Shown here: piece by piece, positions 1 to 64,000 of the stretch
How the letters are laid out: the number at the start of each line of letters is the position of its first letter
Numbering within the stretch: position 1 is the stretch's first letter
Source of the DNA: a virus
Taxonomy: Duplodnaviria; Heunggongvirae; Uroviricota; Caudoviricetes
Length of the DNA: 64,000 bases
IMG/VR virus record: IMGVR_UViG_3300036828_000615
Location: 1 to 64,000 of that record
Reading direction: 5' to 3' (one strand)
Translations under genes and position numbers: made by a program
The notes under the pieces: generated by a model
Databases searched by the model: none
What the model was told of the DNA's origin: nothing
Seen by the model: the letters and a program-made list of their open reading frames with translations, nothing else

Positions 1-123
1 GGCACAAACTGGGCACAGCGATGGAGCGGCCGGGTCGAAGTCATGGAGGGCAAAGCCGACGTTCATCGGGACATCGAGTACCTGCAACACATGATGCAGT
101 GGCCCACAGTCGACTTGTCGTAG
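1..123 (+). CDS. hypothetical protein, 3' fragment (the gene starts upstream of the window)
   Basis: Open frame runs from the window start to a TAG at 121-123. The encoded C-terminus (...GTNWAQRWSGRVEVMEGKADVHRDIEYLQHMMQWPTVDLS) is identical to the C-terminus of the next gene. Confidence 0.5.
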   Translation, partial: GTNWAQRWSGRVEVMEGKADVHRDIEYLQHMMQWPTVDLS

Positions 124-128
124 CGCAC
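1..128. repeat. direct repeat copy 1 (127 bp, perfect)
   Basis: nt 1-127 are identical to nt 283-409. The repeat covers the 3' end of a gene and its stop codon. The window begins with ggcacaaactgg, so copy 1 may extend further upstream. Confidence 0.9.
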
Positions 129-154
129 GATTATCAGTGAAAGGTGGACAGCGC

Positions 155-406
155 GTGAAAGAGACAGTTCGTATCTGGTCGCAGGACTACACCAAGGTGC
201 TTCTGACGACCGAGGACCGCGAAGCGGCCAAGCAGTTCGTCATCGACAGTGGGGAGAATTGGCTGCCCATCGTCATCGACTACGGCACAAACTGGGCACA
301 GCGATGGAGCGGCCGGGTCGAAGTCATGGAGGGCAAAGCCGACGTTCATCGGGACATCGAGTACCTGCAACACATGATGCAGTGGCCCACAGTCGACTTG
401 TCGTAG
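155..406 (+). CDS. hypothetical protein, paralogue of the upstream gene (last 40 aa identical)
   Basis: ORF 137..406. The likely start is GTG 155, preceded by aaaggtgg. The C-terminal 40 aa are encoded by the 127-bp repeat. Confidence 0.55.
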   Translation: MKETVRIWSQDYTKVLLTTEDREAAKQFVIDSGENWLPIVIDYGTNWAQRWSGRVEVMEGKADVHRDIEYLQHMMQWPTVDLS

Positions 407-410
407 CGCA
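283..410. repeat. direct repeat copy 2 (127 bp, perfect)
   Basis: Identical to nt 1-127. The two copies diverge after gtagcgca (cgattatcag vs acattatcgg). Confidence 0.9.
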
Positions 411-437
411 ACATTATCGGAGGACGGAGCAAAACAC

Positions 438-576
438 AGTGGGTTGGACGCGTTGCAGCACCTGCGCTCGGTGGTACCGGGCGTGGTGGTGGCACAAACG
501 GACGCTTGCCCACCGGCGGTGTTTGGAGGCCATCCTTGCGCGGCTGCGTATCGAAGGACGGAGCAGACATGAGTGA
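438..576 (+). CDS. small CxxC protein (45 aa)
   Basis: GTG start after the RBS ggaggacggag. Product GWTRCSTCARWYRAWWWHK... Its stop overlaps the start of the next gene. Confidence 0.35.
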
Positions 577-694
577 CAACTTCAAGACCAGCACAGTCCG
601 TGAGTGCGTTGACTGCGGATGCCCAAAAGTGCGTTGCGACGGATACGGGTACGGCGCAAAGTGCTGCCCAGACTGTAAGCACAACCCGAAATAA
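569..694 (+). CDS. small Cys-rich zinc-ribbon-like protein (41 aa)
   Basis: ATG 569 preceded by gaaggacggag. Product MSDNFKTSTVRECVDCGCPKVRCDGYGYGAKCCPDCKHNPK. Confidence 0.5.
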   Translation: MSDNFKTSTVRECVDCGCPKVRCDGYGYGAKCCPDCKHNPK

Positions 695-724
695 CGCTTT
701 GTTATCGGCATAGGAGGGAGCAGC

Positions 725-931
725 ATGCGCGGAGCAATGCAGTGGATTCGTGACCACTATCCGGTCCCCGCAGCCCGAGGGGTGCGAGTGACGTTTGACG
801 GCAGGCCAGGGCGAATTACCAGCGCAAATGCGGGGCACCTCATTCTGCACCTAGACGGTGACCCGCCTACGCGCCGCGTACGAGTTCACCCGTGCTGGCG
901 GATGCAGTACAACTACCCCGCCGAGACATGA
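725..931 (+). CDS. hypothetical protein (68 aa)
   Basis: RBS ggagggagcagcATG. Coding sequence with balanced composition. Confidence 0.6.
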   Translation: MRGAMQWIRDHYPVPAARGVRVTFDGRPGRITSANAGHLILHLDGDPPTRRVRVHPCWRMQYNYPAET

Positions 932-1080
932 TTACCTTTGAACCGGATTCGCCGTGGGAGGTTGGCCAAGTCGTGGTGTTCCGCGAAGCAGAGGAGCCGA
1001 TATACCGCAAGGTGGTCGTATCGGTCGAGCACTCTGACGACGGCACGGAGACGCAGTACCAGCTAGAAAACCCGACATAA
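928..1080 (+). CDS. hypothetical protein (about 50 aa)
   Basis: ATG 928 overlaps the previous stop. Acidic product MITFEPDSPWEVGQ... Confidence 0.45.
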   Translation: MITFEPDSPWEVGQVVVFREAEEPIYRKVVVSVEHSDDGTETQYQLENPT

Positions 1081-1216
1081 GGCCCTATTCTCGGCGTGCT
1101 TGTGGGCTAGGCGCGGCCCCGGCTTGTGGCCGGGGCCGCGTTCCCAGTATAGGGGGCGAACCGACACGCAGGCCGCGCGTCTGTGGATCTGAGCACACAC
1201 GCGCCATAATCGGCAC

Positions 1217-1747
1217 ATGGCCTCGGCGATGAGCTGGATCACCCCGCTCAACCTATCGCTGTTCGGTGTCGAAATTTGGACCACTAGCCGGGACGGTTAT
1301 CAGGTCTCGAATCTCGGCCACGTTCGTGGTGTCGACAGAGTCATCGTCCGCAAAAACGGGTCCCGAAATAAGTCGGTTGATGTAGCCCAGCCAATTCCCG
1401 GCCGGACCCTCGCTTTAACGAAGGACAGCGGCGGTTACTGGTGCGCTGGTTATCGACTCGGGCGCGTGCACGTCCTTATGGCCGAAGCATTTCTCGGGCC
1501 GCGCCCAAGTCCCAAGCACGGGGTCCTCCACGCGGACGACAACAAGGACCACAACCTGCTGTTCAATCTCCGCTACGGCACCCAGACCGACAACCTCAAT
1601 GACGCGCAGCGTAACGGGAAGCACCCGACGGGCAGTAAGAAACGCTGTAAACGGGATCACGATCTGACTGATCCTGCGAATGTCTACCGGATACCCTCGT
1701 CCGGCTCACGGCAATGCAGGCAATGCAGGAAGGAAGGGCGGCGATGA
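1217..1747 (+). CDS. HNH homing endonuclease (NUMOD4-like N-terminus plus HNH_3)
   Basis: Motifs GYQVSNLGHVRGV and HADDNKDHNLLFNLRYGTQTDNLNDAQRNGKH. Confidence 0.85.
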   Translation: MASAMSWITPLNLSLFGVEIWTTSRDGYQVSNLGHVRGVDRVIVRKNGSRNKSVDVAQPIPGRTLALTKDSGGYWCAGYRLGRVHVLMAEAFLGPRPSPKHGVLHADDNKDHNLLFNLRYGTQTDNLNDAQRNGKHPTGSKKRCKRDHDLTDPANVYRIPSSGSRQCRQCRKEGRR

Positions 1748-1944
1748 CGACAGCGCCGATCGAGCCGCGAGAGTCGAACTGGGTCGGCTGCGCCATCTGT
1801 TTGAACCTGCGCGGTGAGCGTGTGCGCGCTCAAGTAACTGTCAACGGCCTGTCGGTCTGCGTTGACCACGCTCCGCTGGCGGCGCGGCCCGGCTTCGACA
1901 TCGGCCGCATCCGCGGTGGCACCACTAGATCCGAGCCGCTGTGA
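1744..1944 (+). CDS. hypothetical protein with CxxC motif
   Basis: ATGA overlap with the HNH stop. Product contains NWVGCAICLNLRGERV. Confidence 0.4.
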   Translation: MTTAPIEPRESNWVGCAICLNLRGERVRAQVTVNGLSVCVDHAPLAARPGFDIGRIRGGTTRSEPL

Positions 1945-2348
1945 GCGCCTCCGACGAGACCGCCGACCCGGGACCCGAGTCCGTGGAATCGCCTGCGCCC
2001 GTCGAGACGCCGGTGGCCACGATCAGCCAGCACGACGAGTGGCACCTGGTCCGCTACGGGAGCTGGGAGATCAGCGTCGGACCCGACGGCGTGCTGCGCC
2101 TTCCCGGCTACCTGCATCCGCGCGAGGTCGCCGACTTCATCGCCGCCGCCACCGCCGCCGCCGAGCTGGGCGTGCATCTGGCCGCCGCGTTCGCCGCCGC
2201 CCTAGAGGCCGGCGACAAAACCCCGGTGCCCTCCGGCGTGGTCATCACCGAGCGCGGGAGCCCGCCGCCGGGCGGGACAGTGTCGCTGGCCGCCGTCCCC
2301 CGCTCCGTCATCGGGCGCCCGCGCACCGTCCCGCGGCGCGTCTCGTGA
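1941..2348 (+). CDS. hypothetical protein (135 aa, Ala-rich C-terminus)
   Basis: GTGA overlap with the upstream stop. Confidence 0.5.
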   Translation: MSASDETADPGPESVESPAPVETPVATISQHDEWHLVRYGSWEISVGPDGVLRLPGYLHPREVADFIAAATAAAELGVHLAAAFAAALEAGDKTPVPSGVVITERGSPPPGGTVSLAAVPRSVIGRPRTVPRRVS

Positions 2349-2392
2349 TACCGGGCGCTTCCCAAGTCACCGCCCCACAACCAAGGAGCACG

Positions 2393-2698
2393 ATGACCGC
2401 ACGCAAGACCCCTGCCAAGCAGGTCCCCCGCTCCGCGCCGGTCCGGGTGGAGATCCGCGTCGCCGGGCGCATCCGCTTCGCCGACGACGTCTACGAGCCG
2501 CAGGTGGACATCACCGACGACACGGTGAGCTGGTCGGCCGACCGTAAGCCGACGATGGTGGACGAACTCCCGCCGGCGCGCCCGCCCACCCGGTTCATCG
2601 ACCAGGACGATCCCCGTGACGGTGAGGAGATCATCCAGAAGGTGCACTCCGGGCGGCGCGACCTGCCACCGGAACCGAAGGAGTCCGACGATGACTAG
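2393..2698 (+). CDS. hypothetical protein (101 aa)
   Basis: RBS aaggagcacgATG. The same 16-nt RBS-plus-start string recurs at 9477. Confidence 0.6.
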   Translation: MTARKTPAKQVPRSAPVRVEIRVAGRIRFADDVYEPQVDITDDTVSWSADRKPTMVDELPPARPPTRFIDQDDPRDGEEIIQKVHSGRRDLPPEPKESDDD

Positions 2699-3566
2699 CC
2701 TGACGTTCTTTGAAGTGACAGGAACCTACTTCGCCGTGGCCGATCCCGCTGTCTCGGGCACCATCAACGACCCGATCGTGCAGGCGGTGTCGGGCCTGGT
2801 GAGCTTCACCCCGCGGCTGCCGGTCGGCTTCCAGGGACTGGTCGCCGGCTACGAGGTGCAGGCCGCCTACAACGCCGAGCAGACCGTGTCCATCATCGGC
2901 AACGCGGTGCAGGGCACCTGGACGCTGACCTTCGGCAACGCGACCACCACCACGCTGCAGTACAACGCGAGTCCGTCCACCGTGGCCTCCGCACTGGCCG
3001 CGCTGCCCACGATCGGCGCCGGCAACGTCACCGTGGTCGCCGACGTCAACCCGCAGGCGTACCAGGTGCGCTTCGGCGGCACGCTGGCCGGAACCTCGCT
3101 CGACACCATGATCGCCAACTGGTCGAACCTGACTGACGCCAACGGCTACGACTGCGAGATCACCGTGGCGGCCACCGCGCAGGGCGGCCCGCAGATCATC
3201 GCCGACACGTCGGTCTCCATCCCGGTGCGCTCCGCGCGGATCTGGAACGGCGTGCTCTCCACCATCGACTACGTCGACAGCCCTGGGGTGATGCTGACCG
3301 CCGACATCCCCGCGCTGAACATCCCGGCCGCCTACGAACCGCTGATCTACGACGTGGCCTACTCCGCGGTGACCTTCAACGGCGAGTCCCAGACGCTGGC
3401 CAACGTCGCATTCCAGGCCCCCATGGACGCCACGCCCGTCTGCATCACCTCACCGAGCGCGGGGTTACTCAATTGGCAGAAACCGATCACCGATATCTGG
3501 ACGCCGCAGGCGCCCGCGACACTGGCGGTCGTCAACTGGCGTGCCCGCGCCGGCGCCGTCGCATGA
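2692..3566 (+). CDS. hypothetical protein (291 aa) sharing a roughly 70-aa domain with the protein at 24048..24797
   Basis: ATGA overlap. Shared motif: WTLTFGNATTTTLQYNASPSTVASALAALPTIGAGNVTVV...VRFGGTLAG here, versus WTLSFGADTTPAFVKNPSADAVQAALEALESIGVGNVVVT...VAFQGALG in the paralogue. Confidence 0.65.
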
Positions 3567-3694
3567 GCGTGGTCCACTTCGACGAGCCGTTGCACGACGT
3601 GCTGTTCGACAAGGACGGGCTGGCCACGATGGCGACCCGCTTCGTCGACACCATCTGGTGTAAGACCGCGACTGTGAAGCCGGAGTACCTGTGA
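3563..3694 (+). CDS. small hypothetical protein (43 aa)
   Basis: ATGA overlap with the upstream stop. Confidence 0.4.
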   Translation: MSVVHFDEPLHDVLFDKDGLATMATRFVDTIWCKTATVKPEYL

Positions 3695-3846
3695 GCCATA
3701 CCTGCCCCGTTCGGGTACGCGGCATCCGCGCTGATGGTCGGCCAGGGCGCCGGATCCGACCACCACCCGACTACATCTGGCGCTGCCCTGAATGCGCGCA
3801 GGGCTGGCACTACACCGCCGAGGAAGGTTGGCAGAAAATACCGTGA
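3691..3846 (+). CDS. small zinc-ribbon protein (51 aa)
   Basis: GTG start overlapping the upstream stop. Product has C...C...CPEC. Its TGA overlaps the GTG of the next gene (GTGA). Confidence 0.4.
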   Translation: MSHTCPVRVRGIRADGRPGRRIRPPPDYIWRCPECAQGWHYTAEEGWQKIP

Positions 3847-4325
3847 GCGACATCTTCGAGGACACCCCGGAGACCGACGAGTCCATCGCCTGGGTCAAGC
3901 GACCGGTCAACACCCGTACCATCCGGTCGACCCATGAGTACAAGACCGCACGCGAGCAGTACCGGCTGAAGTGTTCCGTGCACCGCCAGCCCGATGGAAC
4001 CAAGGGCGATCCGTGTGTGATTTGCGGCGAGCGTGTGGACTACAACCTCAGATATCCCCACCCGTTCTCCTGGTCGCTCGAGCATTTGATCTCTGTCAAG
4101 GACCGTCCTGATCTACTGCTCGACGAGAACAACTGGGCCAGTGCCCATTTCGGGTGCAACTCCATGAAGGGCGATGAGGAGTTGGTGCCAGATACTGGGT
4201 CGCCCTCCGAGCTGTGGATCTGGTTACCTCTGGTAACATCTGGTAGTTTTTGGCTATGGAACATGCTGCTGAGCAATGGCGCGGTGTCGTTGGCAGGGAA
4301 GATTATTACGAGGTCAGTAGCTTAG
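3843..4325 (+). CDS. HNH-family nuclease-like protein
   Basis: Motifs CVICGERVDYN...SLEHLISVKD...NWASAHFGCNSMKG. The start is uncertain (GTG 3843 or ATG 3792). Confidence 0.5.
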   Translation: MSDIFEDTPETDESIAWVKRPVNTRTIRSTHEYKTAREQYRLKCSVHRQPDGTKGDPCVICGERVDYNLRYPHPFSWSLEHLISVKDRPDLLLDENNWASAHFGCNSMKGDEELVPDTGSPSELWIWLPLVTSGSFWLWNMLLSNGAVSLAGKIITRSVA

Positions 4326-5014
4326 GGCGCGTCCGATCGGTGTCGCGCACTATCCATCGCCGTGCACGGAATTACGCCCAGAACGGGCGGGTTGTAGTCC
4401 AGTATCTTCCCTCTGTTGTGATGGCTCAGCCGCCAGATGAACAGGGACGCCCTTGTATAACCCTGAAAGCCGGCGGCCCGATGGTGCACACGCGTGTTTG
4501 CCGTCTCGTGGCCGAGGCTTTTCTAGGCCCTGCTCCTGACGGAACAGAGGTCTGCCATTTTCCCGACCGCAGTGTTATGAACAACCGCGTCGAGAACCTG
4601 CGTTGGGATACCCGCCACGAAAATAACCTCGACCAGGTCCGGCATGGAACTCACCGCAACGCCAGGAAGGCAAGATGTAAATTTGGCCATCCTTTTGACG
4701 GTGTCACGAAGGATGGCCGGCGGTTCTGTCGCAGATGCGCCGCAGATAAGGACCTAGAGAGGCGCGCCCTCCGTAATCACTTGCTGCGCGTGCAACGGCG
4801 ACGCGGTAAACCGTCACAGTGCGAACGCTGCGGCCGCACTGCACCGGGACGATACGAGTGGGTCAACATGACAGGAGATCTCCTCAAGGATGAGGACTAT
4901 GTCCGGATGTGCGCGGCGTGTCACCGCTCCTTTGACCGCGAGCGCAACGGTGTTGATGAGACTCTGGAACCAAAGCGCGAAAAATGGAGGGCTTACTACT
5001 ATGCCCGGCAGTGA
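4250..5014 (+). CDS. HNH homing endonuclease (NUMOD4 plus HNH_3)
   Basis: Motifs YYEVSSLGRVRS and HFPDRSVMNNRVENLRWDTRHENNLDQ. The C-terminus is Cys-rich. Confidence 0.8.
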   Translation: MAMEHAAEQWRGVVGREDYYEVSSLGRVRSVSRTIHRRARNYAQNGRVVVQYLPSVVMAQPPDEQGRPCITLKAGGPMVHTRVCRLVAEAFLGPAPDGTEVCHFPDRSVMNNRVENLRWDTRHENNLDQVRHGTHRNARKARCKFGHPFDGVTKDGRRFCRRCAADKDLERRALRNHLLRVQRRRGKPSQCERCGRTAPGRYEWVNMTGDLLKDEDYVRMCAACHRSFDRERNGVDETLEPKREKWRAYYYARQ

Positions 5015-5022
5015 GGAATGAA

Positions 5023-5292
5023 ATGCCCTGGGACGTCGTCAAGGATGACAGCCGCTGCCCCGCCTCCGCGCCGTTCGCCGTGGTCGGCGGCGACGGCGGG
5101 GGCAACAAGCTGTTCGGCTGCCACGCCACCGCGGACTCGGCGCGCCAGCAGCAGAAGGCGCTCTACGCCGCCACCGAGGACGAGCCGGGCCGCACGGGTC
5201 TGACCCCGGATAAGGCCGGAGAACGTGCTGGTGGAACAGGTATGCCGGCGCCCGTGCTGCCCGTCTCCCTGCCGATGACGATCGCGTGGTGA
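5023..5292 (+). CDS. hypothetical protein (89 aa)
   Basis: RBS gaggaatgaaATG. Confidence 0.5.
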   Translation: MPWDVVKDDSRCPASAPFAVVGGDGGGNKLFGCHATADSARQQQKALYAATEDEPGRTGLTPDKAGERAGGTGMPAPVLPVSLPMTIAW

Positions 5293-5531
5293 TACGCGGG
5301 TTCGTCCTCGACCGCGACGAGGACATCAGCGGCGTCAGTGGGACGGGCATCATCGCCGAAGGTGTGGTGTTCTCCGACGGCACCGCCGTGCTGCGCTGGA
5401 CCTGTGAACACACGTCGACCGCCATCTACGACAGCGTCGAGGAACTCATGGCCATCCACGGCCACGGCGGTACTACCCGGCTGCAGTTCCTCGACCGCCC
5501 TGGACGATCTTCACCGTCAGCTCCCGACTGA
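5286..5531 (+). CDS. hypothetical protein (81 aa)
   Basis: GTG start overlapping the upstream stop. Its 3' end overlaps the convergent gene 5473..5688 by 59 nt. Confidence 0.45.
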   Translation: MVIRGFVLDRDEDISGVSGTGIIAEGVVFSDGTAVLRWTCEHTSTAIYDSVEELMAIHGHGGTTRLQFLDRPGRSSPSAPD

Positions 5532-5688
5532 TCCCCACCTGTTTCGCCAGGGTGGTGTAGGAGTAGTCGCCGCTCGCGTAGAGCTGGCAGATCGCCCGGT
5601 CCCGCTGCGCACGGTAATGGCCCGCGAGGTGCACGTGCTCGGAAACTTTCCGGTGACATTCGCGGGCCTGAGCAACGAGACTATCCAT
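5473..5688 (-). CDS. small sigma-70 region-4-like HTH DNA-binding protein (71 aa)
   Basis: Motif YSYTTLAKQVGISRELTVKIVQ. ATGA overlap with the upstream HNH gene. This is the last gene of the minus-strand Ro60 operon. Confidence 0.5.
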   Translation of the reverse strand: MDSLVAQARECHRKVSEHVHLAGHYRAQRDRAICQLYASGDYSYTTLAKQVGISRELTVKIVQGGRGTAAG

Positions 5689-6215
5689 CAGCGCCCCAGA
5701 TGCTGCTCCACAGCGAGCCGAGCAGCGGCTTCCGTTAAATAACTGCCGAGATAGAGCTTCGGTTTGGGGATCGTCACGAATGCATACCATCGGTCAGTGC
5801 GACCAGTTCGCTTGTAGCGATAGACCGTCCACCCTACCGAGTGACCGTCGAATGATTCGTGACATGGCTTGCAGCGCGGCTGGTAATACTGCGGGTCCGC
5901 GCTGTATCGCTTGCCCTCCTCGATTAACTCATTGAGATCGCTGTGGTCATAAGACCATTCGAGCGCCAGGCCACCACAATCAACACAGAGGTGGAGGGTG
6001 GCGTTGCCGCGTTCCCTTCTCACTCTGACGTGAGCGCCGTTGTACCCGATGTTGTCTCCGCGCCATTGCGAATGTTCGACACCGCGCGGCAGTGGCCGCT
6101 TTTCGATCGAACCGTGCTTGCGTATTCGCAGATAGTGCATCTGGCAGTATCCGCCCACATGAACGCGTTTCGAGCACCCCTCTACGCGACAGATAGACGG
6201 CCACTTCCAACCCAT
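5688..6215 (-). CDS. HNH endonuclease with zinc-finger and AP2-like domain
   Basis: Motifs CRVEGCSKRVHVGGYCQMHYLRIRKHG and WYAFVTIPKPKLYLGSYLTEAAARLAVEQH. ATGA overlap with rsr. Confidence 0.8.
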   Translation of the reverse strand: MGWKWPSICRVEGCSKRVHVGGYCQMHYLRIRKHGSIEKRPLPRGVEHSQWRGDNIGYNGAHVRVRRERGNATLHLCVDCGGLALEWSYDHSDLNELIEEGKRYSADPQYYQPRCKPCHESFDGHSVGWTVYRYKRTGRTDRWYAFVTIPKPKLYLGSYLTEAAARLAVEQHLGR

Positions 6216-7913
6216 CAGATTCGTCCACCTGCGAAATCCGAAAGAACGGCCGGTACGTTGGCGTCGAAGCCCGCTATGTCCATCTGCGATGGATCTGTCA
6301 TGTCGGCGATAGACGTGCCGGTCGCGGTGATTGATACGACCGCGAACTTAACGTCGTGGCCGACAAATTCCCGATACGTCTTCAAAGACTGATGTGGATG
6401 GATTTGTCCGAACCAAGTTTCATTGTCGGTATAAATTTGGATCGCGCCGACGTCCAGCTTGTTCTGCATCGCCCACAGCATCGGCAACGCGCAGTCCGTA
6501 CGCCCGAAGCCCAGCGCCGCCATGTAGGAGCACACGTCGTCCAGGCGCCGACGCGGCGTGATGTCCAGCCGACTCGCCACGGAATTGCCGCTCATCCAGC
6601 CGCCGTACCCACCGTGGGAACGCCCGTCGGAGAAGCCGATCACGTCGGCGCCTTTCTCCACGTTGAGCGTCACCAGGCTCATCGCGGCACAGACCTCCCG
6701 GCAGGAGAGCGGCAGGCCCGAGGCCGGGGAGCCCATCGACCCGCTCACGTCCAGCGCCAGCAGCATCGGCACGCCCGAGGGTTCGACCGCGCCGTAGGAC
6801 AGGTAGAAGCCGGTATCCAACGCGTCGGTGATGCGCGGCGTGGGCGTCCAGGTGGAATCGCCGGTCACGCTGCGCCCCGAGGCGTAGGTGCGCTGGGCCA
6901 CCAGCACGTTGATCGGATGGATGCGCCCGCGCTTGAGCGCCGCCGCATCGGTCAGCTGGTTGGCTACCACCAGGCCGACCTTGGAGGTGGTCAGCCCCAG
7001 CCGGGTCAGCCGGGGCAACTGGCGCATCAGCGCCGTGGCCGGCAGTCCCTTGGCGATCAGCGCGTCCCAGATGTCGGGCTCGTTGACCAGCCGGTCGGGC
7101 AGCATCTCCCACGACACGTCGTGGGCGGTGATCAGCCGCACCGCGCCCGCCTTGGTCGCGGTCTGCAGCTCGATGAACGCACTGACCAGATCCGGCAGCG
7201 CCGTGTCGCTCTCGGAGAGCCAGGTCCGGTAGTGCTTCTCCCGGTGACCGGCGTTGACCCGCGCGACCCGCTCGTCGTCGCGCCCGGTCATGGTGTCCAC
7301 GATGTAGCGGTAGAGATTGTCGCGCAGTTGATCGTTGGGTGCCGGGTGGCTCAGCGCCAGCAGGTCGGCGTGGCGCCAGCCCTCGCGCTGGCGGTACTTG
7401 AGGATCTGATACGCCAGCTTGTCCACGGCGCGCCCGTTGTACCAGCCCGCGACGGCGCGCTTGAGCCCGCGGCCCCAGCCACGGAACTGCTCGACGTAGG
7501 ACGCGAACAGATACATGTGCGTGCCGGTGCGGATCACCTGCGGCAGCGCCCCCAGCGCGTAGGCGCGCCCGGCGTCATCGGCCATCGAGGCCGCGATCGC
7601 CAGCGCGAAGATGGCAGGGTTGGCCCGCGGGGCGCGACCGGCCACGGAGATCTCGGTGATCAGGTCCACCAGGGCGACCGGGTCGGTCTGCGCCAGGTTG
7701 ACGACGACCTCGGCGTTCTCCCGCGTCAGCTGGGGGGCCTTGGTGTAGTACGTTCCGCCGGAACTTCCAAGGACGATGAACCGACGCGCGCGTGCCATGT
7801 CGTCGATGGCGAACACATGGCCGCCGGCGGCGTTCTTCACCGTGGCGCCGCCGGCAGGCTGCGACTGCGGCGTGGAGCGGGTGGAAAATCCCTTCAGTAC
7901 GTCGGGCATATGT
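6215..7913 (-). CDS. rsr: Ro60/Rsr orthologue (TROVE domain plus C-terminal vWA domain)
   Basis: The N-terminus MPDVLKGF...FIVLGSSGGTYYTKAPQLTRENAEVV...VAGRAPRANPAIFALAIA matches Ro60 (human FLCFGSEGGTYY...QEGRTTKQEPMLFALAIC). The vWA motif LALDVSGSMGS is present. RBS aaggagatacATATG. The start is at 7913 rather than the track's 8014. Confidence 0.9.
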
Positions 7914-7932
7914 ATCTCCTTTGTATTTAGTT

Positions 7933-8009
7933 GGGACGCGAGCGAAGTAGTAACGGACCGGATGGTTTTCCATGCAAGGGAGATAACCGATCTGTAATCG
8001 GCTCGCGAC
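7933..8009 (-). ncRNA. Y-RNA-like ncRNA unit 6 (stem only, about 77 nt)
   Basis: Terminal stem CGCGAGC...GCUCGCG. Carries the 5' motif CCGAUUACAGAUCGGUUAUCUCCC and the 3' motif GGUCCGUUACUACUUCGCUCGCG. Its 3' end lies about 19 nt upstream of the rsr start. Confidence 0.55.
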
Positions 8010-8020
8010 AACATCTCTAG

Positions 8021-8157
8021 GGTGACGAGCGAAGTGTTGCGACCGCGATTTAGTTGCTCTGCCAGGCTGAGCTACACCCCGGCCAGGCCGAGGTGACGGG
8101 ATTTGAACCCGCGACCCACTCCTCCACAAGGTAAGCGACCGCATCCGGCTCGTCACC
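8021..8157 (-). ncRNA. Y-RNA-like ncRNA unit 5 with tRNA-like module
   Basis: Terminal stem GGUGACGAGC...GCUCGUCACC. Interior has a T-arm GUCGCGGGUUCAAAUCCCGUCACC and a D-arm-like GGGGUGUAGCUCAGCCUGGCAGAGC. Confidence 0.6.
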
Positions 8158-8167
8158 GAAGTCTGAA

Positions 8168-8240
8168 GGTTGCGAACGAAAGGCGACGACCGCCCGTTTA
8201 CGATTAACAGTCGATAAGCGATCCTCATCGGCTCGCAACC
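8168..8240 (-). ncRNA. Y-RNA-like ncRNA unit 4 (about 73 nt)
   Basis: Terminal stem GGUUGCGA...UCGCAACC with motifs CGAUGAGGAUCGCUUAUCGAC and CUUUCGUUCGC. Confidence 0.5.
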
Positions 8241-8249
8241 AATGTCTGG

Positions 8250-8376
8250 GGCCTGAGCGAAGGATGAGGCTCCGGAGAAACCGGGGCTTCGGTCCCGGCT
8301 GGAGGGTTCTTCTGCCCTCCCGATACTTCGGCCTTGCGGCCTGGCGAAGATAACCGAAATCTCGACGGCTCAGACC
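8250..8376 (-). ncRNA. Y-RNA-like ncRNA unit 3
   Basis: Terminal stem GGUCUGAGCC...GCUCAGGCC with motifs GAUUUCGGUUAUCUUCGCC and CAUCCUUCGCUCAG. Three internal hairpins. Confidence 0.5.
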
Positions 8377-8389
8377 GTCAATGCTTGAG

Positions 8390-8528
8390 GTGGGAAGCGA
8401 AGTAGTTGACGGCCCGAAAGTGCCTTAGGCCACTTGGCTACGCGGCAGGATTGGTTACCTGGCCGCGACGGGATTCGAACCCGCGTTCTCTTTTCTGGGA
8501 GATAACGGACCATCGGCCGGCTCCCCAC
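8390..8528 (-). ncRNA. Y-RNA-like ncRNA unit 2 with tRNA-like module
   Basis: Terminal stem GUGGGGAGC...GCUUCCCAC. Motif GAUGGUCCGUUAUCUCCC. T-arm GCGGGUUCGAAUCCCGU, acceptor-like CGCGGCC, and D-arm-like GUAGCCAAGUGGCCUAAGGC. Confidence 0.6.
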
Positions 8529-8542
8529 CATGAAATCTTTCA

Positions 8543-8673
8543 GGACGCGAGCGAAGTGATGACCACCGGGTTGCCGCCTCGCGGCGGCGCTCTTTATACC
8601 GGCCGAGGCCGGCACTTGGGATCGAACCAAGGTAACCATGTTGAGGTAACCGATGCTCGGACGGCTCGCGTCC
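8543..8673 (-). ncRNA. Y-RNA-like ncRNA unit 1 with T-arm-like hairpin
   Basis: Terminal stem GGACGCGAGC...GCUCGCGUCC. Motif CAUCGGUUACCUC. Hairpin CUUGGUUCGAUCCCAAG. Confidence 0.55.
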
Positions 8674-8772
8674 TATGAAGTTCTCAAACAACAGCCTTCT
8701 GTATACGCCGGTACACACCCGCGGCACAAGCCATTAACGGCGTGTCGCTGATTTACCTCTACCGGCCCTGGC

Positions 8773-9162
8773 ATGATGATTACCGTGGCGGAGGAGAACT
8801 GGATGCCGGTGGGTAGCTTCGGCGGAGCCTACGCGCAGGCATACGAGGTTTCCGATCGCGGCAACGTCCAGTCGATCCCGCGTCATCGCCGCGGTCGGCA
8901 GAACTCCACCCGCAAGGTCAACGGCCGGGTGCTCTCGCCGCGCGTCCGCGACAACGGCGTGCAGGCGGTCAACCTCTGGCACGAGAACGAGTACAAGCAG
9001 GTGCCGGTGAAGGTCCTGGTGCTCGAAGCATTCGTCGGCGAGTGCCCGGCGCACCATGAAGCGCGCTGCCTCGACGGCAACGAGGCCAACCTGGCGCTGG
9101 GCAATCTCGCCTGGAAGCCCGCGGGCGGGCTGGCAGTGCTGCATGAGCGGCTGAGCCGATGA
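8773..9162 (+). CDS. HNH endonuclease (NUMOD4 plus HNH_3)
   Basis: Motifs AYEVSDRGNVQSI and HHEARCLDGNEANLALGNL. Confidence 0.75.
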   Translation: MMITVAEENWMPVGSFGGAYAQAYEVSDRGNVQSIPRHRRGRQNSTRKVNGRVLSPRVRDNGVQAVNLWHENEYKQVPVKVLVLEAFVGECPAHHEARCLDGNEANLALGNLAWKPAGGLAVLHERLSR

Positions 9163-9449
9163 CCGGGTGTCCAGATGTGGACACCCCCAGCTGGCGCGGT
9201 ATGACCTTCGGCCAGTTCAACGCCATGCTGGCCGCGCGCAAGGCCGCCGCCGAGGAGCTGGCCCGCGTTGCGCCGCAGCTGGACGACCTCGTCGCGGCGC
9301 CGTGTGTGCACCCGTTCGAGGTGACCGGGATGCAGTGGCATGCCCGCCGCACGCCCGGACATCTGATGGTCACCATCGACTACGTCTGCCCGGACTGCGG
9401 GAAGACGGTCGCCCGGAGCAAGCGCGACATCAAGGCCACCCTGTCGTAG
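9159..9449 (+). CDS. hypothetical protein with C-terminal CPDCG
   Basis: ORF 9159..9449. The start may instead be ATG 9201, downstream of the palindrome. Confidence 0.5.
   Translation: MTGCPDVDTPSWRGMTFGQFNAMLAARKAAAEELARVAPQLDDLVAAPCVHPFEVTGMQWHARRTPGHLMVTIDYVCPDCGKTVARSKRDIKATLS
9165..9186. promoter_or_regulatory. palindrome GGGTGTCCA-N4-TGGACACCC, copy 1
   Basis: Perfect 9-bp inverted arms located 3 nt after the HNH stop. The same motif recurs at 23063 and 62245. Confidence 0.6.
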
Positions 9450-9489
9450 CCCCCGAGTAGCGTCAGACGATCCCACGAGAAGGAGCACG

Positions 9490-9837
9490 ATGACCACGAT
9501 GACCGCGAGCATCTCGTCCAGCTTCGATGTGTTCCACGCCGAGAACCCGCAGGTCTACCGCATCCTGGTGCGCCTGGCGCGCCAGTGGGTGTCGAGCACC
9601 GGGCGCCACTCGCTCGGTATCGGCGCCCTCTATGAACGGGCGCGCTGGGAGATCGCCATCGCCACCAGTGACCCCGACTACAAGATCAATAACAACTTCC
9701 GGGCGTTCTACGCCCGGCTGATCATGCACCGCGAGCTTGACCTGGTCGGGCTGTTCGAGCTGCGGACTTCCGAGGCCGACGAGTGGCTTCAGAACCTGAT
9801 CGACGCGGAGGAAAACGGATATGGAGGTCTGTGGTAA
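9490..9837 (+). CDS. hypothetical protein (115 aa)
   Basis: RBS gagaaggagcacgATG. Confidence 0.65.
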   Translation: MTTMTASISSSFDVFHAENPQVYRILVRLARQWVSSTGRHSLGIGALYERARWEIAIATSDPDYKINNNFRAFYARLIMHRELDLVGLFELRTSEADEWLQNLIDAEENGYGGLW

Positions 9838-10238
9838 TGGCTGAGATCAGCTTGTCGGGCAAGCTTCCACGAGGTGATGCGAATGGGCTTAGTCCCATCG
9901 TTAGATCACTGATCGCCGAACCAGAGAAGGTGCATGCGCTGGTTCTACTGGTTGACTGCGTGCGGATCACAACTGAAACCGAAACCGGCGAAACGATTCC
10001 GACAATGCGCATCCGTCGCGCCGAGGTGATCTCGCATGCCGACCTCAAGGAGGCGCAGCGGTTGATCCGCCGGGGCTGGGAGAAACGCGCCGGCGACACC
10101 GTGTTGCCGATCGAACTCGAGGACGATCTCACGACGATCTTCAAGGGCATCGACCTCACCACCGAGCCGGAGAAACCCCGCAAGGACGCCGAGGAGGGTG
10201 GCGAGGACGGCGCGGAGCCGGGCGACGAACAAAGCTGA
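9837..10238 (+). CDS. hypothetical protein (133 aa, acidic C-terminus)
   Basis: TAATG overlap with the upstream stop. Confidence 0.55.
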   Translation: MAEISLSGKLPRGDANGLSPIVRSLIAEPEKVHALVLLVDCVRITTETETGETIPTMRIRRAEVISHADLKEAQRLIRRGWEKRAGDTVLPIELEDDLTTIFKGIDLTTEPEKPRKDAEEGGEDGAEPGDEQS

Positions 10239-10687
10239 TGCGCAGCTATGAGGAGATCTACGCCACCGCCCGCGACGAGCGGCCGTTCTCCAACGGCACC
10301 GAGGGCTACGCCTGGATGGAGAACTGGTGCTGGGCGCCGTGTCACAACCCCGCCGAATTGGCGTGGCAGCGTTACGAGAACGGCGAGCGCAAGACCGCGC
10401 CGAAGGACTTCCCCGGCGGCTGCCCGCTGATCCTGTGCGCGCTGATCGGTCGCACCCCGACTGAGTGGATCGACACCTGGGACGGCGAGGGTCCGTACCC
10501 GCTGGGCGATAGGTTCCACTGCATCGAATACAGGGGACCAGACGACGGCCCCGGCGGGGACCCCCAGCCACGACCCCGCCGGGAGCCGCCCAATATGGAC
10601 GGATTGTTCGAGCGGCCGGAGCGGACGGTGCGGATGCTCAAGGTGGCTGAACCGGTAAGTCAAGAGCGTGTCGGTGCCCGGCGTTAA
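10238..10687 (+). CDS. hypothetical protein (149 aa)
   Basis: TGATG overlap. Product contains WMENWCWAPCHNP. Confidence 0.6.
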   Translation: MRSYEEIYATARDERPFSNGTEGYAWMENWCWAPCHNPAELAWQRYENGERKTAPKDFPGGCPLILCALIGRTPTEWIDTWDGEGPYPLGDRFHCIEYRGPDDGPGGDPQPRPRREPPNMDGLFERPERTVRMLKVAEPVSQERVGARR

Positions 10688-12692
10688 GGTGCGGGCCGTG
10701 CCTAGAAGGCGCTTCAGCAGCCGAGAGCGAACCGCGCTCTACCTCGCGGCCGATGGTCACTGTGAGGACTGTGGAGTCCGTCTGGAGCCGAGTTGGCACT
10801 CTGATCACGCCATCCCTTACTCGTTTGGTGGACCCACGAATGTTGTCAATGGCCGGGCACTGTGTCGGGCCTGCAATCTAAAGAAAGGGAACAAGATGGA
10901 CGGACTTTACGATTGGCAGCGCCAAGCGGTCGATAAGTTTCGCCGAGCAGTCAACCCTCGCCGGTTCCTGCTCGCGGCATTCCCAGGTATGGGCAAAACG
11001 AGATGCGCAGTCTCGATCCTTGAATCCACTGGCCGGTTCGGGATCATTCTTGTGCCGCAGGCTGACGTGGTTTCCCACTGGCGCAAGTGGCTACATCCCC
11101 ATCTCCCGCCAGCGAAAGTCACTACCGACGGCATTAGCCAACTCTGCCCTTGTGGCTGCCGACGTAAAGCCCGTTCAGCGGTTATGACATACGCTTTCGC
11201 AGCCGCTAATCCGCATATCCTTGCGACAATTTATCGCCAGCATGGCCCCTGCCTACTGATCTGCGATGAGGTTCACCACCTCCGTCGTGAGCGGTCATGG
11301 TCAGCGGCGATAATTAGCGCCTCCCCGTTCATCGACATGGTTCTCGCCTTATCCGCCACCCCGTTCCGTACCGACGAGGAGCCTGTTCCTTTCGTTCACA
11401 CCGAAGGGCCGTGGTCAACTGAGATCAACCTGATAACCGAGGATTACATCGCGGAGTACGGCTACGGGGCTGCGCTGACAATGGACCCGCCGCCGGTGAC
11501 CCGAGCGGTGTTCGAACGGTACGACGCGGACGTTACGTGGCTTGAAGCCGACATTGATGGCGAGGTGGAGAAGCAAGCCACATTAAGTGGGGAGCACGCG
11601 GTCGAGGTCGCCCGTAAGGCTCGCCGACATGCGATCGACGCTCGGGGTGACTGGCTCAACCGCGTTCTGATAAGCGCGGACGACAAGCTCGTATCTCTCA
11701 GGGCAGATGACCCCAGGGCAGGAGGGGTCATTATTTGTCGTGACACGAACCATGTGGTCGCGACCGCGAATCTACTTCTCGGTATCGGCACGGAAGATAT
11801 CGCCGTCTATACCCAGGACTACGCGACAACCAGTCACCGGCTCGGTGATGGCCGAATTCTCGATAACGGGACACGGTCAGGTCACCGACCAAGCCAAGAC
11901 GTTTTATCGGCATATATGGACGGCACCGCTAAATGGATCTTGACCGTTCGGAAGCTAAGCGAGGGGGTCGACGTTCCTCGGCTCCGAGTCCTGGTTTACG
12001 CGACGGTCGTCCGAACTCGGCTGTTCTTCATCCAGGCCGTGGGCCGTGTCGTCCGGGTTAGATGGGATCTCAATGTTGGGGTTGATCAAACCGCATGGAT
12101 CTACATCCCAGATGACCCGGTTACCCGAGGGTACGCAACCGAGATCGAAAACCTAGTGGCCGACGCGGAGATCACCGCCTATGAGCAGGACGAGGACGAG
12201 AACACCGAGGGAGGTCTCCCTGAGAGGTCGTCGGAGTCGTCGGAGGTGTTCGACAGGTTCGTCAGCGCCGAGGGTGAATACGCTGGCATGACATCAGGAG
12301 GGTCCGCCCATGATCCTCAGTTAGCTAAGCTCGCCGCCGAACTCGGTGGATCGGTAGTCGGCAATTTAGATGTGTTGCACAAGCTGAGCCGTCTCGGGCT
12401 ACTTAATCTGACGAACGATGATCCACCTCCACCTGATCACGACCCGGTTGATCCGATGGTTGTGTTCGCCACTAAGGTCAAGCAGAAGAATCAGGCCGTG
12501 AAAGCCTGGGCATCGCTGCGGCTTCGTCGAGAGGACTTCCCCAGCTACGGGGACTCGATCAGGTCGTGTAACCGAGATCTAGGTGAGCTATTTGGTGTCT
12601 GGGCGGAAAATCGGAACGTGAGCGCCGACCAGGTTGAGAAGGCAACCCAGTACGCCCGGGAGCAGATCAAGCGGCTACGCGGTCGTGGATGA
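10668..12692 (+). CDS. HNH nuclease domain fused to an SF2 DEAD/DEAH-type helicase
   Basis: N-terminal HNH (CEDCGVRLEPSWHSDHAIPYSFGGPT...NGRALCRACNLKKG), Walker A FPGMGKT, and motif II LLICDEVHHL. Confidence 0.8.
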   Translation: MSVPGVKVRAVPRRRFSSRERTALYLAADGHCEDCGVRLEPSWHSDHAIPYSFGGPTNVVNGRALCRACNLKKGNKMDGLYDWQRQAVDKFRRAVNPRRFLLAAFPGMGKTRCAVSILESTGRFGIILVPQADVVSHWRKWLHPHLPPAKVTTDGISQLCPCGCRRKARSAVMTYAFAAANPHILATIYRQHGPCLLICDEVHHLRRERSWSAAIISASPFIDMVLALSATPFRTDEEPVPFVHTEGPWSTEINLITEDYIAEYGYGAALTMDPPPVTRAVFERYDADVTWLEADIDGEVEKQATLSGEHAVEVARKARRHAIDARGDWLNRVLISADDKLVSLRADDPRAGGVIICRDTNHVVATANLLLGIGTEDIAVYTQDYATTSHRLGDGRILDNGTRSGHRPSQDVLSAYMDGTAKWILTVRKLSEGVDVPRLRVLVYATVVRTRLFFIQAVGRVVRVRWDLNVGVDQTAWIYIPDDPVTRGYATEIENLVADAEITAYEQDEDENTEGGLPERSSESSEVFDRFVSAEGEYAGMTSGGSAHDPQLAKLAAELGGSVVGNLDVLHKLSRLGLLNLTNDDPPPPDHDPVDPMVVFATKVKQKNQAVKAWASLRLRREDFPSYGDSIRSCNRDLGELFGVWAENRNVSADQVEKATQYAREQIKRLRGRG

Positions 12693-13266
12693 TTCCTGGG
12701 ACCTGGTCCACGAGGCGATCCTCTCCTTCGGCCTGAAAGTTCCCGACCTGGCGCGCGCACGCGCCGCGCTGCTCCGGGTCATCAGTGAACGAGCGTGGAA
12801 ACGATACCGACCCCGAGATGGTACGGGCCAACCACTTGGGGAGGTGTGCCAGCCAGCCAGCTTTGTCGAGTGGGTTGGGGCGACGGTGCCACGGGGGCTC
12901 GAAACCACCGTGGAGAACCTTGAGGAGTTGGCCCGTGGCGACACGAAACTCATGGGCGCTTTAACCAACGAGCTGCTCCGGGCCGGAGGCCGCCCAGAAA
13001 CCGGTAATAATATACCCAGTTATGGACGCCCCGAAGGAACCTCGGAGGCCAAGGCGCTTCGTCGGCTATGTAAAGACCGACCCGATCTTTACGCCAAGGT
13101 GATCGCCGGGGAGATGACGGCGCACGCCGCCGCCGTCGAAGCCGGTTTCCGGCCCCATACCTTCACCGTGCGTGCCGACCGTCCCGAGTCGATCGCGGCA
13201 ACGCTGCGACGGCAGCTCGATTCCGAGGTGTTGAGAGAAGTGATTGACCTGCTCCGAAACGACTAA
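12685..13266 (+). CDS. hypothetical protein, possibly DNA-binding
   Basis: GTGGATGA overlap with the helicase stop. No motif could be assigned with confidence. Confidence 0.5.
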   Translation: MDDSWDLVHEAILSFGLKVPDLARARAALLRVISERAWKRYRPRDGTGQPLGEVCQPASFVEWVGATVPRGLETTVENLEELARGDTKLMGALTNELLRAGGRPETGNNIPSYGRPEGTSEAKALRRLCKDRPDLYAKVIAGEMTAHAAAVEAGFRPHTFTVRADRPESIAATLRRQLDSEVLREVIDLLRND

Positions 13267-13285
13267 CGTCCCTACGAGGAGCCCG

Positions 13286-13459
13286 ATGGTCACACCGATA
13301 AAACCGTGTCCCACCCCCGACAAGCACGCCTACCGCACCCGTGGTGAGGCGCTGGCCGGTTTCCGGGTCGGGTCACAGACCGGCAAACACCACCCGTATC
13401 TGTGTCGTTGTGGGCGCTGGCATATGACGTCCAACATCGTCTGGCCGCGCGAGGGCTAG
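13286..13459 (+). CDS. small hypothetical protein (57 aa, Cys/His C-terminus)
   Basis: RBS gaggagcccgATG. Confidence 0.5.
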   Translation: MVTPIKPCPTPDKHAYRTRGEALAGFRVGSQTGKHHPYLCRCGRWHMTSNIVWPREG

Positions 13460-13590
13460 GGTCGGTCGCGCATGAAGATCTCGCAGGCATCCAGATCCAC
13501 GGTGTGTAGCCACTCTTGGAACTCGGCGTGGGTCGCGAAGCTGCGGATCTCCACCACCTCGCCGCCGACGACCCGCTCGACAATGATCAT
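13456..13590 (-). CDS. small reverse-oriented hypothetical protein (44 aa)
   Basis: RBS ggggcaggggaATG. Product MIIVERVVGGEVVEIRSFATHAEFQEWLHTVDLDACEIFMRDRP has balanced composition. It is the only minus-strand gene in this plus-strand block. Confidence 0.35.
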   Translation of the reverse strand: MIIVERVVGGEVVEIRSFATHAEFQEWLHTVDLDACEIFMRDRP

Positions 13591-13622
13591 TCCCCTGCCC
13601 CCAATGACCAGTATCGCCACAC

Positions 13623-14579
13623 ATGTCGGTGCACACAATTACCGTTACCGCCATGACCACCCACACCCCCACCCAGCCCCTGGAAGTCATCGACGTCGCC
13701 GAGGCCGGCGAGGACGACACGCACTTCTTCTCCGTCACCACCATCCTCAAGGCCCTGTCCAGCCCGGCGCTGGAGTACTGGGGCAAAAAGCAGGTGGCGA
13801 TGGAAGCCATCGACAAGCAGGGCACCTGGCAGTCCATGCTGGAGGACTCCGGCCGGGTTGAGACCATCAAGTGGCTCTGCGGCGCGCAGTGGCGCCGGCC
13901 CAAGCTCGAGCTCGGCGCCGACCAGCTCGGCACCGTCGTGCATAAGCTGTGCGAGATCTTCTCGCTGACCGGCGAGAAGCCCGACCGTGCCTTCTGTGCC
14001 GACCTGATCCGCGCGCACGCCGCGCCCACCGTGGACCTGGAGTCCGAGATTCACACCGTCGGGCTGATGCTCAACCAGTTCGACAAGTGGTGCGACCGGT
14101 TCCAGCCCGAGTACACCGCGGCTGAGCAGCCAGTTTATTCCTACCGGTTTGGCTACGCCGGCTCCTTGGATTGCATCCTGACCATCGGCGGGGTGCGGTG
14201 CCTCTGTGATTACAAAACGAGGAGGGAGCCGCTGACCGCCAAAGGAGAGGCCCAGACCCCCTACGGTGAGACCGCGTTGCAGCTCGCGGCGTACCGCCAC
14301 GCCGAACTACAGGGCGTCGTGCGCCCGCGCCGGGTCGAGAAATTTAAGCGTCGCTACTACCTTCTCGGCGAAAAAGAGAGGGAGTTGGCTCAGCCGATGG
14401 AGCCGGTCGACGGCGCGGCCTGCCTGATTATCACGCCGCAAAGCTGTGAATGTTTTCCCATGAGAGCCGATCAGGAGGTGTTCGAGTTCTTCCTGCACAC
14501 CTACGAAGCCTGGCGCTGGCTGGAAGATGTCAGCAAGCGTGTGGTCGGCGACGCACTAGTCGCGCCAGGCGATCGCTGA
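13623..14579 (+). CDS. PD-(D/E)XK-family exonuclease (RecE/YqaJ/Cas4-like)
   Basis: Motif GSLDCILTIGGVRCLCDYKTRR (D...DYK), plus several Cys. The start may be 13623 or 13653. Confidence 0.6.
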   Translation: MSVHTITVTAMTTHTPTQPLEVIDVAEAGEDDTHFFSVTTILKALSSPALEYWGKKQVAMEAIDKQGTWQSMLEDSGRVETIKWLCGAQWRRPKLELGADQLGTVVHKLCEIFSLTGEKPDRAFCADLIRAHAAPTVDLESEIHTVGLMLNQFDKWCDRFQPEYTAAEQPVYSYRFGYAGSLDCILTIGGVRCLCDYKTRREPLTAKGEAQTPYGETALQLAAYRHAELQGVVRPRRVEKFKRRYYLLGEKERELAQPMEPVDGAACLIITPQSCECFPMRADQEVFEFFLHTYEAWRWLEDVSKRVVGDALVAPGDR

Positions 14580-15130
14580 TGGGCGGCGAGCGATGGTTAC
14601 CTGTTGCGGGATGGGAAACGACGCATCACGTCAGCGATCAAGGTCGCGTCAAAAGACTTGGCCGGTATGTAACGCGGACACGCTACGGCAAGCCTTGGTC
14701 CAGATGGGAGCCGGAGATAATTCTGCGGCCACAACGCGTCAATCGCGTCAACAAAAAGCCCTACCTTTGGATCAATCTCAAATCGCAAGGTCGAGTACGA
14801 AAGGTCTGGATTCATCGGTTGGTGTTAGAAGCCTTCATTGGACCGTGCCCGATCGGCATGGAAACGCTGCACGCGAACGACATCGCTGATGACAACCGCC
14901 TGGAGAACCTTTGTTGGGGAACGCATCTTCAAAATCAGAATCAGATGTCGCGCAACGGCCATACCACCAAGCAACGCAAGGATCTTGCGAGAGTGACCGA
15001 GGCCCAGGTGCGAGCCATCCGAACCGCCGTCGGTAATGGTGAAACACAACGATCAGTAGCCCGACGGCTAGCTATTGGAACCAACACCGTCTGGTGCATC
15101 GTCCATCACAAAACGTGGCGTTACGTCTAA
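14579..15130 (+). CDS. HNH homing endonuclease with C-terminal HTH
   Basis: Motifs THHVSDQGRVKRL and HANDIADDNRLENLCWGTHLQNQNQ. TGATG overlap. Lies between the exonuclease and the annealing-protein gene. Confidence 0.8.
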   Translation: MGGERWLPVAGWETTHHVSDQGRVKRLGRYVTRTRYGKPWSRWEPEIILRPQRVNRVNKKPYLWINLKSQGRVRKVWIHRLVLEAFIGPCPIGMETLHANDIADDNRLENLCWGTHLQNQNQMSRNGHTTKQRKDLARVTEAQVRAIRTAVGNGETQRSVARRLAIGTNTVWCIVHHKTWRYV

Positions 15131-15140
15131 AAGGAGAGCC

Positions 15141-16571
15141 ATGCCGATCTCGATTCTTGAACAACAACAGCGACTGATGGAGGTAGGCCGGCTCCGACTC
15201 GGCCGTCAAATCGAAACGCGCTCAGGGAAAAAACGTCCTACATCGCTCGATACCTGGCGGCTCACGTCGCCGGATCGGCAGCGGATCGCCGACGCAGCAC
15301 AGCTATACGGCGGAACTTTGACACAGTGGGAATCCCCCACAGGCCGGACGGAGTGGGAGGTAGTCACCACAGCCGACCGGCTACCCGTTATAGTTCCTCC
15401 CAGCGCCATGTGCTTCAGTCAATTCTTCGAACTGTGGTCCGCGGCAGGTTGTCAGAGACGATGCGACAGCATCACCGAACTGATCTCAGATCAGCCTTGC
15501 ATCTGCGATCAGGAAGATTTAGAACACCGAAAATGCGAACCCCGAACGCGCTTATCGGTAATGCTCCGTGATATTAAAGGTCTTGGACTCTGGCGCCTCG
15601 ATACCCAGGGTATATATGCGGCACTGGAGCTAAAGGGGTCTGTCGAGGTTATCTCATTGGCGGCGGGCAAAGGTCAGATGCTGCCCGCCACATTACGCAT
15701 TGATCAACGCGCCTCAAAACGTCCCGACGAGGGCACTCGCCACTATGTAGTTCCTGTCCTCGACATCGACGTAACCCCAGCAGAATTACTCATGGGCACC
15801 ATCGCTGTGCAGTCGCCGAAACAGGCTGCGCTGACACCGGTTCCGGCCAGCGGTGAGAAGCCGACCTCGATCGCCGATCAGGTCGGCGGCGCGCAGAACA
15901 TCCCGTCGCGCCGCCGCGCGCAGCCCATCCCGGCGACCGGCGTCGGGCACCGCGCACTGGGTCCGGCGCAGGTGATCGCGGGCGCACCCGAGCCGATGGC
16001 CCAGGCGGGCCGTGCCGCGGGCGGGCAGTTCGCCGAGCCCGATCCGTGGAAGGCCGTCGACGACGCGCGTGAGGCGGCCGAGGCCACCCAGGACCCGCCG
16101 CGGATGTGCACCCGCGGGCAGCTCACCAAGTTGGGCATCCTGCTGGGCAAGCAGGGCTTCACCGACAAGAGCCCTGAGGGCAAGGCGGCGCGGATGGACT
16201 TCTGTCGCGAGGCGCTGTTGATGCTGGCCGACCAGGGTGTGATGAAGCGCGAGACCTGGACGGGGCGGCCGATGAAGTCCTCGATCGAGCTCACTTTTGA
16301 CGAGGCACACCACCTGATCGAGTTCTTCGAGGCCGCCGAGAAGCAACAGGCCGAGCAGGCGGCAATGTCGGACGACAGTCAAACTGAGTCAAAGGTTGAC
16401 GATGCGCCCGAACCCGAACCGGCTGAACCTGAGCCGGCCGAGGATGACACTAGCGAGCAGTCCGTGCAGGAGTTGATCGCCGGACTCGACCCGGTCGACG
16501 AACCACCCGAGTCGGACGCCCCGGCCGAGGAGGACCCTAATCAGTTGAGTTTGCTCAGCCAGGAGCCGTGA
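15141..16571 (+). CDS. putative single-strand annealing protein / recombinase partner of the exonuclease (acidic C-terminal tail)
   Basis: RBS aaaaggagagccATG. The assignment rests on position after the exonuclease and the PEPEPAEPEPAE acidic tail. No certain motif was seen. Confidence 0.45.
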   Translation: MPISILEQQQRLMEVGRLRLGRQIETRSGKKRPTSLDTWRLTSPDRQRIADAAQLYGGTLTQWESPTGRTEWEVVTTADRLPVIVPPSAMCFSQFFELWSAAGCQRRCDSITELISDQPCICDQEDLEHRKCEPRTRLSVMLRDIKGLGLWRLDTQGIYAALELKGSVEVISLAAGKGQMLPATLRIDQRASKRPDEGTRHYVVPVLDIDVTPAELLMGTIAVQSPKQAALTPVPASGEKPTSIADQVGGAQNIPSRRRAQPIPATGVGHRALGPAQVIAGAPEPMAQAGRAAGGQFAEPDPWKAVDDAREAAEATQDPPRMCTRGQLTKLGILLGKQGFTDKSPEGKAARMDFCREALLMLADQGVMKRETWTGRPMKSSIELTFDEAHHLIEFFEAAEKQQAEQAAMSDDSQTESKVDDAPEPEPAEPEPAEDDTSEQSVQELIAGLDPVDEPPESDAPAEEDPNQLSLLSQEP

Positions 16572-16727
16572 CACGCCGCACAGAATTTTCACGACACGCC
16601 GGTTAACCCCGCCGAAACGGTGTGCACCCGGCGGGTGAAGCGGTATCGTCGCCACATCGCCGACCCCGTGCTTGAGGCCGACCTTCCGAAAAAAACGAAA
16701 GTGGTTGCGGCTAGGAGGATTCCGGTA

Positions 16728-16901
16728 ATGGTAAATGGGGACAGGCGCCACGTTTCCCCGAATGCCGTCGCGGCGATCACCCCCACCATCGACACCCACT
16801 GTCCGTCCTACCGACTCGGCCGCCACATCGGCGCCGCCCTCGGGTGGACCTACGTCCGGATGCACAACCTGTTTATGGGTGCGTCCACAGCATGTGAATA
16901 A
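16728..16901 (+). CDS. small hypothetical protein (57 aa)
   Basis: Strong RBS ggctaggaggattccggtaATG. Followed by a terminator hairpin. Confidence 0.55.
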   Translation: MVNGDRRHVSPNAVAAITPTIDTHCPSYRLGRHIGAALGWTYVRMHNLFMGASTACE

Positions 16902-16933
16902 AAGCCAGCCCCCGGGACTCGCAATCCCGGGGG
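16902..16933 (+). terminator. stem-loop (12-bp GC-rich stem): putative intrinsic terminator
   Basis: cagcccccggga ctcgcaa tcccgggggctg, immediately after the stop at 16901. Confidence 0.5.
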
Positions 16934-16953
16934 CTGATTACTGCACGAAACCG

Positions 16954-18042
16954 ATGAATCGAGGTTACAGCAATGTCTGTAGCAAATGCAGCGAAACGCC
17001 GATGACGACCGGACGGCAGTACGCCCGATTGCGCATGGACATCTGGCGCGACGACGAGTGGCGTGCGCTGAGCGCCGACGCGCAGTGGCTCTACGAGCTA
17101 CTGATCTCACAGCCGACCATCAACTCGGCCGGGGTGCTTGCGCTACAGATCACCAAGTGGACGAGGTATGCCGCCGGTATGACCGGCGAGCGGATCGTGG
17201 CGGCACTGGGCTTGTTGATCGAGCGTAATTACATCGTTGTCGATGACGACACCGAGGAGGTTCTGGTTCGTAGCTTCATCCGCCATGACGTGGTGGCGTG
17301 CGGCGGATCGCCGAAGATCATGCTGTCCGCGCTGCGGACCGCGGGCCTGGTGCAATCCGAGGATCTACGGACCGTTTTGTTGGAGGAAATCCAGCGTCTT
17401 GGCCGCGATTGGTCAGAGAATCATAAGGTTTTGATAAAAGCCCTGCAAGATAGCCTTTCGATAGCCTTTCGAAAGCCTTTCGATAGCCATTCGATAGCCC
17501 CGGTTGAGGTTCAGGTTAGTAGTGAAGTTGGTTTCACCAACTTCACTTCTCCAGGCTTAGGTAAGTCGGGTACGTCACCTGCGCGCGCAGAGGAGGAATC
17601 GCGCCCGCGCGACCGGATGGGCCGACCGGCGATGTCGTTCACCGCGATGGCGGGCGGCGCCGAGGTGCGCCCCGAGCCGCCGCCACCGGACCGGCACATC
17701 CCACCGGAGGCCAACACGCTGATCCCGGCCTGTGTCACCTCGCGCAAGATCCGCGAGCGGCTACGGGTGGAGATCGGCGAACTGCTCAACGACGGCGCCG
17801 GTCGCGAGGACCTTGAGCAGGCGATGGACCGCTACGTCTCTCGCCTGGCCGGTGGCGAGGACGTGTACCCCGGCAGCGTCAAACACCTGCTGCAGCAGGT
17901 CGTCGCCCAGCGCACGATCACTGCGCAGCAGCTCCGCAATGGCCGTCCGCCCGGAAAGGGCGAACGTCGCCTGGCCAACATCCAGGCGCTGAAATCCGAC
18001 AACCCCGCGAGAAAGGAAATCACCAATGGCGATGGACCGTGA
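16954..18042 (+). CDS. putative replication initiator / replisome-organiser-like protein with internal iterons
   Basis: N-terminus ...RMDIWRDDEWRALSADAQWLYELLISQPTINSAGVLALQITKW. Contains five 11-bp direct repeats plus an AT-rich patch. The start may be 16954 or 17002. Confidence 0.5.
   Translation: MNRGYSNVCSKCSETPMTTGRQYARLRMDIWRDDEWRALSADAQWLYELLISQPTINSAGVLALQITKWTRYAAGMTGERIVAALGLLIERNYIVVDDDTEEVLVRSFIRHDVVACGGSPKIMLSALRTAGLVQSEDLRTVLLEEIQRLGRDWSENHKVLIKALQDSLSIAFRKPFDSHSIAPVEVQVSSEVGFTNFTSPGLGKSGTSPARAEEESRPRDRMGRPAMSFTAMAGGAEVRPEPPPPDRHIPPEANTLIPACVTSRKIRERLRVEIGELLNDGAGREDLEQAMDRYVSRLAGGEDVYPGSVKHLLQQVVAQRTITAQQLRNGRPPGKGERRLANIQALKSDNPARKEITNGDGP
17449..17501. repeat. iteron-like array: about 4.7 tandem copies of 11-bp GATAGCCTTTC
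   Basis: Copies read gatagcctttc gatagcctttc gaaagcctttc gatagccattc gatagcccc. The AT-rich stretch cataaggttttgataaaag lies just upstream. Confidence 0.7.
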
Positions 18043-19114
18043 CGACGTCATCGACCTGCTCACGATCATCTCGGCCAGCGACGGCCGCGAGTTCGACCAC
18101 ACGCACGTGGCGCTGTGGGGGCAGATGATCGGCCAGCTCGAGCGCGACGACGCGCTGGACGCGATCATGGCCCACTTCGCCGAGTACCCGGGCATCTGGC
18201 TCACTCCCGGCCATGTCACCCAGCGGGTCAAGGCGATGGTGAAAGACCGCCTCGACCGCATGGAACCCGATGAGCGGGCCGCCGTGGCGGGCCCGCCCGC
18301 GGTGCGCCGCGACCGTTACGGCTACGTCGACAAATCCGCGCCCGACCCCGAGCCCTACCCCGCGGACTGGACGCCGGCCCAGCGTGTGGCGGCCTACTGG
18401 AGCCAGCTGCGCAACAAGCACCCGCAGGCCAGCGCACCGGCGCAGAAGCTGCCCTGGTTCGACCCGTTCTGCCTGCCGCCCTGCCCGGACTGCGGGTCCA
18501 CCCGCTCGTGTCTGTGCCACGAGCAGGACCGCCCGTCGGTGCACCCCAACGACGAGGCGCCGCCCGCCTCCCCCGAGCACATCCTGCGCTGCCGGGCCTG
18601 GCTGGCCCAGCACCAGGCGGCCAAGGTCGGGGCGCCGATCCCGCCGGTGGAGACCGCGGGCATCTCGCCGCTGAGCGTCGCGTGCCCGCACTGCGCGGTT
18701 CCGGCGGGCCAGCGGTGCATCAACCCGCGGCCCCGCAACGCCACCGAGCCGCTGCGGGGCTGGCACCCGTCCCGGCTGGAAGCGGTCGGCATCGACGACG
18801 GGGCCCAGGCCGGGGCGCGTCAGGTGCTGGTGGACCGGGCACGGGCGGCTGGGCCGGCCCTCGGGCTGCCGACCCAGACCGCCGTCGCCGAGGCGCCCGC
18901 CGTGCCGCCCGCAGCCAACGCCGGGGCGCTGATCGAGCGCGGCAAGGCGATCGCCGAGGCCGGTGTGCACGAGCCCGCCGAGCCCACCCCGGTGGCGCCC
19001 GAGCCGATCCCCGGCGGGGGCTACCGCGACGAGCGCGGCCAGCTGCACTTCCCCGACACCGATGCCCTGGACGCCAGCTGGGCCGCGCGCTACGACAGCG
19101 TCTTCGGGAAGTGA
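18026..19114 (+). CDS. hypothetical protein with zinc-finger-like Cys clusters (362 aa)
   Basis: RBS aaaggaaatcaccaATG. Cys clusters CPDCGSTRSCLCHEQ and CPHCAVPAGQRC. Confidence 0.6.
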   Translation: MAMDRDDVIDLLTIISASDGREFDHTHVALWGQMIGQLERDDALDAIMAHFAEYPGIWLTPGHVTQRVKAMVKDRLDRMEPDERAAVAGPPAVRRDRYGYVDKSAPDPEPYPADWTPAQRVAAYWSQLRNKHPQASAPAQKLPWFDPFCLPPCPDCGSTRSCLCHEQDRPSVHPNDEAPPASPEHILRCRAWLAQHQAAKVGAPIPPVETAGISPLSVACPHCAVPAGQRCINPRPRNATEPLRGWHPSRLEAVGIDDGAQAGARQVLVDRARAAGPALGLPTQTAVAEAPAVPPAANAGALIERGKAIAEAGVHEPAEPTPVAPEPIPGGGYRDERGQLHFPDTDALDASWAARYDSVFGK

Positions 19115-19156
19115 CAACATGCGTTGTCGGCTGAGAGCCGTTCTGAGGGGCGCAAG

Positions 19157-19408
19157 ATGGCCCCGATGACCAACGACGGCGGCACGGCGGTGTTCGGGGC
19201 AACGGGGGCAAGCGGGGCACCCGCAGCGCGGCGTCAGGGCCGCACGGCAGGCGCCCGATTGCGCCTCGCCACCGAGGTTCACGACCGCGGGACGCCGCGC
19301 TGTCAGTGCGGCTGCTTTCACGAATGGGACGAGCACCGGCGCATATGGCGGTGTCCGCACTGTTCGGGAATTACACGCCAGCAAACTGCAGAAAAGGGAC
19401 CGCCATGA
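19157..19408 (+). CDS. small Cys-rich protein
   Basis: RBS gaggggcgcaagATG. Product contains CQCGCFHEWDEHRRIWRCPHCSG. Confidence 0.45.
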   Translation: MAPMTNDGGTAVFGATGASGAPAARRQGRTAGARLRLATEVHDRGTPRCQCGCFHEWDEHRRIWRCPHCSGITRQQTAEKGPP

Positions 19409-19620
19409 ACCTGCGAATGATGAGTTGCTGCATTTGTGGAGAATTCTCCGGACGGATGGAGATATGCCAGCAGTGTGCACTGATGCTGTGGCCGCACGAG
19501 ATCATCAACGGAGGCGCCAAGGAGCTGGCCGACAAGCTGATGGCGGTACCCCCGCCGCCACCGGCGTCACCGGGGCGCCCGCCGCTGACACGCCCCGCCG
19601 TGCACCTTGTTGATCGGTAA
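19405..19620 (+). CDS. small Cys-rich protein (71 aa)
   Basis: RBS aaaagggaccgccATG. Product contains CCICGEFSGRMEICQQC. Confidence 0.55.
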   Translation: MNLRMMSCCICGEFSGRMEICQQCALMLWPHEIINGGAKELADKLMAVPPPPPASPGRPPLTRPAVHLVDR

Positions 19621-19664
19621 CGGTAAACCTGCTGTAATGGCAATACTTTTCGCCCGGAGGTGTC

Positions 19665-19850
19665 ATGGAGCCCAGTGGGGTTCGGCTCGCAGCCGTCGAG
19701 CACTACGACAACGCCGCCGTCTCGCTGCGGGCGGCCCGTGATAACCCCGGCCCGCCCCAGGCGATTCAAACCTCCTATCTCGACGCGATCACCGAGTGCC
19801 TATTGGGGTTGCTGCGCGTGCAGATGCAGCGCCTCGAGGCGGGCGGATGA
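19665..19850 (+). CDS. hypothetical protein (61 aa)
   Basis: RBS ggaggtgtcATG. Confidence 0.6.
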   Translation: MEPSGVRLAAVEHYDNAAVSLRAARDNPGPPQAIQTSYLDAITECLLGLLRVQMQRLEAGG

Positions 19851-20026
19851 GCACCGTCACCGTCAACGGCGACGAGCCTGACATCGACGCGATCAAACTC
19901 GACAACGGTCGCTATGTCTGGGTGTGGACCTCTCCGAACGGGGCGTTTCACCAAGGGCCCAAACACTATCGGCGTCCCGGCGACGCGCTGAAGGCCGGCC
20001 GCGAGTGGCTGCGGCAGCGGGTCTGA
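19847..20026 (+). CDS. hypothetical protein (59 aa)
   Basis: ATGA overlap with the upstream stop. Confidence 0.5.
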   Translation: MSTVTVNGDEPDIDAIKLDNGRYVWVWTSPNGAFHQGPKHYRRPGDALKAGREWLRQRV

Positions 20027-20454
20027 TGCTATGCGCGGTGTGCCTGTGCGACGTCGCTACGACCGACGGTGTCGTCGACACGCACCGCGACCTCACCGGG
20101 CGGCCGTGCCCGATGTCGGGCCAGCCAGGGTTCGTCTGGGATGAGCGCGCCACCCGTGAGGCGGTACCGGGCCGCTCGGGCGGGCGCTGCGAGTACTGCC
20201 GTGGCGCGGGTACCGAGATGCACCACCGGATCGCGCGCAGCCAGGGTGGCCTGTGGGCGCCAAGCAATATCTTGCACCTGTGTCATGAGGATCATCACGA
20301 CTTCACTTTCGTGCGCCGCACGCTGGGCTACGAGCTGGGGGTCCTGTTGCGCCATCACCAGATTCCCGCCGACGTGCCGGTGCAGACCCCGACCGGATTG
20401 CTGTGGCTTTCCGACGACGACGTAGCCCCTCCGCTTCCGGGGTGGGCCCGGTAA
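20026..20454 (+). CDS. HNH nuclease (142 aa)
   Basis: Motif CEYCRGAGTEMHHRIARSQGG...NILHLCHEDHH. TGATG overlap. Confidence 0.7.
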   Translation: MLCAVCLCDVATTDGVVDTHRDLTGRPCPMSGQPGFVWDERATREAVPGRSGGRCEYCRGAGTEMHHRIARSQGGLWAPSNILHLCHEDHHDFTFVRRTLGYELGVLLRHHQIPADVPVQTPTGLLWLSDDDVAPPLPGWAR

Positions 20455-20482
20455 AAAAAGTAAAACCGCGAGAAGGGAAATC

Positions 20483-20737
20483 ATGGCTGACGACGAACTA
20501 CGCCTGGCGAGGTTCAAACTCAAACAGGCCAACAAGACGATCGGTAGGCAGGGTCAGACGATCCACGCCCTGCGCGCCGAGCTGGCCGAGACCCGCGAGC
20601 TGCACAGCAAGATCGAACGCGGCGAGATCCGCTCACTGGAACGCTCGGTGACCAACCTGGTCGCCCAGCTGGACCGGGTCTGCAAAGAAAACCAGAAGTT
20701 ACACGACGAGCGCCGCGAGCTGGAAGCCGAGGGATAA
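20483..20737 (+). CDS. coiled-coil protein (84 aa)
   Basis: RBS gagaagggaaatcATG. Heptad-like charged sequence. Confidence 0.65.
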   Translation: MADDELRLARFKLKQANKTIGRQGQTIHALRAELAETRELHSKIERGEIRSLERSVTNLVAQLDRVCKENQKLHDERRELEAEG

Positions 20738-20739
20738 GC

Positions 20740-21702
20740 ATGGTCGCACTGGTCTTTTCCATCCTCCTGTTCATCGGTGCCGCCGTCGGGGTCGGTGTTT
20801 TCATGATGAGCAGCGATCTCAAGTTCGCCGGCGCCATCGCGGCCGTGGTCGCCACACTGCTGGGCGTACTCATCCTGGTGTTCGCCTGCTACGACCGCGT
20901 CGACACCCGCAACGTCGGCATTATCACCGAGTTCGGCAAGCCGGTCGGCGTGCACGGCGCGGGCATCGTGTGGCACGCACCGTGGAAGTCGGTGGCCGAG
21001 CTCTCCGAGGCGATCCAGTTGCAGGCGTTCGAGTCCAACAGCTACGACGACGCCGCGGCGGGCAAGGGCTCCGACGATAACCCGGCCGCGATCAGCGTGC
21101 GGCTGGCCAACAACTCGAATGCCTACGTGGACGAGAACCTGAACTGGCGGCTGCGCGAGGGCGCGGCACCCAAGCTGTTCCAGGACTACGGCGGCAACAA
21201 CGTGTTCAACACGATCAAGCAGCAGTTGGTGGACCGCCAGGCTCAGGTCGCGCTGGCCAAGACGTTCGCCACCTTCAACCCGCAGATCATGCTGGCCGCC
21301 CAAGCCAGCGCACCGGGGGCGGCGCCGCAGGCGATGGCCCCCACCCAGGGCGCGGACCTGCCGACGCTGGCGAATCAGGTGAAGAAGGACCTGCAGGACG
21401 CCGTCGGCGGCGAGATCGAGATCCTGGATGTCCGCATCCCGCGCATCTTCTACGACCAGCCGACCCAGCAGCGCATCGACGCCTACAACCAGAAGGTGCA
21501 GGAGACGCTGAACGCGGCACAGGACGTGAAGACGGCCGAGCAGAACACCCAGGCGGCGCAGGCCCGCGCCGCCATGCCGCCGCCGGACCTACGCATCTCC
21601 ATTGCCAACTGCCTCAACGACATGGTCAAGCAGGGCCGCGACCCGGCCGGTTGCTGGGGCCAAATCGGAGGACAGCCGCTGATTCAGATGCCCAAGCCGT
21701 GA
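20740..21702 (+). CDS. SPFH/band-7 (stomatin/prohibitin-like) membrane protein
   Basis: N-terminal TM helix, then DTRNVGIITEFGKPVG...VAELSEAIQLQAFES. Confidence 0.7.
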   Translation: MVALVFSILLFIGAAVGVGVFMMSSDLKFAGAIAAVVATLLGVLILVFACYDRVDTRNVGIITEFGKPVGVHGAGIVWHAPWKSVAELSEAIQLQAFESNSYDDAAAGKGSDDNPAAISVRLANNSNAYVDENLNWRLREGAAPKLFQDYGGNNVFNTIKQQLVDRQAQVALAKTFATFNPQIMLAAQASAPGAAPQAMAPTQGADLPTLANQVKKDLQDAVGGEIEILDVRIPRIFYDQPTQQRIDAYNQKVQETLNAAQDVKTAEQNTQAAQARAAMPPPDLRISIANCLNDMVKQGRDPAGCWGQIGGQPLIQMPKP

Positions 21703-21709
21703 TGCGGCG

Positions 21710-22009
21710 ATGCCCGCAGTCCTGTTAATCAGCGCCCTGTTGGTGATCGCCGCCATGACGTTGCTGTCGTGGCGGTGGATGGAGATCAAGGGCCAGATCG
21801 AGATCGCCCGCGCCAAGGAGACCCGCCCGATCCACGGCCGGGTCGACGGGCTGGATGAGCGGGTGAGGGTAATCGAAAGCTGGGTGACTGGCGAGGATTA
21901 CCAGCGTGGCATGAGGCAACTGTCCAACAATGAGGCCATCGCGGACGCCGTGGCTTCGCTGCCACCAGAGCTGCGACAAAAATGGGAGGAGGGACAACGC
22001 CATGCCTAG
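21710..22009 (+). CDS. small membrane protein (99 aa, N-terminal TM)
   Basis: Hydrophobic N-terminus MPAVLLISALLVIAAMTLL. Confidence 0.55.
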   Translation: MPAVLLISALLVIAAMTLLSWRWMEIKGQIEIARAKETRPIHGRVDGLDERVRVIESWVTGEDYQRGMRQLSNNEAIADAVASLPPELRQKWEEGQRHA

Positions 22010-22199
22010 TTATCCCGACGTCTGGCCCGGCCGGTGCACCGTCAAAGGCTGCACCAGGATCGCCGGGGTGGCGATGAGCAAGAACTTCGGCGCAGAACGC
22101 TGGGCCCGGTGCAACGAGCACCTGGGCTGCGACGACGACGGCAACAAGACGACCGATGAGGCCGAACGGCGGCCTCATACCGACCAGGAGCAACGATGA
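22002..22199 (+). CDS. small Cys-rich protein (65 aa)
   Basis: Overlaps the upstream stop. Product contains CTVKGCTRIAG...CNEHLGC. Confidence 0.45.
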   Translation: MPSYPDVWPGRCTVKGCTRIAGVAMSKNFGAERWARCNEHLGCDDDGNKTTDEAERRPHTDQEQR

Positions 22200-22429
22200 G
22201 CGACGAACCCAGAACCTCCAAGGCGCCACAGACCCGCGCCGGCCGCGAGCTCGCCGAGCGCGCCAAGGCCCGCCAGATCTGGTGTGCCTACGCGGCCGAC
22301 GGCAGCGATTTCGTGCTGTTCGGCACCGAGCTCGCGGCGCTGCGCTATGCCGCCGAGCACCAGATGGCCTGTCGCGGCGTGGTCTACGGCCTGCCGCTGC
22401 GCGAGCAGATCCCGCCCCAGCATGGCTGA
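22196..22429 (+). CDS. hypothetical protein (77 aa)
   Basis: ATGA overlap with the upstream stop. Confidence 0.55.
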   Translation: MSDEPRTSKAPQTRAGRELAERAKARQIWCAYAADGSDFVLFGTELAALRYAAEHQMACRGVVYGLPLREQIPPQHG

Positions 22430-22880
22430 GCAGCGCGATTCACCGCTGAGCGTGCAGCGCGTCGAGGAGGTGTTCGCGGCGTGCCTGGCCCACGGCGCCG
22501 TCTCGCACCCCACCTGCACGGTGGTGGGCATCGTGTCCACGGCACACCTGTCGCTGAACCGCCTCGCCGAACACCGGCGCGACATCGCCGGGATGCTGGA
22601 GCAGCTGCCCAAGGCGTTCAAGGCGCGTGAGGCCGGTGGCGACGGTGGCTGGAGTTTCCTCAGCGCCTGCATGGACCGCGATGGGCGCCAGTGGACCGGC
22701 GAGCACCGCACGATGGAGAAACTGTTCCTGTTGGGCCTGGCCACCGAGCAGGCGAGCTGGTGTCTGCCGCGCGACATGTGGGAGGTGTTACCCGGTGCGA
22801 TGCCGTACATCAAGGTGACGCCGGATACCGAAGTGAATCCCAGAATTTGTCAACGTGACACGCCGTTGGGCGATAATTGA
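22422..22880 (+). CDS. hypothetical protein (152 aa)
   Basis: The start codon overlaps the upstream stop. Confidence 0.5.
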   Translation: MAEQRDSPLSVQRVEEVFAACLAHGAVSHPTCTVVGIVSTAHLSLNRLAEHRRDIAGMLEQLPKAFKAREAGGDGGWSFLSACMDRDGRQWTGEHRTMEKLFLLGLATEQASWCLPRDMWEVLPGAMPYIKVTPDTEVNPRICQRDTPLGDN

Positions 22881-22884
22881 AGGT

Positions 22885-23058
22885 ATGACCGATGTGTACA
22901 CCGATGTGGTGGGCTCTCTCGCACCGGCGTGGCCTGCGTCCTACAACCAGGTCATCACCCGTAGCTGCGGCCATTGCAAGGCGCAGCCGTTCGAGCTGTG
23001 CACCGGGCCCCGCGGCGAGACGCGGCGTATGCCCTGCGTGGTGCGCGCCGCGGCCTGA
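22885..23058 (+). CDS. small Cys-containing protein (57 aa)
   Basis: RBS gaaggtATG. Product contains CGHCKAQPFELC. Confidence 0.45.
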   Translation: MTDVYTDVVGSLAPAWPASYNQVITRSCGHCKAQPFELCTGPRGETRRMPCVVRAAA

Positions 23059-23060
23059 GT

Positions 23061-23086
23061 CAGGGTGTCCAAAAATGGACACCCTG
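23061..23086. promoter_or_regulatory. palindrome GGGTGTCCA-N4-TGGACACCC, copy 2 (11-bp arms)
   Basis: cagggtgtcca aaaa tggacaccctg, 3 nt after the stop at 23058. Confidence 0.6.
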
Positions 23087-23100
23087 CGCACACGGGTCAC

Positions 23101-23796
23101 ATGACCCAGGTCCTGCTGCATCCCGACAAGCTGCCCTCCTACGCCGGGGCGCAGGTGTTCATGGGCGACCCGTGGCGGTGGTGGGAGTTGCGCGCCGCCC
23201 CGATCGAGGCGGGGCTGCGCGAGGACACCGAGCGTATGGAGTACCGGGTCACGTTCGGTCCCGACGGCGACGAGGTGGTGCTCAGCGATCCACCGGCGCT
23301 GCAAATCCTCGAGGTCACCGTCGTCGAGGACATCTACGGCGGCGGGATGGTCGAGCGCACGCTGATGGAGGCCCGCTACGTCGTCGTCAGGGTGGTGTGG
23401 CACGAGTCGCCCGGGCGGCAGTGGTTCGAGATCCCCGGCGCGCGGGTCTGTCGGCCGGGCAACTATGAGTTCAAGAGCGAGGTGCGCGGGCGCGGCGTGC
23501 GCGGCGAGTACGGCGACGACATGACGTTGCGCCAGGTGCTCACCGAGCGCATGGCGGCGTTGCAGTGGCCGATCGTGGCGACACAGCGCCGGCGGCAGCG
23601 ATTCGAGCTCGAAGAATGGGGCCGCGGGGTGATCGCCGTCCTGGAGGATTACCGCGCCCTTCGGCCCGATCCCGAACCCGAACCCGAACCAGAACCGGCG
23701 CCGCAGGCCAAGGGCCGCACCGCGCACCTGGACCTGGACGGCACCGTCGGGGAGGTGAAACGCCCGACGATGCCGGCCCGCCAGATCGAGCTATGA
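23101..23796 (+). CDS. hypothetical protein (about 231 aa) with PEPEPEPEP tract
   Basis: ORF 23065..23796. The track's GTG start lies inside the palindrome, so ATG 23101 is preferred. (CCCGAA)n microsatellite at 23668-23700. Confidence 0.5.
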   Translation: MTQVLLHPDKLPSYAGAQVFMGDPWRWWELRAAPIEAGLREDTERMEYRVTFGPDGDEVVLSDPPALQILEVTVVEDIYGGGMVERTLMEARYVVVRVVWHESPGRQWFEIPGARVCRPGNYEFKSEVRGRGVRGEYGDDMTLRQVLTERMAALQWPIVATQRRRQRFELEEWGRGVIAVLEDYRALRPDPEPEPEPEPAPQAKGRTAHLDLDGTVGEVKRPTMPARQIEL

Positions 23797-24018
23797 CCGC
23801 TGTTCCTGGGCCTGTTTGTGTTCGGTGGTGGTCATCTCACTGCGTTCGGGATGTGCGCTGTCGAAGTCCATTAACTGGGCGTCCATGCCCATCAGCGCGT
23901 CATCGGCATCACGAAGCAGGGCGCGCAGCTTGTCGGCGAAGGACTTGAGCTGGCCCCGTGCGGTGTTGACCAGGGTGGCCTCGTTGCCGGCGAGTTGATC
24001 TTTTTGTGTGGTTGTCAT
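23791..24018 (-). CDS. hypothetical protein (75 aa)
   Basis: RBS gggcgggATG. Convergent with the upstream plus-strand gene. Confidence 0.55.
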   Translation of the reverse strand: MTTTQKDQLAGNEATLVNTARGQLKSFADKLRALLRDADDALMGMDAQLMDFDSAHPERSEMTTTEHKQAQEQRS

Positions 24019-24047
24019 CCCGCCCGGCTACCCGGCGCGCACCGATG

Positions 24048-24797
24048 TTATTCCGGTTGCAGCGCCTTGATCTGGGCGTCGATGCGCTCCCGTTGCCTGA
24101 TCAGGTCTTCGACCGTCGTGGCGGGCGCGGCGGCGGGCGCCACGTTGTTCGGCACTCCCGTCGCCAGCTCCCCTACGAACACCACATCGCGAGAGCCCCG
24201 CTCGATGGCGGGAACGACGCGGTAGGTCCAGCTCTGCGACGAGTCGGACAGGGTGATCAGCAGGACACCGCTCGAGTCGAGCGCACTGCGGGCCGACAGT
24301 GGGCCGGAGCCGCCCGCGCCCGGTGTGGTGGTGCTGACCGCGATGGTGCCACCGCCGGACACGATGTTTCCCGCCAGCGCGTCGACATCCTGCTCACCCA
24401 GAGCGCCCTGAAACGCGACGTTCCAGGTCCAGCCCGAACCGGTCACGACCACGTTTCCGACGCCGATGGATTCCAGCGCCTCCAGTGCGGCCTGGACGGC
24501 GTCGGCGCTGGGGTTCTTGACGAATGCCGGCGTGGTGTCGGCGCCGAAGGACAGCGTCCAGTTGGTGCTGTTGCCCCCGCCGCTGATGGCGACCTGCTGC
24601 ACCTCGTCGACACCCGGCGTGCTGGCACCCAGTGTGATGAGATCCTCGAGCTGTGCTCGTGCCACCACGATGAAGTTGCTCATCTCGGTCAGCGCCGTGC
24701 CATCGCTGCTCGGGGTCGGTACGGTGGCCACCGCGCCACCCCAGACCAGTGTCCCGTCGTCCTGCGGCATCAGCACCCGCGTTCCCGATGTGCTCAT
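24048..24797 (-). CDS. hypothetical protein (249 aa) with the roughly 70-aa domain shared with gp2692
   Basis: ATG 24797 (MSTSGTRVLMPQDDG...). The 200 aa of the track ORF upstream of this start are Arg-rich frame junk. Confidence 0.5.
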   Translation of the reverse strand: MSTSGTRVLMPQDDGTLVWGGAVATVPTPSSDGTALTEMSNFIVVARAQLEDLITLGASTPGVDEVQQVAISGGGNSTNWTLSFGADTTPAFVKNPSADAVQAALEALESIGVGNVVVTGSGWTWNVAFQGALGEQDVDALAGNIVSGGGTIAVSTTTPGAGGSGPLSARSALDSSGVLLITLSDSSQSWTYRVVPAIERGSRDVVFVGELATGVPNNVAPAAAPATTVEDLIRQRERIDAQIKALQPE

Positions 24798-24847
24798 GGT
24801 GTCATCGTTGCATCGCCGGGATGCCTGATGGTGCTGACGCGCCGCAG

Positions 24848-25336
24848 CTACGGCGCGGGCGGTGGCGGCGCCGGCGGGGGCGCGGGTGCCAGACCCTGCG
24901 GGGGCCATTGGTCGGCCGGCGTCGGGCCGGCGATCGCCCACGGCACACCCCAGCCATCGGGCACGATGTCGGGGTCCGGTAGCCGGGGATGGTCGGGTTG
25001 GCCGGGGAAGACCCGCCAGCACTGCCAGCCGGCGGCCACCGGCGCGAACCCGCCCCACTCGCAATGGATGTGCATATTCCCCCAAACGCCGGGCCGGATC
25101 TCGGCAGGCTCGAAGCCGTAGTCGCAGTAACCGCCGCCGATGCCGAGGATGTTGGAGCCGCCGCCCACGCCGGGGCACAGCACCAATACCGTGCCGCCGC
25201 CAGGACCGCCCGGAAGCCCCGGCCCCTGTCCGACAATGCCGGGGGCGCCCGGGCCGTCGTCGGCGTCGGCCTCGGGAGAGGTCCACATCAGGCAGAACAC
25301 CGACAGGCCCACTACGGAGAGGATGAGCCGGCGCAT
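24848..25336 (-). CDS. secreted Gly/Pro-rich protein (162 aa) with signal peptide
   Basis: N-terminus MRRLILSVVGLSVFCLMWTSPEADA, followed by a G/P-rich sequence ending APAPPPAPPPPAP. Confidence 0.55.
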   Translation of the reverse strand: MRRLILSVVGLSVFCLMWTSPEADADDGPGAPGIVGQGPGLPGGPGGGTVLVLCPGVGGGSNILGIGGGYCDYGFEPAEIRPGVWGNMHIHCEWGGFAPVAAGWQCWRVFPGQPDHPRLPDPDIVPDGWGVPWAIAGPTPADQWPPQGLAPAPPPAPPPPAP

Positions 25337-25339
25337 TGG

Positions 25340-25543
25340 TCAGCCGCCTCGGGGGTAGGGCTCGGCGACAGGGAACCCGCCCGCCGCGGAGCATGATTCA
25401 CGAACAGCGCCCGGCCCCTGGATATGAAACCACCCAACCCCGGCATAGTCGTCGTCGCCGTGGATGTCCGCGTCGAGGATCATCTGGACGATGGGGCAGT
25501 CGCAGTTCCGGCAGAAGCCGCGGCCGCTGACTGTGTACCCCAC
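25340..25543 (-). CDS. possible small Cys-containing protein (67 aa)
   Basis: RBS aggggcggcGTG. Product contains CRNCDC. Low confidence. Confidence 0.3.
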   Translation of the reverse strand: MGYTVSGRGFCRNCDCPIVQMILDADIHGDDDYAGVGWFHIQGPGAVRESCSAAGGFPVAEPYPRGG

Positions 25544-25551
25544 GCCGCCCC

Positions 25552-26082
25552 TTAATCGTCGCGGTCCGTGAGTGGAGGTGGCGACACCAGCGGTTCGTCG
25601 GAGGCGGGCGGGATGCCACCGCTGACCTCGATGTAGCCGGGTTTGAAGACCGGCGGAACCGGCGGCACGCCCTCCGGTGTCGGGCCGCCCGGATACACGC
25701 CTTTCATCATCGCCTCCTCGGAAACGGTGGACATGATCGGAGCCATCGCCTCCTCGGCGCGGACCTTCTTGCGCCACTCGGCGATTGCCATGACCTTCTT
25801 CTGCCTGCCCTGCAGGTACAGCGCGCCGGATGCCACCCACGCGATGACCGCGTTGACCCATTTCTCGGTGGTCACGCTCATGCCGGGGACGGCGATCATG
25901 GTGTTCAGCAGTACCAGCACGCCGCTGACGACGGCAAAGATCAGCGACCAGTTCTCAGCCAGCCAATAGGGTGCCGGTCCTTTGAGCGCGAACCATTTTG
26001 GCAACAGCGGCACGTCGCTGTCGCCCCCGCCACCATCCGGTTCACCCGGTGGGGATTCGTCTACCGGCCCAGTCGTTGACAT
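25552..26082 (-). CDS. holin-like membrane protein (two predicted TM helices)
   Basis: TM segments WSLIFAVVSGVLVLLNTMIAVPG and VNAVIAWVASGALYL. Lies immediately downstream of the lysin. ATG 26082 overlaps the lysin 3' end. Confidence 0.55.
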   Translation of the reverse strand: MSTTGPVDESPPGEPDGGGGDSDVPLLPKWFALKGPAPYWLAENWSLIFAVVSGVLVLLNTMIAVPGMSVTTEKWVNAVIAWVASGALYLQGRQKKVMAIAEWRKKVRAEEAMAPIMSTVSEEAMMKGVYPGGPTPEGVPPVPPVFKPGYIEVSGGIPPASDEPLVSPPPLTDRDD

Positions 26083-28510
26083 GCTGGATCGCGAGCTGGA
26101 CGTAGGTCTGGCCGGGGAACACCTCGCGGAGGTGATATTCAATATGTGGGGCCGTGGGGGGCTGCCAGCAGATGAACTGGATACCGAGCACGCACGCCTG
26201 GATGGCGGCGGCGATGCCTTTGACGGAGATCAGCCGGTCAGTGAGCGGGTTGATCGCGGCCTCGGGAAGCAGCTGCGCCTCCTCGATGTCGATGCCGTGT
26301 CGGTACATGCCGCGCCTCACGTCGTCGTAGGCGTCCCCGTCGAGATTGCCGAGCAGTGCAAGGCAGTTGGCGACGAATGTCTCCTCAAAACCGCCACCAA
26401 GTTCCAGTTCTGTGCAGAGCGTGTACACGTCGCGCATGATTTCCCCGGTCAGGGTGGCGGGCACCCCGGCGTACATGTCGTAGGTGTCGACCAGTTCGCA
26501 CCACTCGTCCCCGAGCAGCGGCAGCCGGAACTGGGCGATCCCTTCACCGTCGGTCGGCGGCCCGCCGTGGAACGTCTTCTCCAGGTGGCGGGACGGGTTC
26601 CCGAACACGTACCCGGCGACATAGTTGGGGCGCAGCAGCGCGAGTCGACCGCCGGGTTCAAACTCCATCCGGACGCGAGACGCCGCCTCGCCACCCTGGC
26701 TGTAGCCGCCGAGGATGACCGGGCGATCGGTGTGGGTCAGGACCCAGTCCACCGCCCAGTCCACACCGATCCTCACCGATTCGGCGTAGCTCACCGGCTT
26801 ACCGAAGCTCCACGGTGCCTGGACTGGGACCTCGTCAGCCACGTCGAGGCAGGCCTGCGCCACGTCGCTGGGGAACCCGACACCCGGTGCCGCCCATGTG
26901 CCGGCGAACGTCAGAATCGCTAATCGCCCAGACCCTCCTCCCCCTCCGGGGTCAGGGGGAAAAGGGGGCACACCACCCGCCAGGACGTTCTTGATGTGCG
27001 CGATGGCGTCGGTGATGCTACGGCCACCCAGCTGCGGCCAGCCGTATCCGTAGCCGTCTTCGCCGACCGGTCCGGCGTTCTGCTCGTAGTCCAGCTTCGC
27101 GTAGTCGAGCGGGGTCTTGGGTGCGGCATACTCAGCGCGCCAGTGCACCGACGACTTGCCCTGCTCCAGCAGATGCAGGATGTCGGACAGCGCGTCCACC
27201 AGGTACAGGTTCTGACCCTGCTCGTTGACACCCAGCTGAGGCCAGCCGGTGCCGTACCCGGTGGCCGGGTCGATGGGTCCGCATTTCTGCTCGTAGTCGA
27301 GTCGGACATAGTCAGGCACCGGTGCCTCCGGGGTGGGGTGGGGCAGGTTGGCGTAGCACGCTGCTTTGGGTGGGATGAGGGTGGCGCACTGGTCGAAGCT
27401 GATCCAGTAGCCGAACGGCTGAAAACCGGAGTCGGCGATCCACACCGCCCGCTGAGCCGGGTTGTCGTCGTAACCGGCGCAGGTGACGTAGTGGTAGATG
27501 GTCCCGCCGCCGTAGCTGGGGGACTGTGACCCTTTGATGCCGACCGGGTAGTTCGCCGGTGGGGCGACCCAGTTCATCACGATCCCGTACCCGGAGTTGA
27601 TGGACCGCAGGATGCCGTCCCACAGCCGGTCCTTCTCGTCTTGGGTGGGTGGGTCGTGGGGGGCGTCGACGCTGGTGTAGTTGGCCTCGGGCAGCCGGGG
27701 GTCCAGGCACCGTTCGATCAGCGCCACATAGTCGGTGCCGCCGGTGTCGGTGCCGCACTCGGCAGCCAGCTGCGATTCGGGGACATAGATACCCCGGATC
27801 GAGAGGCACACCTGAGCCGACGCGGGGCCGCACCAGTAGCCGGTTTCCTGCGGGACGATGTTGTGGTCGTAGTTCAGTACCTTCTCACCCACGAGTGGGA
27901 TGCCTCCTTCGGATGCGGCCTGCTGGTCAAGCAACCCGAGGAGCCGGTCGCCCATCCCCAGGCAGTATTCATATCGCTGCGCCCGGTCCTCCAGGCCGTT
28001 GTAGCCGCCGTTGATGGCGAACGTCGCACCCTCGATATCCCGCGCGTCCGCGTAGTCGTTCATCGGCCGCTGCGTCGTCCAGTACCAGGTCACGCCGTGG
28101 AAGCCGTTGGTGTCGCTGGCCAGCTCCTCGGGCAGGTCCACGAAGAACGTCGGAGTGGGGACCAGTCCCTCGCCGAACGCCCACCCCGAGCACTCGGTGT
28201 AGTTGTACTTGCCGGTGACCATGATCGGCCCGCGTCCGTGGTAGCGCGCGCCGTCGCCGGGGGAGCAGTTGCCGAGGTCGTCGCAGCGGTTTTCCAGGTA
28301 GGCGTAGTTGTCGCCGTCCCAGTCCTGTTCCTCCATGTAGAGCAGGCCCGCCGACTCGTGCCCGGTCTGGGCGCACCACATGGCGATGCGGTCCACAGAG
28401 GTGGCGTCGCATTCGTGCAGGCATTGCGCGGTCGCCGGGGCCAGCTGCGCATAGCGGTCGGGGGTGGTTCCCCACTGCATCGCCTCGCCGAGCAGGTCCG
28501 CGTAGCTCAC
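26042..28510 (-). CDS. multidomain endolysin: GH19 glycosidase, C39-like Cys peptidase, two roughly 45-aa repeats, and a cutinase-like LysB esterase (LysA-LysB fusion)
   Basis: GH19 motifs QTGHESAGLLYMEE and YHGRGPIMVTGKYNY. Peptidase motif ETGYWCGPAS. Repeats LDYEQ..GP...GYG.GWPQLG x2. Linker GGGGGSG. Esterase motif GYSQGG. Confidence 0.85.
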   Translation of the reverse strand: MSYADLLGEAMQWGTTPDRYAQLAPATAQCLHECDATSVDRIAMWCAQTGHESAGLLYMEEQDWDGDNYAYLENRCDDLGNCSPGDGARYHGRGPIMVTGKYNYTECSGWAFGEGLVPTPTFFVDLPEELASDTNGFHGVTWYWTTQRPMNDYADARDIEGATFAINGGYNGLEDRAQRYEYCLGMGDRLLGLLDQQAASEGGIPLVGEKVLNYDHNIVPQETGYWCGPASAQVCLSIRGIYVPESQLAAECGTDTGGTDYVALIERCLDPRLPEANYTSVDAPHDPPTQDEKDRLWDGILRSINSGYGIVMNWVAPPANYPVGIKGSQSPSYGGGTIYHYVTCAGYDDNPAQRAVWIADSGFQPFGYWISFDQCATLIPPKAACYANLPHPTPEAPVPDYVRLDYEQKCGPIDPATGYGTGWPQLGVNEQGQNLYLVDALSDILHLLEQGKSSVHWRAEYAAPKTPLDYAKLDYEQNAGPVGEDGYGYGWPQLGGRSITDAIAHIKNVLAGGVPPFPPDPGGGGGSGRLAILTFAGTWAAPGVGFPSDVAQACLDVADEVPVQAPWSFGKPVSYAESVRIGVDWAVDWVLTHTDRPVILGGYSQGGEAASRVRMEFEPGGRLALLRPNYVAGYVFGNPSRHLEKTFHGGPPTDGEGIAQFRLPLLGDEWCELVDTYDMYAGVPATLTGEIMRDVYTLCTELELGGGFEETFVANCLALLGNLDGDAYDDVRRGMYRHGIDIEEAQLLPEAAINPLTDRLISVKGIAAAIQACVLGIQFICWQPPTAPHIEYHLREVFPGQTYVQLAIQHVNDWAGRRIPTG

Positions 28511-28578
28511 GGCTGCATGGTCGCATACAACGAGGCAGGTCGGCCGATGATTGTTGGCGTGTCTACGAACCGGCCCGC

Positions 28579-29070
28579 TTGTGTTCTGCCACCATGTGGC
28601 CTATGGTCCCAAAGCCTGATCGGCTGGCGTCGCCCGAACCCGAGCCACAAGCTGCCGCGGAAACCATCGACACGCGGCCCCAGGAGGTCGATATCTCCGC
28701 CTACGGCGGGGACACCCTGACGATCCAGATCACCGCGCCGGACACGCTGGTGGCCGGGATGGACTGGAATGCGCAGGTCCGCAAGGACCGCAACCCGACC
28801 ACCCCCGTTGACGCCACCTTCCTGATCACCCCACCCACCGGAGCTGGTGTACCCGCGGCGGTGGTGCTCTCCGCGGTGGATACCGCCCGACTGTCGGGAG
28901 CCGGGGCGATACGGCGGGTTGTCAATCCCACCACCGGCGCCACACAACAGAGTCAGACCTACACCGGGGTTTGGGACTGCCAGATCAGCGATCCCACCAA
29001 CCCGGATCCAGTCATCACCCTGGTGCAGGGCACCATCACACTAGATGCTGACGTCACGCGGTTGCCATGA
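28579..29070 (+). CDS. hypothetical tail-associated protein (start uncertain, 28579 or 28594)
   Basis: First gene of the plus-strand tail-fibre block, divergent from the lysin. Confidence 0.5.
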   Translation: MCSATMWPMVPKPDRLASPEPEPQAAAETIDTRPQEVDISAYGGDTLTIQITAPDTLVAGMDWNAQVRKDRNPTTPVDATFLITPPTGAGVPAAVVLSAVDTARLSGAGAIRRVVNPTTGATQQSQTYTGVWDCQISDPTNPDPVITLVQGTITLDADVTRLP

Positions 29071-29474
29071 CCGAGATCGACGCCGATCAGTTAATCGGCG
29101 AGGTCATTGTCGAGGTTCCCCAGTTCGACATCACCGTCGAAGTGCCCATCCCACAGGTCACCGTCGATATCCCGGCGTACAACGTCGTCATCTCCGGGGG
29201 CGGGCCACCCGGGCCACCCGGACCACCCGGAATGGCCGGACCGCCCGGCACCGGAAATCCTGTTGTCGGAGAAGCACCGTCGGGCGTCAAAAACGGCGTC
29301 AACACCAACTTCGATACCGCGCAGCCCTACCGCACCGGCACCACGGCGGTCTACCGCAACGGCCTGCGCGAGACGCGCGGCGTGGGATACACCGAGACCG
29401 GCGCCAGCCAGATTACGTTCTCGGTAGCACCCCAAGCCGCCGACGACCTGAGCGTTGACTACATCGTCCAGTGA
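29067..29474 (+). CDS. minor tail protein with collagen-like GPPGPPGPPGMAGPPG repeat
   Basis: ATGA overlap. Contains G-P-P triplets. Confidence 0.7.
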   Translation: MTEIDADQLIGEVIVEVPQFDITVEVPIPQVTVDIPAYNVVISGGGPPGPPGPPGMAGPPGTGNPVVGEAPSGVKNGVNTNFDTAQPYRTGTTAVYRNGLRETRGVGYTETGASQITFSVAPQAADDLSVDYIVQ

Positions 29475-29485
29475 AAGGTTGACCC

Positions 29486-31102
29486 ATGACCCAGCAGCAG
29501 ATCGACGGTGGCAAGCAGATACGCTCCGGCACCGTCACCACCACCCAGCTGTCCTCCACCGCCGGGATCACCGACGCGCAGCTCGCCACCTCTTACATCA
29601 AGGCTGACGGCACCCGCGCGTTCACCGGGGAGCAGGCGGGTATCACCCCCACCGCGTCCACGTCGCTGGCCACCAAGGGCTACGTCGACACTGTGGCGCA
29701 GGGCCTGGACACCAAACCGTCCGCGCGGGCCGCCACCGTGACGGAGACGTTGACGATCGCGTCGGGCAGCGTCACGCAGATCGGCGGCACCACCGTCGAT
29801 GGTGTCGCCATCGCCGTCAACGACTACATCCTGATCATGAACGCGCCCGCAGCGACGGGCGCGGCGGGCGGCGCGGGAAACTACACCAGCCAACCGGCGA
29901 ACGGCCTCTACAAGTGCTCGGCCAACACCACCAACCTGACCGTGGCCCGCGCCCCCGAGCAGTCCGGCAGCGAGAACCCGGCCGGGGACTACGTGTTCGT
30001 GGAGAACGGCACGTCGATCACGGCGGGCAGCGGCTACACCGTCGTCGTCCCGTCGTCGGGATCGGGGTTCGTCTACGGCACCAACAACATGCAGTGGACG
30101 ATGTTCTCCGGTGCCGGGGAAGTCACCGTCGACTCGTCGTTGACGAAGACCGGCAATCAGTTGGGCCGCGCCGCCCTGACCGGCGATGTCACCGCCGCTG
30201 CCGGGTCGAACGCCACCACCATCGCCGCCGCCGCCGTGACGCTGGCCAAGATGGCGAACCTGGCCGCCAACAGCGTCATCGGCAACTCCACCGGCTCGGC
30301 GGCCACCCCGACCGCCGTCCCGATGACGGCCTTGTCCACCGCGTCGACGGTCGCTTTCCGCGACGGCAACGGCAACGCCGCGTTCAACAGCCTCATCGAG
30401 ACGGTGCAGAGCATCGCCACCGGCGGTACCACCACCACGCTGACCGTCGCGTCTCCCGGCCTGACCCAGTTCACCGGCACCCAGAACCAGACCCTGGTGC
30501 TGCCCAACGCCACCACCCTGGTCAACGGTCAATCGTTCTGGATCACCAACCGCTCCACCGGCACCATCACCGTCAACATGAACGGCGGCAGCCTGCTCAT
30601 CACGATGGCCGCGTCCTCGCAGCTGCTGGCCACCGTCACCAACAACGGCACCACCGCCGGGACGTGGGACGCCGCGTACAGCATCACCAACGCGGGCGCG
30701 GGCGGCGGCACGGTCACCAGCGTCTCGGTCGCCTCGGCCAACGGGTTCGCGGGTACGGTGGCCACAGCCACCACCACCCCCGCCATCACCGTGCAGACCA
30801 GCATCACCGGCCTGCTGAAAGGCAACGGCACCGCCGTCAGCGCGGCCAGCAACACCGCCGGTGCCGATTACGTGGCCGCCGCGAACTTCATCACCCGCGA
30901 GACCCCGTCCGGCACGGTCAACGGCTCCAACACCGCGTTTACCCTGGCGAACACCCCGGTGCCTGGGAGCGAAACCGTGATGCTCAACGGTCTAGTCCAA
31001 GAACCAGGTGCGGGGAACGACTACACAATTTCGGGGGCTGCCATCACCTACCTGACCGCCCCGTTGGCCACCGATAAATTGAGGGTCAGCTACCTCAAGT
31101 GA
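29486..31102 (+). CDS. tail fibre protein (538 aa, Thr/Gly/Ala-rich)
   Basis: RBS gaaaggttgacccATG. Low-complexity beta-rich fibre-like sequence. Confidence 0.75.
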   Translation: MTQQQIDGGKQIRSGTVTTTQLSSTAGITDAQLATSYIKADGTRAFTGEQAGITPTASTSLATKGYVDTVAQGLDTKPSARAATVTETLTIASGSVTQIGGTTVDGVAIAVNDYILIMNAPAATGAAGGAGNYTSQPANGLYKCSANTTNLTVARAPEQSGSENPAGDYVFVENGTSITAGSGYTVVVPSSGSGFVYGTNNMQWTMFSGAGEVTVDSSLTKTGNQLGRAALTGDVTAAAGSNATTIAAAAVTLAKMANLAANSVIGNSTGSAATPTAVPMTALSTASTVAFRDGNGNAAFNSLIETVQSIATGGTTTTLTVASPGLTQFTGTQNQTLVLPNATTLVNGQSFWITNRSTGTITVNMNGGSLLITMAASSQLLATVTNNGTTAGTWDAAYSITNAGAGGGTVTSVSVASANGFAGTVATATTTPAITVQTSITGLLKGNGTAVSAASNTAGADYVAAANFITRETPSGTVNGSNTAFTLANTPVPGSETVMLNGLVQEPGAGNDYTISGAAITYLTAPLATDKLRVSYLK

Positions 31103-31292
31103 TGACATTGACTTACCCCAGGTTTCAGCGGCAGAGTGACAGCGCACCTCTCACACCAGCCGTGATCAACCCTGCGCTCTGTCAGGTCATGGTAGAAACG
31201 CTGCCCCGTGGGAGGCAGTGGAGCTTCCGTGAGAAACCCCAATGTCCTTGTACGAGTCATCTGATAACTATATCTAAACGGGGCGTTGACTG

Positions 31293-31775
31293 ATGGCTGT
31301 CACCAGGGTTGCCGACCGGCAGGTCGTCGAAAGCATCGACCTGACCTCTGAGGTCGCCAACGTGCTGCCGATGGCCAACGGCGGCACCGGGGTCTCCGCT
31401 GCGGGCACCGCAGGCTTCGTGCTGACCTCCACCGGAACCGCCTGGGCCAGTAAGGCCGATGCGCCGAACGTCACGTCGACCGCGTCCTCGGCCACCCCGT
31501 CACTGACCGCGTGCGGCAACGATCAGTTGAACATCACCGCGCTGGCGGTCAACCTCACCGGCATCACCGTGACCGGCCCGGCGGTGGGATACAAGCTGAT
31601 CGTGCGGGTGAAGGACAACGGCACGTCGAGAACCTTCGCACCCGGCTCGTCGTTCCAGAGCTCCGATAACGCCGCAATGATCAGCGCCACCACGGTCGGC
31701 AAGACACACATCATGGGCTTCATCTACGACGAGGTGGCCGCCAAGTACGTCTGCGTCGCGGTCAACAGTTACTGA
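31293..31775 (+). CDS. minor tail / fibre protein (160 aa)
   Basis: Motif LPMANGGTGVSAAGTAG, typical of fibre N-termini. Confidence 0.6.
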   Translation: MAVTRVADRQVVESIDLTSEVANVLPMANGGTGVSAAGTAGFVLTSTGTAWASKADAPNVTSTASSATPSLTACGNDQLNITALAVNLTGITVTGPAVGYKLIVRVKDNGTSRTFAPGSSFQSSDNAAMISATTVGKTHIMGFIYDEVAAKYVCVAVNSY

Positions 31776-33442
31776 TGGCCACCGCTCAGTCGCGCGGCAC
31801 CAGTGTTGTCTCCACCAGCGGCACAACATGGGCCACCACCGCTAACGCCTGGGACGGCGCGGTAGGCACGAACCCAGCCACCTACGCCACCTTCACTAAT
31901 GCGGCCTCTGGTGGCGTCGGCACCATCGTTATCGGCGGGTACACGTTTGCCGGCCCCGTGATGGGCGCGACGATCAGCAGCGTCAGCGCCGCGATACGAA
32001 GTTTGGTCGCTACTACTTCGCGTTGGACTTCAGTTACGGTGCAATTACAGGATTCTACCGGCACCGCCATCGGCTCGGCGGCGACCGCGACACTGAGTAC
32101 GTCGGCGCACACGGACACATTGACGGTGGGCACACCGACCGACCTGCAGGTGTTCAATGGTCTGCGGGTGCTGGTGACAGCCACCCACAGCGGAACGGTA
32201 AGCTCCGTCTTCTCGCTCGACCAAGTCGACCTCACCGTCACCTACACGGCACCGCCGAAGGTGTCCACCTTCAGCGACAACTTCGCCACCCAGGACACCA
32301 CGAAATGGACGGGGTGGGGCGCCAACGCTTCGGTAGTAAATCAGCAATTGTCGCTGGTCGCTGCCCCCTCTAGTCCGGGGCAGATAACCAGTAACGCGGT
32401 TTACGATCTGACCGAGTCGTCTATTTACATCCGGGCTCTTCAGTTCGCCCAGTGTGCTACCAGCAACTACGTGCCGTTCCGGCTCGCTTCCCCCAACAAT
32501 GGTTACGGCGACTATATGGAGTGGGGCTACATTCCCAGCCCCACTAATGGCAACGCGATCGCAATTTCTGTGTACGTCAACGGAACCCAGGTCTATGTCA
32601 GCGCCTTCTACACCTACGACCCCGTCACCTTCGCGTGGCTGCGTTTTCGTCACACCGGGGGCGTGGTCTATTTCGATGCCAGCCCGGACTGTCTGACCTG
32701 GACGAACTGCGGCAGTTGGACCGTCAGCGGCACCACCGGCATGACCAATATGTATGTCGCGCTGCTCGGCGGACAGACCACCGGAACCATTACTGTTCCC
32801 AACACCATCTGGGACAACCTCAACACCCCGCCGGGTCCGAAGATCTCCACCTTCACCGACAACTTCGCGACCCAGGACGTCTCCAAGTGGGCGGGGTGGG
32901 GCTCCAACGCCTCCGTGTCCGGTGGGCAACTGGTGCTGCTCACGGCCGCTTCCGGGAGCGGCATCGTCACGTCCGTTGCCGTATATGACCTCACCGAGTC
33001 GGCGGTTTATGTCCAGGTTGTCCAGTTCGGGCAGGCTGCCACCACCCTGTACGCCCCTTTCCGGCTCACCAGTACCAATGGCCTGAATTATGTGGAGTGG
33101 GCTCGAAACGACAGTGGTGGCGCCCTGTACATGTCCGCCAGCGTGTTCATCAACAACAGCAACATCGTGTCGAACTTCTACGCGTACAACTCCACCAGTT
33201 TCGCGTGGCTGCGTATTCGACACACCGCGAACGTGATCTATTTCGATGCCAGCCCAGACGGTGTCACCTGGACGAACTACATGACCTGGACGAACACCAT
33301 CTTGGATATCACCCAGCTGGAGCTGGAGGTGTTCGGCGGCGCCAGCAGCGGCACTATCACCGTGAACAACACCATCTGGGACAACCTCAACGTCCCGCCC
33401 GCCCCGGCGGCGTCGCCGAGCGGATTCTTCGCACTGTTCTAA
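31775..33442 (+). CDS. tail protein with two tandem roughly 180-aa lectin-like domains
   Basis: Internal duplication: STFSDNFATQDTTKWTGWGANASV... versus STFTDNFATQDVSKWAGWGSNASV... Confidence 0.7.
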   Translation: MATAQSRGTSVVSTSGTTWATTANAWDGAVGTNPATYATFTNAASGGVGTIVIGGYTFAGPVMGATISSVSAAIRSLVATTSRWTSVTVQLQDSTGTAIGSAATATLSTSAHTDTLTVGTPTDLQVFNGLRVLVTATHSGTVSSVFSLDQVDLTVTYTAPPKVSTFSDNFATQDTTKWTGWGANASVVNQQLSLVAAPSSPGQITSNAVYDLTESSIYIRALQFAQCATSNYVPFRLASPNNGYGDYMEWGYIPSPTNGNAIAISVYVNGTQVYVSAFYTYDPVTFAWLRFRHTGGVVYFDASPDCLTWTNCGSWTVSGTTGMTNMYVALLGGQTTGTITVPNTIWDNLNTPPGPKISTFTDNFATQDVSKWAGWGSNASVSGGQLVLLTAASGSGIVTSVAVYDLTESAVYVQVVQFGQAATTLYAPFRLTSTNGLNYVEWARNDSGGALYMSASVFINNSNIVSNFYAYNSTSFAWLRIRHTANVIYFDASPDGVTWTNYMTWTNTILDITQLELEVFGGASSGTITVNNTIWDNLNVPPAPAASPSGFFALF

Positions 33443-33452
33443 GGAGGCAACG

Positions 33453-34016
33453 ATGCACCAGAGTGTGATGCAGTTCGTCTTCCGCACCCTGACCGCGCAG
33501 AACGTGGCGGCCACCAGGGTGCTGGAGGTGGGCAGCTACAACGTCAACGGGACCGTGCGCGAGTACGTCACCTCACTGGGACCCGAGGTCTACCTGGGGG
33601 TGGACGCGGCCGAGGGACCCGACGTGGACCAGGTGGTCAACTGCGAGCAACTGGTGAGGACCGTCGGCAAGGACTGGGATGTGGTGGTGTCCACCGAGAT
33701 GCTGGAGCACGTGCAGGACTGGTGGACCTGCCTGTCTCAGCTGGTGTACGCGGTCGCCCCGGGCGGGCTGCTGCTGGTCACCACCCGCGGCCCCGGCTTC
33801 CCGTATCACCCGTACCCCACCGACAACTGGCGCTTCACCGTCGAGCTGCTCGCCGATGCGCTGGACCGGATGATGCTGACGCGGGTGGTGTGTGAGTCCG
33901 ACCCCGAGGCGCCGGGCGTGTTCCTGCTGGCGCGTAAACCCCGCGACTGGTGCCTGACGCCGCGGCAGCTGGCAATGAACCTTGAGGGCCTGCACGCGCA
34001 GGCTATGACCGGATGA
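33453..34016 (+). CDS. class I SAM-dependent methyltransferase
   Basis: RBS taaggaggcaacgATG. Motifs VLEVGSYNVNG and VVVSTEMLEHV. Confidence 0.7.
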   Translation: MHQSVMQFVFRTLTAQNVAATRVLEVGSYNVNGTVREYVTSLGPEVYLGVDAAEGPDVDQVVNCEQLVRTVGKDWDVVVSTEMLEHVQDWWTCLSQLVYAVAPGGLLLVTTRGPGFPYHPYPTDNWRFTVELLADALDRMMLTRVVCESDPEAPGVFLLARKPRDWCLTPRQLAMNLEGLHAQAMTG

Positions 34017-34705
34017 AGCTGCGCCTGGTCTGCGCCACCCGCGGCTCCAAAGCCGCGTTCATGGCCGGGACGCATCTGGGCCGGTGCCTGCGTAACTTCC
34101 TGTGGCGCCAGGACTTCGAGGTCCAACTGTTCGCCGACAACACTCGCGGCCTACCCGTCGTCTACAACAAGGCCCTCGATGACGCCAGAGACGATCCGGC
34201 CACCCTGGTGTTCCTGCACGACGACGTGTACCTGGCCGACTACTTCTGGCCCGAGCGCCTCGCCGACGCGCTCATCAAGTTCGATGTCGTCGGGCTCGCC
34301 GGGCACACCCAGCGCGCGCTGGGCCAGACCACCTGGTTCGTCCCCGACGACGGACCGGCCGGTCTGCTGTCGGGCATCGTGGCACACGGGGAGGACCTGG
34401 GTGCGCAGATCAGCCTGTACGGCGCCGCGGGCAAGGAGTGCAAGCTAATGGACGGCCTGTTCCTGGCCGCCGAGTCGGCGACCCTGATCGAGCACGGCAT
34501 CCGGTTCGAGGAGGAGCTGGACTTCCACTTCTACGACCTGGACTTCTGCCGCCAGGTGGAGAAGGCCGGCCTGTCGATGGGCACCTGGTCCATCTCCGTC
34601 ATCCACCGCAGCGGCGGCCTGACCGAACCGGACGGCCGGTGGAACCGCAACCGCCAGATCTACCAGCGCAAATGGGGAGAGCCCGATGTCCTGCAAAGCT
34701 GGTGA
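34013..34705 (+). CDS. GT-A-type glycosyltransferase
   Basis: ATGA overlap. DxD-like FLHDDVYLAD. Confidence 0.55.
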   Translation: MKLRLVCATRGSKAAFMAGTHLGRCLRNFLWRQDFEVQLFADNTRGLPVVYNKALDDARDDPATLVFLHDDVYLADYFWPERLADALIKFDVVGLAGHTQRALGQTTWFVPDDGPAGLLSGIVAHGEDLGAQISLYGAAGKECKLMDGLFLAAESATLIEHGIRFEEELDFHFYDLDFCRQVEKAGLSMGTWSISVIHRSGGLTEPDGRWNRNRQIYQRKWGEPDVLQSW

Positions 34706-34706
34706 C

Positions 34707-35099
34707 TCACGTCGCCACGGCGGTAGCCGGGGGCTGCCCGGATAGGGGACGGCCCGCCGCGATGAGCGTCGACACCGGGACGGGCGGCGGCCCGCCGGCC
34801 GTCGGCGCCGAGCCGCCACCGCCCATGAGCTGGGTCAGCACCTGTTGCTGCATCTGGGGCTGCATGGCGCTGGCGAGCAGGGTTGCCAGCGCCGTCGCCA
34901 TCCTGGCCAGGATCTGCTTCTGTTCGGCAACCTCACGCTCCAGCGCCTCGATGCGCTCGGCGTGACCGGGTGTATGAGCCTTGCCGTTGGCATTCACCGC
35001 GTCCCTGGCCGCCTGTCGGCGTGTGGCCCGGTTGGGGGGCTCGCTGGGGATCTCGCCCATCTCGTTAATGTCGTCGAGCTCGTTAATGTCGTCGTCCAT
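34707..35099 (-). CDS. hypothetical protein (130 aa, acidic N-terminus)
   Basis: RBS caaaggagatgaacacATG. Confidence 0.55.
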   Translation of the reverse strand: MDDDINELDDINEMGEIPSEPPNRATRRQAARDAVNANGKAHTPGHAERIEALEREVAEQKQILARMATALATLLASAMQPQMQQQVLTQLMGGGGSAPTAGGPPPVPVSTLIAAGRPLSGQPPATAVAT

Positions 35100-35103
35100 G
35101 TGT

Positions 35104-35760
35104 TCATCTCCTTTGTGAGAAGTCCTCGTTGGTGGGCGAGGCACTCTGGTTGTTCTCAATCGTGATCAGCGACTCCTTGAGGTGCCCGCACACCAGGCTG
35201 GAGTCGATCCACACTCCGAAGCCCTGCTCGCGTGCCCGTTTGCAGAACGACAGGTCGTGGCTGATCAGCGGGGGGACGGCTGTGAACATGGGGCCGTCGT
35301 CCCACTTCTCGAACACGCGGCGGTGGATGCTGGTGAACCCGAACCCGACCGAGTCGACCGGGTAGGCGGCGGGCCGCAGCGCCATCTCGCGCACCGCCTC
35401 CGGCGTCAGCGGCCGGTATCCGGCCTGGTCGCTGCATTCCATCCACGCCATCGCGTGATGCGGCGGCCGGTGCCCGAAGTACAGCGGGCCGACGATGTCG
35501 AAGTCGTCGGGGTAGTCGGCGATGGTGCGGAACGCCTGGGGTGGTGCGAGCATGTCGTGCTCGACGATGACCAGGCGGTCCCACTCGCCGAAGTTGCTCA
35601 TCGCGTCGTCGCGCAGGTTCTCCATCGCCTCCTCGACGTAGACGCCGTTGGTGGCGACCCAGCCGATGATGGGTGACTGGTCCATACCCAGCCAGCCGGT
35701 GAAGAACGCCGCCGAAAGATTCTTGTAGAGCGGGAATGCCACGATCAGTTTGCCGGTCAT
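35104..35760 (-). CDS. GT2-like glycosyltransferase (218 aa)
   Basis: ATGA overlap. Motifs LIVAFPLYKN and DRLVIVEHD. Confidence 0.5.
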   Translation of the reverse strand: MTGKLIVAFPLYKNLSAAFFTGWLGMDQSPIIGWVATNGVYVEEAMENLRDDAMSNFGEWDRLVIVEHDMLAPPQAFRTIADYPDDFDIVGPLYFGHRPPHHAMAWMECSDQAGYRPLTPEAVREMALRPAAYPVDSVGFGFTSIHRRVFEKWDDGPMFTAVPPLISHDLSFCKRAREQGFGVWIDSSLVCGHLKESLITIENNQSASPTNEDFSQRR

Positions 35761-36083
35761 GGGGTCGCCTTGGTCAGGTCGTCCCACGACGACACCTCGT
35801 CCCAGGTGGTGTAGTGCCCGCCGTGCTCGATGGTCATCACCCCCCAATCGTGGCTGTTGTCGGCGTCGACGAGATCGGTGCGTACCGCGACGGACAAAGT
35901 GTCCGGGTTCTGTTTGACCGCGCCAGCAATGTACTCCGGTGGTGTCGGCGTTGCCACGGGCGGCGGCGGGGCCGGCATATCCGCTGGCACCTGCGGCATT
36001 GTCGGCGCGGGTTCAACGGGCGGATCGACGTGTTTGGGCACCATCAACGCGGAGATGTCCGGCGGCTCGGCGGCTTGAGACAT
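35757..36083 (-). CDS. Pro-rich hypothetical protein (108 aa)
   Basis: RBS gaaaggtagtcATG. Confidence 0.5.
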   Translation of the reverse strand: MSQAAEPPDISALMVPKHVDPPVEPAPTMPQVPADMPAPPPPVATPTPPEYIAGAVKQNPDTLSVAVRTDLVDADNSHDWGVMTIEHGGHYTTWDEVSSWDDLTKATP

Positions 36084-36099
36084 GACTACCTTTCTGTGC

Positions 36100-36420
36100 T
36101 TAGGCCGGGCTGAAAATCTGCTCATATTCGGTGGCGTCGTAGCGGCGGGCGTTCTCGCCGTCGAACACCACGTAGTCGCCGATGAACACCTGCTGCGCCT
36201 GACCGTTCTTGTAGAGGCTCAGCAGGTAGGCAAGGTCGCCGGGATGCTCCTCGTCGGGGTAGGACAGCCACTCCACCCGGTAGCCGCCCGCGGGCAGTGT
36301 GGCCATCAGGTCGTACACGTCCAGGATGGACGGCGCCGTGGGGTCGTCGATATTGGGCGGGTTGACGTTGATGAGCCACGACGTGTGTGGCGTTGACGGC
36401 ACGACTTGGTTGCTTCCCAT
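36100..36420 (-). CDS. hypothetical protein (106 aa)
   Basis: RBS aagggaaagagATG. Confidence 0.6.
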   Translation of the reverse strand: MGSNQVVPSTPHTSWLINVNPPNIDDPTAPSILDVYDLMATLPAGGYRVEWLSYPDEEHPGDLAYLLSLYKNGQAQQVFIGDYVVFDGENARRYDATEYEQIFSPA

Positions 36421-36429
36421 CTCTTTCCC

Positions 36430-39400
36430 TTACATGTAGGCGCGGATCCAGACTCCACCATCGCCACCCTTACCGCCAGGACCTGCGGCCAGCGCGTTGA
36501 AGTAACCCCAGATACCACCGCCGCCACCGCCGCCCGGAGCGTTCCCGTTGGCGCTGGCGGCGGGTTGTGCTCCACCGCCGTAGTAGATCCCGGCGTAACC
36601 GTCGGCACCCGTCAAGGGCTGGTTACCGGGTGAGAGCCCGGTAGTGGAGCCTGCTGCCGAGGAGCCGCCATTGGCGGTGATGGTGGTGTGCCCGGTCATG
36701 GCCACCTGCGATTGCGCGCCCGCACTGCCGCTGGGAAAGCCACCGCCGCCAGCACCGCCTATCCCGCCCGCGCCGATGGTGACGGTGAAGCTGGTGGTGC
36801 TGGTGGGGATGTCAACGCCATAGACGAGGGTCACCGGCGTCGCCCAGATTCCGGCACCACCGCCGACACCGTTGGACGGACCGCCGCCGCCCTGCCCGCC
36901 CATGCCCGCGCCGACCACCAGGATGTCGAAGTGGTTTCCCGCTTTCATCCACGACGGGACGCTGTAGGTGTAGGAGCCCGCCGCCGCGTACTGCGTCACA
37001 AGTGGTGCATAGGTCGTGGCCGCGGCCGCGCCGGACAGCGCCATCCATGGCACGGTCTGCGACCAGGTGGGGCTGGGGATGCTGCTGGGCGGCGCGGCCG
37101 GTGCCGGGTTGAGCGGGACGGCGACCGAGCCCCAGGACGCCGCCGACGAGAGCGTCGCCGAGATGGTGACGCTCGCCGCCCCCGCCGCGTCACCCATCAC
37201 ACACGAGCCGTAGCTGCTGGCACCGCTGGCGACGTTTTGGCGCTGAGTTTGGTTGTAGGCGCTCAACGTCAGAGACACGTTTGCCTGCACCACGCCGAAC
37301 ATCTGGACGATGCGACCACCTGTCGCACCGCTGGTCACGGTGTGTGACGGCGCTGCCGTTGACCCGTTTGCTGTTTGCGCCGTGCCGAACGACGCGACGT
37401 TCGTGTACGTGTCGACACCGACGCTGAGGTAGGCGGCGTCACTGGCGAGCGGGTTCGGTGTTGCGGTGGTGGTAATGGTCTGTGCCCCGGTGGGCGGGTT
37501 GATCAGCCCATACAGGGCCACGGTAGAGCAGACCCCGCCGACGGGACCGTACTGATACACACCGAGCTGGGCGAGGGTTGTGCTGCCGATCTTGCAGGAA
37601 ATCGTCGGTGCGCTAGTGGTGTTTGCTGCCGTGACGACGGTGACTCCGACGACAAGCGCGGTCGCGGTGGCGGCGATGGTGACATTGGTGTTCTGGGTGG
37701 CTGCCCCCGCGACCGCAACGTTGGTTCCAGCCGGGGCAGCGTCGATGGCGATGGTCCCGGCGCTGATGGCCCGCGTGACGGCGAGTTGCTTCGGGTACGC
37801 GGTGGGGTGGCCCGCGCTGGGCAGCCAGGCGTGGTTGATCCCGGCGAGGCTATAGGTGCCGGTGCCCGCGATGACCACCTCCATGGCGTAGTAGGTGTTC
37901 TGCTGCGCGGTGAGGTAGTTGGCAGCCGGGATCGCGAGGTTGACCCAGGTCGGCGACGATCCACCGAGAGTGATGTTGCCCACGACATTAGGTGACGCGT
38001 ACACCAGGGTCAGCGCCCCGGTGGAGCCGTTCATCGAGTAAATGTTGTAGTAGACGCCGGTGATGGTGGCCGGACCGTAACCCAGCCACTCCACGCTCTG
38101 CTTGACCCCGGCATCGGGGGTGCCGATGATTCCCATCGCGCTCTGGGCGGCGGTGACCGAGACGGTGGTGGCCGACGACGAGCCGCTAATGCTGGACAGC
38201 GGAAACACCGAATCGGCGGTGGGGTCGATCGCGTTGTAGGACGGCTTGGTCACCGCCCGGTTGTTCAAGCTGGTCTGGTTGGTGCCGGTGGTACCCGCGA
38301 CCGAGTTGGTGGGCGGCGTGGTCTGATTGCCGAAGTTGAACCCGAGGTAACCCATCGCCTGGTTGAACACCGACGCAAGCTGGCCGACCGCGTTGCCGCT
38401 GCCGGTACCACCCGTGACGCCCTGGATGGTCTTGTCGACAGTGGACTGAAACGCCGTGGTCACGTCGGTCAGCACGCCACCGATAGGGCTCTGCACATTA
38501 AGCCCAGGGATGAAGCTCCCCAGGGTGGGCTGGCTGTAGATCCTGGTCATCATGTCCTGCAGCCCGGCGAACAGGGAGCTGACCGGGTTGCCGGTGTTGG
38601 TACTACTGGCTGGGGTGCCGTTGATCGGGATGGCTATGCCGCCCCACAGGCTCGACGTGGTGCAGGAGAAGTTGACGCTGGCCGCGCCGGGTGCGTCGCC
38701 GATCACCAGCGGAAGCCCGGCCCCGGCGGTGAACGGCTGGTTGGACCGCTGCGTCTGATTGAACCCGGTGAGGTTGGTCGCGTATCCGCCGAACGCCGCC
38801 ACCACCCGGTCGTAGGAATTGGTGCCGCTCACCGTCAGGGACGGCGTGGTGTTGGTTGAACTGAAGGCGGTGACGGGAGTGCCGAACGACACCGCGCTGC
38901 TGAAGGACTCGGAGTTGATGGACATCGCTACAGAGTTCGATGCCGACGCATAGATCTGCTGGACTCCGGTGGGTGCGTTCTGCAGGACGAACGCAAAGAG
39001 GTAGAGGACGGGCGCCGAAGAATAGCTCACAGAGGCGACTTGCGTCATCAGCGGGCCGGACGACCCACCGATCCTCACGGTGAGAGTGCCTGGCGTATCG
39101 TACGTCGACACGAACACCACGGCGTTCGGGCCGGTGATGGTGTGGTTCTCGGTGACGACCGTGCTACTTAATTGGACACCGGCACCGACCGCGTCGAAAA
39201 CCACCGGAATAGCCGGTCTGCTCGCCCCGTACAGACCTTGGCTGAACAGGTCGGTGAGTGACTGGGCGTGGGTTTCCTCCACGCAGCGGACGTCGTCTAA
39301 GTAGTAGGTTTGGGCACCGGCATTCTGGCCGGAGAATCCGACTATGCCGCACGCTATATCGTATCCAGGGGGAATCTGCACCCACCCGGACATCTTCATC

Positions 39401-42400
39401 CACCCGGTTGTGGAAATCGCCGTAAAATTGACCGACTGCGCCCAGATGCTCGTTTGGACAGATCCGCCGGAGGCGTAATTAACGACGAAAACTCCGAGAT
39501 AGGCGCCTCCAGTCGTTGTGGTGTTGGTGGATTTGGCCCTGATGTACAGCTCGATGTTGAACCATTGTCCCGGCTGGCATCTCGTCATCGCGTCATAAAG
39601 CTGTGTTGTGACGGGGGTGGTGGGCGCAAAGAACACAACGTCGTACTGGGTGGATACGTCCGTGGAGGTCTGGACGGAATACGAATGAGTCCCGCTGTGT
39701 GCCTGGGCGGTCGTGTAGCCGAACGCCGCATCGACAGGGGTTCCGTAGCTGCCGGTGAAGCGCGTGACCGTGGTGTCCTCGAAGTCCGGGGAGAGCACCA
39801 GGTTGGTTCCGGAAGCCCTTGCGGCCTGCCACAGCGTCTGCGGCAGCAAGCCCGGCGACATCGCGTTGGCGAATGTGCCGGTGATGATCTTGGTGGCGTC
39901 CAGGCCGGGGATCCAGTTGGCGTTGGTGATGGCGTCGGTCAGCCTGCTGCCGCTCAAGCCACCCAGCCATGTCGAGGTCAGGGCCGGGATGATGTTCTGG
40001 TCGGTGATGGCCCCGGTCAGCCGGGTGCTATGGATGGTGTTGGTCCACGCGGAGGTGAGGGTTGGTATCCAGTTCTGGTTGGTGATGGCGCTGGACAGTT
40101 GGCTGCCCGCCAATGTCGCGGTGGTGATGGCGTTACGCAGCAACCCGCCGTCGACAGTGTTCACCCACGCCGACGTGAGGGCGGGGATGAAGTTCTGATT
40201 CGTGATCGCGGACGTGAGCTGGCTGCCCGCGATGCCGACGGCGACGTTGATGGCACCGGTCAGTAGGCTCCCATGGATGGTTCCGCCCCAGGTAGAGGTG
40301 AGCGCCGGTATCCAGTTCTGATTGGTGATGGCCGAGCCCAGTAGGTTGCCGGCGATCGTCTTGCCCCATGCCGAGGTCAAGGCCGGGATGACCGTCTGAT
40401 CGGTGATGGCACCGACGAGCTTGCTGGCGTGGAAGCTGTTGACCCAGGTGCTGGTCAGCGCCGGAATGATGTTTTGATCCGTGATGGCACCCAGCAGTTT
40501 CGCGCCGCTCAAGGTGCCCACCCACGTCGAGGTGAGCGCGGGAATGACGTTCTGGTCGGTGATCGCCCCGAACAGTTTGGACGCGTGAAGGGAGTTGACC
40601 CACGTGCTGGTCAGGGCCGGGATCACGTTCTGGTCCGTGATCGCGCCGACAAGCTTGGAGGCGTGGAATGTGTTGATCCAGGTCGAGGTCAGCGCGGGAA
40701 TGATGTTCTGATCGGTGATAGCCCCGGTCAGCCGCCAGCCGTGAATGGTTCCCGTCCAGGCGCTTGTCAGGGCCGGGATGATGTTCTGATCTGTGATGAG
40801 GCCCAGCAGCTTGCTGCCACTGAGAGTGCCCAGCCAGGTGGACGTCAAGGCCGGGATTACGTTCTGGTCGGTGATCGCGCCGACGAGCTTGGAAGCGTGA
40901 AAACTGTTGATCCATGTGCTGGTCAGCGCCGGGATGATGTTCTGGTCGGTGATGGCCCCAGTGAGCCGCCAGCCGTGGATGGTGCCGGTCCAGGCCGAGG
41001 TGAGCGCGGGGATGATGTTCTGATCGGTGATGAGACCGAGCAGCTTGCTGCCACTGAGGGTTCCGAGCCATGTCGACGTCAGCGCCGGTATGACGTTTTG
41101 GTCAGTGATGGCTCCGAACAACTTGGAGGCGTGTAGCGAGTTCACCCAGGTTGATGTCAGGGCGGGGATCACGTTCTGATCCGTGATCGCCCCGACGAGC
41201 TTGGAGGCGTGGAAGCTGTTGATCCACGTCGAGGTCAGCGCCGGAATGATGTTTTGATCGGTAATGGCCCCGGTCAAGCGCCACCCGTGGATCGTGCCCA
41301 GCCACGCGGACGTGAGAGCCGGGATCACGTTCTGATCCGTGATGAGACCCAGCAGCTTGCTGCCGCTCAGAGTGCCCAGCCACGTGCTGGTCAACGCGGG
41401 GATGACATTCTGATCGGTGATCGCACCGAACAGCTTGGAGGCGTGCAACGAGTTGACCCAGGTCGAGGTAAGCGCGGGAATGATGTTCTGATCGGTGATA
41501 GCCCCGGTTAGTCGCCACCCATGAATGGTCCCCAGCCACGCAGAGGTGAGGCTGGGGATGATGTTCTGGTCCGTGATCAGGCCGAACAGCTTGGACGAGT
41601 GAATCGAGTTGACCCATGTGCTGGTCAGGGCCGGGATGATGTTCTGATCGGTGATGGCGCCCAGGAGCCTGCTGCCGTGCAACGTCCCGAGCCATGAGGA
41701 CGTCAGGGCCGGGATGTGCAGCTGGTCGATGAGCTTGGTGATCGGGTCCATCGGGGCCAGCAGGTTGGCCGGATGAAGCATGTTGGTGATGAACGTGTTG
41801 ATCGCGGTCGTCACATCGAACGCGACATCGGAAAGGGTTGGCAGGCCCAGCATCGCGGTCAGGTTGCTGAAGTAAACGCTGGGGTCCAGCATGTTGTTGA
41901 CGAAGTTGTTGATCGCGTTCTCGATATCGAACGAGACATCTGCCAACGTGGGCAAGCCCAGCATCTCGGTGAGATTGTGGAAGAACGTGTCCAGCTGGGT
42001 GACGTTGAGGATGCCGCCCAGGCCGACCGAGTTGAGGATGGCCTGCAGGATGTCCTGCTGCGCCGAGGTGTCGATCACCGCGATGTCGTCGATGTAGACG
42101 ATGTCGCCGGTGGGGATGTCGCTCTCGAAGCGCAGGACGAAGTCGGCACTGTCGTAGTTGTAGGTGCTGGGCACGGTGACCTTGCCGCGCATCCAGGTCC
42201 ACTGGCCCGGTGTGGGCATCGTGATACGGGTGGCGCTCACCTCGGAGCTGGGGTCGGAGCCGCTGGACTCGGTGGCGATCATCACCAGGTCGAGATGCCC
42301 GGTGCCGGCGGTGGTGGTGGCCGTGTCGGGCCAGACGAACGCCTCGACGTCGAAGGTCTGCCCGGACTTCACGTACTGGGTCAGCGGACCCACCTGGTTG

Positions 42401-43251
42401 CGCAGCAGATGCCCGTCGCGGGTGGTGCCGTCCGCGGTGATCTTCATCGAGTGCGTGCCGGTGCGCGCGTGGTCGGTGGACTGCGTGCCCATGATCGCGC
42501 CGGGCCACACCAGCGTCGTCTCGAAGCTGGGGTCGAGCACCAGGTTCAGGCCGGTCCGCCAGTGCAGCATGAACATGTCGAAGCCGGTCAGCAGGTTCGT
42601 CGGCATCAGTTGGTGCTCAATGAAATTGATGATCGACGCGCCCGCATCAGTGAGGTCGGACAGCCAACCGGACGGGTTACCCAGGAAGGCGTAGAAGAAC
42701 CCGAACAGCTTCTGCACTTCGTCGTAGGATGCGGTCCCCGCCCCGAAGCCAAACGCGTTCATGATCGCGTCGATCAGGGACTGGACTGCTTCGGTCCCCC
42801 CGGCGATCAGGTCCAGCGCCAGGTTCTCCAGCGGGATGAACCCGGTCACGCCGCCGGAGTGGGTGGCGTCGGATACCAGTGTCGCCAGCAGGTTGCTCGG
42901 CTTGAGCATGTCCTCGATGAAGGTGACGATCGCGCCCACCGGATCGAAGTTCGGGTCCAGCGGGTTGAGTTCACCCAGGAATGTCCACAGGTTGGAGAAC
43001 ATCGAGGTGAGCTTGCTCCAGTCGGCGTTGAGCGTGGTGATGTCCACGCCGGGGAACAGGCTGCCGATGATCTTATCCACGATCGCCTGCAGCGCGTCCC
43101 AGATGACCTGGGCGGTGTTCTTGCCCAGCTTGCCGATGACGTCTTCGACACCCTGGTCGATCTGCTGGAGTGGATTCTTGTCGACCTTGAACAGGTTGGT
43201 GCCGGTCGCCGGGACTTGCCCGGAGAACAGGTCGATCGCGCCGAAGGCCAT
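36430..43251 (-). CDS. giant minor tail protein (2273 aa): about 23 tandem 26-aa repeats, CBM-like modules, Gly-rich C-terminus
   Basis: Repeat ITDQNIIPALTSTWVNSxHASKLFGA. N-terminal repeats of type F(I/V)xxML.P.NLL. C-terminal GGGGPSNGVGGGAG...GGGGGGGIWGYF. Confidence 0.85.
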   Translation of the reverse strand: MAFGAIDLFSGQVPATGTNLFKVDKNPLQQIDQGVEDVIGKLGKNTAQVIWDALQAIVDKIIGSLFPGVDITTLNADWSKLTSMFSNLWTFLGELNPLDPNFDPVGAIVTFIEDMLKPSNLLATLVSDATHSGGVTGFIPLENLALDLIAGGTEAVQSLIDAIMNAFGFGAGTASYDEVQKLFGFFYAFLGNPSGWLSDLTDAGASIINFIEHQLMPTNLLTGFDMFMLHWRTGLNLVLDPSFETTLVWPGAIMGTQSTDHARTGTHSMKITADGTTRDGHLLRNQVGPLTQYVKSGQTFDVEAFVWPDTATTTAGTGHLDLVMIATESSGSDPSSEVSATRITMPTPGQWTWMRGKVTVPSTYNYDSADFVLRFESDIPTGDIVYIDDIAVIDTSAQQDILQAILNSVGLGGILNVTQLDTFFHNLTEMLGLPTLADVSFDIENAINNFVNNMLDPSVYFSNLTAMLGLPTLSDVAFDVTTAINTFITNMLHPANLLAPMDPITKLIDQLHIPALTSSWLGTLHGSRLLGAITDQNIIPALTSTWVNSIHSSKLFGLITDQNIIPSLTSAWLGTIHGWRLTGAITDQNIIPALTSTWVNSLHASKLFGAITDQNVIPALTSTWLGTLSGSKLLGLITDQNVIPALTSAWLGTIHGWRLTGAITDQNIIPALTSTWINSFHASKLVGAITDQNVIPALTSTWVNSLHASKLFGAITDQNVIPALTSTWLGTLSGSKLLGLITDQNIIPALTSAWTGTIHGWRLTGAITDQNIIPALTSTWINSFHASKLVGAITDQNVIPALTSTWLGTLSGSKLLGLITDQNIIPALTSAWTGTIHGWRLTGAITDQNIIPALTSTWINTFHASKLVGAITDQNVIPALTSTWVNSLHASKLFGAITDQNVIPALTSTWVGTLSGAKLLGAITDQNIIPALTSTWVNSFHASKLVGAITDQTVIPALTSAWGKTIAGNLLGSAITNQNWIPALTSTWGGTIHGSLLTGAINVAVGIAGSQLTSAITNQNFIPALTSAWVNTVDGGLLRNAITTATLAGSQLSSAITNQNWIPTLTSAWTNTIHSTRLTGAITDQNIIPALTSTWLGGLSGSRLTDAITNANWIPGLDATKIITGTFANAMSPGLLPQTLWQAARASGTNLVLSPDFEDTTVTRFTGSYGTPVDAAFGYTTAQAHSGTHSYSVQTSTDVSTQYDVVFFAPTTPVTTQLYDAMTRCQPGQWFNIELYIRAKSTNTTTTGGAYLGVFVVNYASGGSVQTSIWAQSVNFTAISTTGWMKMSGWVQIPPGYDIACGIVGFSGQNAGAQTYYLDDVRCVEETHAQSLTDLFSQGLYGASRPAIPVVFDAVGAGVQLSSTVVTENHTITGPNAVVFVSTYDTPGTLTVRIGGSSGPLMTQVASVSYSSAPVLYLFAFVLQNAPTGVQQIYASASNSVAMSINSESFSSAVSFGTPVTAFSSTNTTPSLTVSGTNSYDRVVAAFGGYATNLTGFNQTQRSNQPFTAGAGLPLVIGDAPGAASVNFSCTTSSLWGGIAIPINGTPASSTNTGNPVSSLFAGLQDMMTRIYSQPTLGSFIPGLNVQSPIGGVLTDVTTAFQSTVDKTIQGVTGGTGSGNAVGQLASVFNQAMGYLGFNFGNQTTPPTNSVAGTTGTNQTSLNNRAVTKPSYNAIDPTADSVFPLSSISGSSSATTVSVTAAQSAMGIIGTPDAGVKQSVEWLGYGPATITGVYYNIYSMNGSTGALTLVYASPNVVGNITLGGSSPTWVNLAIPAANYLTAQQNTYYAMEVVIAGTGTYSLAGINHAWLPSAGHPTAYPKQLAVTRAISAGTIAIDAAPAGTNVAVAGAATQNTNVTIAATATALVVGVTVVTAANTTSAPTISCKIGSTTLAQLGVYQYGPVGGVCSTVALYGLINPPTGAQTITTTATPNPLASDAAYLSVGVDTYTNVASFGTAQTANGSTAAPSHTVTSGATGGRIVQMFGVVQANVSLTLSAYNQTQRQNVASGASSYGSCVMGDAAGAASVTISATLSSAASWGSVAVPLNPAPAAPPSSIPSPTWSQTVPWMALSGAAAATTYAPLVTQYAAAGSYTYSVPSWMKAGNHFDILVVGAGMGGQGGGGPSNGVGGGAGIWATPVTLVYGVDIPTSTTSFTVTIGAGGIGGAGGGGFPSGSAGAQSQVAMTGHTTITANGGSSAAGSTTGLSPGNQPLTGADGYAGIYYGGGAQPAASANGNAPGGGGGGGIWGYFNALAAGPGGKGGDGGVWIRAYM
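39900..41725. repeat. 78-bp tandem coding repeats with higher-order (3-unit) organisation
   Basis: At least 22 near-identical 78-bp units encoding the 26-aa repeat. Three sub-types recur in order: VNSLHASKLFG / LGTLSGSKLLG / LGTIHGWRLTG. Confidence 0.85.
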
Positions 43252-43254
43252 GTC

Positions 43255-44763
43255 TCAGACCTCGGCGAGCCGCCGGGTCGCCGCAGCGGGCGCGAACGTG
43301 CTCGGTTCGCTGACCGGGGTGACCTGTACGAACACCTGTGCGTCGGTCGGGTTGAACTGGTATAAACCTATAGCCCCATCGTTATAGAGATTGACGTAGA
43401 TCACGGCCGCGGTGTTGAGCGGCACCACCGCCATGCCGTTGGTCGGGTTCAGCGCATCCGACGGGCTGTTCGGCGTGGAGTAGTGCGGCATGATGTTGAC
43501 CTCGCCCAGCGTGTTACCGAAGCCCCGCGCGATGAGCTGGCCGGCGGTCGGGTCGTTGAGCAGGATCTCGCAGCCGACGGTCAGCGGATTGGGTGTCAGC
43601 TCCACTCCGAACGCACCGACGTGGCCCCAGCAGATCGGGGTGTAGGGGAACGGCTGCGGCGGGATCTGGAACGAACCGATCGCCGCGCGCTGGCTGATGC
43701 CCGAGAACGAGGTGAAGGCGTTCTCGGGCATCGAGTACGGCGAGGGGATCAGCTGGCTGATGCTCACCGGCACCCACAGCGGATAGGTGACCAGGGCGCC
43801 GCCCGAAGACGGCGGGCTGGCGGAAACGCCGGCCCCGCCGGTGTCGGTGAAGTTCGTCGTCGAGCCGCTCGACACCGCGCCCGCCCGGGTGGTGTAGGTG
43901 CCCGGGGTGGTGGTGCGGTAGATGTGATAACCCGTCGCCGAGGGGACGGGGTTCCACGAGAGCACTCCCGAGCCGTTGGTTCCCGACGTGGTGATCGACA
44001 CCGCCGCGCCGGGGATGGACTCGCCGGCCGGGCTGATGGTGGTCACCACGTACTCGTAGGTGTTGGCCGCCAGCGAGCCTCCGGTCGAGGAGGCCACCGC
44101 CGTGAGCCCCGAGGGCGGTGCCAGTCCCAGGCTCACCGTGCGTCCGGTGTAGCCCAGCACGTCGCCGGGTTCGGGCGGGTTGGTCGTCAGGTCCACATCC
44201 GGGCAGCTGTAGAGCGCGGCGGACGGACCGACCGGGCCCAGCGGGATCGCCAGGTCCATGTGCCAGGTGGGTTCCAGCGGAGTGCCGCCGGTGATGACAT
44301 CACTGGAGGAATCCGGCGGGATCACCGCGACGGTGGGGGTGATGATCGGGCACGGCCCAGGCGGGCCGGGGCTGCCCAGCATGACCCGGCGCCAGCTCGA
44401 TCCGTACCAGACGTAGGCGCTCGCGCCGATGATGGCGCCGCTGGCCGCCACGTCGTCCATCAGCCAGAACTTGCCGATGTCGGCGACGGTGTTGCCCAGC
44501 GTCTCGGGCAGCTCGCTGGGGGTGTCGATGGTCATGTCGGTCTGCAGCCGCAGCGCGAACGCGGCCGGGCCGGGCGGCCCCTGACCGCCCACCACCGCGG
44601 GCATCACCATCGCGCCGATGTCGGAGTAGATCTCGTAGGTCGCCCCGAACGGGGAGGTGGACTCCGGTGGGATGACCGACCCGAACAGGTAGGTGCCGAC
44701 CAGGTAGGACGCCAGGTAACTCTCGTCGGCGCCGGCCGGGACGGTGGGGACAGACGTGGTCAT
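43255..44763 (-). CDS. minor tail protein (502 aa), paralogue of the next gene
   Basis: Shares IPPQPFPYTPICWGHVGAFGVELTPNPLTVGCEILLNDP...GEVNIMPHYST with gp44774. Contains GPPGP motifs. Confidence 0.8.
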   Translation of the reverse strand: MTTSVPTVPAGADESYLASYLVGTYLFGSVIPPESTSPFGATYEIYSDIGAMVMPAVVGGQGPPGPAAFALRLQTDMTIDTPSELPETLGNTVADIGKFWLMDDVAASGAIIGASAYVWYGSSWRRVMLGSPGPPGPCPIITPTVAVIPPDSSSDVITGGTPLEPTWHMDLAIPLGPVGPSAALYSCPDVDLTTNPPEPGDVLGYTGRTVSLGLAPPSGLTAVASSTGGSLAANTYEYVVTTISPAGESIPGAAVSITTSGTNGSGVLSWNPVPSATGYHIYRTTTPGTYTTRAGAVSSGSTTNFTDTGGAGVSASPPSSGGALVTYPLWVPVSISQLIPSPYSMPENAFTSFSGISQRAAIGSFQIPPQPFPYTPICWGHVGAFGVELTPNPLTVGCEILLNDPTAGQLIARGFGNTLGEVNIMPHYSTPNSPSDALNPTNGMAVVPLNTAAVIYVNLYNDGAIGLYQFNPTDAQVFVQVTPVSEPSTFAPAAATRRLAEV

Positions 44764-44773
44764 GACAGTCTCC

Positions 44774-46633
44774 TTATTCCGCGCTGATCGCTGCGATGGC
44801 CGAGGCCCACGCCCCGCGCAGAACCAGGGAGCCCGACCAGTTGTAGAGCTGGTTGGGCGTGTTCTGCAGCTGATAGCCCGCGATCCGGTTGATCTCGGTG
44901 TTGTTGACCCACGGCGCCCCGGGAATGGTGGCGAACGCGCCGCCCGAGTACGCCTCGGCGATGATCAGCGCGTTGACCGCGGCGGGGAAGATGGTGCCCG
45001 AGTCGTAGGCCAGGTCGTGCTGGCCGCTGTTGTGGCTCTGGGTGTTGATGACCGGCGTGGAGCCCAGGCCCATTACCTCGTAGGCGTCGAAGCCGTGCAC
45101 CACGCCCGAGCCGGTGACGTTGATCGCCACCCCGTTGGTGGCCGGACAGTCCGGCATCACCCAGGCGCTGATCCAGTACGCCACACCGTCGTCGCCGGCG
45201 GGGGTCTGGATACAGTTCGTCGAGCCGGGGTTCCAGATCGCGAACGTGCCCGTCGGGGTGATCGGGCCGAGCGGGTTGAGGTGGGGCGCGCTCACCACCA
45301 CCGAGCTGCCGGAGAGCACCACTCCGCCCATGACCACCACCACCGCGTCGCCGGCGACGATGGTCTTCTCGAAGGCGGGGAACAGGTTGTTGCAGTGCCC
45401 CACCATCTCGACGGGCGGAGTCGTCGGGCCGCCGCCGCCGGGCGTGCCGCCCGCGCCACCACCGAGGCTGCTGTAGCTGGCCTGCAGCATCGGCATCACC
45501 GTGACGTAGAGCTGCGCGTTGCGCGGGTTGAAGTTGTAGACGCCCAGCTTGCCGTCGTTCCACAGGTTCACATACACGCTGCCCTGCGCGGCGTTCACGT
45601 GGTTGGGCGGCACGATCGCATACCCGTTGACGGGGCTGATCGACTTGGCCTTGTCCTTGCTCGTGGAGTAATGCGGGAAGATGTTGACCTCGCCGATCGT
45701 CGTGCCCATCCCGCGCCCGATCTGCGTGCCGATGACCGGATCGCCCAACAGCACCTGGCAGCCCACCCGGAACGGGGACTTGGAGATCGTCACACCGCCC
45801 TCGCCCAGATGCCCCCAGACGATCGGGGTCCACGGGAAGGGCTGCGGCGGGATCGCGAAGTACCCGACCAGCACCTGCTGGGCCACCCCGGCGTACCCGG
45901 CGAACGCCGACTGCGGTACCGAGTAGGTGCGCGGCAGATAGTTGCCCAGCCCGCCCGGTCGCCAGATCGAGTGCCCGTCGCCGGTGTACTGGCCGGAGAA
46001 CATGAACACGTCACCGGAGACCGCACCCGTGTCCATCACGTCGGGGAAGGACCCCAGCGCCGACACCGGCCCGCTCGGTCCCGCCGGGGCGGCCAGGTGG
46101 AACAGCCAGAACGGGTCCAGCCGCGGCCCGAACGTCTCCACGTAGGACTGCGCCGACGGGTCGATCAGCTCGACGTCGGGGGTGATGTCGGGCACCGGGC
46201 CCGGGGGTCCCCAGGAGCCCATCATCAGCTTGCGGTAGCTGGCGCCGTACCAGATGTAGGCCCATTGCGCGGTGACCAGACCCTGGCTGTCGTGTTCTTG
46301 AATGATGTAGTAGCGCCCGATGTCATGGGGCGTGTCGGTCAGCGGCTTCAGCCTGGTCGGGTCATTGGCGGTCGGGTCGATGATCTGGCGGGTGGCGAAG
46401 CTGATCGGCCCCGGCGGTCCCTGCGCGCCGTCGAGCGCCGAGGTGTCCAGGTCGCCCTGATCGGCCATCACCTCCAGGTCCGCGGAGTAGCCCGAGGGTG
46501 TGCCGGGCATGGTGGCCTGCGCCTTGACGTGGACGTTGATCACCGCGTGCCCCAGTGGCACCAGCTCCCCGAGCTGTGGGGGTGCCACCGGCGGCGGCGC
46601 GGTGGGGTCGGTGAAATAGGCCGGGACGCTCAT
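44774..46633 (-). CDS. minor tail protein (619 aa), paralogue of gp43255
   Basis: Motif IPPQPFPWTPIVWGHLGEGGVTISKSPFRVGCQVLLGDP...GEVNIFPHYST. Confidence 0.8.
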   Translation of the reverse strand: MSVPAYFTDPTAPPPVAPPQLGELVPLGHAVINVHVKAQATMPGTPSGYSADLEVMADQGDLDTSALDGAQGPPGPISFATRQIIDPTANDPTRLKPLTDTPHDIGRYYIIQEHDSQGLVTAQWAYIWYGASYRKLMMGSWGPPGPVPDITPDVELIDPSAQSYVETFGPRLDPFWLFHLAAPAGPSGPVSALGSFPDVMDTGAVSGDVFMFSGQYTGDGHSIWRPGGLGNYLPRTYSVPQSAFAGYAGVAQQVLVGYFAIPPQPFPWTPIVWGHLGEGGVTISKSPFRVGCQVLLGDPVIGTQIGRGMGTTIGEVNIFPHYSTSKDKAKSISPVNGYAIVPPNHVNAAQGSVYVNLWNDGKLGVYNFNPRNAQLYVTVMPMLQASYSSLGGGAGGTPGGGGPTTPPVEMVGHCNNLFPAFEKTIVAGDAVVVVMGGVVLSGSSVVVSAPHLNPLGPITPTGTFAIWNPGSTNCIQTPAGDDGVAYWISAWVMPDCPATNGVAINVTGSGVVHGFDAYEVMGLGSTPVINTQSHNSGQHDLAYDSGTIFPAAVNALIIAEAYSGGAFATIPGAPWVNNTEINRIAGYQLQNTPNQLYNWSGSLVLRGAWASAIAAISAE

Positions 46634-47328
46634 GGCTTCCTTTCCGCGCAGTCAGGACAGGACTGGCCGGGTTCCAGCTCGCGTTTGCACACCGAGCACA
46701 CCCACTCCTCGGTGATCGTCGGGGTCACCGACCAGGGCGACGCGAGCTGCTGGCCCCGGTCGCCGTCGCGCATCGCGGCCAGCCGACGGGTGTCGGGCGG
46801 CAGGTGATGCTCGGTGGAACGGTGGTGCGGCAGCAGTTCGCCGGCGGCGTCGTCGGGCGCGCGCACGTCCACATAGGTGTAGGCACCCTCATAACAGCCC
46901 GGCGCCGTGTACGGGCGCTTCTTGACGTAGACGTGCGCGGAGCGCCGGAACCCCAGCAGCGCCAGCGTCCAGGCGATCGCCACCTTCGGCTGGGTCATAT
47001 AGACACCGGACAGATCGACGGTGTGCCCGTCGGGGTCGGTGGGATAGTCCAGCGCCTGATAGATCTCGAGGTAGGCGGCCTGCACCTTGAGCATCTCCTG
47101 GGCGAGTTTGCGCTCCTGCCCGGTCAGCCCGGCCGCCTCGATGGTCTTGTGCGTCAGCTCGCCGTGCTCGCCGAACTGCAGCAGGGGTGCCTGGCCGGCG
47201 TAGTCGTCGGCCGAGGAGCTCGGGGTGTAGCGGGAGTCGGGCCGCGCGTTACGCGCGCCGACGTCACGCGGCTGACCCTCGACGATCGGGGGGTGCCCAT
47301 TTTTGGGCACCGGGTGCTCAGGCGCCAT
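46630..47328 (-). CDS. hypothetical tail-associated protein with C-terminal zinc ribbon
   Basis: ATGA overlap. C-terminal CSVCKRELEPGQSCPDC. Confidence 0.55.
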   Translation of the reverse strand: MAPEHPVPKNGHPPIVEGQPRDVGARNARPDSRYTPSSSADDYAGQAPLLQFGEHGELTHKTIEAAGLTGQERKLAQEMLKVQAAYLEIYQALDYPTDPDGHTVDLSGVYMTQPKVAIAWTLALLGFRRSAHVYVKKRPYTAPGCYEGAYTYVDVRAPDDAAGELLPHHRSTEHHLPPDTRRLAAMRDGDRGQQLASPWSVTPTITEEWVCSVCKRELEPGQSCPDCAERKP

Positions 47329-47878
47329 GGCCGCTCCTTGGACGCTGAGCCGCGATGGCTCGCATCCGCTCCCGGTTACGTGTGCGCTGGCATTCGCGGC
47401 AGATCCTCGAGGTCACCCCGGTTTTCTTATTCAGATACAGGTAGGTGTTCTCCGGCGTGTACTCATGCCTGAGCGGGCAGTGCGTCTTGTTGGTGTTGCG
47501 GTTGGTGCCGTGCACCTGCTGGTCCTGCGCGTTTTCGGTCTTGGTTCCCCACGAGAGGTTGTCCAGCCGGTTGTTCGCCGGGTCGCGGTCGGGGAAGTGA
47601 CGGCACTCCAGCCCCGGCGGGCACGGTCCCACGAACGCCTCCAACGCCAGCCGGTGCACATAGTGGCGCTCCTGCACGTTGCAGCTGGACAGCACCACGA
47701 TCAGGTGCCCCTCTTTGGTCTGTGGGTAGGGCTTGAGCAGCCGCCCGCAGTGCATGGCCGTGCCGCCGCCGCGCACCCGGCGCGGATGCGGCAATGACCG
47801 CACCCTGCCCAGGTCGCTGACTTCGTAGAGCCCTTCGAATCCCACTACCGGCAACCACCGCTCGTTGTAATCATCCAT
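47318..47878 (-). CDS. HNH homing endonuclease (NUMOD4 plus HNH_3) inside the tail gene cluster
   Basis: Motifs YEVSDLGRVRSL and HFPDRDPANNRLDNLSWGTKTENAQDQ. Confidence 0.8.
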   Translation of the reverse strand: MDDYNERWLPVVGFEGLYEVSDLGRVRSLPHPRRVRGGGTAMHCGRLLKPYPQTKEGHLIVVLSSCNVQERHYVHRLALEAFVGPCPPGLECRHFPDRDPANNRLDNLSWGTKTENAQDQQVHGTNRNTNKTHCPLRHEYTPENTYLYLNKKTGVTSRICRECQRTRNRERMRAIAAQRPRSGHGA

Positions 47879-47924
47879 AAATGTATAATAGTTACATCAG
47901 TGCAGTTCATACGTGTTTTTCTCC

Positions 47925-49868
47925 TTATGCCTCGAAAATAGTGCCTTCGCCAGCTACCTCACTGATCAGGCTGTAGACCGCGCCGATGGTCTTGAACGCG
48001 GCGGCGAACGGATCGCCCTTGTGCTTGTCCTGGCCGATCTTGAGGCTCACCGTCAGTGGCTTGTCCCAGCTCCACTCCCGCTTGATGCCGTAGACGTTGT
48101 CGACGTAAATGATCCCGTTCTCCTCGAAGCCGACCCGATCTCCCAGGTAGTAGTCGTAGTCGGCGATCCACGGCATCCCGTCGATGGCGTCGGCCTTGAA
48201 CGCGACGAACGTGCGGGTCTTCCAGTTCCCGTCGCGCAGGGTGAGCACCGACGCGAGCGTGTAGGCGGTGCCCGAGCCCTGCTCGAAGTGCTCCTGCCAG
48301 GCCACGTCGCCGCCATAGAGGGCGCGGACCGGATCAGTGAATCTTTGCCAGGCCAATAATGTATTATCAAGCTGCCCCTGGTACAAGTTGTCAAGTCCCG
48401 CACCGATCGGCGCGCTGCCCACTTGTCCGAACAGGCCCTCGGTAATCACCAGCTGGAGCTGAGACAGTCCGTAGCGGATGGCGAAGGTCTGCGCCTGGTT
48501 GACCAGCACCGGGGATTTGGAGCCGGTCATGATCGTCTTGGGCGAACCCTTGTGCCAGGTCAGATCGGAATTGATGATGCCGTTGTAGGTCGAGTCCCAC
48601 CAGATGACCTTCGGTGGCGCCGGTGCCACGTCGAGCAGCGTGGAGATCAGCGTGGACTGGTCGATGCCCGCCGCGTCGGCCAGCGGCTCGCCGTTCAGGA
48701 TGGCCGCCGGGTCGTAGACCTTTCCGCTGCCCAGGTCATAGCTGATCGGGGTGATCAGGTCGTCCAGCGTCACCGCCACCGTGGACAGGAATCCATCGGC
48801 CGCGGTTCCGCTCGGGCCGGTGACGCCGTCCTTCTGCTCGAAGGCGAACACGCAGCAGTTGCGCTGCGGGGCGGCCAGCTTGTCGAGGTTGCTCTTGAGG
48901 TTGTTGGTGTCGACGCCCAGGTTGTTCAGCGTGTCGGGGATGGTGTTGAGCAGCCCCGCCAGCTCGCCGTTCGGCGAGTCCGGGTCGGTCTTGAGGTAGG
49001 TGTAGACCCGCATGATGCAGCCGGCGTCATTCAGGATGTCCTTGAACGAGTCGTACCAGTTCTTCCAGGTCGCGCCGACCGCGCTCCACCGCGACTGGTC
49101 GAACAACGGGTCCACGAACGCCACCTGGATCGGCCAGGCGGTCGGCAGGAAGTTGGTCAGCGCGTCGGCGTTGAGCGGGTCGATCCAGCCGAACGGGTTC
49201 AGCGCGTTGGTGATCGTCGACCAGCCCGGCATGAACAGCCGGGCCAGGTTGATGAAGGCGCTCACCATGCAGATGGTGCGCACCGGTCCGGGCAGCACCC
49301 ACATGCGCGGCAGCTGGATCTCCGGCGGGAAGATCGGGTTGGCCGCGATCAGCAGGCGCTTGGCGTGCTCGAAGAAACTCAGGGCGGTCAGCTCGATCTC
49401 GTGAACGCCCTTGTCGTCCTTCTTGACGTGGATCTCGGTGATCTTGCCGCCCCAGCGTTTGCGCCAGTCCTGCTGCGTGGGGATCGGGTCGATGAGCAGG
49501 TGCAGGTCGGCGACCAGGTGGGTCTGGTTGGTCATGTAGTCGGTGAGCCAGTTGTCGTAGGTGATCTTCACCGAGCACTTGCCGGTGTCGTCCATCAACT
49601 CCTCGACGCTCACGTCGACCTCGCCGTCGAGCTCCTGCATGACGTCGAGGTTGTTGTCGGCCAGCCGGATCAGCGGCTTGTTCTTGGCCGCCATCAGCGT
49701 GGTCAGCCGCACGCCCTCGAGATAGGTCGCGGCCGCCACCGGTTGGGTCAGCGGCGGTTCCCCGGCGACCCCGGGAATCGGCAGAAACGACTGCACCCAG
49801 CTGGTCAGCTTCATCCCGGCCGTGCTGGCAGTCGGCAGGCCGAGAATGTCCTGTAGCGCCTGGCTCAT
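47925..49868 (-). CDS. minor tail protein (647 aa)
   Basis: Large protein with balanced composition, located in the distal tail gene block. Confidence 0.75.
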   Translation of the reverse strand: MSQALQDILGLPTASTAGMKLTSWVQSFLPIPGVAGEPPLTQPVAAATYLEGVRLTTLMAAKNKPLIRLADNNLDVMQELDGEVDVSVEELMDDTGKCSVKITYDNWLTDYMTNQTHLVADLHLLIDPIPTQQDWRKRWGGKITEIHVKKDDKGVHEIELTALSFFEHAKRLLIAANPIFPPEIQLPRMWVLPGPVRTICMVSAFINLARLFMPGWSTITNALNPFGWIDPLNADALTNFLPTAWPIQVAFVDPLFDQSRWSAVGATWKNWYDSFKDILNDAGCIMRVYTYLKTDPDSPNGELAGLLNTIPDTLNNLGVDTNNLKSNLDKLAAPQRNCCVFAFEQKDGVTGPSGTAADGFLSTVAVTLDDLITPISYDLGSGKVYDPAAILNGEPLADAAGIDQSTLISTLLDVAPAPPKVIWWDSTYNGIINSDLTWHKGSPKTIMTGSKSPVLVNQAQTFAIRYGLSQLQLVITEGLFGQVGSAPIGAGLDNLYQGQLDNTLLAWQRFTDPVRALYGGDVAWQEHFEQGSGTAYTLASVLTLRDGNWKTRTFVAFKADAIDGMPWIADYDYYLGDRVGFEENGIIYVDNVYGIKREWSWDKPLTVSLKIGQDKHKGDPFAAAFKTIGAVYSLISEVAGEGTIFEA

Positions 49869-50442
49869 GTCACACCGCCGGCTTAGGGTGCGTGACGTGA
49901 AGCGGTGCGGACGATGCGGAGAAGCGAAGCCGCCGGAGGCGTTCTACGCCAGCGTCCCTCGCATCTGCAAAGACTGCATTAAGGCCGCATCTGCCCGGTG
50001 GCGAAAAGCCAATCCTGAGCAAGTGCGTGATTACGCCGCTGGATATTCCAGGAAGGAACCACGTAGGTATTACGCCGGTTACCGCGCGCGGAACCGCCGA
50101 CACTTGCGTGCCTATGCTCGCCAACGTCACCACGAGCGATATGACACCGAGCCGAGTTATCGCCTGCGGTGCAGGATGTATGGCGCGCTGCGACGAGCAC
50201 GTAAACAGACCGGCGCGATCCCGTTCACTATCGAGGAACTCGAGGGGAAGTTCACCTACTGGAACAACTGCTGCTGGGTCTGCGGCGATCCGGCCGACGA
50301 GGTCGATCACGTCAAACCATTGGCGGTCGGTGGCAAACATATGCTGTGCAACCTGAGGCCGATCTGTATCTCGTGCAACCGCCGTAAACATGGTCGGTGG
50401 CCCCTGCCGTCGCGGGCAGAGATTCTGGGATTCGCTGCGTAG
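49867..50442 (+). CDS. HNH endonuclease (start uncertain)
   Basis: Motif CWVCGDPADEVDHVKPLAVGGKHMLCNLRPICISCNRRKHG. Opposite strand, inserted between tail genes. Confidence 0.65.
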   Translation: MSHRRLRVRDVKRCGRCGEAKPPEAFYASVPRICKDCIKAASARWRKANPEQVRDYAAGYSRKEPRRYYAGYRARNRRHLRAYARQRHHERYDTEPSYRLRCRMYGALRRARKQTGAIPFTIEELEGKFTYWNNCCWVCGDPADEVDHVKPLAVGGKHMLCNLRPICISCNRRKHGRWPLPSRAEILGFAA

Positions 50443-50451
50443 CACCATAAT

Positions 50452-51627
50452 TCACCGGCTCCGCTTAAACCTTTGTGGGATTATGGCGACTATCACTCCG
50501 TTGGGGTCGCTGTGCGCCACCGTCAGGTTGGTCACCGTCTGCGGTGGTACAGCAAACATAAATTTATTATTCCACTGAAGCTGCAGCGGAACGCCCTGGT
50601 TGGCGATGCCGGACAGGAAGAAGTCCAGCACCATCGACTGCCGGATCAGGTCGAACACCAGGGAGTCCTTCGGATCGGCCGCCGAGGTCAGGGTGCGCTT
50701 GGAGGGCTCGGTGTCACACAGGTAGGTGCCCATCGAGGGCGCGGTCTGCGGCAGCGCCACCAGCCGGGTCGAGTCGTTGTCCTGCACAATGGCCTGCCCG
50801 GGACTGGACACCAGAAAGCTCACGTAGCTCGGCAGGTCGCCGCGGTTGGCGATCGGCAGGGTGCCCCAGTAGAACTCGCTCATCCCGGTCAGCTCGTCGA
50901 CGAACGTGACCAGCCCGCTCAGGATGCCCCCGCCCTGCGGGTAGACCTTGGGCGGGCCGGCGTTGGCCGCCGAGAACGTCTTGTACAGCGAGGGCTTGGT
51001 GAAGTACGGGCGCGCCGCCAGCCAGGTGATGTCCCACTGGCTCGCGTTGTTGCCGTAGGCGACCGGGTCGATCTTCTGCGCGCTCTTGACCGTTTCCTGC
51101 GGGCGCACCGGAATCCAGCGCCAGCCCGAGTAGCGCGTGTAGACGCCCATCCAGCCGTCGTTGGCCTCATCCTGGCCGGCCCACCAGTTGTCCTCGGCCA
51201 GCCGGTACTGGTACTCGGTCATCGGCGGAGCCTGGGTGCCCACGATGATGCCCAGGTCGAACTGACGCTCGGGGATGTTCTGGCGTTCGATACTGGCGCC
51301 GAACATGTAGGGGCTGTTGACCAGCACCTGCTTGAAGGGCCACTGCTGATCACCCTGCAGCTGGGTGGCCAGCCGAACCCCCTCACGGCCCTTGTTCGGC
51401 CCGGCCAGGTTGAACACCCGGGACAGGTCGGGCACCAGGTACACCAGGTGCGTCATCATGCCGCGCACCTGCGGCGGCAGCTGCAGGAAGCTCACCGGTG
51501 CGACCAGCTCGGGGAGATAGGCCGTCGAGTAGCTACCCTGCGGCCAGTTCGTCTGCACCCCGCCGACGGTGACCAGCCGGGGGGCGATGGCGGCGCGGGT
51601 CATGCCACGCGGGCGCGAAGTGGTCAT
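50452..51627 (-). CDS. minor tail protein (distal-tail-like, 391 aa)
   Basis: ATGA overlap with the TMP stop. Lies immediately downstream of the TMP. Confidence 0.7.
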   Translation of the reverse strand: MTTSRPRGMTRAAIAPRLVTVGGVQTNWPQGSYSTAYLPELVAPVSFLQLPPQVRGMMTHLVYLVPDLSRVFNLAGPNKGREGVRLATQLQGDQQWPFKQVLVNSPYMFGASIERQNIPERQFDLGIIVGTQAPPMTEYQYRLAEDNWWAGQDEANDGWMGVYTRYSGWRWIPVRPQETVKSAQKIDPVAYGNNASQWDITWLAARPYFTKPSLYKTFSAANAGPPKVYPQGGGILSGLVTFVDELTGMSEFYWGTLPIANRGDLPSYVSFLVSSPGQAIVQDNDSTRLVALPQTAPSMGTYLCDTEPSKRTLTSAADPKDSLVFDLIRQSMVLDFFLSGIANQGVPLQLQWNNKFMFAVPPQTVTNLTVAHSDPNGVIVAIIPQRFKRSR

Positions 51628-54600
51628 GCCGGCACCCCCGCGCCGCCGAAGAATGCCGGCGCCCGCATGAAGGACAGCATCGAGGACTGGATGAAATTCT
51701 TGGCGCTGTCACCGGGCTTGGGGTCGATGTTCTGGTTGACGGTCAGACTGTTGCCGCCGCTCATCGCGGCTCCCGGGGTCGCCGCGGGCGGTTGGCTGGC
51801 CGCCATCCCGCGTGCGATGTTGGCCGCCGGCGGGGGGCCGAGGCGCCCCTCGGCGCGGGCCTGGCGGATCGCGAGGGACGCCGGGTGCTCCAGCCAGTCG
51901 AGAATGCCGCCCGCGCCGCCGATCGACCCACCGGAACCCGCGCCGCCCCACCCGCCGTCACGGTCGCTGTCGCCGCCGCCGCCACCGTCGCCCCCACCGA
52001 AGTACACGTTGGGGTCCCCCGAGGCGGCCGGTCCGGCCGATCCGCTCCCCGGGAACATCCCCGGCAGCCCCTTGGGCGGTCCGCTCCCCGGCCCGGCCCC
52101 GGGTAGCTGCCCGGCCCCGCCCCCTGGTGGCGGCGCCGCCGACGCCGGGGGCGCTATCTCCTTTTTGTCGTGACCCCAGAATCTGCGGGTGCGTTTACCG
52201 TTGAGCGTCATCTCGAATTCCGCCCCCGGCGGCGCGCCCGCAAGTGGTGTGAGGAAATGCGCCCCTTCGGGGGCGCCCTCCATTCCCGGCTCCTCGCTGC
52301 CTTCGGGCTGGATGTTCGGTTTCTCCTCCGCCGGCGCCGTGTCTTTCGGATACCACCTGCCCTTCCTGTTGACCATGTCGCCGTGCTGGTAGGTGTAGCC
52401 GCCGCCGGAGGGGATGTCCTTCTCACCCCAGGGCATCGTGTACACGCCCGATGCATCAGGTCCCCCGGCCGCGGGCGTGGTGGCCGCACCGCCCGGCGCC
52501 TGGTCGGTACCCGAGGCGCCCAGACCGGCGCCTGGACCCCCAGTGCCCTTCCACTTGCCGCCGACGCCACCCGCTTCGCCGACCATGTTGGCCAGGTTCA
52601 GCGCGAACGACGCGCCGCCGGCGAACAGCTTCCAGATGCCCCACTCCCACGGCGGCTTGGCGAACACGTCGCCGAACCCGAGTTCCTGGGCCATGCCCTT
52701 GACCAGACCCGCGCCCATCGAGGCGGCGTTCTCGTCCGGCGTCGTCTTCTCCTTGGTTCCCGGCGCCGGTGCCAGCTCCTTCTCGGTCTGGTCAATGATG
52801 GCGTCGTGCTGGGCCCTCTTGGCGTTGGTGACCGCCGTGGTGGCGGCCTCGTCGGCCGTGGTGGCCTTGCGAAGTTCGGCCATCGCATCCTTGTATGGCT
52901 TGAAGTTCTCCTCCCAGTCCCGGCGCTGCTGCGCGGTCATCTTGGCCAGTGAATCCTTGTACTGGTCCTCGATGCCGGTGACCGCTTCCCGTGCCTGGCG
53001 CAGCCGCTCGGCAGTGTTGATCTGGTCCTGGATGGCCTTGTCGAGGCTGGTGGTGTCCTTGGTGAGGTTCTCCTGGGCCCGCTCGGCGGCGTGCAGCCAT
53101 TCGATGAAGTCGTGCGCCTGCTTCACCGTCATGCCCATCAGGTTGTCCAGCGAGGGATACACGTAGTACCCGAACCTGGTGCTCACCGCGCCGGGGGTGT
53201 CGGCCGCCGCCCGGGCCCCCTCCGAGTGCGGCGGTGGCCGGTCGCCGGGTGCGGCAGGGGCGTCGCGGTCACCACCGCCGCCGTCGTCGGGACCATCGCC
53301 ACCCATGACGCTGCTGTAGGGGGAGGGCACGATGGCCGGCTCGCCGCCGCCCTGCATTCCCAGCGCCGAGGACAGCCAGGACGGTAGCACCGCCTTGAGC
53401 TGGGCGCGCAGTGCCGCACCGGCCGGAGAGAGCCGGGTGCTGCCCCCGATCGCGGCGCTGCCGTAGCTGCCGGCGTAGCTGCCCGCGGTGGACGCGCCGC
53501 CCCAGGCCCCCGACCCGCTCGCGCCGGTCGAGCGCATCGCCGAGGCGAAACGGCGCAGCCGGTCGGTCTCCTCCGGCGTGTAGGAGAGACCGCTCATGTC
53601 CGCCTTGCCCGCAGGCCACCAGTCCAGGCCGTGATTCTTGCCGCCGTGCTCCTGATGGCCCGGATAGGTGGACGCGTTCAGCCCGTACTGGCGCCCCAGT
53701 GCCAACACCCAGCCGAAGCCCGCGCTGGCGAACTCGGGGTGCTCGTGGCCGGTGCCGGGCAGATTGGTCCCGGTCGGCATCCCGTAGGGCGCCCCGTCGG
53801 GGCCGGTCTCGAAGCTGGTGTGCACGTGCCCGTGGTGTCCGCCCCAGTCGGCGTTGTAGTACTGCGGCTGGCTGGTGCCGGGCCCGACTAGCCCATAGGG
53901 CGCCGCCTCCCCGTAGAACTCGCGGGTGTTGGGCGGGTTGTAGATGACCTGCAACACCCCGGTCCCGCCGCCGGTCGCGCGCCGTTGCAGGGTCCCCTGG
54001 TTCATCGCGTGCAGCAGACCAGCAGGCGCGGCGCCGGGCGGGATGACCCGCTCACCGGGTTGGGCGATGATCGGGATCATGCCACCGGTGGCGTAGCTGC
54101 CCTGCGGGCCCACTCCCAGGATGTGGTCGAGGATGTCGGCGTAGTTCTGGCTGCTGTTGCGGTTCATGATGAACGTGCCCGGCGGCACCTTCATCGGCAC
54201 GGTGTCGCGCCCTGGCCAGTAGTTGCCCTTGATGTGCCCGCCGCCGTTGAACCCCTCGGGCTTGTTGCCGGTCAGCATCTCCCAGAAACTCTTGTGCTCC
54301 TCGTCGCCCTTCTTCTCGGGCAGCGCGAAGCCCAGTTCGCCCAGTATCCCCTTGAAGAACCCGGACAGCAGCCCGCCTTTTTGGTATCCCATCGGCGCCA
54401 TCGTCGAGTCGGCCTGCTGCACGTTGAGGACCGCCAGGTCCGGCGGCACGTTCTTACCCAGACCGCCCTTGCCGCGCGGGCGGTCTGGCGCGCCGTTGGC
54501 GTAATACCGCTGGATGTAGCGCATCGAGGCGATCAGGTTGGTCAGCGGGTTGCGCAGTCCCTTCGGGTCCACCCCGAACTCCGCGGCCGTGCCGGGGGTG

Positions 54601-57600
54601 ACCTGGGCCGCGCCCACCGCCTCGTTGATCCCGGTGTTGACGTCGATGTAGCCGTGCTGGGTGACGCCTGGCTCCCACCACCCCGTTTTCTGGCCGCCGG
54701 ATTCACGTCCGATCAGGACCTTCATCGGCCCCATCCACACGGCCGGGTTGAGTCCCACGGCCTCGCACGCGCGCAGGATGGCGCTGGTTTCGTCGAGCCC
54801 GCCGGGACCCGGTGCCTGCGGGAGATTGCCGAGCAGGCCGCCCGGTTGCATTCCGACCATCCCGCCCAGGGCATAGTTCTGGTTGATCTTCCAGTGCTCC
54901 CACTCCGCGTTCGGCGACCCGGCGTGGCCTTTGATGTAGTTCATCATCGCCACGGCCTGGTTGTAGGGGCCCAGCGCCATCGCGTCCTGCGGGGTGTGCA
55001 CGTTGGGGAAGCCGTATCTGCGGTAGTTCGACAGCGTCAGCTGCCCCAGCCCGACGGACGGGTCGCCCGCCGTCGCGTTGCTGTCGGTCTGGTTCCAGGC
55101 GTTCGGACTCCAGCCGGACTCACCGTGCGAAAAACCCTCCGAGGGGCTGCCCGCGATGATCTTGGACACCCCGGACCACTGATCGGGCGCGAAGCCGCCC
55201 GCGATCATGCCCTTCCAGTAAGTGGCCGAGGTTCCCGGCAGTCCGACATGGGGGGCCAGGTGGCTCGGCGAGTGATAGCTCAGCGACGTCTTGGCCCCGC
55301 CGTGCAGCGGTCCCGCCCCCAGTGCCCCGCCGCTGGCCATGCCGATCAGGCCGCCGGTCTGGTTCCTTGACGAGCCGCCCCAGAGTGGGATGCCGTGCGG
55401 GGTGCCGTAGTGGCTCTGGATACTCGTCCACCAGTCGAAGTTCATCCCCGGGATCTGCCCCGGGTCCACGGTGTAGCCGCCCCCGTTGAAGCCGGCCCAG
55501 CCGCCGGTCGCCATGGCCGCATACACCTGGTTCTGCACGTCGCCGGTCGCCGGCGCGGCCGGCGCGCCGGATGCGGGCGCGCCGGTGGTCGCCGCGGAGC
55601 TCGGCAGGGTTTCGCCCGGCGCAAGCGTGAGCTTCACCGGCACGTCGAGGCCCTCGCTGCCCTGGAACCTCGACGGGATGCCGATGGAGTCCATCACCTC
55701 CGACGGGCCTTTTTTCTCGCCCTCCTTCACGTTCAGCGCGGTGGGAAACGCCACTCCGGGCGAAGTGACTCCACCGATGACCACGTCGCCCTGGAATTTG
55801 TCGGGGACCCCGGCGCGGGTCATGGTGTCGCCCTCGCCCATCGGCTGCGGTGTCAGCACATTGATCCCGGCCGGCAGTGCGATGCCACCGGTGGCTCCCT
55901 GTAGGCCGGGCGCAATCCCGGCCATGTCGAGCACCGTGCCGCCGGTTTGGAACGCCTGCGCATTCATCCAGTCCAGCTGCGGGCCGAACCGTGTTGAGGC
56001 CGGAAGGTTCATCACCTTCTCGCCCGCGGTCGCCCAGATCGGCACCCGATCGGTGCCGCCCGGGCCGCCCACGGTGCCGCCGTGCTGGTACTGGGACATG
56101 TCGCCGAGCGCCTGCATCAGCCAGATCAGCGGAGCGCCGGGGCCGGCCATCAGCGCGGTGCCCGTCTGGGCGGCGCCCTCGATGCCTTCCATCCAGCCCG
56201 GCAGCTTCGGCGGGGCTGGCGGCTCCTTGGGGGGACCGCCCGGCGTTCCCGGCGGCGCGCCGAACAGATGGGTGTAGAGGTTGACGTTCATGCCGCCGTT
56301 GGCGAACGAGTCGGCCAGCTCCGGCGCCACACCCATGTCCTTGAGCGACTGCTGCGGGGTTTTACCGGGTATCGGCTCGACTTTGAACTCGATCTTGGCG
56401 TGCTCGGAGATCTTGACGAACTCGTCGGGCCCGAATCTGGTGTTCAGGTATTCCTGCAGCGTGTCGAGGTCTTCTTGCGTGCTGGCGACGAACTTTTTGA
56501 TTTTGCCGGTGGCCGTATCCGCGTCGACCTGGATGCCGTGGCGCGCCAGCTGGTCCTGCACCTGCTTGAGGGCCGTCGGGTCGATGGTCATGTCGTCACC
56601 GACGGCACCCAGCGCGTCCTGCAGCTCGGCCGCCTTGCGCTTGACGTGGCCGTGCTCGTCGAGCTCGACGTTGCCCAGCGGGTCGGTCATCGGCGCGCCG
56701 TAGACGGCGCGGAAGTCCTCCCACACCCGCGCGGCGGCCTTGCTGTTGTTGATCAGGTCGGCCAGCGGCCCCTGCAGGCCCTCCATTTTGTTGCCGAGGG
56801 CGTCCAGGGCGTCGGCGCCCTTATCGGCCATCGTGTCCAGGCGCAGGTCCAGAAATTCCTTCAGGCTGGGGACCGCGTCGGTGGTGGCCTTGTTGATCCC
56901 CTTCATGGCGGTGACCAGCCCAGTCGGGTCGGGGCCGCCCATTTTGGCGAACGGCGCGGTCATCGCCATGAACGCCTCGTTGACCGTCGCGATCGCGATC
57001 ACGGTGGCGTTCTTGAAGAACTGCAGGGAGCCCGACATGTCGCGCAGCATGTCGGCCATGAAGTGGGTGATCTTGGCGCCCCACTCCAGCAGCTTCTCCG
57101 CGATGCGCCCGACCCAGCCGATGAACTCGTCCTGATGCAGCTGCAGCCAGCTGCTCATGTGGTCGCCCACCTCGTTGAGCTTGCCGACGAGCCCCTCGCC
57201 CAGTGGTGCCAGTGCGGCCATCACCTGGCTCTGTAGCCGCTCCATCGTGTCTTCGAGCTGCTTGGTGGCCTCCAACGCTTCCTTGAACGGCTCGGCCAGC
57301 GCCCGGCCGTGTTTGTTGAACGCGTCGACCATCGCCTCGTGGGTGGGGATGATGCCGTGGCGGATCTGGTCGACGAAGTTCTCGGCGGCCTTGGCCTGCA
57401 GCCCCATCGACTCCACCCACGCGACCGCGCCCGCCCGGCCCTCCCTGGTGGTCAGGTCGTACGCCTGGATGATCCCCACGAACTCCTGCATCGGCATGCC
57501 GATTTTGTTCAGCTGTTCGACCAGATGGCTGAACGCGAACGAGTAGCGGCCCAGCGCCGGTTTGCCCAGTTCCTGGTTGAGCAGGCCCATCATCATCGCG

Positions 57601-59765
57601 GAGTCCTGCGCGTCCAGCCCGGTCGCCTGCAACGCCGGGGACATCAAGTCCAGGTCACGGGTCAGCTCGTTGATGTCGGCGCCGGTCATCCGGGCGATGT
57701 TGACGAACTCGGTCAGTAGCCGATTGGTCTGGCCGGCCGGAACGTCGAAGGAGTTGAACGCCGCGGTGAGGTTGTCGACGTTGATCTTGGTGTCGCCCAG
57801 CAGTTCGTTGCCCTCGGCCAGGGTGGTCGCCAGCTCGGTCAACTGCCCACGGCTCAGCCCGGCACCGTTGCTCAGTCCCGACAGGCGCTGACTCAGTTCG
57901 CCGACCACGCTGGCGACATCCTTGAAGTGCACCAGCTCGCCGGAGCCGGCGATGTCGCGCACCACTTCCAGGTAGCTCTCGAGGTGCTCGACGCCCAGCG
58001 TCTGGCCGGCGACCTTGCGGGCGGTCTCCTGCCAGCGGTCGCCGATGTCGGTCAAGACCTTGGCGAACTGTCCGGCGATCGAGGTGTAGGTCGAGATGCC
58101 CGAGAAGACGGCGTTGATCGCCTCCTGGGCCTCCCCGGCTACCGCCTTGAACGCCGATCCGATGACCGGGATGTGCCCGACGGTGGAGTCGATGCCCATG
58201 TTGATCGCGTTGAGCGGGGTCTCCATCGCAGTCTTGGTGGTCTGGGCCACCAGGCCGAACGCGGCCTGGAAATCGGGTACCTTGCCTTCGATCACCGAGG
58301 TGAAGGCGCCCATCGCGGTCTCGGCGGCGCCCTTGGCCACCTCGCCCCAGTCCTTGAACTCCTTGTTGATGAACTCGAAGGAGTTCTTCATGGCGTCGAC
58401 GAACACGCGCCCGACGAAGGCGGCGATCTCGAGTGAGGGGCCCTTCATCGCGTCGGCCATCGCCTGTGCCGACCGCGACGCGGCCTGCCCGGCGGCCTCG
58501 GGGTCCAGGAAGGGGTGGCCGTAGACCTTGCCGCCCATCGCGTGCGCCGCCGCGTCCAGTTCCATGGACGTCTTGAGGGTTTTGTCCCTGAGCTGGTCGA
58601 TCTGTTCGACGCCGCGGCGGGCGACGGCGGCACTCTTCTCGCCCAGCAGGTCCAGCATCCGTCCCCACCCGGGGATCAGCGACAAGAAGTCGGCCATCAT
58701 CGGGCTGACCTTGATTCTGCTGCCGAAGGCCTGGTTGAACGCCTGCGCGGTCTGCCCGCCGATGGTGCCGAATTGCTGGGCCAACTGCGGCAGCAGCTGC
58801 TCGAAGCGCATCTGCTTGCCGACCTGCGCGGTGACACCGCGGAAACCCTCACCGAAGACGCTGGACGCCCGGTCGCCGAATTGGCTGTACAGCGTGCTCA
58901 CCTGGTCGAGGAACTGCGACTGCTCGGCGCGGAATGACTGCAGCCGCTCGGCGAAACTGTAGTTGAGCCGGGCCGAGAACGACTCCGATGCCATCGCGCC
59001 CATGCGGGCGAACTGCTCGGTCCACATCGGCTCGAACTGCTCGAACCGCTGCGTCGACAGGAACTCCCCGAGTCGGCGGCCGAATCCGCCGCCGAACTCC
59101 TGGCCGGATTCCTCGCCGGTGCCGCGGAACTTCGCCGGCAGTGCCACCGGCAGCAGCTCGCTCAGATTGCTGCTCAGCACCGCCCGCCGGAAACCCCCGC
59201 CGAACTCCTCGCCGGCCCGCTGCCCGGTCGACGACGCCTGGACGGCCCCGGCGACGTCGCGGAAGGCTTGGTTCGACGCCTCGGCCCAGCTCCTGCTTAC
59301 TTCACGCGCGCTCTCATCGAAATGCACCCGCATCGCCTGGCTGGCCTTCTGAGCCTGCTCGGCAACCGACCCGAAGATTCCCCGGAAATCTGCGTGCTGA
59401 ACCTCGGAGGTGATGGCACTGGCCACCATCTTGCCGACGTTCTGGGCGCCCGCCTGGCTCAGGAACGAGGTGGAGAACGCCCGCCCGGCGCTTCCGCCAG
59501 CCGCGGCGGACTCCGCCTCAGCCGCGGCGAAAGCCCGGCTGACCCCGGCCTGCATCCCGGCGATCTGGGCGCCCGCCGACGTCACGGCCTGGCGCATATT
59601 GTTCGCCAGCGCGGCGTTGAGCGGCGCGGCGAGGTTGGCGTTGAACTGGTTGGCGAACCCGGTCGCGGCCTCGCGGCCGATCTGCTCCATCTGCCGGTAG
59701 ATCCCGGCAGCTGAGGCCGCGACGTCAACCCATGAGATGCCTTCGCCGGCGCCGGGTGCACTCAT
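51624..59765 (-). CDS. tape measure protein (2713 aa) with SLT-like transglycosylase motif, His-rich motif and Gly-rich tract
   Basis: Helical, repeat-rich N-terminal two-thirds. SLT-like motif GRESGGQ...GAAQV near 54.7 kb. His-rich motif WGGHHGHVHTSF...HEH...GHQEHGG near 53.8 kb. Gly-rich tract GGGDGGGGGDSDRDGGWGGAGSGG. Confidence 0.9.
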   Translation of the reverse strand: MSAPGAGEGISWVDVAASAAGIYRQMEQIGREAATGFANQFNANLAAPLNAALANNMRQAVTSAGAQIAGMQAGVSRAFAAAEAESAAAGGSAGRAFSTSFLSQAGAQNVGKMVASAITSEVQHADFRGIFGSVAEQAQKASQAMRVHFDESAREVSRSWAEASNQAFRDVAGAVQASSTGQRAGEEFGGGFRRAVLSSNLSELLPVALPAKFRGTGEESGQEFGGGFGRRLGEFLSTQRFEQFEPMWTEQFARMGAMASESFSARLNYSFAERLQSFRAEQSQFLDQVSTLYSQFGDRASSVFGEGFRGVTAQVGKQMRFEQLLPQLAQQFGTIGGQTAQAFNQAFGSRIKVSPMMADFLSLIPGWGRMLDLLGEKSAAVARRGVEQIDQLRDKTLKTSMELDAAAHAMGGKVYGHPFLDPEAAGQAASRSAQAMADAMKGPSLEIAAFVGRVFVDAMKNSFEFINKEFKDWGEVAKGAAETAMGAFTSVIEGKVPDFQAAFGLVAQTTKTAMETPLNAINMGIDSTVGHIPVIGSAFKAVAGEAQEAINAVFSGISTYTSIAGQFAKVLTDIGDRWQETARKVAGQTLGVEHLESYLEVVRDIAGSGELVHFKDVASVVGELSQRLSGLSNGAGLSRGQLTELATTLAEGNELLGDTKINVDNLTAAFNSFDVPAGQTNRLLTEFVNIARMTGADINELTRDLDLMSPALQATGLDAQDSAMMMGLLNQELGKPALGRYSFAFSHLVEQLNKIGMPMQEFVGIIQAYDLTTREGRAGAVAWVESMGLQAKAAENFVDQIRHGIIPTHEAMVDAFNKHGRALAEPFKEALEATKQLEDTMERLQSQVMAALAPLGEGLVGKLNEVGDHMSSWLQLHQDEFIGWVGRIAEKLLEWGAKITHFMADMLRDMSGSLQFFKNATVIAIATVNEAFMAMTAPFAKMGGPDPTGLVTAMKGINKATTDAVPSLKEFLDLRLDTMADKGADALDALGNKMEGLQGPLADLINNSKAAARVWEDFRAVYGAPMTDPLGNVELDEHGHVKRKAAELQDALGAVGDDMTIDPTALKQVQDQLARHGIQVDADTATGKIKKFVASTQEDLDTLQEYLNTRFGPDEFVKISEHAKIEFKVEPIPGKTPQQSLKDMGVAPELADSFANGGMNVNLYTHLFGAPPGTPGGPPKEPPAPPKLPGWMEGIEGAAQTGTALMAGPGAPLIWLMQALGDMSQYQHGGTVGGPGGTDRVPIWATAGEKVMNLPASTRFGPQLDWMNAQAFQTGGTVLDMAGIAPGLQGATGGIALPAGINVLTPQPMGEGDTMTRAGVPDKFQGDVVIGGVTSPGVAFPTALNVKEGEKKGPSEVMDSIGIPSRFQGSEGLDVPVKLTLAPGETLPSSAATTGAPASGAPAAPATGDVQNQVYAAMATGGWAGFNGGGYTVDPGQIPGMNFDWWTSIQSHYGTPHGIPLWGGSSRNQTGGLIGMASGGALGAGPLHGGAKTSLSYHSPSHLAPHVGLPGTSATYWKGMIAGGFAPDQWSGVSKIIAGSPSEGFSHGESGWSPNAWNQTDSNATAGDPSVGLGQLTLSNYRRYGFPNVHTPQDAMALGPYNQAVAMMNYIKGHAGSPNAEWEHWKINQNYALGGMVGMQPGGLLGNLPQAPGPGGLDETSAILRACEAVGLNPAVWMGPMKVLIGRESGGQKTGWWEPGVTQHGYIDVNTGINEAVGAAQVTPGTAAEFGVDPKGLRNPLTNLIASMRYIQRYYANGAPDRPRGKGGLGKNVPPDLAVLNVQQADSTMAPMGYQKGGLLSGFFKGILGELGFALPEKKGDEEHKSFWEMLTGNKPEGFNGGGHIKGNYWPGRDTVPMKVPPGTFIMNRNSSQNYADILDHILGVGPQGSYATGGMIPIIAQPGERVIPPGAAPAGLLHAMNQGTLQRRATGGGTGVLQVIYNPPNTREFYGEAAPYGLVGPGTSQPQYYNADWGGHHGHVHTSFETGPDGAPYGMPTGTNLPGTGHEHPEFASAGFGWVLALGRQYGLNASTYPGHQEHGGKNHGLDWWPAGKADMSGLSYTPEETDRLRRFASAMRSTGASGSGAWGGASTAGSYAGSYGSAAIGGSTRLSPAGAALRAQLKAVLPSWLSSALGMQGGGEPAIVPSPYSSVMGGDGPDDGGGGDRDAPAAPGDRPPPHSEGARAAADTPGAVSTRFGYYVYPSLDNLMGMTVKQAHDFIEWLHAAERAQENLTKDTTSLDKAIQDQINTAERLRQAREAVTGIEDQYKDSLAKMTAQQRRDWEENFKPYKDAMAELRKATTADEAATTAVTNAKRAQHDAIIDQTEKELAPAPGTKEKTTPDENAASMGAGLVKGMAQELGFGDVFAKPPWEWGIWKLFAGGASFALNLANMVGEAGGVGGKWKGTGGPGAGLGASGTDQAPGGAATTPAAGGPDASGVYTMPWGEKDIPSGGGYTYQHGDMVNRKGRWYPKDTAPAEEKPNIQPEGSEEPGMEGAPEGAHFLTPLAGAPPGAEFEMTLNGKRTRRFWGHDKKEIAPPASAAPPPGGGAGQLPGAGPGSGPPKGLPGMFPGSGSAGPAASGDPNVYFGGGDGGGGGDSDRDGGWGGAGSGGSIGGAGGILDWLEHPASLAIRQARAEGRLGPPPAANIARGMAASQPPAATPGAAMSGGNSLTVNQNIDPKPGDSAKNFIQSSMLSFMRAPAFFGGAGVPA

Positions 59766-60343
59766 CAGATCGTCCTGACTTTCGTGGTGCCGGGCCTAGC
59801 CGGTGCCGCGTTGGCGTACCGCTGCGCATCGCGGCGGTCGGCCTCCTCCCAGGTGATCACATCAGCCGGGAAGAACTGGGTGCCCCGCAGTGGATCCTCG
59901 GGCCGTTGGGCCACCCCGGGCCGGGCGTAGGGCTCGGTCATCGTCGCGATCCCGGCGTTCTGCTCGGCCATGTTGGCGAGCAGCTGCGCCTCCTGTGACC
60001 AACCGCCGTCGAGCCAGTGGCGCACCGACGAGCCGGGCGGTGCGCCGACGACGACGGACACCATCTCGGCCAGCGTCAGCGCATTGACGTCCCGGTTCAG
60101 CGCCATCACGTCGCGGTGGAAGGCATGCCAGCAATCGCCCACGACGTGCGCCAGCATCACGATTCCCCCGGCGGTCCCACCTGCGTCTGCGGCGACACGG
60201 CCGGCGCGAACCAGCCCTCGAAGAACCTGGCCTGCTCGATGTCGGGGAGCAGGGTGACCCGCTCCTGCACCCGGTCGGGCACTCTGGCCAGATCCATCCA
60301 TTCCAGGCTCATCTGGACCTGGTCGAACTTGCGCAGCTTCCAC
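59765..60343 (-). CDS. tail assembly chaperone T-portion, probably expressed by -1 frameshift from the G frame near 60170-60190
   Basis: The first 60 aa of the ORF are out-of-frame junk. The real sequence is WHAFHRDVMALNRDV...onwards. G-run ccgccgggggaa at the G stop. ATGA overlap with the TMP start. Confidence 0.55.
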   Translation of the reverse strand: MEAAQVRPGPDEPGMDGSGQSARPGAGAGHPAPRHRAGQVLRGLVRAGRVAADAGGTAGGIVMLAHVVGDCWHAFHRDVMALNRDVNALTLAEMVSVVVGAPPGSSVRHWLDGGWSQEAQLLANMAEQNAGIATMTEPYARPGVAQRPEDPLRGTQFFPADVITWEEADRRDAQRYANAAPARPGTTKVRTI

Positions 60344-60732
60344 ATGAAGTTGTACGTCGGGCGGATGGTGTCGATGCGCGGGAACACGATCGGCGCATCC
60401 CCGGCCGGACCACCCGGTATCGGGGTGAACACGAACAGCTCCGCGTCGGTGTACGGATCGCCCGCGCTGCCGTCGGCGTTGCGGTGCGCATAGGAGTGCT
60501 CCCAGCGCGACTTGGGCGGCTCGGGTGCGCTCGGCGCCGTCGGCGGAATGAATTCCTCCGGCGGCACCGGGTCCTCCGGCGGCGGGATCGGGATGAACTC
60601 CTCGGGTTCGCGTGCCGCGGCCACACCGTTGGTGGTCGCGGCGCCGTTGGTGCCGTTGGTGCTAACCCGCTTCGCCGCCTTGCGTGGTGCCGTGGTGCGT
60701 GGCGCCGGCTTACGCTTGGCGGCGACCGTCAT
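60157..60732 (-). CDS. tail assembly chaperone (G-like)
   Basis: Lies between the major tail gene and the TMP. Pro-rich. Its 3' end overlaps the next ORF by 187 nt. Confidence 0.65.
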   Translation of the reverse strand: MTVAAKRKPAPRTTAPRKAAKRVSTNGTNGAATTNGVAAAREPEEFIPIPPPEDPVPPEEFIPPTAPSAPEPPKSRWEHSYAHRNADGSAGDPYTDAELFVFTPIPGGPAGDAPIVFPRIDTIRPTYNFMWKLRKFDQVQMSLEWMDLARVPDRVQERVTLLPDIEQARFFEGWFAPAVSPQTQVGPPGES

Positions 60733-61328
60733 GTGTGCTCGCCGTCCGTCCAGTACTCGTAGGCGTGGTTGTTGTTCACGTCGGGGAACGGCTTGAGCGT
60801 GAGGTCATAAGCCGCCAGCTCCTTGTGCACCCACTTGAGTGGGCCGACCAAGGTGATACGCCCGTAGGGCACCACCAGGCGCATCGACATCTTCAGGTAG
60901 TAGGCGTCGATCACCCACGACCCGTAGTCGAGCAGCTCGCGGTTCATCTTCGACGCGATCAGCGTGCCATTGGTCGACGTGGGCGGGGTCACCGTCACGT
61001 TGGCGGCGCCGTGCGCGGCCTTCTGCACGTCGGCGTTCATCAGCTGCAGCAGCTTGAACTTCAACGTGATGCCGTACTTCTCCTGCAGCACGGCGATCAG
61101 GTCGCCGCCCCAGTCGTTGATTTCGGTGTTGGGACGTTCCTCAGTGCGGTCCACACCTTCCACGCCGACCCGGCCCAGCGTGATGAACGCGGGGTCCAGC
61201 GCGGTGGTGGCGTCGGTGGGTAGCGCGGTGCCCAGGGGCGCGACCAGCACACCGCCGGTGATTTTCGGACTCGGTGCCGCAACTTCTTGAACGTCGGAGA
61301 CCAGTATCGGACCAGATCCACTCGTCAT
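60729..61328 (-). CDS. major tail subunit (199 aa)
   Basis: Lies immediately upstream of the chaperones, with an ATGA overlap. Confidence 0.65.
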   Translation of the reverse strand: MTSGSGPILVSDVQEVAAPSPKITGGVLVAPLGTALPTDATTALDPAFITLGRVGVEGVDRTEERPNTEINDWGGDLIAVLQEKYGITLKFKLLQLMNADVQKAAHGAANVTVTPPTSTNGTLIASKMNRELLDYGSWVIDAYYLKMSMRLVVPYGRITLVGPLKWVHKELAAYDLTLKPFPDVNNNHAYEYWTDGEHT

Positions 61329-61417
61329 CAGATTCCTCCTGCTTAGCGGGATGACGAGGGCAGTCTGGATCCGCCACGGTAACTAACCGCGCAAGACACG
61401 CCCGGTTACGATTTCGT

Positions 61418-62053
61418 GTGTCCGCACGCCCGAAATGCAAAGATGCTGGTGTGTGCAACGTCGAGGGTTGCCTCAAGCCAACAAGGTGCCAGGGCTTTTG
61501 CGACATGCACCATGCGCGGTGGCTGAAGTACGGCGGTCCCGGGCCAGCGGAGATGATCGGGAAATGGGCCAGCCTTGAGACCAGGTTCGCCAACGGCATC
61601 GCTGCGGGGCCCTTGCCTGAAGATCCCGGCCTGGGCCGCTGCTACATCTGGATGCGCAGCGTCACCGAACGCGGCTACGGCAAACTCCAGGACAAGGGCC
61701 GCCAGATCTACGTGCATCGCTATGCCTGGTTCCTCGCCTACGGCGAATGGCCCACAAAACATCTTGATCACCGATGCCGCAATCCCCGTTGTGTGCGAAT
61801 TGATCATCTCCGCGAAGTCACTCACAAACAGAACATCGAGAACCACAGCGGTCGGCCCAACGCATCCAACAAGACCTCGCGCTACCGCGGCGTACATCTG
61901 ACCGGGGGAAAATGGATTGCTGGTTTCACCCACAACGGCAAACATCACCACGTCGGAACGTTCACCGACGAGGACGCGGCTGGTAACGCCGTCAGGCTAG
62001 CCCGCAACGAGTGCTTTACTCACAACGACGCCGATAGGAAGGAGGCGTTATGA
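61418..62053 (+). CDS. HNH endonuclease with zinc-finger and AP2 domain
   Basis: Motifs CNVEGCLKPTRCQGFCDMHHARWLKYG and SRYRGVHLTGGKWIAGFTHNGKHHHVGTFTDEDAAGNAVRLARNE. Confidence 0.8.
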   Translation: MSARPKCKDAGVCNVEGCLKPTRCQGFCDMHHARWLKYGGPGPAEMIGKWASLETRFANGIAAGPLPEDPGLGRCYIWMRSVTERGYGKLQDKGRQIYVHRYAWFLAYGEWPTKHLDHRCRNPRCVRIDHLREVTHKQNIENHSGRPNASNKTSRYRGVHLTGGKWIAGFTHNGKHHHVGTFTDEDAAGNAVRLARNECFTHNDADRKEAL

Positions 62054-62241
62054 AAATCACCGTGGTTGTGGAGCTCGGCACCCGCACCGTCGTCGAACAG
62101 ATCCTCACTCCCGAGGACTTCCGCGGCGACTACCGTGCGGCGATCACCGAGGCCGTCACCCGCATCGAACTGAGTACTTTCGGTCCCGAAATCTCCGAAG
62201 CGCCGTCGTTCGACGAGCAGCTACGGATGCGCGGACAGTGA
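62050..62241 (+). CDS. small hypothetical protein (63 aa)
   Basis: RBS aggaaggaggcgttATGA. Confidence 0.55.
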   Translation: MKITVVVELGTRTVVEQILTPEDFRGDYRAAITEAVTRIELSTFGPEISEAPSFDEQLRMRGQ

Positions 62242-62244
62242 ACC

Positions 62245-62265
62245 GGGTGTCCGGAAATGGACACC
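62245..62265. terminator. palindrome GGGTGTCC-N5-TGGACACC, copy 3, between convergent genes (putative bidirectional terminator or operator)
   Basis: gggtgtcc ggaaa tggacacc, lying between the stops at 62241 (+) and 62269 (-). Confidence 0.55.
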
Positions 62266-62268
62266 GGG

Positions 62269-62817
62269 TCAACGGCGGCGGCGCGACGGAGGCGGGGCGG
62301 CGGGCGGCAGTGGCGCGCGCTGGGGAGCCTGGCGCTGCCCCGGCGCCCGGGGCGGCAGACCCGGAATACGCCAGGTGACCATCGCCCGGTAGCGGGTCAT
62401 GTTCACATACGGGTCGGCCTTGCGTGTCGGCAGCGACGTGGCCCGCGAGTAGGTTATGTACCAGTTGTCCCCGTTGGTCATCTGCTGGGTGTAGCCCGCG
62501 GCGTTGGCGCCCCAGGCCACGGCGTCGTCGATCAGCTGCTCGGCCAGGTACTCCTCGGAGTTGTTGGCGTACGCGTGCAGAATTATCGCCACGTCCCACA
62601 ACAACATCTCGCCACGCAGCACGCCACCACCGGCCTCGATCCGCAGGAAGCCGTTGATCGTGTCGGCGGTCTTGGACGGCTGCGGTGCGCGGGTGGCCAC
62701 CGGGGTCGGGGTGACCAACGGCGTGAAGTACGCCTTGGCCAGCGCCTCGGAGGGCGGCGGGCGCACCGTGGAGCGCGGGCGGGTCAGGTCGGAGCCGGTG
62801 GGCCCGGCGCGGGTCAT
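62269..62817 (-). CDS. head-tail connector / tail terminator-like protein (182 aa)
   Basis: Lies upstream of the major tail gene. The overlapping 313-aa ORF 62156..63097 is Arg-rich junk. Confidence 0.55.
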   Translation of the reverse strand: MTRAGPTGSDLTRPRSTVRPPPSEALAKAYFTPLVTPTPVATRAPQPSKTADTINGFLRIEAGGGVLRGEMLLWDVAIILHAYANNSEEYLAEQLIDDAVAWGANAAGYTQQMTNGDNWYITYSRATSLPTRKADPYVNMTRYRAMVTWRIPGLPPRAPGQRQAPQRAPLPPAAPPPSRRRR

Positions 62818-63350
62818 TCCTCAGGCCCTTCGTCGGCGGCCGCGACCGCTTCCATCGCCGGGTACGCCTCGGCGTAGTGGCTATCCTCGCCCTCGAAGTC
62901 GTAGCTCTGGGCGCCCTCGTAGTTCGGGTCGCGGCGCAGATGCTCAGGGTAGGGATCCGAGCCCACCGCCGCGTACGCCTTGAGCAGAGTGGAGTTCCAC
63001 TCGTCGTCGAGGCGGGCTTTCGCGTTGCCCGGCTTGACCCGGCCGCGGGCGCGGATGTTCTCCATGTTGTCCGAATGCCACCAGACATATTGCGCATCGG
63101 GGATGACCGCCAGCGCGTTGGCCTCCTCGGCGAGCTCCCGGCCGCGTTCGTCGACCATCGCCTCGATCTCAGGGTTGTGCATGATGCGCCGGAAGGCGTC
63201 GGGGTGAATGACCAGGTAGATGCCCAGCCCGACCTCGATGCGCTCGGGCAGGTGTTCGGAAGCCTGCTGTTCCTCCAGCTCGGCCATCGCGTGCTCGGAG
63301 CCCGGGTCGGGTTCTGAGCCCCACTCGGCGACCGGCTCGAAGGAGGTCAT
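62814..63350 (-). CDS. hypothetical head-tail joining protein (178 aa, acidic)
   Basis: ATGA overlap with the upstream gene. Confidence 0.55.
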   Translation of the reverse strand: MTSFEPVAEWGSEPDPGSEHAMAELEEQQASEHLPERIEVGLGIYLVIHPDAFRRIMHNPEIEAMVDERGRELAEEANALAVIPDAQYVWWHSDNMENIRARGRVKPGNAKARLDDEWNSTLLKAYAAVGSDPYPEHLRRDPNYEGAQSYDFEGEDSHYAEAYPAMEAVAAADEGPEE

Positions 63351-63778
63351 GTAATCCGCCTCAGCTTGACCAGCCCGCCCGACCATTCCAGCAGGTCCGG
63401 CCACGGTCCGGTGCGTTCATCGGACGGGTCGCCGTCCACCCAGAAGGCCACCCCGGACTCGGGCACCCAGTTACCCAGCGTGTCCAGCTCCGGAGCGAGA
63501 ATCACCTGGTCGGACGCCTTGTAGACGGTAGGGTCGTTGCACGCCATGTGCAGGATCGACTCGATGCGCTCGGCGAACTCGGGGCCCATGATCTCGCGGC
63601 TCGATCCGCGCCGGCCGAACTGGGTGATCGAGTACACCCAGCGCACCACCGGCGGGTCCTCCTGCACCAGCGGGTTGTTGCCGTGCTCGTCCTCGGTGGC
63701 GAGGTCCAGATACCGGGCGATGTGCACCACCGGCCACGGCGACGGGATCAGCCCGGCGTCGAAAAGACTCGCCGACAC
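63347..63778 (-). CDS. hypothetical structural-module protein (143 aa)
   Basis: GTG start. The tandem genes are translationally coupled. Confidence 0.55.
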   Translation of the reverse strand: MSASLFDAGLIPSPWPVVHIARYLDLATEDEHGNNPLVQEDPPVVRWVYSITQFGRRGSSREIMGPEFAERIESILHMACNDPTVYKASDQVILAPELDTLGNWVPESGVAFWVDGDPSDERTGPWPDLLEWSGGLVKLRRIT

Positions 63779-63779
63779 G

Positions 63780-63869
63780 TCATGGCCTCCGCCAGAACGG
63801 CATCAGCGTCAGCAGCAGGATGATGACCAGCAACACGGTGTTGATGATGATCAGGGTGTGATCGTCCAT
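63780..63869 (-). CDS. 29-aa hydrophobic peptide
   Basis: RBS ataggaggggtcctctgATG. Product MDDHTLIIINTVLLVIILLLTLMPFWRRP. Confidence 0.4.
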   Translation of the reverse strand: MDDHTLIIINTVLLVIILLLTLMPFWRRP

Positions 63870-64000
63870 CAGAGGACCCCTCCTATCCGGAAGTTGGCGA
63901 GGCGGTTCTTCTGCTCGTCGTTCAGGGAGAGGCCGAAACACTGCCCGGGCGCCAGCCGGAACCCGGGGGTGGCGATCTCCTTGATGTTGCCCGCGCGCAT
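63866..64000 (-). CDS. partial ORF (its 5' end is at or beyond the window edge)
   Basis: Open frame ending in TGATG overlap with the peptide gene. The window ends at a possible ATG. Confidence 0.35.

Follow-up and report, generated by a model that had tools for sequence, protein, structure and literature searches.

Virion glycosylation by phage-encoded enzymes has so far been demonstrated for only a few mycobacteriophages, in which the virion glycans lower antibody recognition, a property relevant to phage therapy. Work by Freeman et al. (2023, Cell Host Microbe 31:1216), as relayed in PMC12363180 and PMC11600133, traces the glycans on the capsid and tail tube of Che8, Corndog and Myrna to phage glycosyltransferases (GTs). 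In Cluster J mycobacteriophages, an insertion of 8–10 GT, methyltransferase (MTase) and kinase genes separates the capsid from the connector genes (Pope et al. 2013, PMC3706429). The same logic, in which soluble enzymes glycosylate filament proteins before assembly, is followed by bacterial TPR-GT41 islands, where the cytoplasmic glycosyltransferases FlmG, Ogt and HMW1C modify flagellins, pilins and TPS adhesins (PMC7591256, PMC9306852, PMC3012730).

The locus described here lies in a window (the whole stretch of DNA analysed) of 64,000 nt, corresponding to positions 1 to 64,000 of IMG/VR record IMGVR_UViG_3300036828_000615. It derives from an uncultivated siphovirus whose tail operon is on the minus strand and whose host is probably a mycolic-acid actinobacterium. 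Three enzyme genes (MTase, GT#1 and GT#2) are found where a plus-strand block of five fibre-like genes (28579–33442) meets the tail operon:

28579–29070, plus strand: p163, first gene of the fibre-like block
29067–29474, plus strand: coll135, collagen-like protein of the fibre-like block
29486–31102, plus strand: fib538, fibre-like block
31293–31775, plus strand: p160, fibre-like block
31775–33442, plus strand: fib555, last of the five fibre-like genes
33443–35771: accessory segment (~2.3 kb) holding MTase, GT#1, s130 and GT#2, absent or replaced in a relative (L099)
33453–34016, plus strand: MTase, class I SAM-dependent methyltransferase (187 aa)
34013–34705, plus strand: GT#1, glycosyltransferase of predicted GT-A fold, Glyco_tranf_2_5 family (230 aa)
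34707–35099, minus strand: s130, final gene of the tail operon (called on Logan contig L002)
35104–35760, minus strand: GT#2, glycosyltransferase of predicted GT-A fold (218 aa)
35757–36083, minus strand: s108, Pro-rich small protein (gene call)
36100–36420, minus strand: s106, first gene after the giant minor tail protein gene (gene call)
36430–43251, minus strand: giant minor tail protein (2273 aa), upstream of GT#2 in the same operon
60729–61328: major tail protein

All of the genes listed in an earlier note on this DNA exist at these positions and show coding character, with GC3 values of 0.78–0.91 across the described genes; the enzyme block (0.86–0.91) does not differ from the genome. 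The longest ORF for GT#2 extends to 35847, and the start used here follows the Logan contig gene call instead. The MTase and GT#1 genes overlap by 4 nt, as do s108 and the start of GT#2, and the MTase start codon (ATG, 33453) is preceded at 5 nt by a Shine-Dalgarno sequence (GGAGG) that comes right behind the fib555 stop codon. The stop codons of GT#1 (34703–34705) and s130 (34707–34709) converge across a 1-nt spacer, such that the plus-strand fibre block meets the minus-strand tail operon in the convergent two-strand arrangement that had been noted earlier. Transcription of the minus strand runs leftwards, which places GT#2 and the small proteins at the downstream end of the tail operon, beyond the giant gene. 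The second GT therefore ends the minus-strand operon, whereas the earlier note had it at the start. The enzyme genes are packed tightly with fibre and tail genes at the ends of late structural operons, and no promoter or terminator signals of their own were seen at the operon ends.

Profile searches matched all three enzymes to GT or MTase families, and both GTs were predicted to adopt GT-A folds, in agreement with the activities first read from the sequence. The MTase matched Pfam Methyltransf_23 (E 5e-9; 36.5 bits, cutoff 27), as well as Methyltransf_11, Methyltransf_12 and the PHROGs family phrog_32762 ‘SAM-dependent methyltransferase’ (E 1.4e-14). It contains the conserved SAM-binding motifs LEVGSYNVNG, GVD46, STEMLEH and PGG (motif I, the strand-2 acidic residue and motif IV), within which E20, G22, N27 and G28 of the first motif, D46 and EMLEH are invariant in the family alignment. 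On these profiles and motifs the protein is assigned to the class I SAM-dependent methyltransferases. GT#1 matched Pfam Glyco_tranf_2_5 (PF13712; E 4.5e-8; 33.5 bits, cutoff 27) and carries a DXD-type motif (LVFLH69-D70-D71) following a hydrophobic beta-strand that is invariant in 36 homologues. The top PDB matches of its AF2 model (pLDDT 92.8) in Foldseek were all GT-A proteins (majastridin, ppGalNAc-Ts, WrtF and TarS), the best being majastridin with UDP (2qgi_A; E 7e-11, TM 0.70). Majastridin (ORF6 of the Rhodobacter blasticus ATPase operon; PDB 2qgi/2nxv) resembles GT#1 in being a UDP-binding GT-A domain of similar size, although the two proteins are only 18% identical and the sequence match is marginal (E 0.39). 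Profile and predicted fold together indicate that GT#1 is a GT-A glycosyltransferase with a single Rossmann-like alpha/beta/alpha domain.

GT#2 had no Pfam match and was recognized by phrog_12406 ‘glycosyltransferase’ (E 6.5e-58). The only solved structure matched by its family profile was that of A197 from the crenarchaeal virus STIV (PDB 2c0n_A; E 5.9e-7), which was also the top Foldseek match of the AF2 model (pLDDT 82.8), alongside mimivirus R699, LH3/ColGalT1 and ppGalNAc-T2 (E 1.5e-8 to 1e-6). The GT#2 sequence RLVIV-E67-H68-D69, in which E67 and D69 are invariant, aligns with LDEDV (D-E-D) of A197. The two proteins are nevertheless only 16% identical, and A197 comes from an archaeal virus. 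Profiles and predicted fold thus point to GT#2 as an A197-like GT-A glycosyltransferase of a largely phage-borne family. GT#1 and GT#2 are unrelated to each other.

The earlier note had likened the locus to the GT and methyltransferase gene sets of mycobacteriophages. This likeness holds for co-location with structural genes but not for homology, since MTase, GT#1 and GT#2 gave no match better than E 0.1 to Che8 gp108-110 or Corndog gp35-38 by blastp, tblastn or HMM searches. Like the window, Che8 and Corndog encode soluble phage GTs and a SAM methyltransferase in or near the structural genes of an actinobacteriophage, and GT–MTase fusions occur on both sides: Che8 gp108 joins a GT to a Corndog gp35-like MTase, and a natural protein related to the window enzymes (P0135) joins an MTase to a GT#2-type domain. 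The gene layouts differ, however, with the window genes divided between two operons that converge at the fibre/tail junction, those of Che8 co-directional at the genome end and those of Corndog upstream of the capsid gene. The substrates differ as well, being capsid and tail tube in Che8 and Corndog whereas the candidates in the window are fibres.

Cluster J provides true homologues of GT#2, Minerva gp14 and Thibault gp11 (45% identity; E 6e-93 against the GT#2 profile), and shares with the window the placement of a GT in the structural gene region together with methyltransferases. Its cassettes are larger, co-directional and beside the capsid gene, and unlike the window they contain orthologues of Che8/Corndog GTs. 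The MTase of Minerva, gp16, has no relationship to that of the window, and Cluster J lacks a GT#1 homologue. In the Minerva cassette the GT#2 homologue gp14 is accompanied by gp18, which shares 46% identity with Corndog gp36, and by gp19, which shares 70% with Che8 gp109. On these comparisons GT#2 appears linked to the Che8/Corndog system only indirectly, via the shared Minerva cassette. In contrast to the bacterial islands, the window has no GT41/TPR enzyme, and GT#1 is not a characterised member of those pathways. Enzyme families beyond the characterised set occur in similar cassettes. A GtrABC-like serotype-converting system was considered and rejected: there is no hydrophobic segment fit for a membrane span in the three enzymes (max KD19 <=1.5) and no GtrA-like match, and the genes are located in late structural operons.

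The MTase is tied to the GT#2 family by gene fusion and by gene order. It shares 54% identity with the N-terminal part of P0135, a protein that ends in a GT#2-like domain, and 50% with the MTase part of a second natural fusion of MTase and GT#2-type domains (P0144); a class I MTase domain was detected in 8/10 long GT#2-family proteins tested. In another phage contig (L009), a 54% identical MTase is flanked by GT#2 paralogues. Among 31 viral loci with MTase-family genes, GTs and sugar O-methyltransferases (RMNT_CmcI, Methyltransf_3) were enriched within two genes, as were sugar-nucleotide enzymes and capsid and prohead protease genes. From this gene context, the fusions to GT domains and the neighbours, the MTase is probably a sugar O-methyltransferase.

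Comparison with a near-identical phage contig, L099, identified the enzyme block as an accessory segment. L099 has the fibres, the small proteins and the giant tail protein in common with the window (88–96% nucleotide identity, including the flanking lysin, fibre genes, s106 and giant protein). In blastn alignments it is 100% identical to the window over the last 83 nt of fib555, its similarity ends at 33442 and it resumes at 35772–35951 (81%) and again from 36100 (91%); HMMs for MTase, GT#1 and GT#2 gave no match in L099. Because L099 shares the flanking genes but lacks the three enzymes, 33443–35771 is an accessory indel in this comparison, which covers a single relative. The insertion is not clean, as s130 and s108 also stand in a different order in L099. 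The cassette can act as a small dispensable indel between near-identical phages. The joint absence of the three enzymes, together with the MTase–GT#2 fusions and the adjacency of MTase and GT#2 in L009, also strengthens the proposal of one cassette spanning both strands. This exact trio was seen only in the window, since neither a window-type MTase nor GT#1 occurred in any of 79 IMG/VR loci with a GT#2-family gene (0/79) and no GT#2 or MTase was found in the IMG/VR GT#1-family loci.

The small Pro-rich and acidic proteins had been suggested as partners of the enzymes, a suggestion contradicted by the retention of s130-like, s108-like and s106 genes in L099. The s130 protein is acidic at its N-terminus, coiled-coil-like in the centre and Pro/Gly-rich at its C-terminus, with weak family matches only; s108 is 18% Pro, and s106 had no family match. 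L099 encodes an s130 homologue (51% identical), an ORF 80% identical to the C-terminal half of s108 and an s106 that is 92% identical. Judged by these homologues, s130 and s108 are not cassette-specific.

We consider with moderate confidence that 33443–35771 is an optional, horizontally exchanged virion-glycosylation cassette; the locus is a well-supported annotation of a known type of system and involves no new mechanism. The evidence that carries this reading is the identity and fold of the enzymes, the accessory block, the linkage of MTase to GT#2 and the late-operon position. According to the model, read-through late in infection would extend transcription of the fibre operon (plus strand) and of the tail operon (minus strand) into the terminal cassette genes of each. 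GT#2 (A197/ppGalNAc-T-like) and GT#1 (Glyco_tranf_2_5, majastridin-like), as soluble cytoplasmic enzymes, would build short O-linked glycans on surface-exposed virion proteins from host nucleotide sugars, and the MTase would O-methylate sugars of that virion glycan. The glycan may in turn alter the virion surface, for example through shielding, stability or adsorption. Which GT initiates and which extends the glycan, the donor sugars and the methylation on the sugar are inferred features of this model.

A virion protein is the presumed acceptor. The leading candidates would be the Ser/Thr-rich fibre-like proteins; the capsid or tail tube, the substrates in Che8 and Corndog, would rank next. 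The earlier note was right about the Ser/Thr richness of the fibre-like proteins: Ser and Thr together make up 26% of fib538, 25% of fib555 and 23% of p160 versus 14% of the major tail protein, which is without an obvious Ser/Thr-rich C-terminal tail; the content is 22% in the giant protein, 18% in p163 and 13% in coll135 (the capsid gene is outside the window). The fibre-like block matches DUF5907 and, weakly, tail-fibre PHROGs. The giant tail protein, which has a Gly_rich_2 C-terminal domain and tandem 78-nt repeats, is another candidate substrate.

Homologues of GT#2 sit in the virion-gene modules of many phages, often next to homologous fibre genes. They follow the major head gene in L015, L021 and Cluster J, precede the tail sheath gene in L011 and, in L020, lie between head-tail adaptor genes beside fib538-like genes; in L019 the order is giant protein, fib538-like gene, GT#2 homologue. 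Homologues of fib538, coll135 and fib555 adjoin GT#2 homologues in five loci (L009, L019, L020, L021 and L026), and in L015 and L021 homologues of segments 1350–1545 and 1941–2041 of the giant protein come immediately after the GT#2 homologues. The GT#2 family thus tracks fibre-like genes across differing genome architectures, a repeated linkage that would fit fibres as substrate, itself a speculative assignment.

A more specific form of the model, which we put forward only tentatively, is that the cassette glycosylates and methylates fib538, fib555, p160 and possibly the 2273-aa protein rather than the capsid or tail tube, and that it is a swappable ‘fibre glyco-coat’ module at a convergent operon junction, assembled from three unrelated lineages. 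Were fibres the target, the known substrates would extend from capsid and tail tube to host-recognition structures, and the window phage and the enzyme-less L099 would form a natural plus/minus pair for the effect of fibre glycosylation on host range or stability. The three lineages are an A197-like phage GT, a phage MTase elsewhere fused to that GT, and GT#1, whose nearest relatives are in proteobacterial flagellin/adhesin glycosylation islands.

The proteins most similar to GT#1 (~50% identical) come from Paraburkholderia and other Proteobacteria, where they adjoin TPR-GT41 (OGT-like) proteins, flagellar genes, a TPS exoprotein and sugar-modification genes (aminotransferase, epimerase, methyltransferase), a setting in line with the virion-glycosylation reading. 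Bacterial relatives also adjoin polysaccharide export, GtrA-like and acyltransferase genes, in contexts some of which resemble polysaccharide loci, and this would agree with a rival reading in which the enzymes modified a host glycoconjugate (an envelope glycolipid, arabinogalactan, a methylated polysaccharide or a surface protein) and served in receptor masking (superinfection exclusion) or as a release aid. That PHROGs files the GT#2 family under ‘moron, auxiliary metabolic gene and host takeover’, that the block is dispensable in L099 and that a lysin gene lies one block away also agree with such a role. We nevertheless judge it unlikely: the three enzymes lack a membrane segment and have no flippase or GtrA/GtrC-type partner nearby, their genes are packed into late operons for fibre and tail proteins, at the operon ends, and have no promoter or terminator signals of their own, and the relatives of GT#2 and MTase are consistently in head, neck or tail modules.

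Equally improbable is that the enzymes do not form one pathway, with GT#2, with or without the MTase, acting on the virion and GT#1 serving separately, possibly in an early or DNA-linked role such as modified-base glycosylation. In low-/mid-GC viral contigs, GT#1-family genes adjoin primase/helicase, DnaB and UvsX genes and not structural genes, a caveat for the virion-glycosylation reading as well, and among 67 neighbour proteins at IMG/VR GT#1-family loci the commonest families were DNA primase/helicase, DnaB-like helicase, UvsX and DNA repair; moreover, tblastn found no GT#1 homologue in 50,697 isolate phage genomes, and GT#1 was never seen elsewhere with GT#2 or a window-type MTase. However, these replication-module relatives are only 29–45% identical to GT#1 and come from phages of 25–58% GC, whereas in the window GT#1 follows the fibre genes and overlaps the MTase, and it is missing from L099, as are the MTase and GT#2. 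A distant GT#1-family gene is also found directly upstream of the MTase in two loci (L125 and L127). Neither a hydroxymethylase nor a base-modification gene was seen among the annotated left-arm genes, which are a partial coverage, and among the window genes that were annotated the enzymes do not co-occur with nucleotide-modification genes or a replication module.

Returning to the virion-glycosylation cassette, the last alternative, that the block is decaying or neutral cargo from recombination at the operon junction with no current function, is very unlikely: although the block is absent from L099 and the junction is rearranged, all family-invariant residues and motifs of MTase, GT#1 and GT#2 are intact, GC3 is genome-like, and the genes retain intact reading frames, coupled starts and a strong Shine-Dalgarno sequence.

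The window has a GC content of ~65% and is a segment of a tailed-phage genome; a megablast of the region found no near-identical nucleotide match among 50,697 isolate phage genomes. Its minus strand has a late operon with the canonical siphovirus layout, and on the plus strand positions 28579-34705 hold five fibre-like genes, then a methyltransferase gene (MTase), then a glycosyltransferase gene (GT#1). This plus-strand block diverges from the lysin gene and converges with the end of the tail operon.

Genes of the late structural region
63347-63778, minus, head-tail adaptor (late operon)
62814-63404, minus, neck protein (late operon)
62269-62817, minus, tail terminator (late operon)
60729-61328, minus, major tail protein (late operon)
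60157-60732, minus, tail assembly chaperone (late operon)
51624-59765, minus, tape measure protein, 2713 aa (late operon)
50452-51627, 47925-49868, 46630-47328, 44774-46633 and 43255-44763, minus, minor tail proteins (late operon)
47318-47878, minus, HNH endonuclease inserted in the tail operon (phrog_1492)
36430-43251, minus, giant minor tail protein, 2273 aa, Gly_rich_2 C-terminal domain
36100-36420, 35757-36083 and 34707-35099, minus, small proteins s106, s108 and s130
35104-35760, minus, second glycosyltransferase, GT#2
34013-34705, plus, GT#1
33453-34016, plus, MTase
28579-33442, plus, fibre-like p163, collagen-like coll135 (29067-29474), fib538 (29486-31102), p160 and fib555 (31775-33442)
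26042-28510, minus, lysin, 822 aa (GH19, Peptidase_C39_2, phrog_102)

The six genes within 33453-36420 are all coding in character (GC3 0.78-0.91) and are as an earlier note described them, except in direction: GT#2 and the small proteins, which it had starting a minus-strand block, end the minus-strand operon, the gene calls giving s106, s108, GT#2 and s130 in that order after the giant protein. Four-nucleotide overlaps join MTase to GT#1 and s108 to GT#2, and the MTase ATG at 33453, immediately past the fib555 stop codon, has GGAGG 5 nt upstream.

The glycosyltransferase and methyltransferase identities proposed for these genes are backed by profile matches, and those of the two glycosyltransferases by fold matches as well. 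MTase scored above the Pfam gathering score for Methyltransf_23, matched a PHROG of SAM methyltransferases and belongs to a family in which the class I motifs are conserved. GT#1 scored above the gathering score for Glyco_tranf_2_5; its model (pLDDT 92.8) best matched majastridin with UDP (E 7e-11, TM 0.70), followed by other GT-A enzymes, and H69-D70-D71 is invariant in 36 homologues. GT#2 had no Pfam match and matched phrog_12406 'glycosyltransferase' (E 6.5e-58). A profile built from 13 GT#2 homologues matched one solved structure by sequence, the viral GT-A enzyme A197 of STIV (E 5.9e-7), with the family-invariant E67-x-D69 aligned to the D-E-D of A197. The top Foldseek matches of the GT#2 AlphaFold model (pLDDT 82.8) were all GT-A: A197, mimivirus R699, LH3/ColGalT1 and ppGalNAc-T2. 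The matches to LH3, ColGalT1 and R699, together with coll135, prompted the idea of collagen-type hydroxylysine glycosylation, which we rejected because the collagen stretch has only ~6 G-X-Y triplets and no Lys, there is no hydroxylase, and GT-A folds are all alike.

The strongest evidence that the three enzyme genes form one unit is a natural comparison with IMG/VR contig IMGVR_UViG_3300036785_000484 (L099), the sole close relative found for a presence/absence test. Nucleotide identity between L099 and the window is 88-96% in the lysin, each of the five fibre genes of the plus strand, s106 and the giant tail protein. L099 is 100% identical over the final 83 nt of fib555 to the stop codon (window 33442), where the match ends; it restarts at window 35772-35951 (81%), within the C-terminal half of s108, and then from 36100 on. 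HMMs of the three enzyme families found nothing in L099, even at E 10, and L099 was absent from the collection-wide scans for each family. This comparison indicates that, at the convergent junction, a stretch of ~2.3 kb which holds exactly the three enzymes is accessory and exchangeable. The small proteins, put forward earlier as partners of the enzymes, are ruled out in that role because L099 carries them without the enzymes, in the order s106, s130-like (51% identity), s108-like (80%). That the block is neutral cargo is unlikely, because its motifs are intact, as are its composition and translational signals.

At window 34703-34709 the stop codons of the two convergent operons lie 1 nt apart, and in L099 the stops of fib555 and the s108-like gene abut likewise. 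No terminator-like hairpin of a bidirectional terminator was found at the junction, and terminator-like sites in the region did not exceed shuffled expectation. The plus-strand block was also considered as an invertible or mobile element, an idea that was rejected: no meaningful inverted repeats flank 28.5-34.7 kb.

MTase and GT#2 are linked in other genomes. When 1.84 billion representatives were searched exhaustively by HMM, 58 GT#2-family proteins were found at E <= 1e-30, and a class I methyltransferase domain was present in eight of the ten long family representatives scanned. In two such fusion proteins, P0135 and P0144, this domain is 54% and 50% identical, respectively, to the window MTase. 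On contig L009 an MTase 54% identical to the window's lies among five GT#2 paralogues. Fusion and adjacency provide independent support for a coupling of MTase and GT#2. L009 (ENA NODE_4990, 35 kb) carries an unusually large expansion of the GT#2 family, its positions 2435-14586 holding the five paralogues, the window-type MTase and another glycosyltransferase.

Among 79 IMG/VR loci with the GT#2 family, the closer relatives sit, like the window genes, within structural modules. They follow the major head gene in L015 and L021, precede a tail sheath gene in L011 and are flanked by head-tail adaptor genes in L020; in a relative with a 71% identical major tail protein (L019, L013) they come after genes for a giant tail protein and a fib538-like protein. 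A family-motif search of 185,579 representative bacterial and archaeal genomes found no prophage copies. At six of some 13 separate places, the neighbours of GT#2 homologues are homologous to window fibre-like proteins (fib538, coll135, fib555 or parts of the giant protein). GT#2 is also 45% identical to gp14 of the mycobacteriophage Minerva and its Cluster J relatives. Minerva gp14 is the first gene of a cassette that encodes glycosyltransferases, a methyltransferase and a kinase and lies between the capsid gene and the connector genes, a placement described for Cluster J by Pope et al. 2013 (PMC3706429). Also in this cassette are gp18, which shares 46% identity with Corndog gp36, and gp19, which shares 70% with Che8 gp109.

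At least 199 relatives of MTase occur in viral contigs (GC 44-73%, mostly >53%), and others in diverse MAGs. Among 124 genes within two genes of the MTase gene at 31 loci, the commonest Pfam families were methyltransferases (Methyltransf_24, the rhamnosyl O-methyltransferase RMNT_CmcI, Methyltransf_3), GT-B and GT2 glycosyltransferases, phage capsid, prohead protease and sugar epimerase/dehydratase. The order in L096 is terminase, portal, protease, capsid, GT-B, MTase (64% identical), connectors and tail; L097 is similar.

GT#1 has a different distribution. Its nearest relatives are proteobacterial (~50% identity) and adjoin TPR-GT41 (OGT-like) proteins, the flagellar genes fliE-I and a TPS exoprotein; sugar aminotransferases, epimerases and methyltransferases are also nearby, and some lie near polysaccharide-export genes. 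GT41/TPR enzymes act in the cytoplasm, where they glycosylate flagellins, pilins and adhesins (PMC7591256, PMC9306852, PMC3012730). An empty tblastn against isolate phages and one weak IMG/VR match had suggested that GT#1 was unprecedented in phages; this was withdrawn when an alignment-based scan found family members in at least 207 low- or mid-GC viral contigs (GC 0.25-0.58). Neither a window-type MTase nor GT#2 accompanies them in those contigs.

From these comparisons, the best-supported reading is a predicted virion-glycosylation cassette like those demonstrated by experiment in the mycobacteriophages Che8, Corndog and Myrna, in which, according to papers that cite Freeman et al. 2023, phage glycosyltransferases modify capsid and tail-tube subunits and lower antibody recognition. 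The earlier note was largely right on the cassette, the small proteins aside, with virion glycosylation itself a prediction. Fibre-like proteins are plausible acceptors because fib538, p160 and fib555 contain 23-26% Ser+Thr and homologous fibre genes repeatedly accompany GT#2 homologues; the capsid, encoded outside the window, or the tail tube may be acceptors instead. The analysis shows what the enzymes are, that the block is modular, that MTase and GT#2 are linked and that the genes are embedded in late structural operons. We infer which acceptor and donor sugars are used, in what order the enzymes act and that a sugar is methylated.

The enzymes could instead modify the host envelope, as the accessory nature of the block and the polysaccharide-type contexts of some GT#1 relatives would allow; however, none of the three has a membrane-like segment, there are no flippase partners, and the genes sit in structural operons. 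GT#1 might possibly have a separate, DNA-linked role, given that its viral relatives lie in replication modules, mostly beside primase/helicase, DnaB, UvsX and repair genes. Against this, its gene overlaps that of MTase by 4 nt, it is lost together with the other enzymes in L099, and two methyltransferase loci have a distant GT#1-family neighbour.

Compared by blastp, tblastn and HMM with Che8 gp107-110, Corndog gp35-38 and Minerva gp14-23, the three enzymes matched only Minerva gp14; by sequence they fall outside the enzyme families of Che8 and Corndog. The virion-glycosylation cassette predicted here would be functionally analogous to those systems but not orthologous, its GT-A and methyltransferase enzymes coming from different lineages. 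Glycosyltransferase/methyltransferase cassettes in actinobacteriophage structural regions have been noted since 2013, with function reportedly shown in 2023, so that prior art covers this kind of cassette and the window locus is a further example. It usefully adds the plus/minus pair with L099, the fusions tying this MTase type to this GT#2 type, the recurrent linkage of GT#2 to fibre genes and the correction on the small proteins.

The top tail-protein matches (~49% identical) came from prophages of Mycobacterium abscessus and phages of M. smegmatis, and the lysin has a LysB-like domain fused to it; the host is therefore probably a mycolic-acid actinobacterium. The lysin, with GH19 at residues 37-148, Peptidase_C39_2 at 219-361 and a C-terminal part (529-819) that matches endolysin family phrog_102, with a GYSQGG serine-esterase-like motif present, resembles LysA and LysB joined as a single polypeptide; residues 200-819 are 94% identical in L099. 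The length of the tape measure protein implies an unusually long tail. There are three phrog_1492 HNH endonuclease paralogues, at 4250-5014 (plus), 8773-9162 (plus) and 47318-47878 (minus), the last lying between minor tail protein genes; HNH genes also occur near GT#2 homologues in L009, L011 and L013. A 599-aa protein (6215-8014, minus) matches phrog_850 'RNA-binding protein' (E 1e-83), and a homologue adjoins a GT#1-family gene in L180.

Coll135 (collagen-like GPPGPPGPPGMAGPPGTG) and fib538 have a common C-terminal domain of ~65 aa, and the pairing recurs in L020, where positions 2729-9874 hold collagen-like and fib538-like genes with GT#2 between two head-tail adaptor genes and the major tail protein is 67% identical. 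This placement suggests that the fibre-like proteins may attach at the neck or head, not at the tail tip. Fib555 has no Pfam family match and contains an internally duplicated ~180-aa domain (..STFSDNFATQDxxKWxGWGxNASV..); in L026 and L027, homologues of its N-terminal 160 residues are encoded 3 kb away from a GT#2 homologue. The giant protein has ~17 tandem 78-nt (26-aa) repeats at 40373-41716, ITDQNIIPALTSTW, and an internal ~200-aa domain that occurs twice (residues ~1350-1545 and 1941-2041) and recurs beside GT#2 homologues in other phages.

Follow-up and report, generated by a model that had tools for sequence, protein, structure and literature searches.

The 2273-residue protein encoded between positions 36,430 and 43,251 of the window (the whole stretch of 64,000 nucleotides analysed here) is a real tail fibre or spike of an uncultured actinobacteria-type phage. 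It belongs to a common kind of protein but is an unusual example of it. The tandem repeats in its middle part probably form a long-lived spacer shaft in a modular and probably trimeric receptor-binding fibre. The best explanation of the gene product is that it is the largest of the distal tail proteins in an uncultured siphovirus, the tail of which has its protein relatives among Mycobacterium and Gordonia phages. Judged from their codons, the repeats are old and codon-scrambled, not newly amplified.

The gene starts with ATG, and the GC content at its three codon positions (GC1/2/3 of 0.53/0.53/0.85) indicates that the annotated 36430..43251 frame is the coding one. Moreover, its N-terminus, MAFGAIDLFSG, agrees with the N-termini of the homologues, and an identical protein (P0001) is present on an 86.9-kb JGI contig. 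The surrounding operon is of the siphovirus tail type (major tail protein, chaperone, tape measure, Dit and hub), with the 2273-aa gene as its last large gene. This position and the matches to PHROG minor-tail families both agree with the "tail protein" assignment made in the sequence-only reading. Between the hub gene, at 47925-49868, and the fibre gene lie one HNH gene and three genes for minor tail proteins of 232, 619 and 502 aa. In comparison, the central fibre gene follows one to two genes after the hub in Douge, Claus, Corndog and Mysterious, while in Bxb1 three small genes lie between the hub and gp29. The place of the gene, fourth after the hub and not beside it as in Douge, Claus, Corndog and Mysterious, counts against the proposed reading, and the protein may be either a central or a side fibre; PDB searches with two upstream minor tail proteins were uninformative on this question. 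Searched by megablast against 50,697 phage genomes, the gene had no match, and the phage matches found by tblastn span only 5–11% of the protein. The features of the gene, all on the minus strand, are as follows.

36430..43251, minus strand: whole gene, a modular tail fibre or tail-spike-class minor tail protein of 2273 aa (ORF; PHROG 346/416/553 minor tail protein)
42577..43251, minus strand: family-conserved N-terminal domain, presumed to serve in attachment, aa 1-225, with helical F..ML.P.NLL motifs at aa 111 and 210 (N-termini of homologues)
42052..42558, minus strand: CBM-like module 1 (LVLDPSFETT...), aa 232-400 (Pfam CBM_4_9, E=0.0033)
41734..42051, minus strand: linker, aa 401-506, with two F..ML.P.. 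motifs (aa 450 and 487), ending in the conserved junction FITNMLHPANLLAPM (BLASTN boundary at nt 1505)
40252..41733, minus strand: regular array of 19 in-register 26-aa units of sub-types A/B/C/D, aa 507-1000, consensus IPALTSTWxGTxHGSxLxGAITDQNx (TRF, unit patterns)
39931..40251, minus strand: degenerate array end, aa 1001-1107, three more 26-aa units and two half-units of 14-15 aa (..IAGSQLTSA, ..LAGSQLSSA) (unit inspection)
39853..39930, minus strand: single canonical IPGLDATKIITGTFANAMSP unit, aa 1108-1133, where homology to the ortholog resumes (gene nt 3341)
39277..39834, minus strand: CBM-like module 2 (LVLSPDFEDTT...), aa 1140-1325 (BLASTP to module 1; Foldseek)
38587..39261, minus strand: predicted beta-rich domain, aa 1331-1555 (AF2 strands at pLDDT 55-70; common to P0002 and P0022)
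37762..38463, minus strand: domain homologous to the body of the Bxb1 tail spike gp29, aa ~1597-1830 (profile, BLASTP, tblastn, Foldseek)
37063..37704, minus strand: second predicted beta-rich domain, aa 1850-2063 (AF2 pLDDT 70-84, the best-predicted part of the model; PHROG 553/9784/356 minor tail matches)
36436..36981, minus strand: glycine-rich C-terminal domain, aa 2091-2272 (Pfam Gly_rich_2, PF21722)

The N-terminal domain is 36–65% identical to the N-termini of P0003-P0010, P0014 and P0025, the rest of those proteins being different. No PDB chain resembles it in sequence (talin was the best match of profile A4, with E=0.11), and the N-terminal 235 residues showed no similarity to Bxb1 gp29 (best E=0.24) or to a solved baseplate protein, which counts against the proposed reading. 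The F(I/V)xxML.P.NLL repeats noticed earlier in the N-terminal part recur as F(I/V)xx(M/Q)LxP... at residues 111, 210, 450 and 487. The two CBM-like modules proposed from the sequence are also real, and they are mutually paralogous (BLASTP E=8e-11, 27% identity over 189 aa). Module 1 matches Pfam CBM_4_9 (PF02018) with 18.2 bits, below the gathering cutoff of 25.9; the counterpart of module 1 in P0005 scores 27.2 bits and lies above that cutoff. Module 2 had no CBM_4_9 hit in Pfam. A model of module 2 (pLDDT ~60) aligned locally in Foldseek with CBM4 1GUI, CelK CBM4 3P6B and CBM16 2ZEW (probability 1.0; rmsd 3.2–4.2 Å over ~100–110 columns, E 0.04–0.06). At the opposite end, the glycine-rich C-terminus corresponds to Gly_rich_2 (E=1.5e-17; it scores 64.8 bits, the cutoff being 24.3), as its composition had suggested. 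The AF2 model of the C-terminal part is of no more than moderate quality (mean pLDDT 53). The two C-terminal beta-rich domains had been suspected of arising by internal duplication, but BLASTP did not detect one.

The C-terminal half is homologous to mycobacteriophage spikes and central fibres. Searching the PDB with the family profile A3 (hmmsearch) recovered 9D93_Pa, "Tail spike, gp29", at E=6.7e-20, and pairwise BLASTP aligned residues ~1597-1830 with residues 166-374 of Bxb1 gp29 (E=2e-5, 23% identity). By tblastn, matches were found in 74 Mycobacterium phage minor tail or tail spike genes, and Foldseek with the C-terminal model retrieved the Douge central fibre gp20 (8ZDP_v, E=7e-8) and many minor tail proteins of Mycobacterium and Gordonia phages, down to 3e-17. 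Phmmer searches of the PDB with the whole protein or its sub-fragments found nothing; Bxb1 gp29 and the pyocin fibres came up solely with the family profile. Besides the homologous spike body, Bxb1 gp29 (9D93) and Douge gp20 (8ZDP) share with this protein the glycine-rich C-terminus, the beta-rich distal domains and modules of the glycan-binding type, and genes of this spike class are likewise the last or nearly the last large genes of the tail operon. The solved relatives are trimeric, with three gp29 chains in 9D93. However, the protein is three to four times longer than the solved spikes, has an N-terminal domain unrelated to theirs and carries two intercalated CBM modules, as well as a 627-aa repeat shaft not present in the solved spikes. 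In Douge, mycobacterial glycans are bound by fibre domains, and the first contact is made by the central fibre (PMC13033339). In BPs and Muddy, single substitutions in the tail spike alter both the host range and the dependence on a receptor (PMC10465359); by annotation, BPs gp22 and Muddy gp24 belong to the same spike class.

The array was located at residues 507-1107, close to the span of roughly 510-1110 given by the sequence-only reading, and consists of 22 Trp-type units of 26 aa and two half-units; with the canonical unit included, the earlier count of about 23 repeats is correct. After residue 1000, a 15-aa half-unit, a unit, a 14-aa half-unit and two units precede the canonical IPGLDATKIITG unit (1108-1133), and this degenerate end (aa 1001-1107) is the part with the best matches to other proteins. 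At 40373-41716, TRF reported a period of 78 bp with 17.2 copies, one of 234 bp with 5.6 copies at 72% matches and one of 312 bp with 2.2 copies at 80% matches, and a degenerate 32-nt unit pattern matched 19 times against 0 expected from shuffles. Instead of the three cycling sub-types described previously, four were counted: A (VNSLHASKLFG), B (LGTLSGSKLLG), C (LGTIHGWRLTG) and D (INSFHASKLVG), A and D being 85–88% identical. They follow each other in the order x-A-C-A-B-C-D-A-B-C-D-B-C-D-A-B-D. Since units of the same type recur five times at lag 3 and five times at lag 4, both the 234-bp and the 312-bp super-periods exist; the three-unit super-unit proposed earlier was found, and a four-unit one stands beside it.

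No stretch of the array passed Pfam. Hits to DUF1543, Ribosomal_L9_C, HEAT_PBS and others were rejected as summed repeat noise, and the LRR, HEAT and low-complexity proteins (P0028, P0033 and P0032) returned by an exhaustive HMMER search were spurious on inspection. Scans with the array or its flanks gave nothing in metagenome contigs and nothing in GTDB genomes. The GATC density of the array is twice that of the whole window. An array-specific enrichment was nevertheless dropped, because the excess of GATC runs throughout the window (442 against 204 expected).

The closest comparison is with an ortholog, the one close relative among the 10 IMG/VR loci found with the N-terminal domain, the other nine being distant N-terminal relatives. 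BLASTN aligned the two genes at 89% identity over nt 242-1505 and at 91% over nt 3341-6822, with nothing between. The unmatched middle encodes 612 aa in this protein and 511 aa in the ortholog. Homology ends at the junction FITNMLHPANLLAPM (gene nt 1505), and the ortholog, ~90% identical on both flanks, holds a wholly different shaft cassette at exactly the position of the array. Members of the family have 0–3 IPxLTxxW units compared with 22 here, and the junction formed by the IPGLDATKI unit also precedes CBM2-type modules in P0004/L010. Related phages probably diversify by exchanging whole shaft cassettes at conserved junction motifs, with ...NLLAP as the N-terminal and IPGLDATKIxxGTFANxMSPGLLPQ as the C-terminal junction. 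An earlier proposal was to compare repeat numbers in relatives, yet the sole close relative differs by its cassette and not by copy number. Of the suggestion that the repeats tune fibre length or host range, the part that survives is a tuning of shaft length or type from one relative to the next, by module exchange and not by slippage.

By sequence, the array unit is best explained as a Trp-containing variant of a widespread 26-aa fibre unit, IPALTxxx-IPxLDASKIxSGxxxxx. In hhalign, 16 distinct units aligned without gaps and in register with seven units of P0031 (IPALTxxxIPNLDASKINSGTFDxAR; probability 75%, E=2.5e-5), and phmmer with the array also finds fibre proteins of the LDASKI type. The metagenomic LDASKI/IPALT arrays (P0031 with 8 units; P0013-P0016 with IPSLTSAWTGTIDASKISG units) have the same 26-aa period and the same order of sub-motifs, and P0013-type units share the IPSLTSAW.GTI stretch with this array. 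They differ in comprising 3–8 units with Asp-Ala-Ser-Lys kept, none having 22 units or a cycle of four sub-types. We know of no such array with a known structure or function. The canonical IPxLDASK(I/L)xSG....(I/L)P motif occurs once in the present protein (aa 1114-1133); most array units lack the canonical Asp and the second Ile-Pro, which counts against the proposed reading. This motif matches the R1/R2 pyocin fibres 6CL5/6CL6 at IPGLDASKLVSGVLAEQRLP with E=0.018 from P0031, and the family profile matches 6CL5 with E=4.5e-5, while the protein of the window or its last units, searched directly against PDB sequences, gave no hit; the link to the pyocin Rod runs via a short motif and intermediate sequences, which also counts against the proposed reading. 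In the R-pyocin fibre the motif sits in a trimeric, interdigitated "Rod" of helix-plus-turn motifs, in which helices are very short, secondary structure is low and the diameter is constant (PMC6116203). The Rod (6CL5/6CL6; Buth et al., 2018) shares IPGLDASK(L/I)xSGxxxxxx(I/L)P with the terminal canonical unit and with the units of the relatives and, like the proposed shaft, is a repetitive thin connector between fibre domains. The pyocin has a single unit (29 aa, four helix-plus-turns), whereas here there are 22 tandem 26-aa units with Trp8 and with His or Ser in place of Asp, and the likeness is at the level of a motif, a rod fold of the array being putative.

The age of the repeats bears on whether they vary in number. 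Same-type units are 92–100% identical as protein but 63–90% identical as DNA (56–90% over all unit pairs), and units with 100% identical peptides differ at 15–23% of their nucleotides. Within types, pS is ~0.54. The fraction of identical residues encoded by the same codon is 0.55 within types and 0.50 overall, against 0.576±0.024 if codons were drawn independently according to the usage of this phage, whereas the orthologous flanks, compared with the sister phage, give 0.85–0.89. Saturated or over-dispersed synonymous sites speak against the "recent amplification" of the sequence-only reading, and they make it distinctly unlikely that the array is a newly amplified, copy-number-variable and contingency-like repeat in which slippage or unequal recombination tunes fibre length and host range. 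Such a repeat would be in line with the super-units of 234 bp and 312 bp reported by TRF, a few unit pairs that are 90% identical in DNA, one 38-nt exact repeat and the precedent of the minor tail protein Clg55 of corynephage CL31, whose tandem-repeat length differs between plaques (PMC8002715). However, that 38-nt repeat is the longest in the array, the best DNA self-matches reach 91% in 100-nt windows and 87% in 150-nt windows, with no two of the latter above this value, and the only close relative carries a different cassette in place of another copy number. Moreover, neither IMG/VR nor the metagenome contigs scanned yielded a second copy of the array, and 1.84 billion representative proteins included no other long array of the 26-aa Trp unit. 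The copy-number hot-spot suggested earlier is therefore not supported. Clg55, beside which stand the DNA tandem repeats in Brevibacterium phage tail genes, is an actinophage minor tail protein with a repeat region for which a role in fibre adaptation to the host envelope was proposed, and, like this protein, it also has a carbohydrate-binding-type domain. The variable repeat length of CL31 implies near-identical DNA units there, and the array studied here, unlike that of CL31, is codon-scrambled, with units far from near-identical as DNA. The same data bear on an assembly artefact, i.e., an array expanded or collapsed by short-read assembly. Repeats are a classic source of error in metagenome assembly, and the exact gene is on a single contig. 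Yet every unit has its own DNA sequence, and with the self-matches given above the array can be resolved by ordinary k-mers and 150-nt reads; furthermore, the frame is open over 6.8 kb and both flanks are colinear with an independent relative, which makes an artefact extremely improbable.

Structure prediction gave a less definite picture. An AF2 monomer of eight units, modelled from a pseudo-MSA of non-overlapping array blocks, had a pLDDT of 47.9 and one 11-residue strand per unit, and a fold search with it returned no match at E<0.1 or probability >0.05. The AlphaFold check for a beta-helix or solenoid proposed earlier thus ended without a significant fold match, although the idea of a fibre shaft agrees with the location of the repeats where such a shaft would be. 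If each 26-aa unit formed one coil of a monomeric beta-solenoid or beta-helix, like the tailspike or LbetaH-type helices, this would account for the strict periodicity of the monomer model and for its non-significant PDB neighbours, since GlmU, hemolysin A and the CBA120 tailspike all have beta-helices. Known beta-helices have coils of a length range that includes 26 residues. Nevertheless, such a fold is unlikely, given the low pLDDT and the empty fold search, the alignment of the unit with a motif that forms a trimeric rod of low secondary structure in a solved fibre, and the trimeric state of the homologous C-terminal spike module in Bxb1. Trp8 is invariant in 22/22 units, and where canonical units have Asp, sub-types A, C and D have His; an invariant Trp and a frequent His in each unit could mean ligand binding by the shaft, which counts against a pure spacer. 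The repeats would in that case be a multivalent surface binding cell-envelope glycans, lipids or metal ions along the shaft. Many surface domains of Douge bind glycans (PMC13033339), and the metal ions buried within pyocin and T4-type fibres have His residues of three chains as their ligands (PMC6116203). This idea has little chance of being right, as the array has no similarity to any lectin or CBM family in Pfam and is already flanked by dedicated CBM modules, and a buried trimer core would be equally expected to give invariant aromatics.

Under the preferred reading of a spacer shaft in a trimeric fibre, the modules follow each other as presumed N-terminal attachment domain, CBM, long shaft, CBM, Bxb1-gp29-like spike body and glycine-rich tip. 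By analogy with the solved relatives, the fibre is most likely homotrimeric. We infer that residues 507-1133, the shaft, form a structural rod of constant length (some 35–85 nm), which would keep the distal glycan- and receptor-binding modules apart from those proximal to the baseplate. Helix-plus-turn geometry, at 1.1–1.3 Å per residue, would correspond to about 70–85 nm and a triple beta-helix to about 35–40 nm. Purifying selection probably holds the sub-types near-invariant as proteins, and this near-invariance fits a tightly packed, interdigitated rod. The complete randomisation of synonymous sites would at the same time make the array DNA a poor substrate for slippage or recombination.

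Finally, the array may reflect selection on two levels, a peptide register code and codon diversification, although this is rather doubtful. The invariant, A-B-C-D-ordered sub-types could be a register code that keeps three long chains in step while they zip up into a rod of ~70 nm, so that none shifts by a unit. Active diversification beyond random draws may also act on the codons and in this way shield the gene from recombinational deletion. Signs of this would be the enrichment of rare codons and the largest codon differences between neighbouring units, the latter an effect that falls to P~0.04 with sub-type controlled and is suggestive only. The repeats in the different shaft of the ortholog are equally codon-randomised (0.50), so the pattern could hold generally for the shafts of phage fibres. 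Active diversification, if real, would be a natural counterpart of the "codon scrambling" used for synthetic repeat genes.

The bacteria open to infection by a phage are determined by its tail fibres and spikes, which are the main target in host-range engineering of phages of mycobacteria and their kin. The protein described here shows a fibre built from exchangeable modules (anchor, CBM, shaft cassette, CBM, spike and glycine-rich tip), in which two conserved junction motifs mark natural points of shaft exchange, and it provides a very regular 26-aa shaft unit that has neither a Pfam model nor a solved structure. It is also a useful caution that near-identical peptide repeats need not mean recent DNA amplification or instability. 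If it is true that codon diversification is selected, the array would offer a natural design rule for stable repetitive genes.

The minus-strand ORF 36430–43251 (ATG start, 2273 aa) was present as the sequence-only reading had described it and, with GC1/2/3 of 0.53/0.53/0.85, is the coding frame among many overlapping high-GC ORFs. Its start codon is right, since the N-terminus MAFGAIDLFSG agrees with the N-termini of homologues. The modules reported around the repeats were also recovered: four N-terminal F(I/V)xx(M/Q)LxP motifs (aa 111, 210, 450 and 487), two CBM-like modules flanking the shaft (aa 232–400 and 1140–1325), which are mutually paralogous (BLASTP E=8e-11), and the Gly-rich C-terminus, a Gly_rich_2 domain (aa 2091–2272, E=1.5e-17). 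Tandem Repeats Finder resolved 40373–41716 into 17.2 copies of a 78-bp period, 5.6 copies of a 234-bp period (72% matches) and 2.2 copies of one of 312 bp (80% matches), and a degenerate 32-nt unit pattern had 19 matches vs 0 in shuffles. The array is laid out as follows:

aa 507–1000: regular array, 19 units of 26 aa in perfect register
after aa 1000: array end, with a 15-aa half-unit, a unit, a 14-aa half-unit, two units and then the canonical unit
aa 1108–1133: canonical unit, IPGLDATKIITGTFANAMSP

In the I-P register the unit consensus reads IPALTSTWxGTxHGSxLxGAITDQNx, with I1, P2, L4, T5, S6, W8, L17 and I21 invariant. The units do cycle between sub-types, as had been proposed, but with four of these where three had been described: VNSLHASKLFG (A), LGTLSGSKLLG (B), LGTIHGWRLTG (C) and INSFHASKLVG (D). 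Types A and D resemble each other closely. Their order along the array is x-A-C-A-B-C-D-A-B-C-D-B-C-D-A-B-D, whereby the same type recurs equally often at lag 3 and lag 4; the 234-bp and 312-bp super-periods result from these two lags.

The codons bear directly on the age of the array. Within one sub-type the peptides are 92–100% identical and the DNA only 63–90% (pooled pS = 0.54); units 611, 715 and 793 have the same 26 residues, yet differ at 12–18 nucleotides, AGC/TCG serine switches included. The same codon is used at 55% of shared residues within sub-types and at 50% overall. When codons were drawn independently according to the usage in the phage's own tail genes (2000 simulations), the expected fraction was 0.576 ± 0.024, and 0/2000 were as low as observed. 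By comparison, where the flanks of the gene share a residue with the nearest relative, the codon is shared as well in 85–89% of cases. Rare codons are enriched in the array (Asp GAT, 62% vs 11% background), and neighbouring units are the most dissimilar in codons (0.43), an effect that becomes marginal when sub-type is controlled (P~0.04). The longest exact DNA repeat within the array is 38 nt, and the best self-matches are at most 91% identical in 100-nt windows and 87% in 150-nt windows, which leaves little substrate for slippage and makes the array resolvable by short-read assembly. The earlier proposal of recent amplification is thus contradicted by the DNA identity, the pS and the codon sharing, as well as by the close relative described below, and the suggested copy-number hot-spot finds little to act on. 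Copy-number-variable loci of this sort do exist (CL31 Clg55; PMC8002715), but a recently amplified, variable repeat is improbable here. That the array is an assembly artefact is far less credible still, given how distinct its units are in DNA. A selected register code combined with selected codon diversification is possible, though doubtful.

Apart from an identical protein (P0001), the protein collection contained one close relative, P0002 (2168 aa; IMG/VR UViG 3300036785_000484, also in SRR11833744). BLASTN aligned the two genes at nt 242–1505 (89%) and nt 3341–6822 (91%), with no alignment between, and the unalignable stretch (aa 502–1113) is exactly the repeat array. At this position P0002 has a 511-aa stretch in which ~55-aa modules are scattered among canonical IPGLDATKIISG units (~18 aa); its shaft (aa 496–1015; gene at 10001–16507 of locus L001) consists of ~147-aa super-repeats of LDASKI units and these modules, with internal repeats of 67–82% amino acid identity. 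These repeats are equally codon-randomised (same-codon fraction 0.50), so codon randomisation looks like a trait of shafts in this gene family and not of the target array alone. Both break-points lie at family-conserved motifs, FITxMLHPANLLAP on the left and IPGLDA(T/S)KIIxGTFANxMSPGLLPQ on the right, the latter always ahead of a CBM2-type module. A profile of the N-terminal domain recovered ten IMG/VR loci (complete genes of 1092–2168 aa) that have the anchor in common and combine shafts, CBMs and tips (Gly-rich or DUF7257) differently; they hold 0–3 IPxLTxxW units vs 22 in the target. Between the phages, identity is no more than 42–71% in the two minor tail genes upstream, vs ~90% in the fibre flanks, a case of ordinary mosaicism. 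Directly upstream, the minor tail protein at 43255–44763 (minus) carries collagen-like GPPGP stretches and, at aa ~209–327, an insertion of ~120 aa with a weak Fn3-like match; its 374-aa counterpart (L001 8865–9989) is without this insertion.

No Pfam family matched the array, and the hits listed had no passing stretch. Searched exhaustively with HMMER, 1.84 billion representative proteins yielded 54 hits at E≤1e-3, with 0 below 1e-30, and the best of them cover the degenerate 3′ units only. Several were LRR or HEAT proteins, dismissed as spurious; the informative ones bear the widespread fibre motif IPxLDASKIxSG. Among metagenomic fibre-like proteins, P0031 carries the 26-aa unit IPALTxxxIPNLDASKINSGTFDxAR eight times in tandem, and P0013–P0016 have IPSLTSAWTGTIDASKISG units. 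Since the profile of the P0031 units aligns with that of the array units ungapped and in register (21 columns, probability 75%, E=2.5e-5), the array unit is a predicted Trp-containing variant of this known type of 26-aa fibre unit, with the canonical Asp replaced by His or Ser.

A triple beta-helix rises about 0.6 Å per residue, and a shaft so built would span about 37 nm. Crystal structures of R1/R2 pyocin fibre fragments (6CL5/6CL6) have at their N-terminus a match to the canonical motif, IPGLDASKLVSGVLAEQRLP (E=0.018 from P0031, E=4.5e-5 from the family profile), and the target protein itself had no sequence match in the PDB. The crystallised segment is a 'Rod' domain of four helix-plus-turn motifs, an extensively interdigitated homotrimer with little regular secondary structure, and its authors point out that such repeats let fibre length be adjusted (PMC6116203). 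The match is a lead to the fold of the array, short of proof; scaled up from the pyocin Shaft (93 Å per 70 residues), an array of 627 residues would come to about 83 nm. An AF2 model of eight units as a single chain placed one 11-residue strand in each unit at a pLDDT of 47.9 and had no significant structural neighbour. A monomeric beta-solenoid, whose backing is this low-confidence model, is an unlikely form of the array. The invariant Trp and recurrent His of the units would suit a multivalent ligand-binding or metal-binding shaft, a reading which we regard as having little likelihood.

The profile of the C-terminal half found the Bxb1 tail tip in the PDB (chain 'Tail spike, gp29', E=6.7e-20; the entry has three chains), and aa ~1597–1830 aligned pairwise to gp29 residues 166–374 (E=2e-5); Bxb1 gene 29 is annotated as tail spike in GenBank. 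The N-terminal domain matched neither gp29 nor other solved proteins. The AF2 model of aa 1134–2273 was moderate (mean pLDDT 53; 70–84 for aa ~1683–1813 and ~1853–2063). Among PDB entries it came closest to gp20, the central fibre of Douge (E=7e-8), and to Bxb1 gp29, module 2 gave local CBM4/CBM16 matches, and a viral structure library added minor tail proteins of Mycobacterium and Gordonia phages by the dozen, the best at E=3e-17. In Douge, the central fibre makes the first cell contact, and fibre and baseplate domains bind mycobacterial glycans (PMC13033339); in BPs and Muddy, single tail spike substitutions alter dependence on trehalose polyphleates and host range (PMC10465359). By analogy with these roles, the target most likely binds its receptor with its distal half.

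The window is a siphovirus genome with its tail genes on the minus strand:

60729–61328, minus: major tail protein
between major tail protein and tape measure in listed order, minus: chaperone
51624–59765, minus: tape measure protein, 2713 aa
50452–51627, minus: Dit
47925–49868, minus: Sipho_Gp37 hub
47318–47878, minus: HNH homing-endonuclease (PHROG 1492, E=2e-63)
after the HNH gene and before the target gene, minus: three minor tail proteins
26042–28510, minus: LysA endolysin, 822 aa, with GH19 chitinase-like and Peptidase_C39_2 domains

The target gene is not adjacent to the hub. If each residue accounts for about 1.5 Å, the tape measure would set a tail length near 400 nm, which for a siphovirus is unusually long. 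The HNH gene lies inside the tail operon, between hub and minor tail genes, and L001 has an HNH-type gene (NUMOD4/HNH_3, 5675–6298) at the same position. Past the target, and ahead of LysA, come two glycosyltransferase-like genes and a SAM methyltransferase gene (35104–35847, minus; 34013–34705, plus; 33453–34016, plus), immediately downstream of the fibre gene, where L001 has two 88-aa genes instead; 33453–35847 may be a virion-glycosylation cassette acquired beside the fibre gene. Three genes at 29486–33442 (plus) are convergent with the tail operon and are also conserved in the related phage. Their products, of 160 aa (weak tail-fibre PHROG), 555 aa and 538 aa (Thr/Ala/Gly-rich, with a DUF5907 repeat), appear to be additional fibre-like proteins. 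Elsewhere, 6215–8014 (minus) encodes a Ro60 homologue (TROVE E=1e-40, vWA_Ro60 E=1e-49), and over the whole window no Rfam family, Y-RNA included, attained its gathering score. An 11-bp unit, GATAGCCTTTC (17449–17499; 4.6 copies, 92% matches), inside the replication-initiator gene 16735–18042 is iteron-like and may mark an origin.

No near-identical deposited phage was found, and tblastn of the target protein returned only Mycobacterium phage minor tail or tail spike genes covering 5–11% of it. A scan of the ORFs neighbouring LysA revealed no recognisable LysB-type esterase, so a mycolic-acid-containing host is not established. No relatives were found among 185,579 GTDB genomes, which makes a lytic phage of a presumed actinobacterial host, known only from metagenomes, the probable reading.

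Overall, the protein is likely a modular, probably trimeric fibre, in which the 26-aa array serves as a long-lived structural spacer. Purifying selection would keep the peptide sequence of the array, its DNA would have drifted or been driven to maximal dissimilarity, and the array would be traded between phages as a cassette. In kind this is no new tail fibre, because repetitive shafts, CBMs and Gly-rich tips are familiar from others. What sets the target apart is the size of the protein; an array of 22 Trp-variant 26-aa units whose four sub-types come in a recurring order, and which had no counterpart in the databases searched; a sister phage in which the cassette is cleanly replaced; and the complete, possibly over-dispersed codon randomisation under near-identical peptides.
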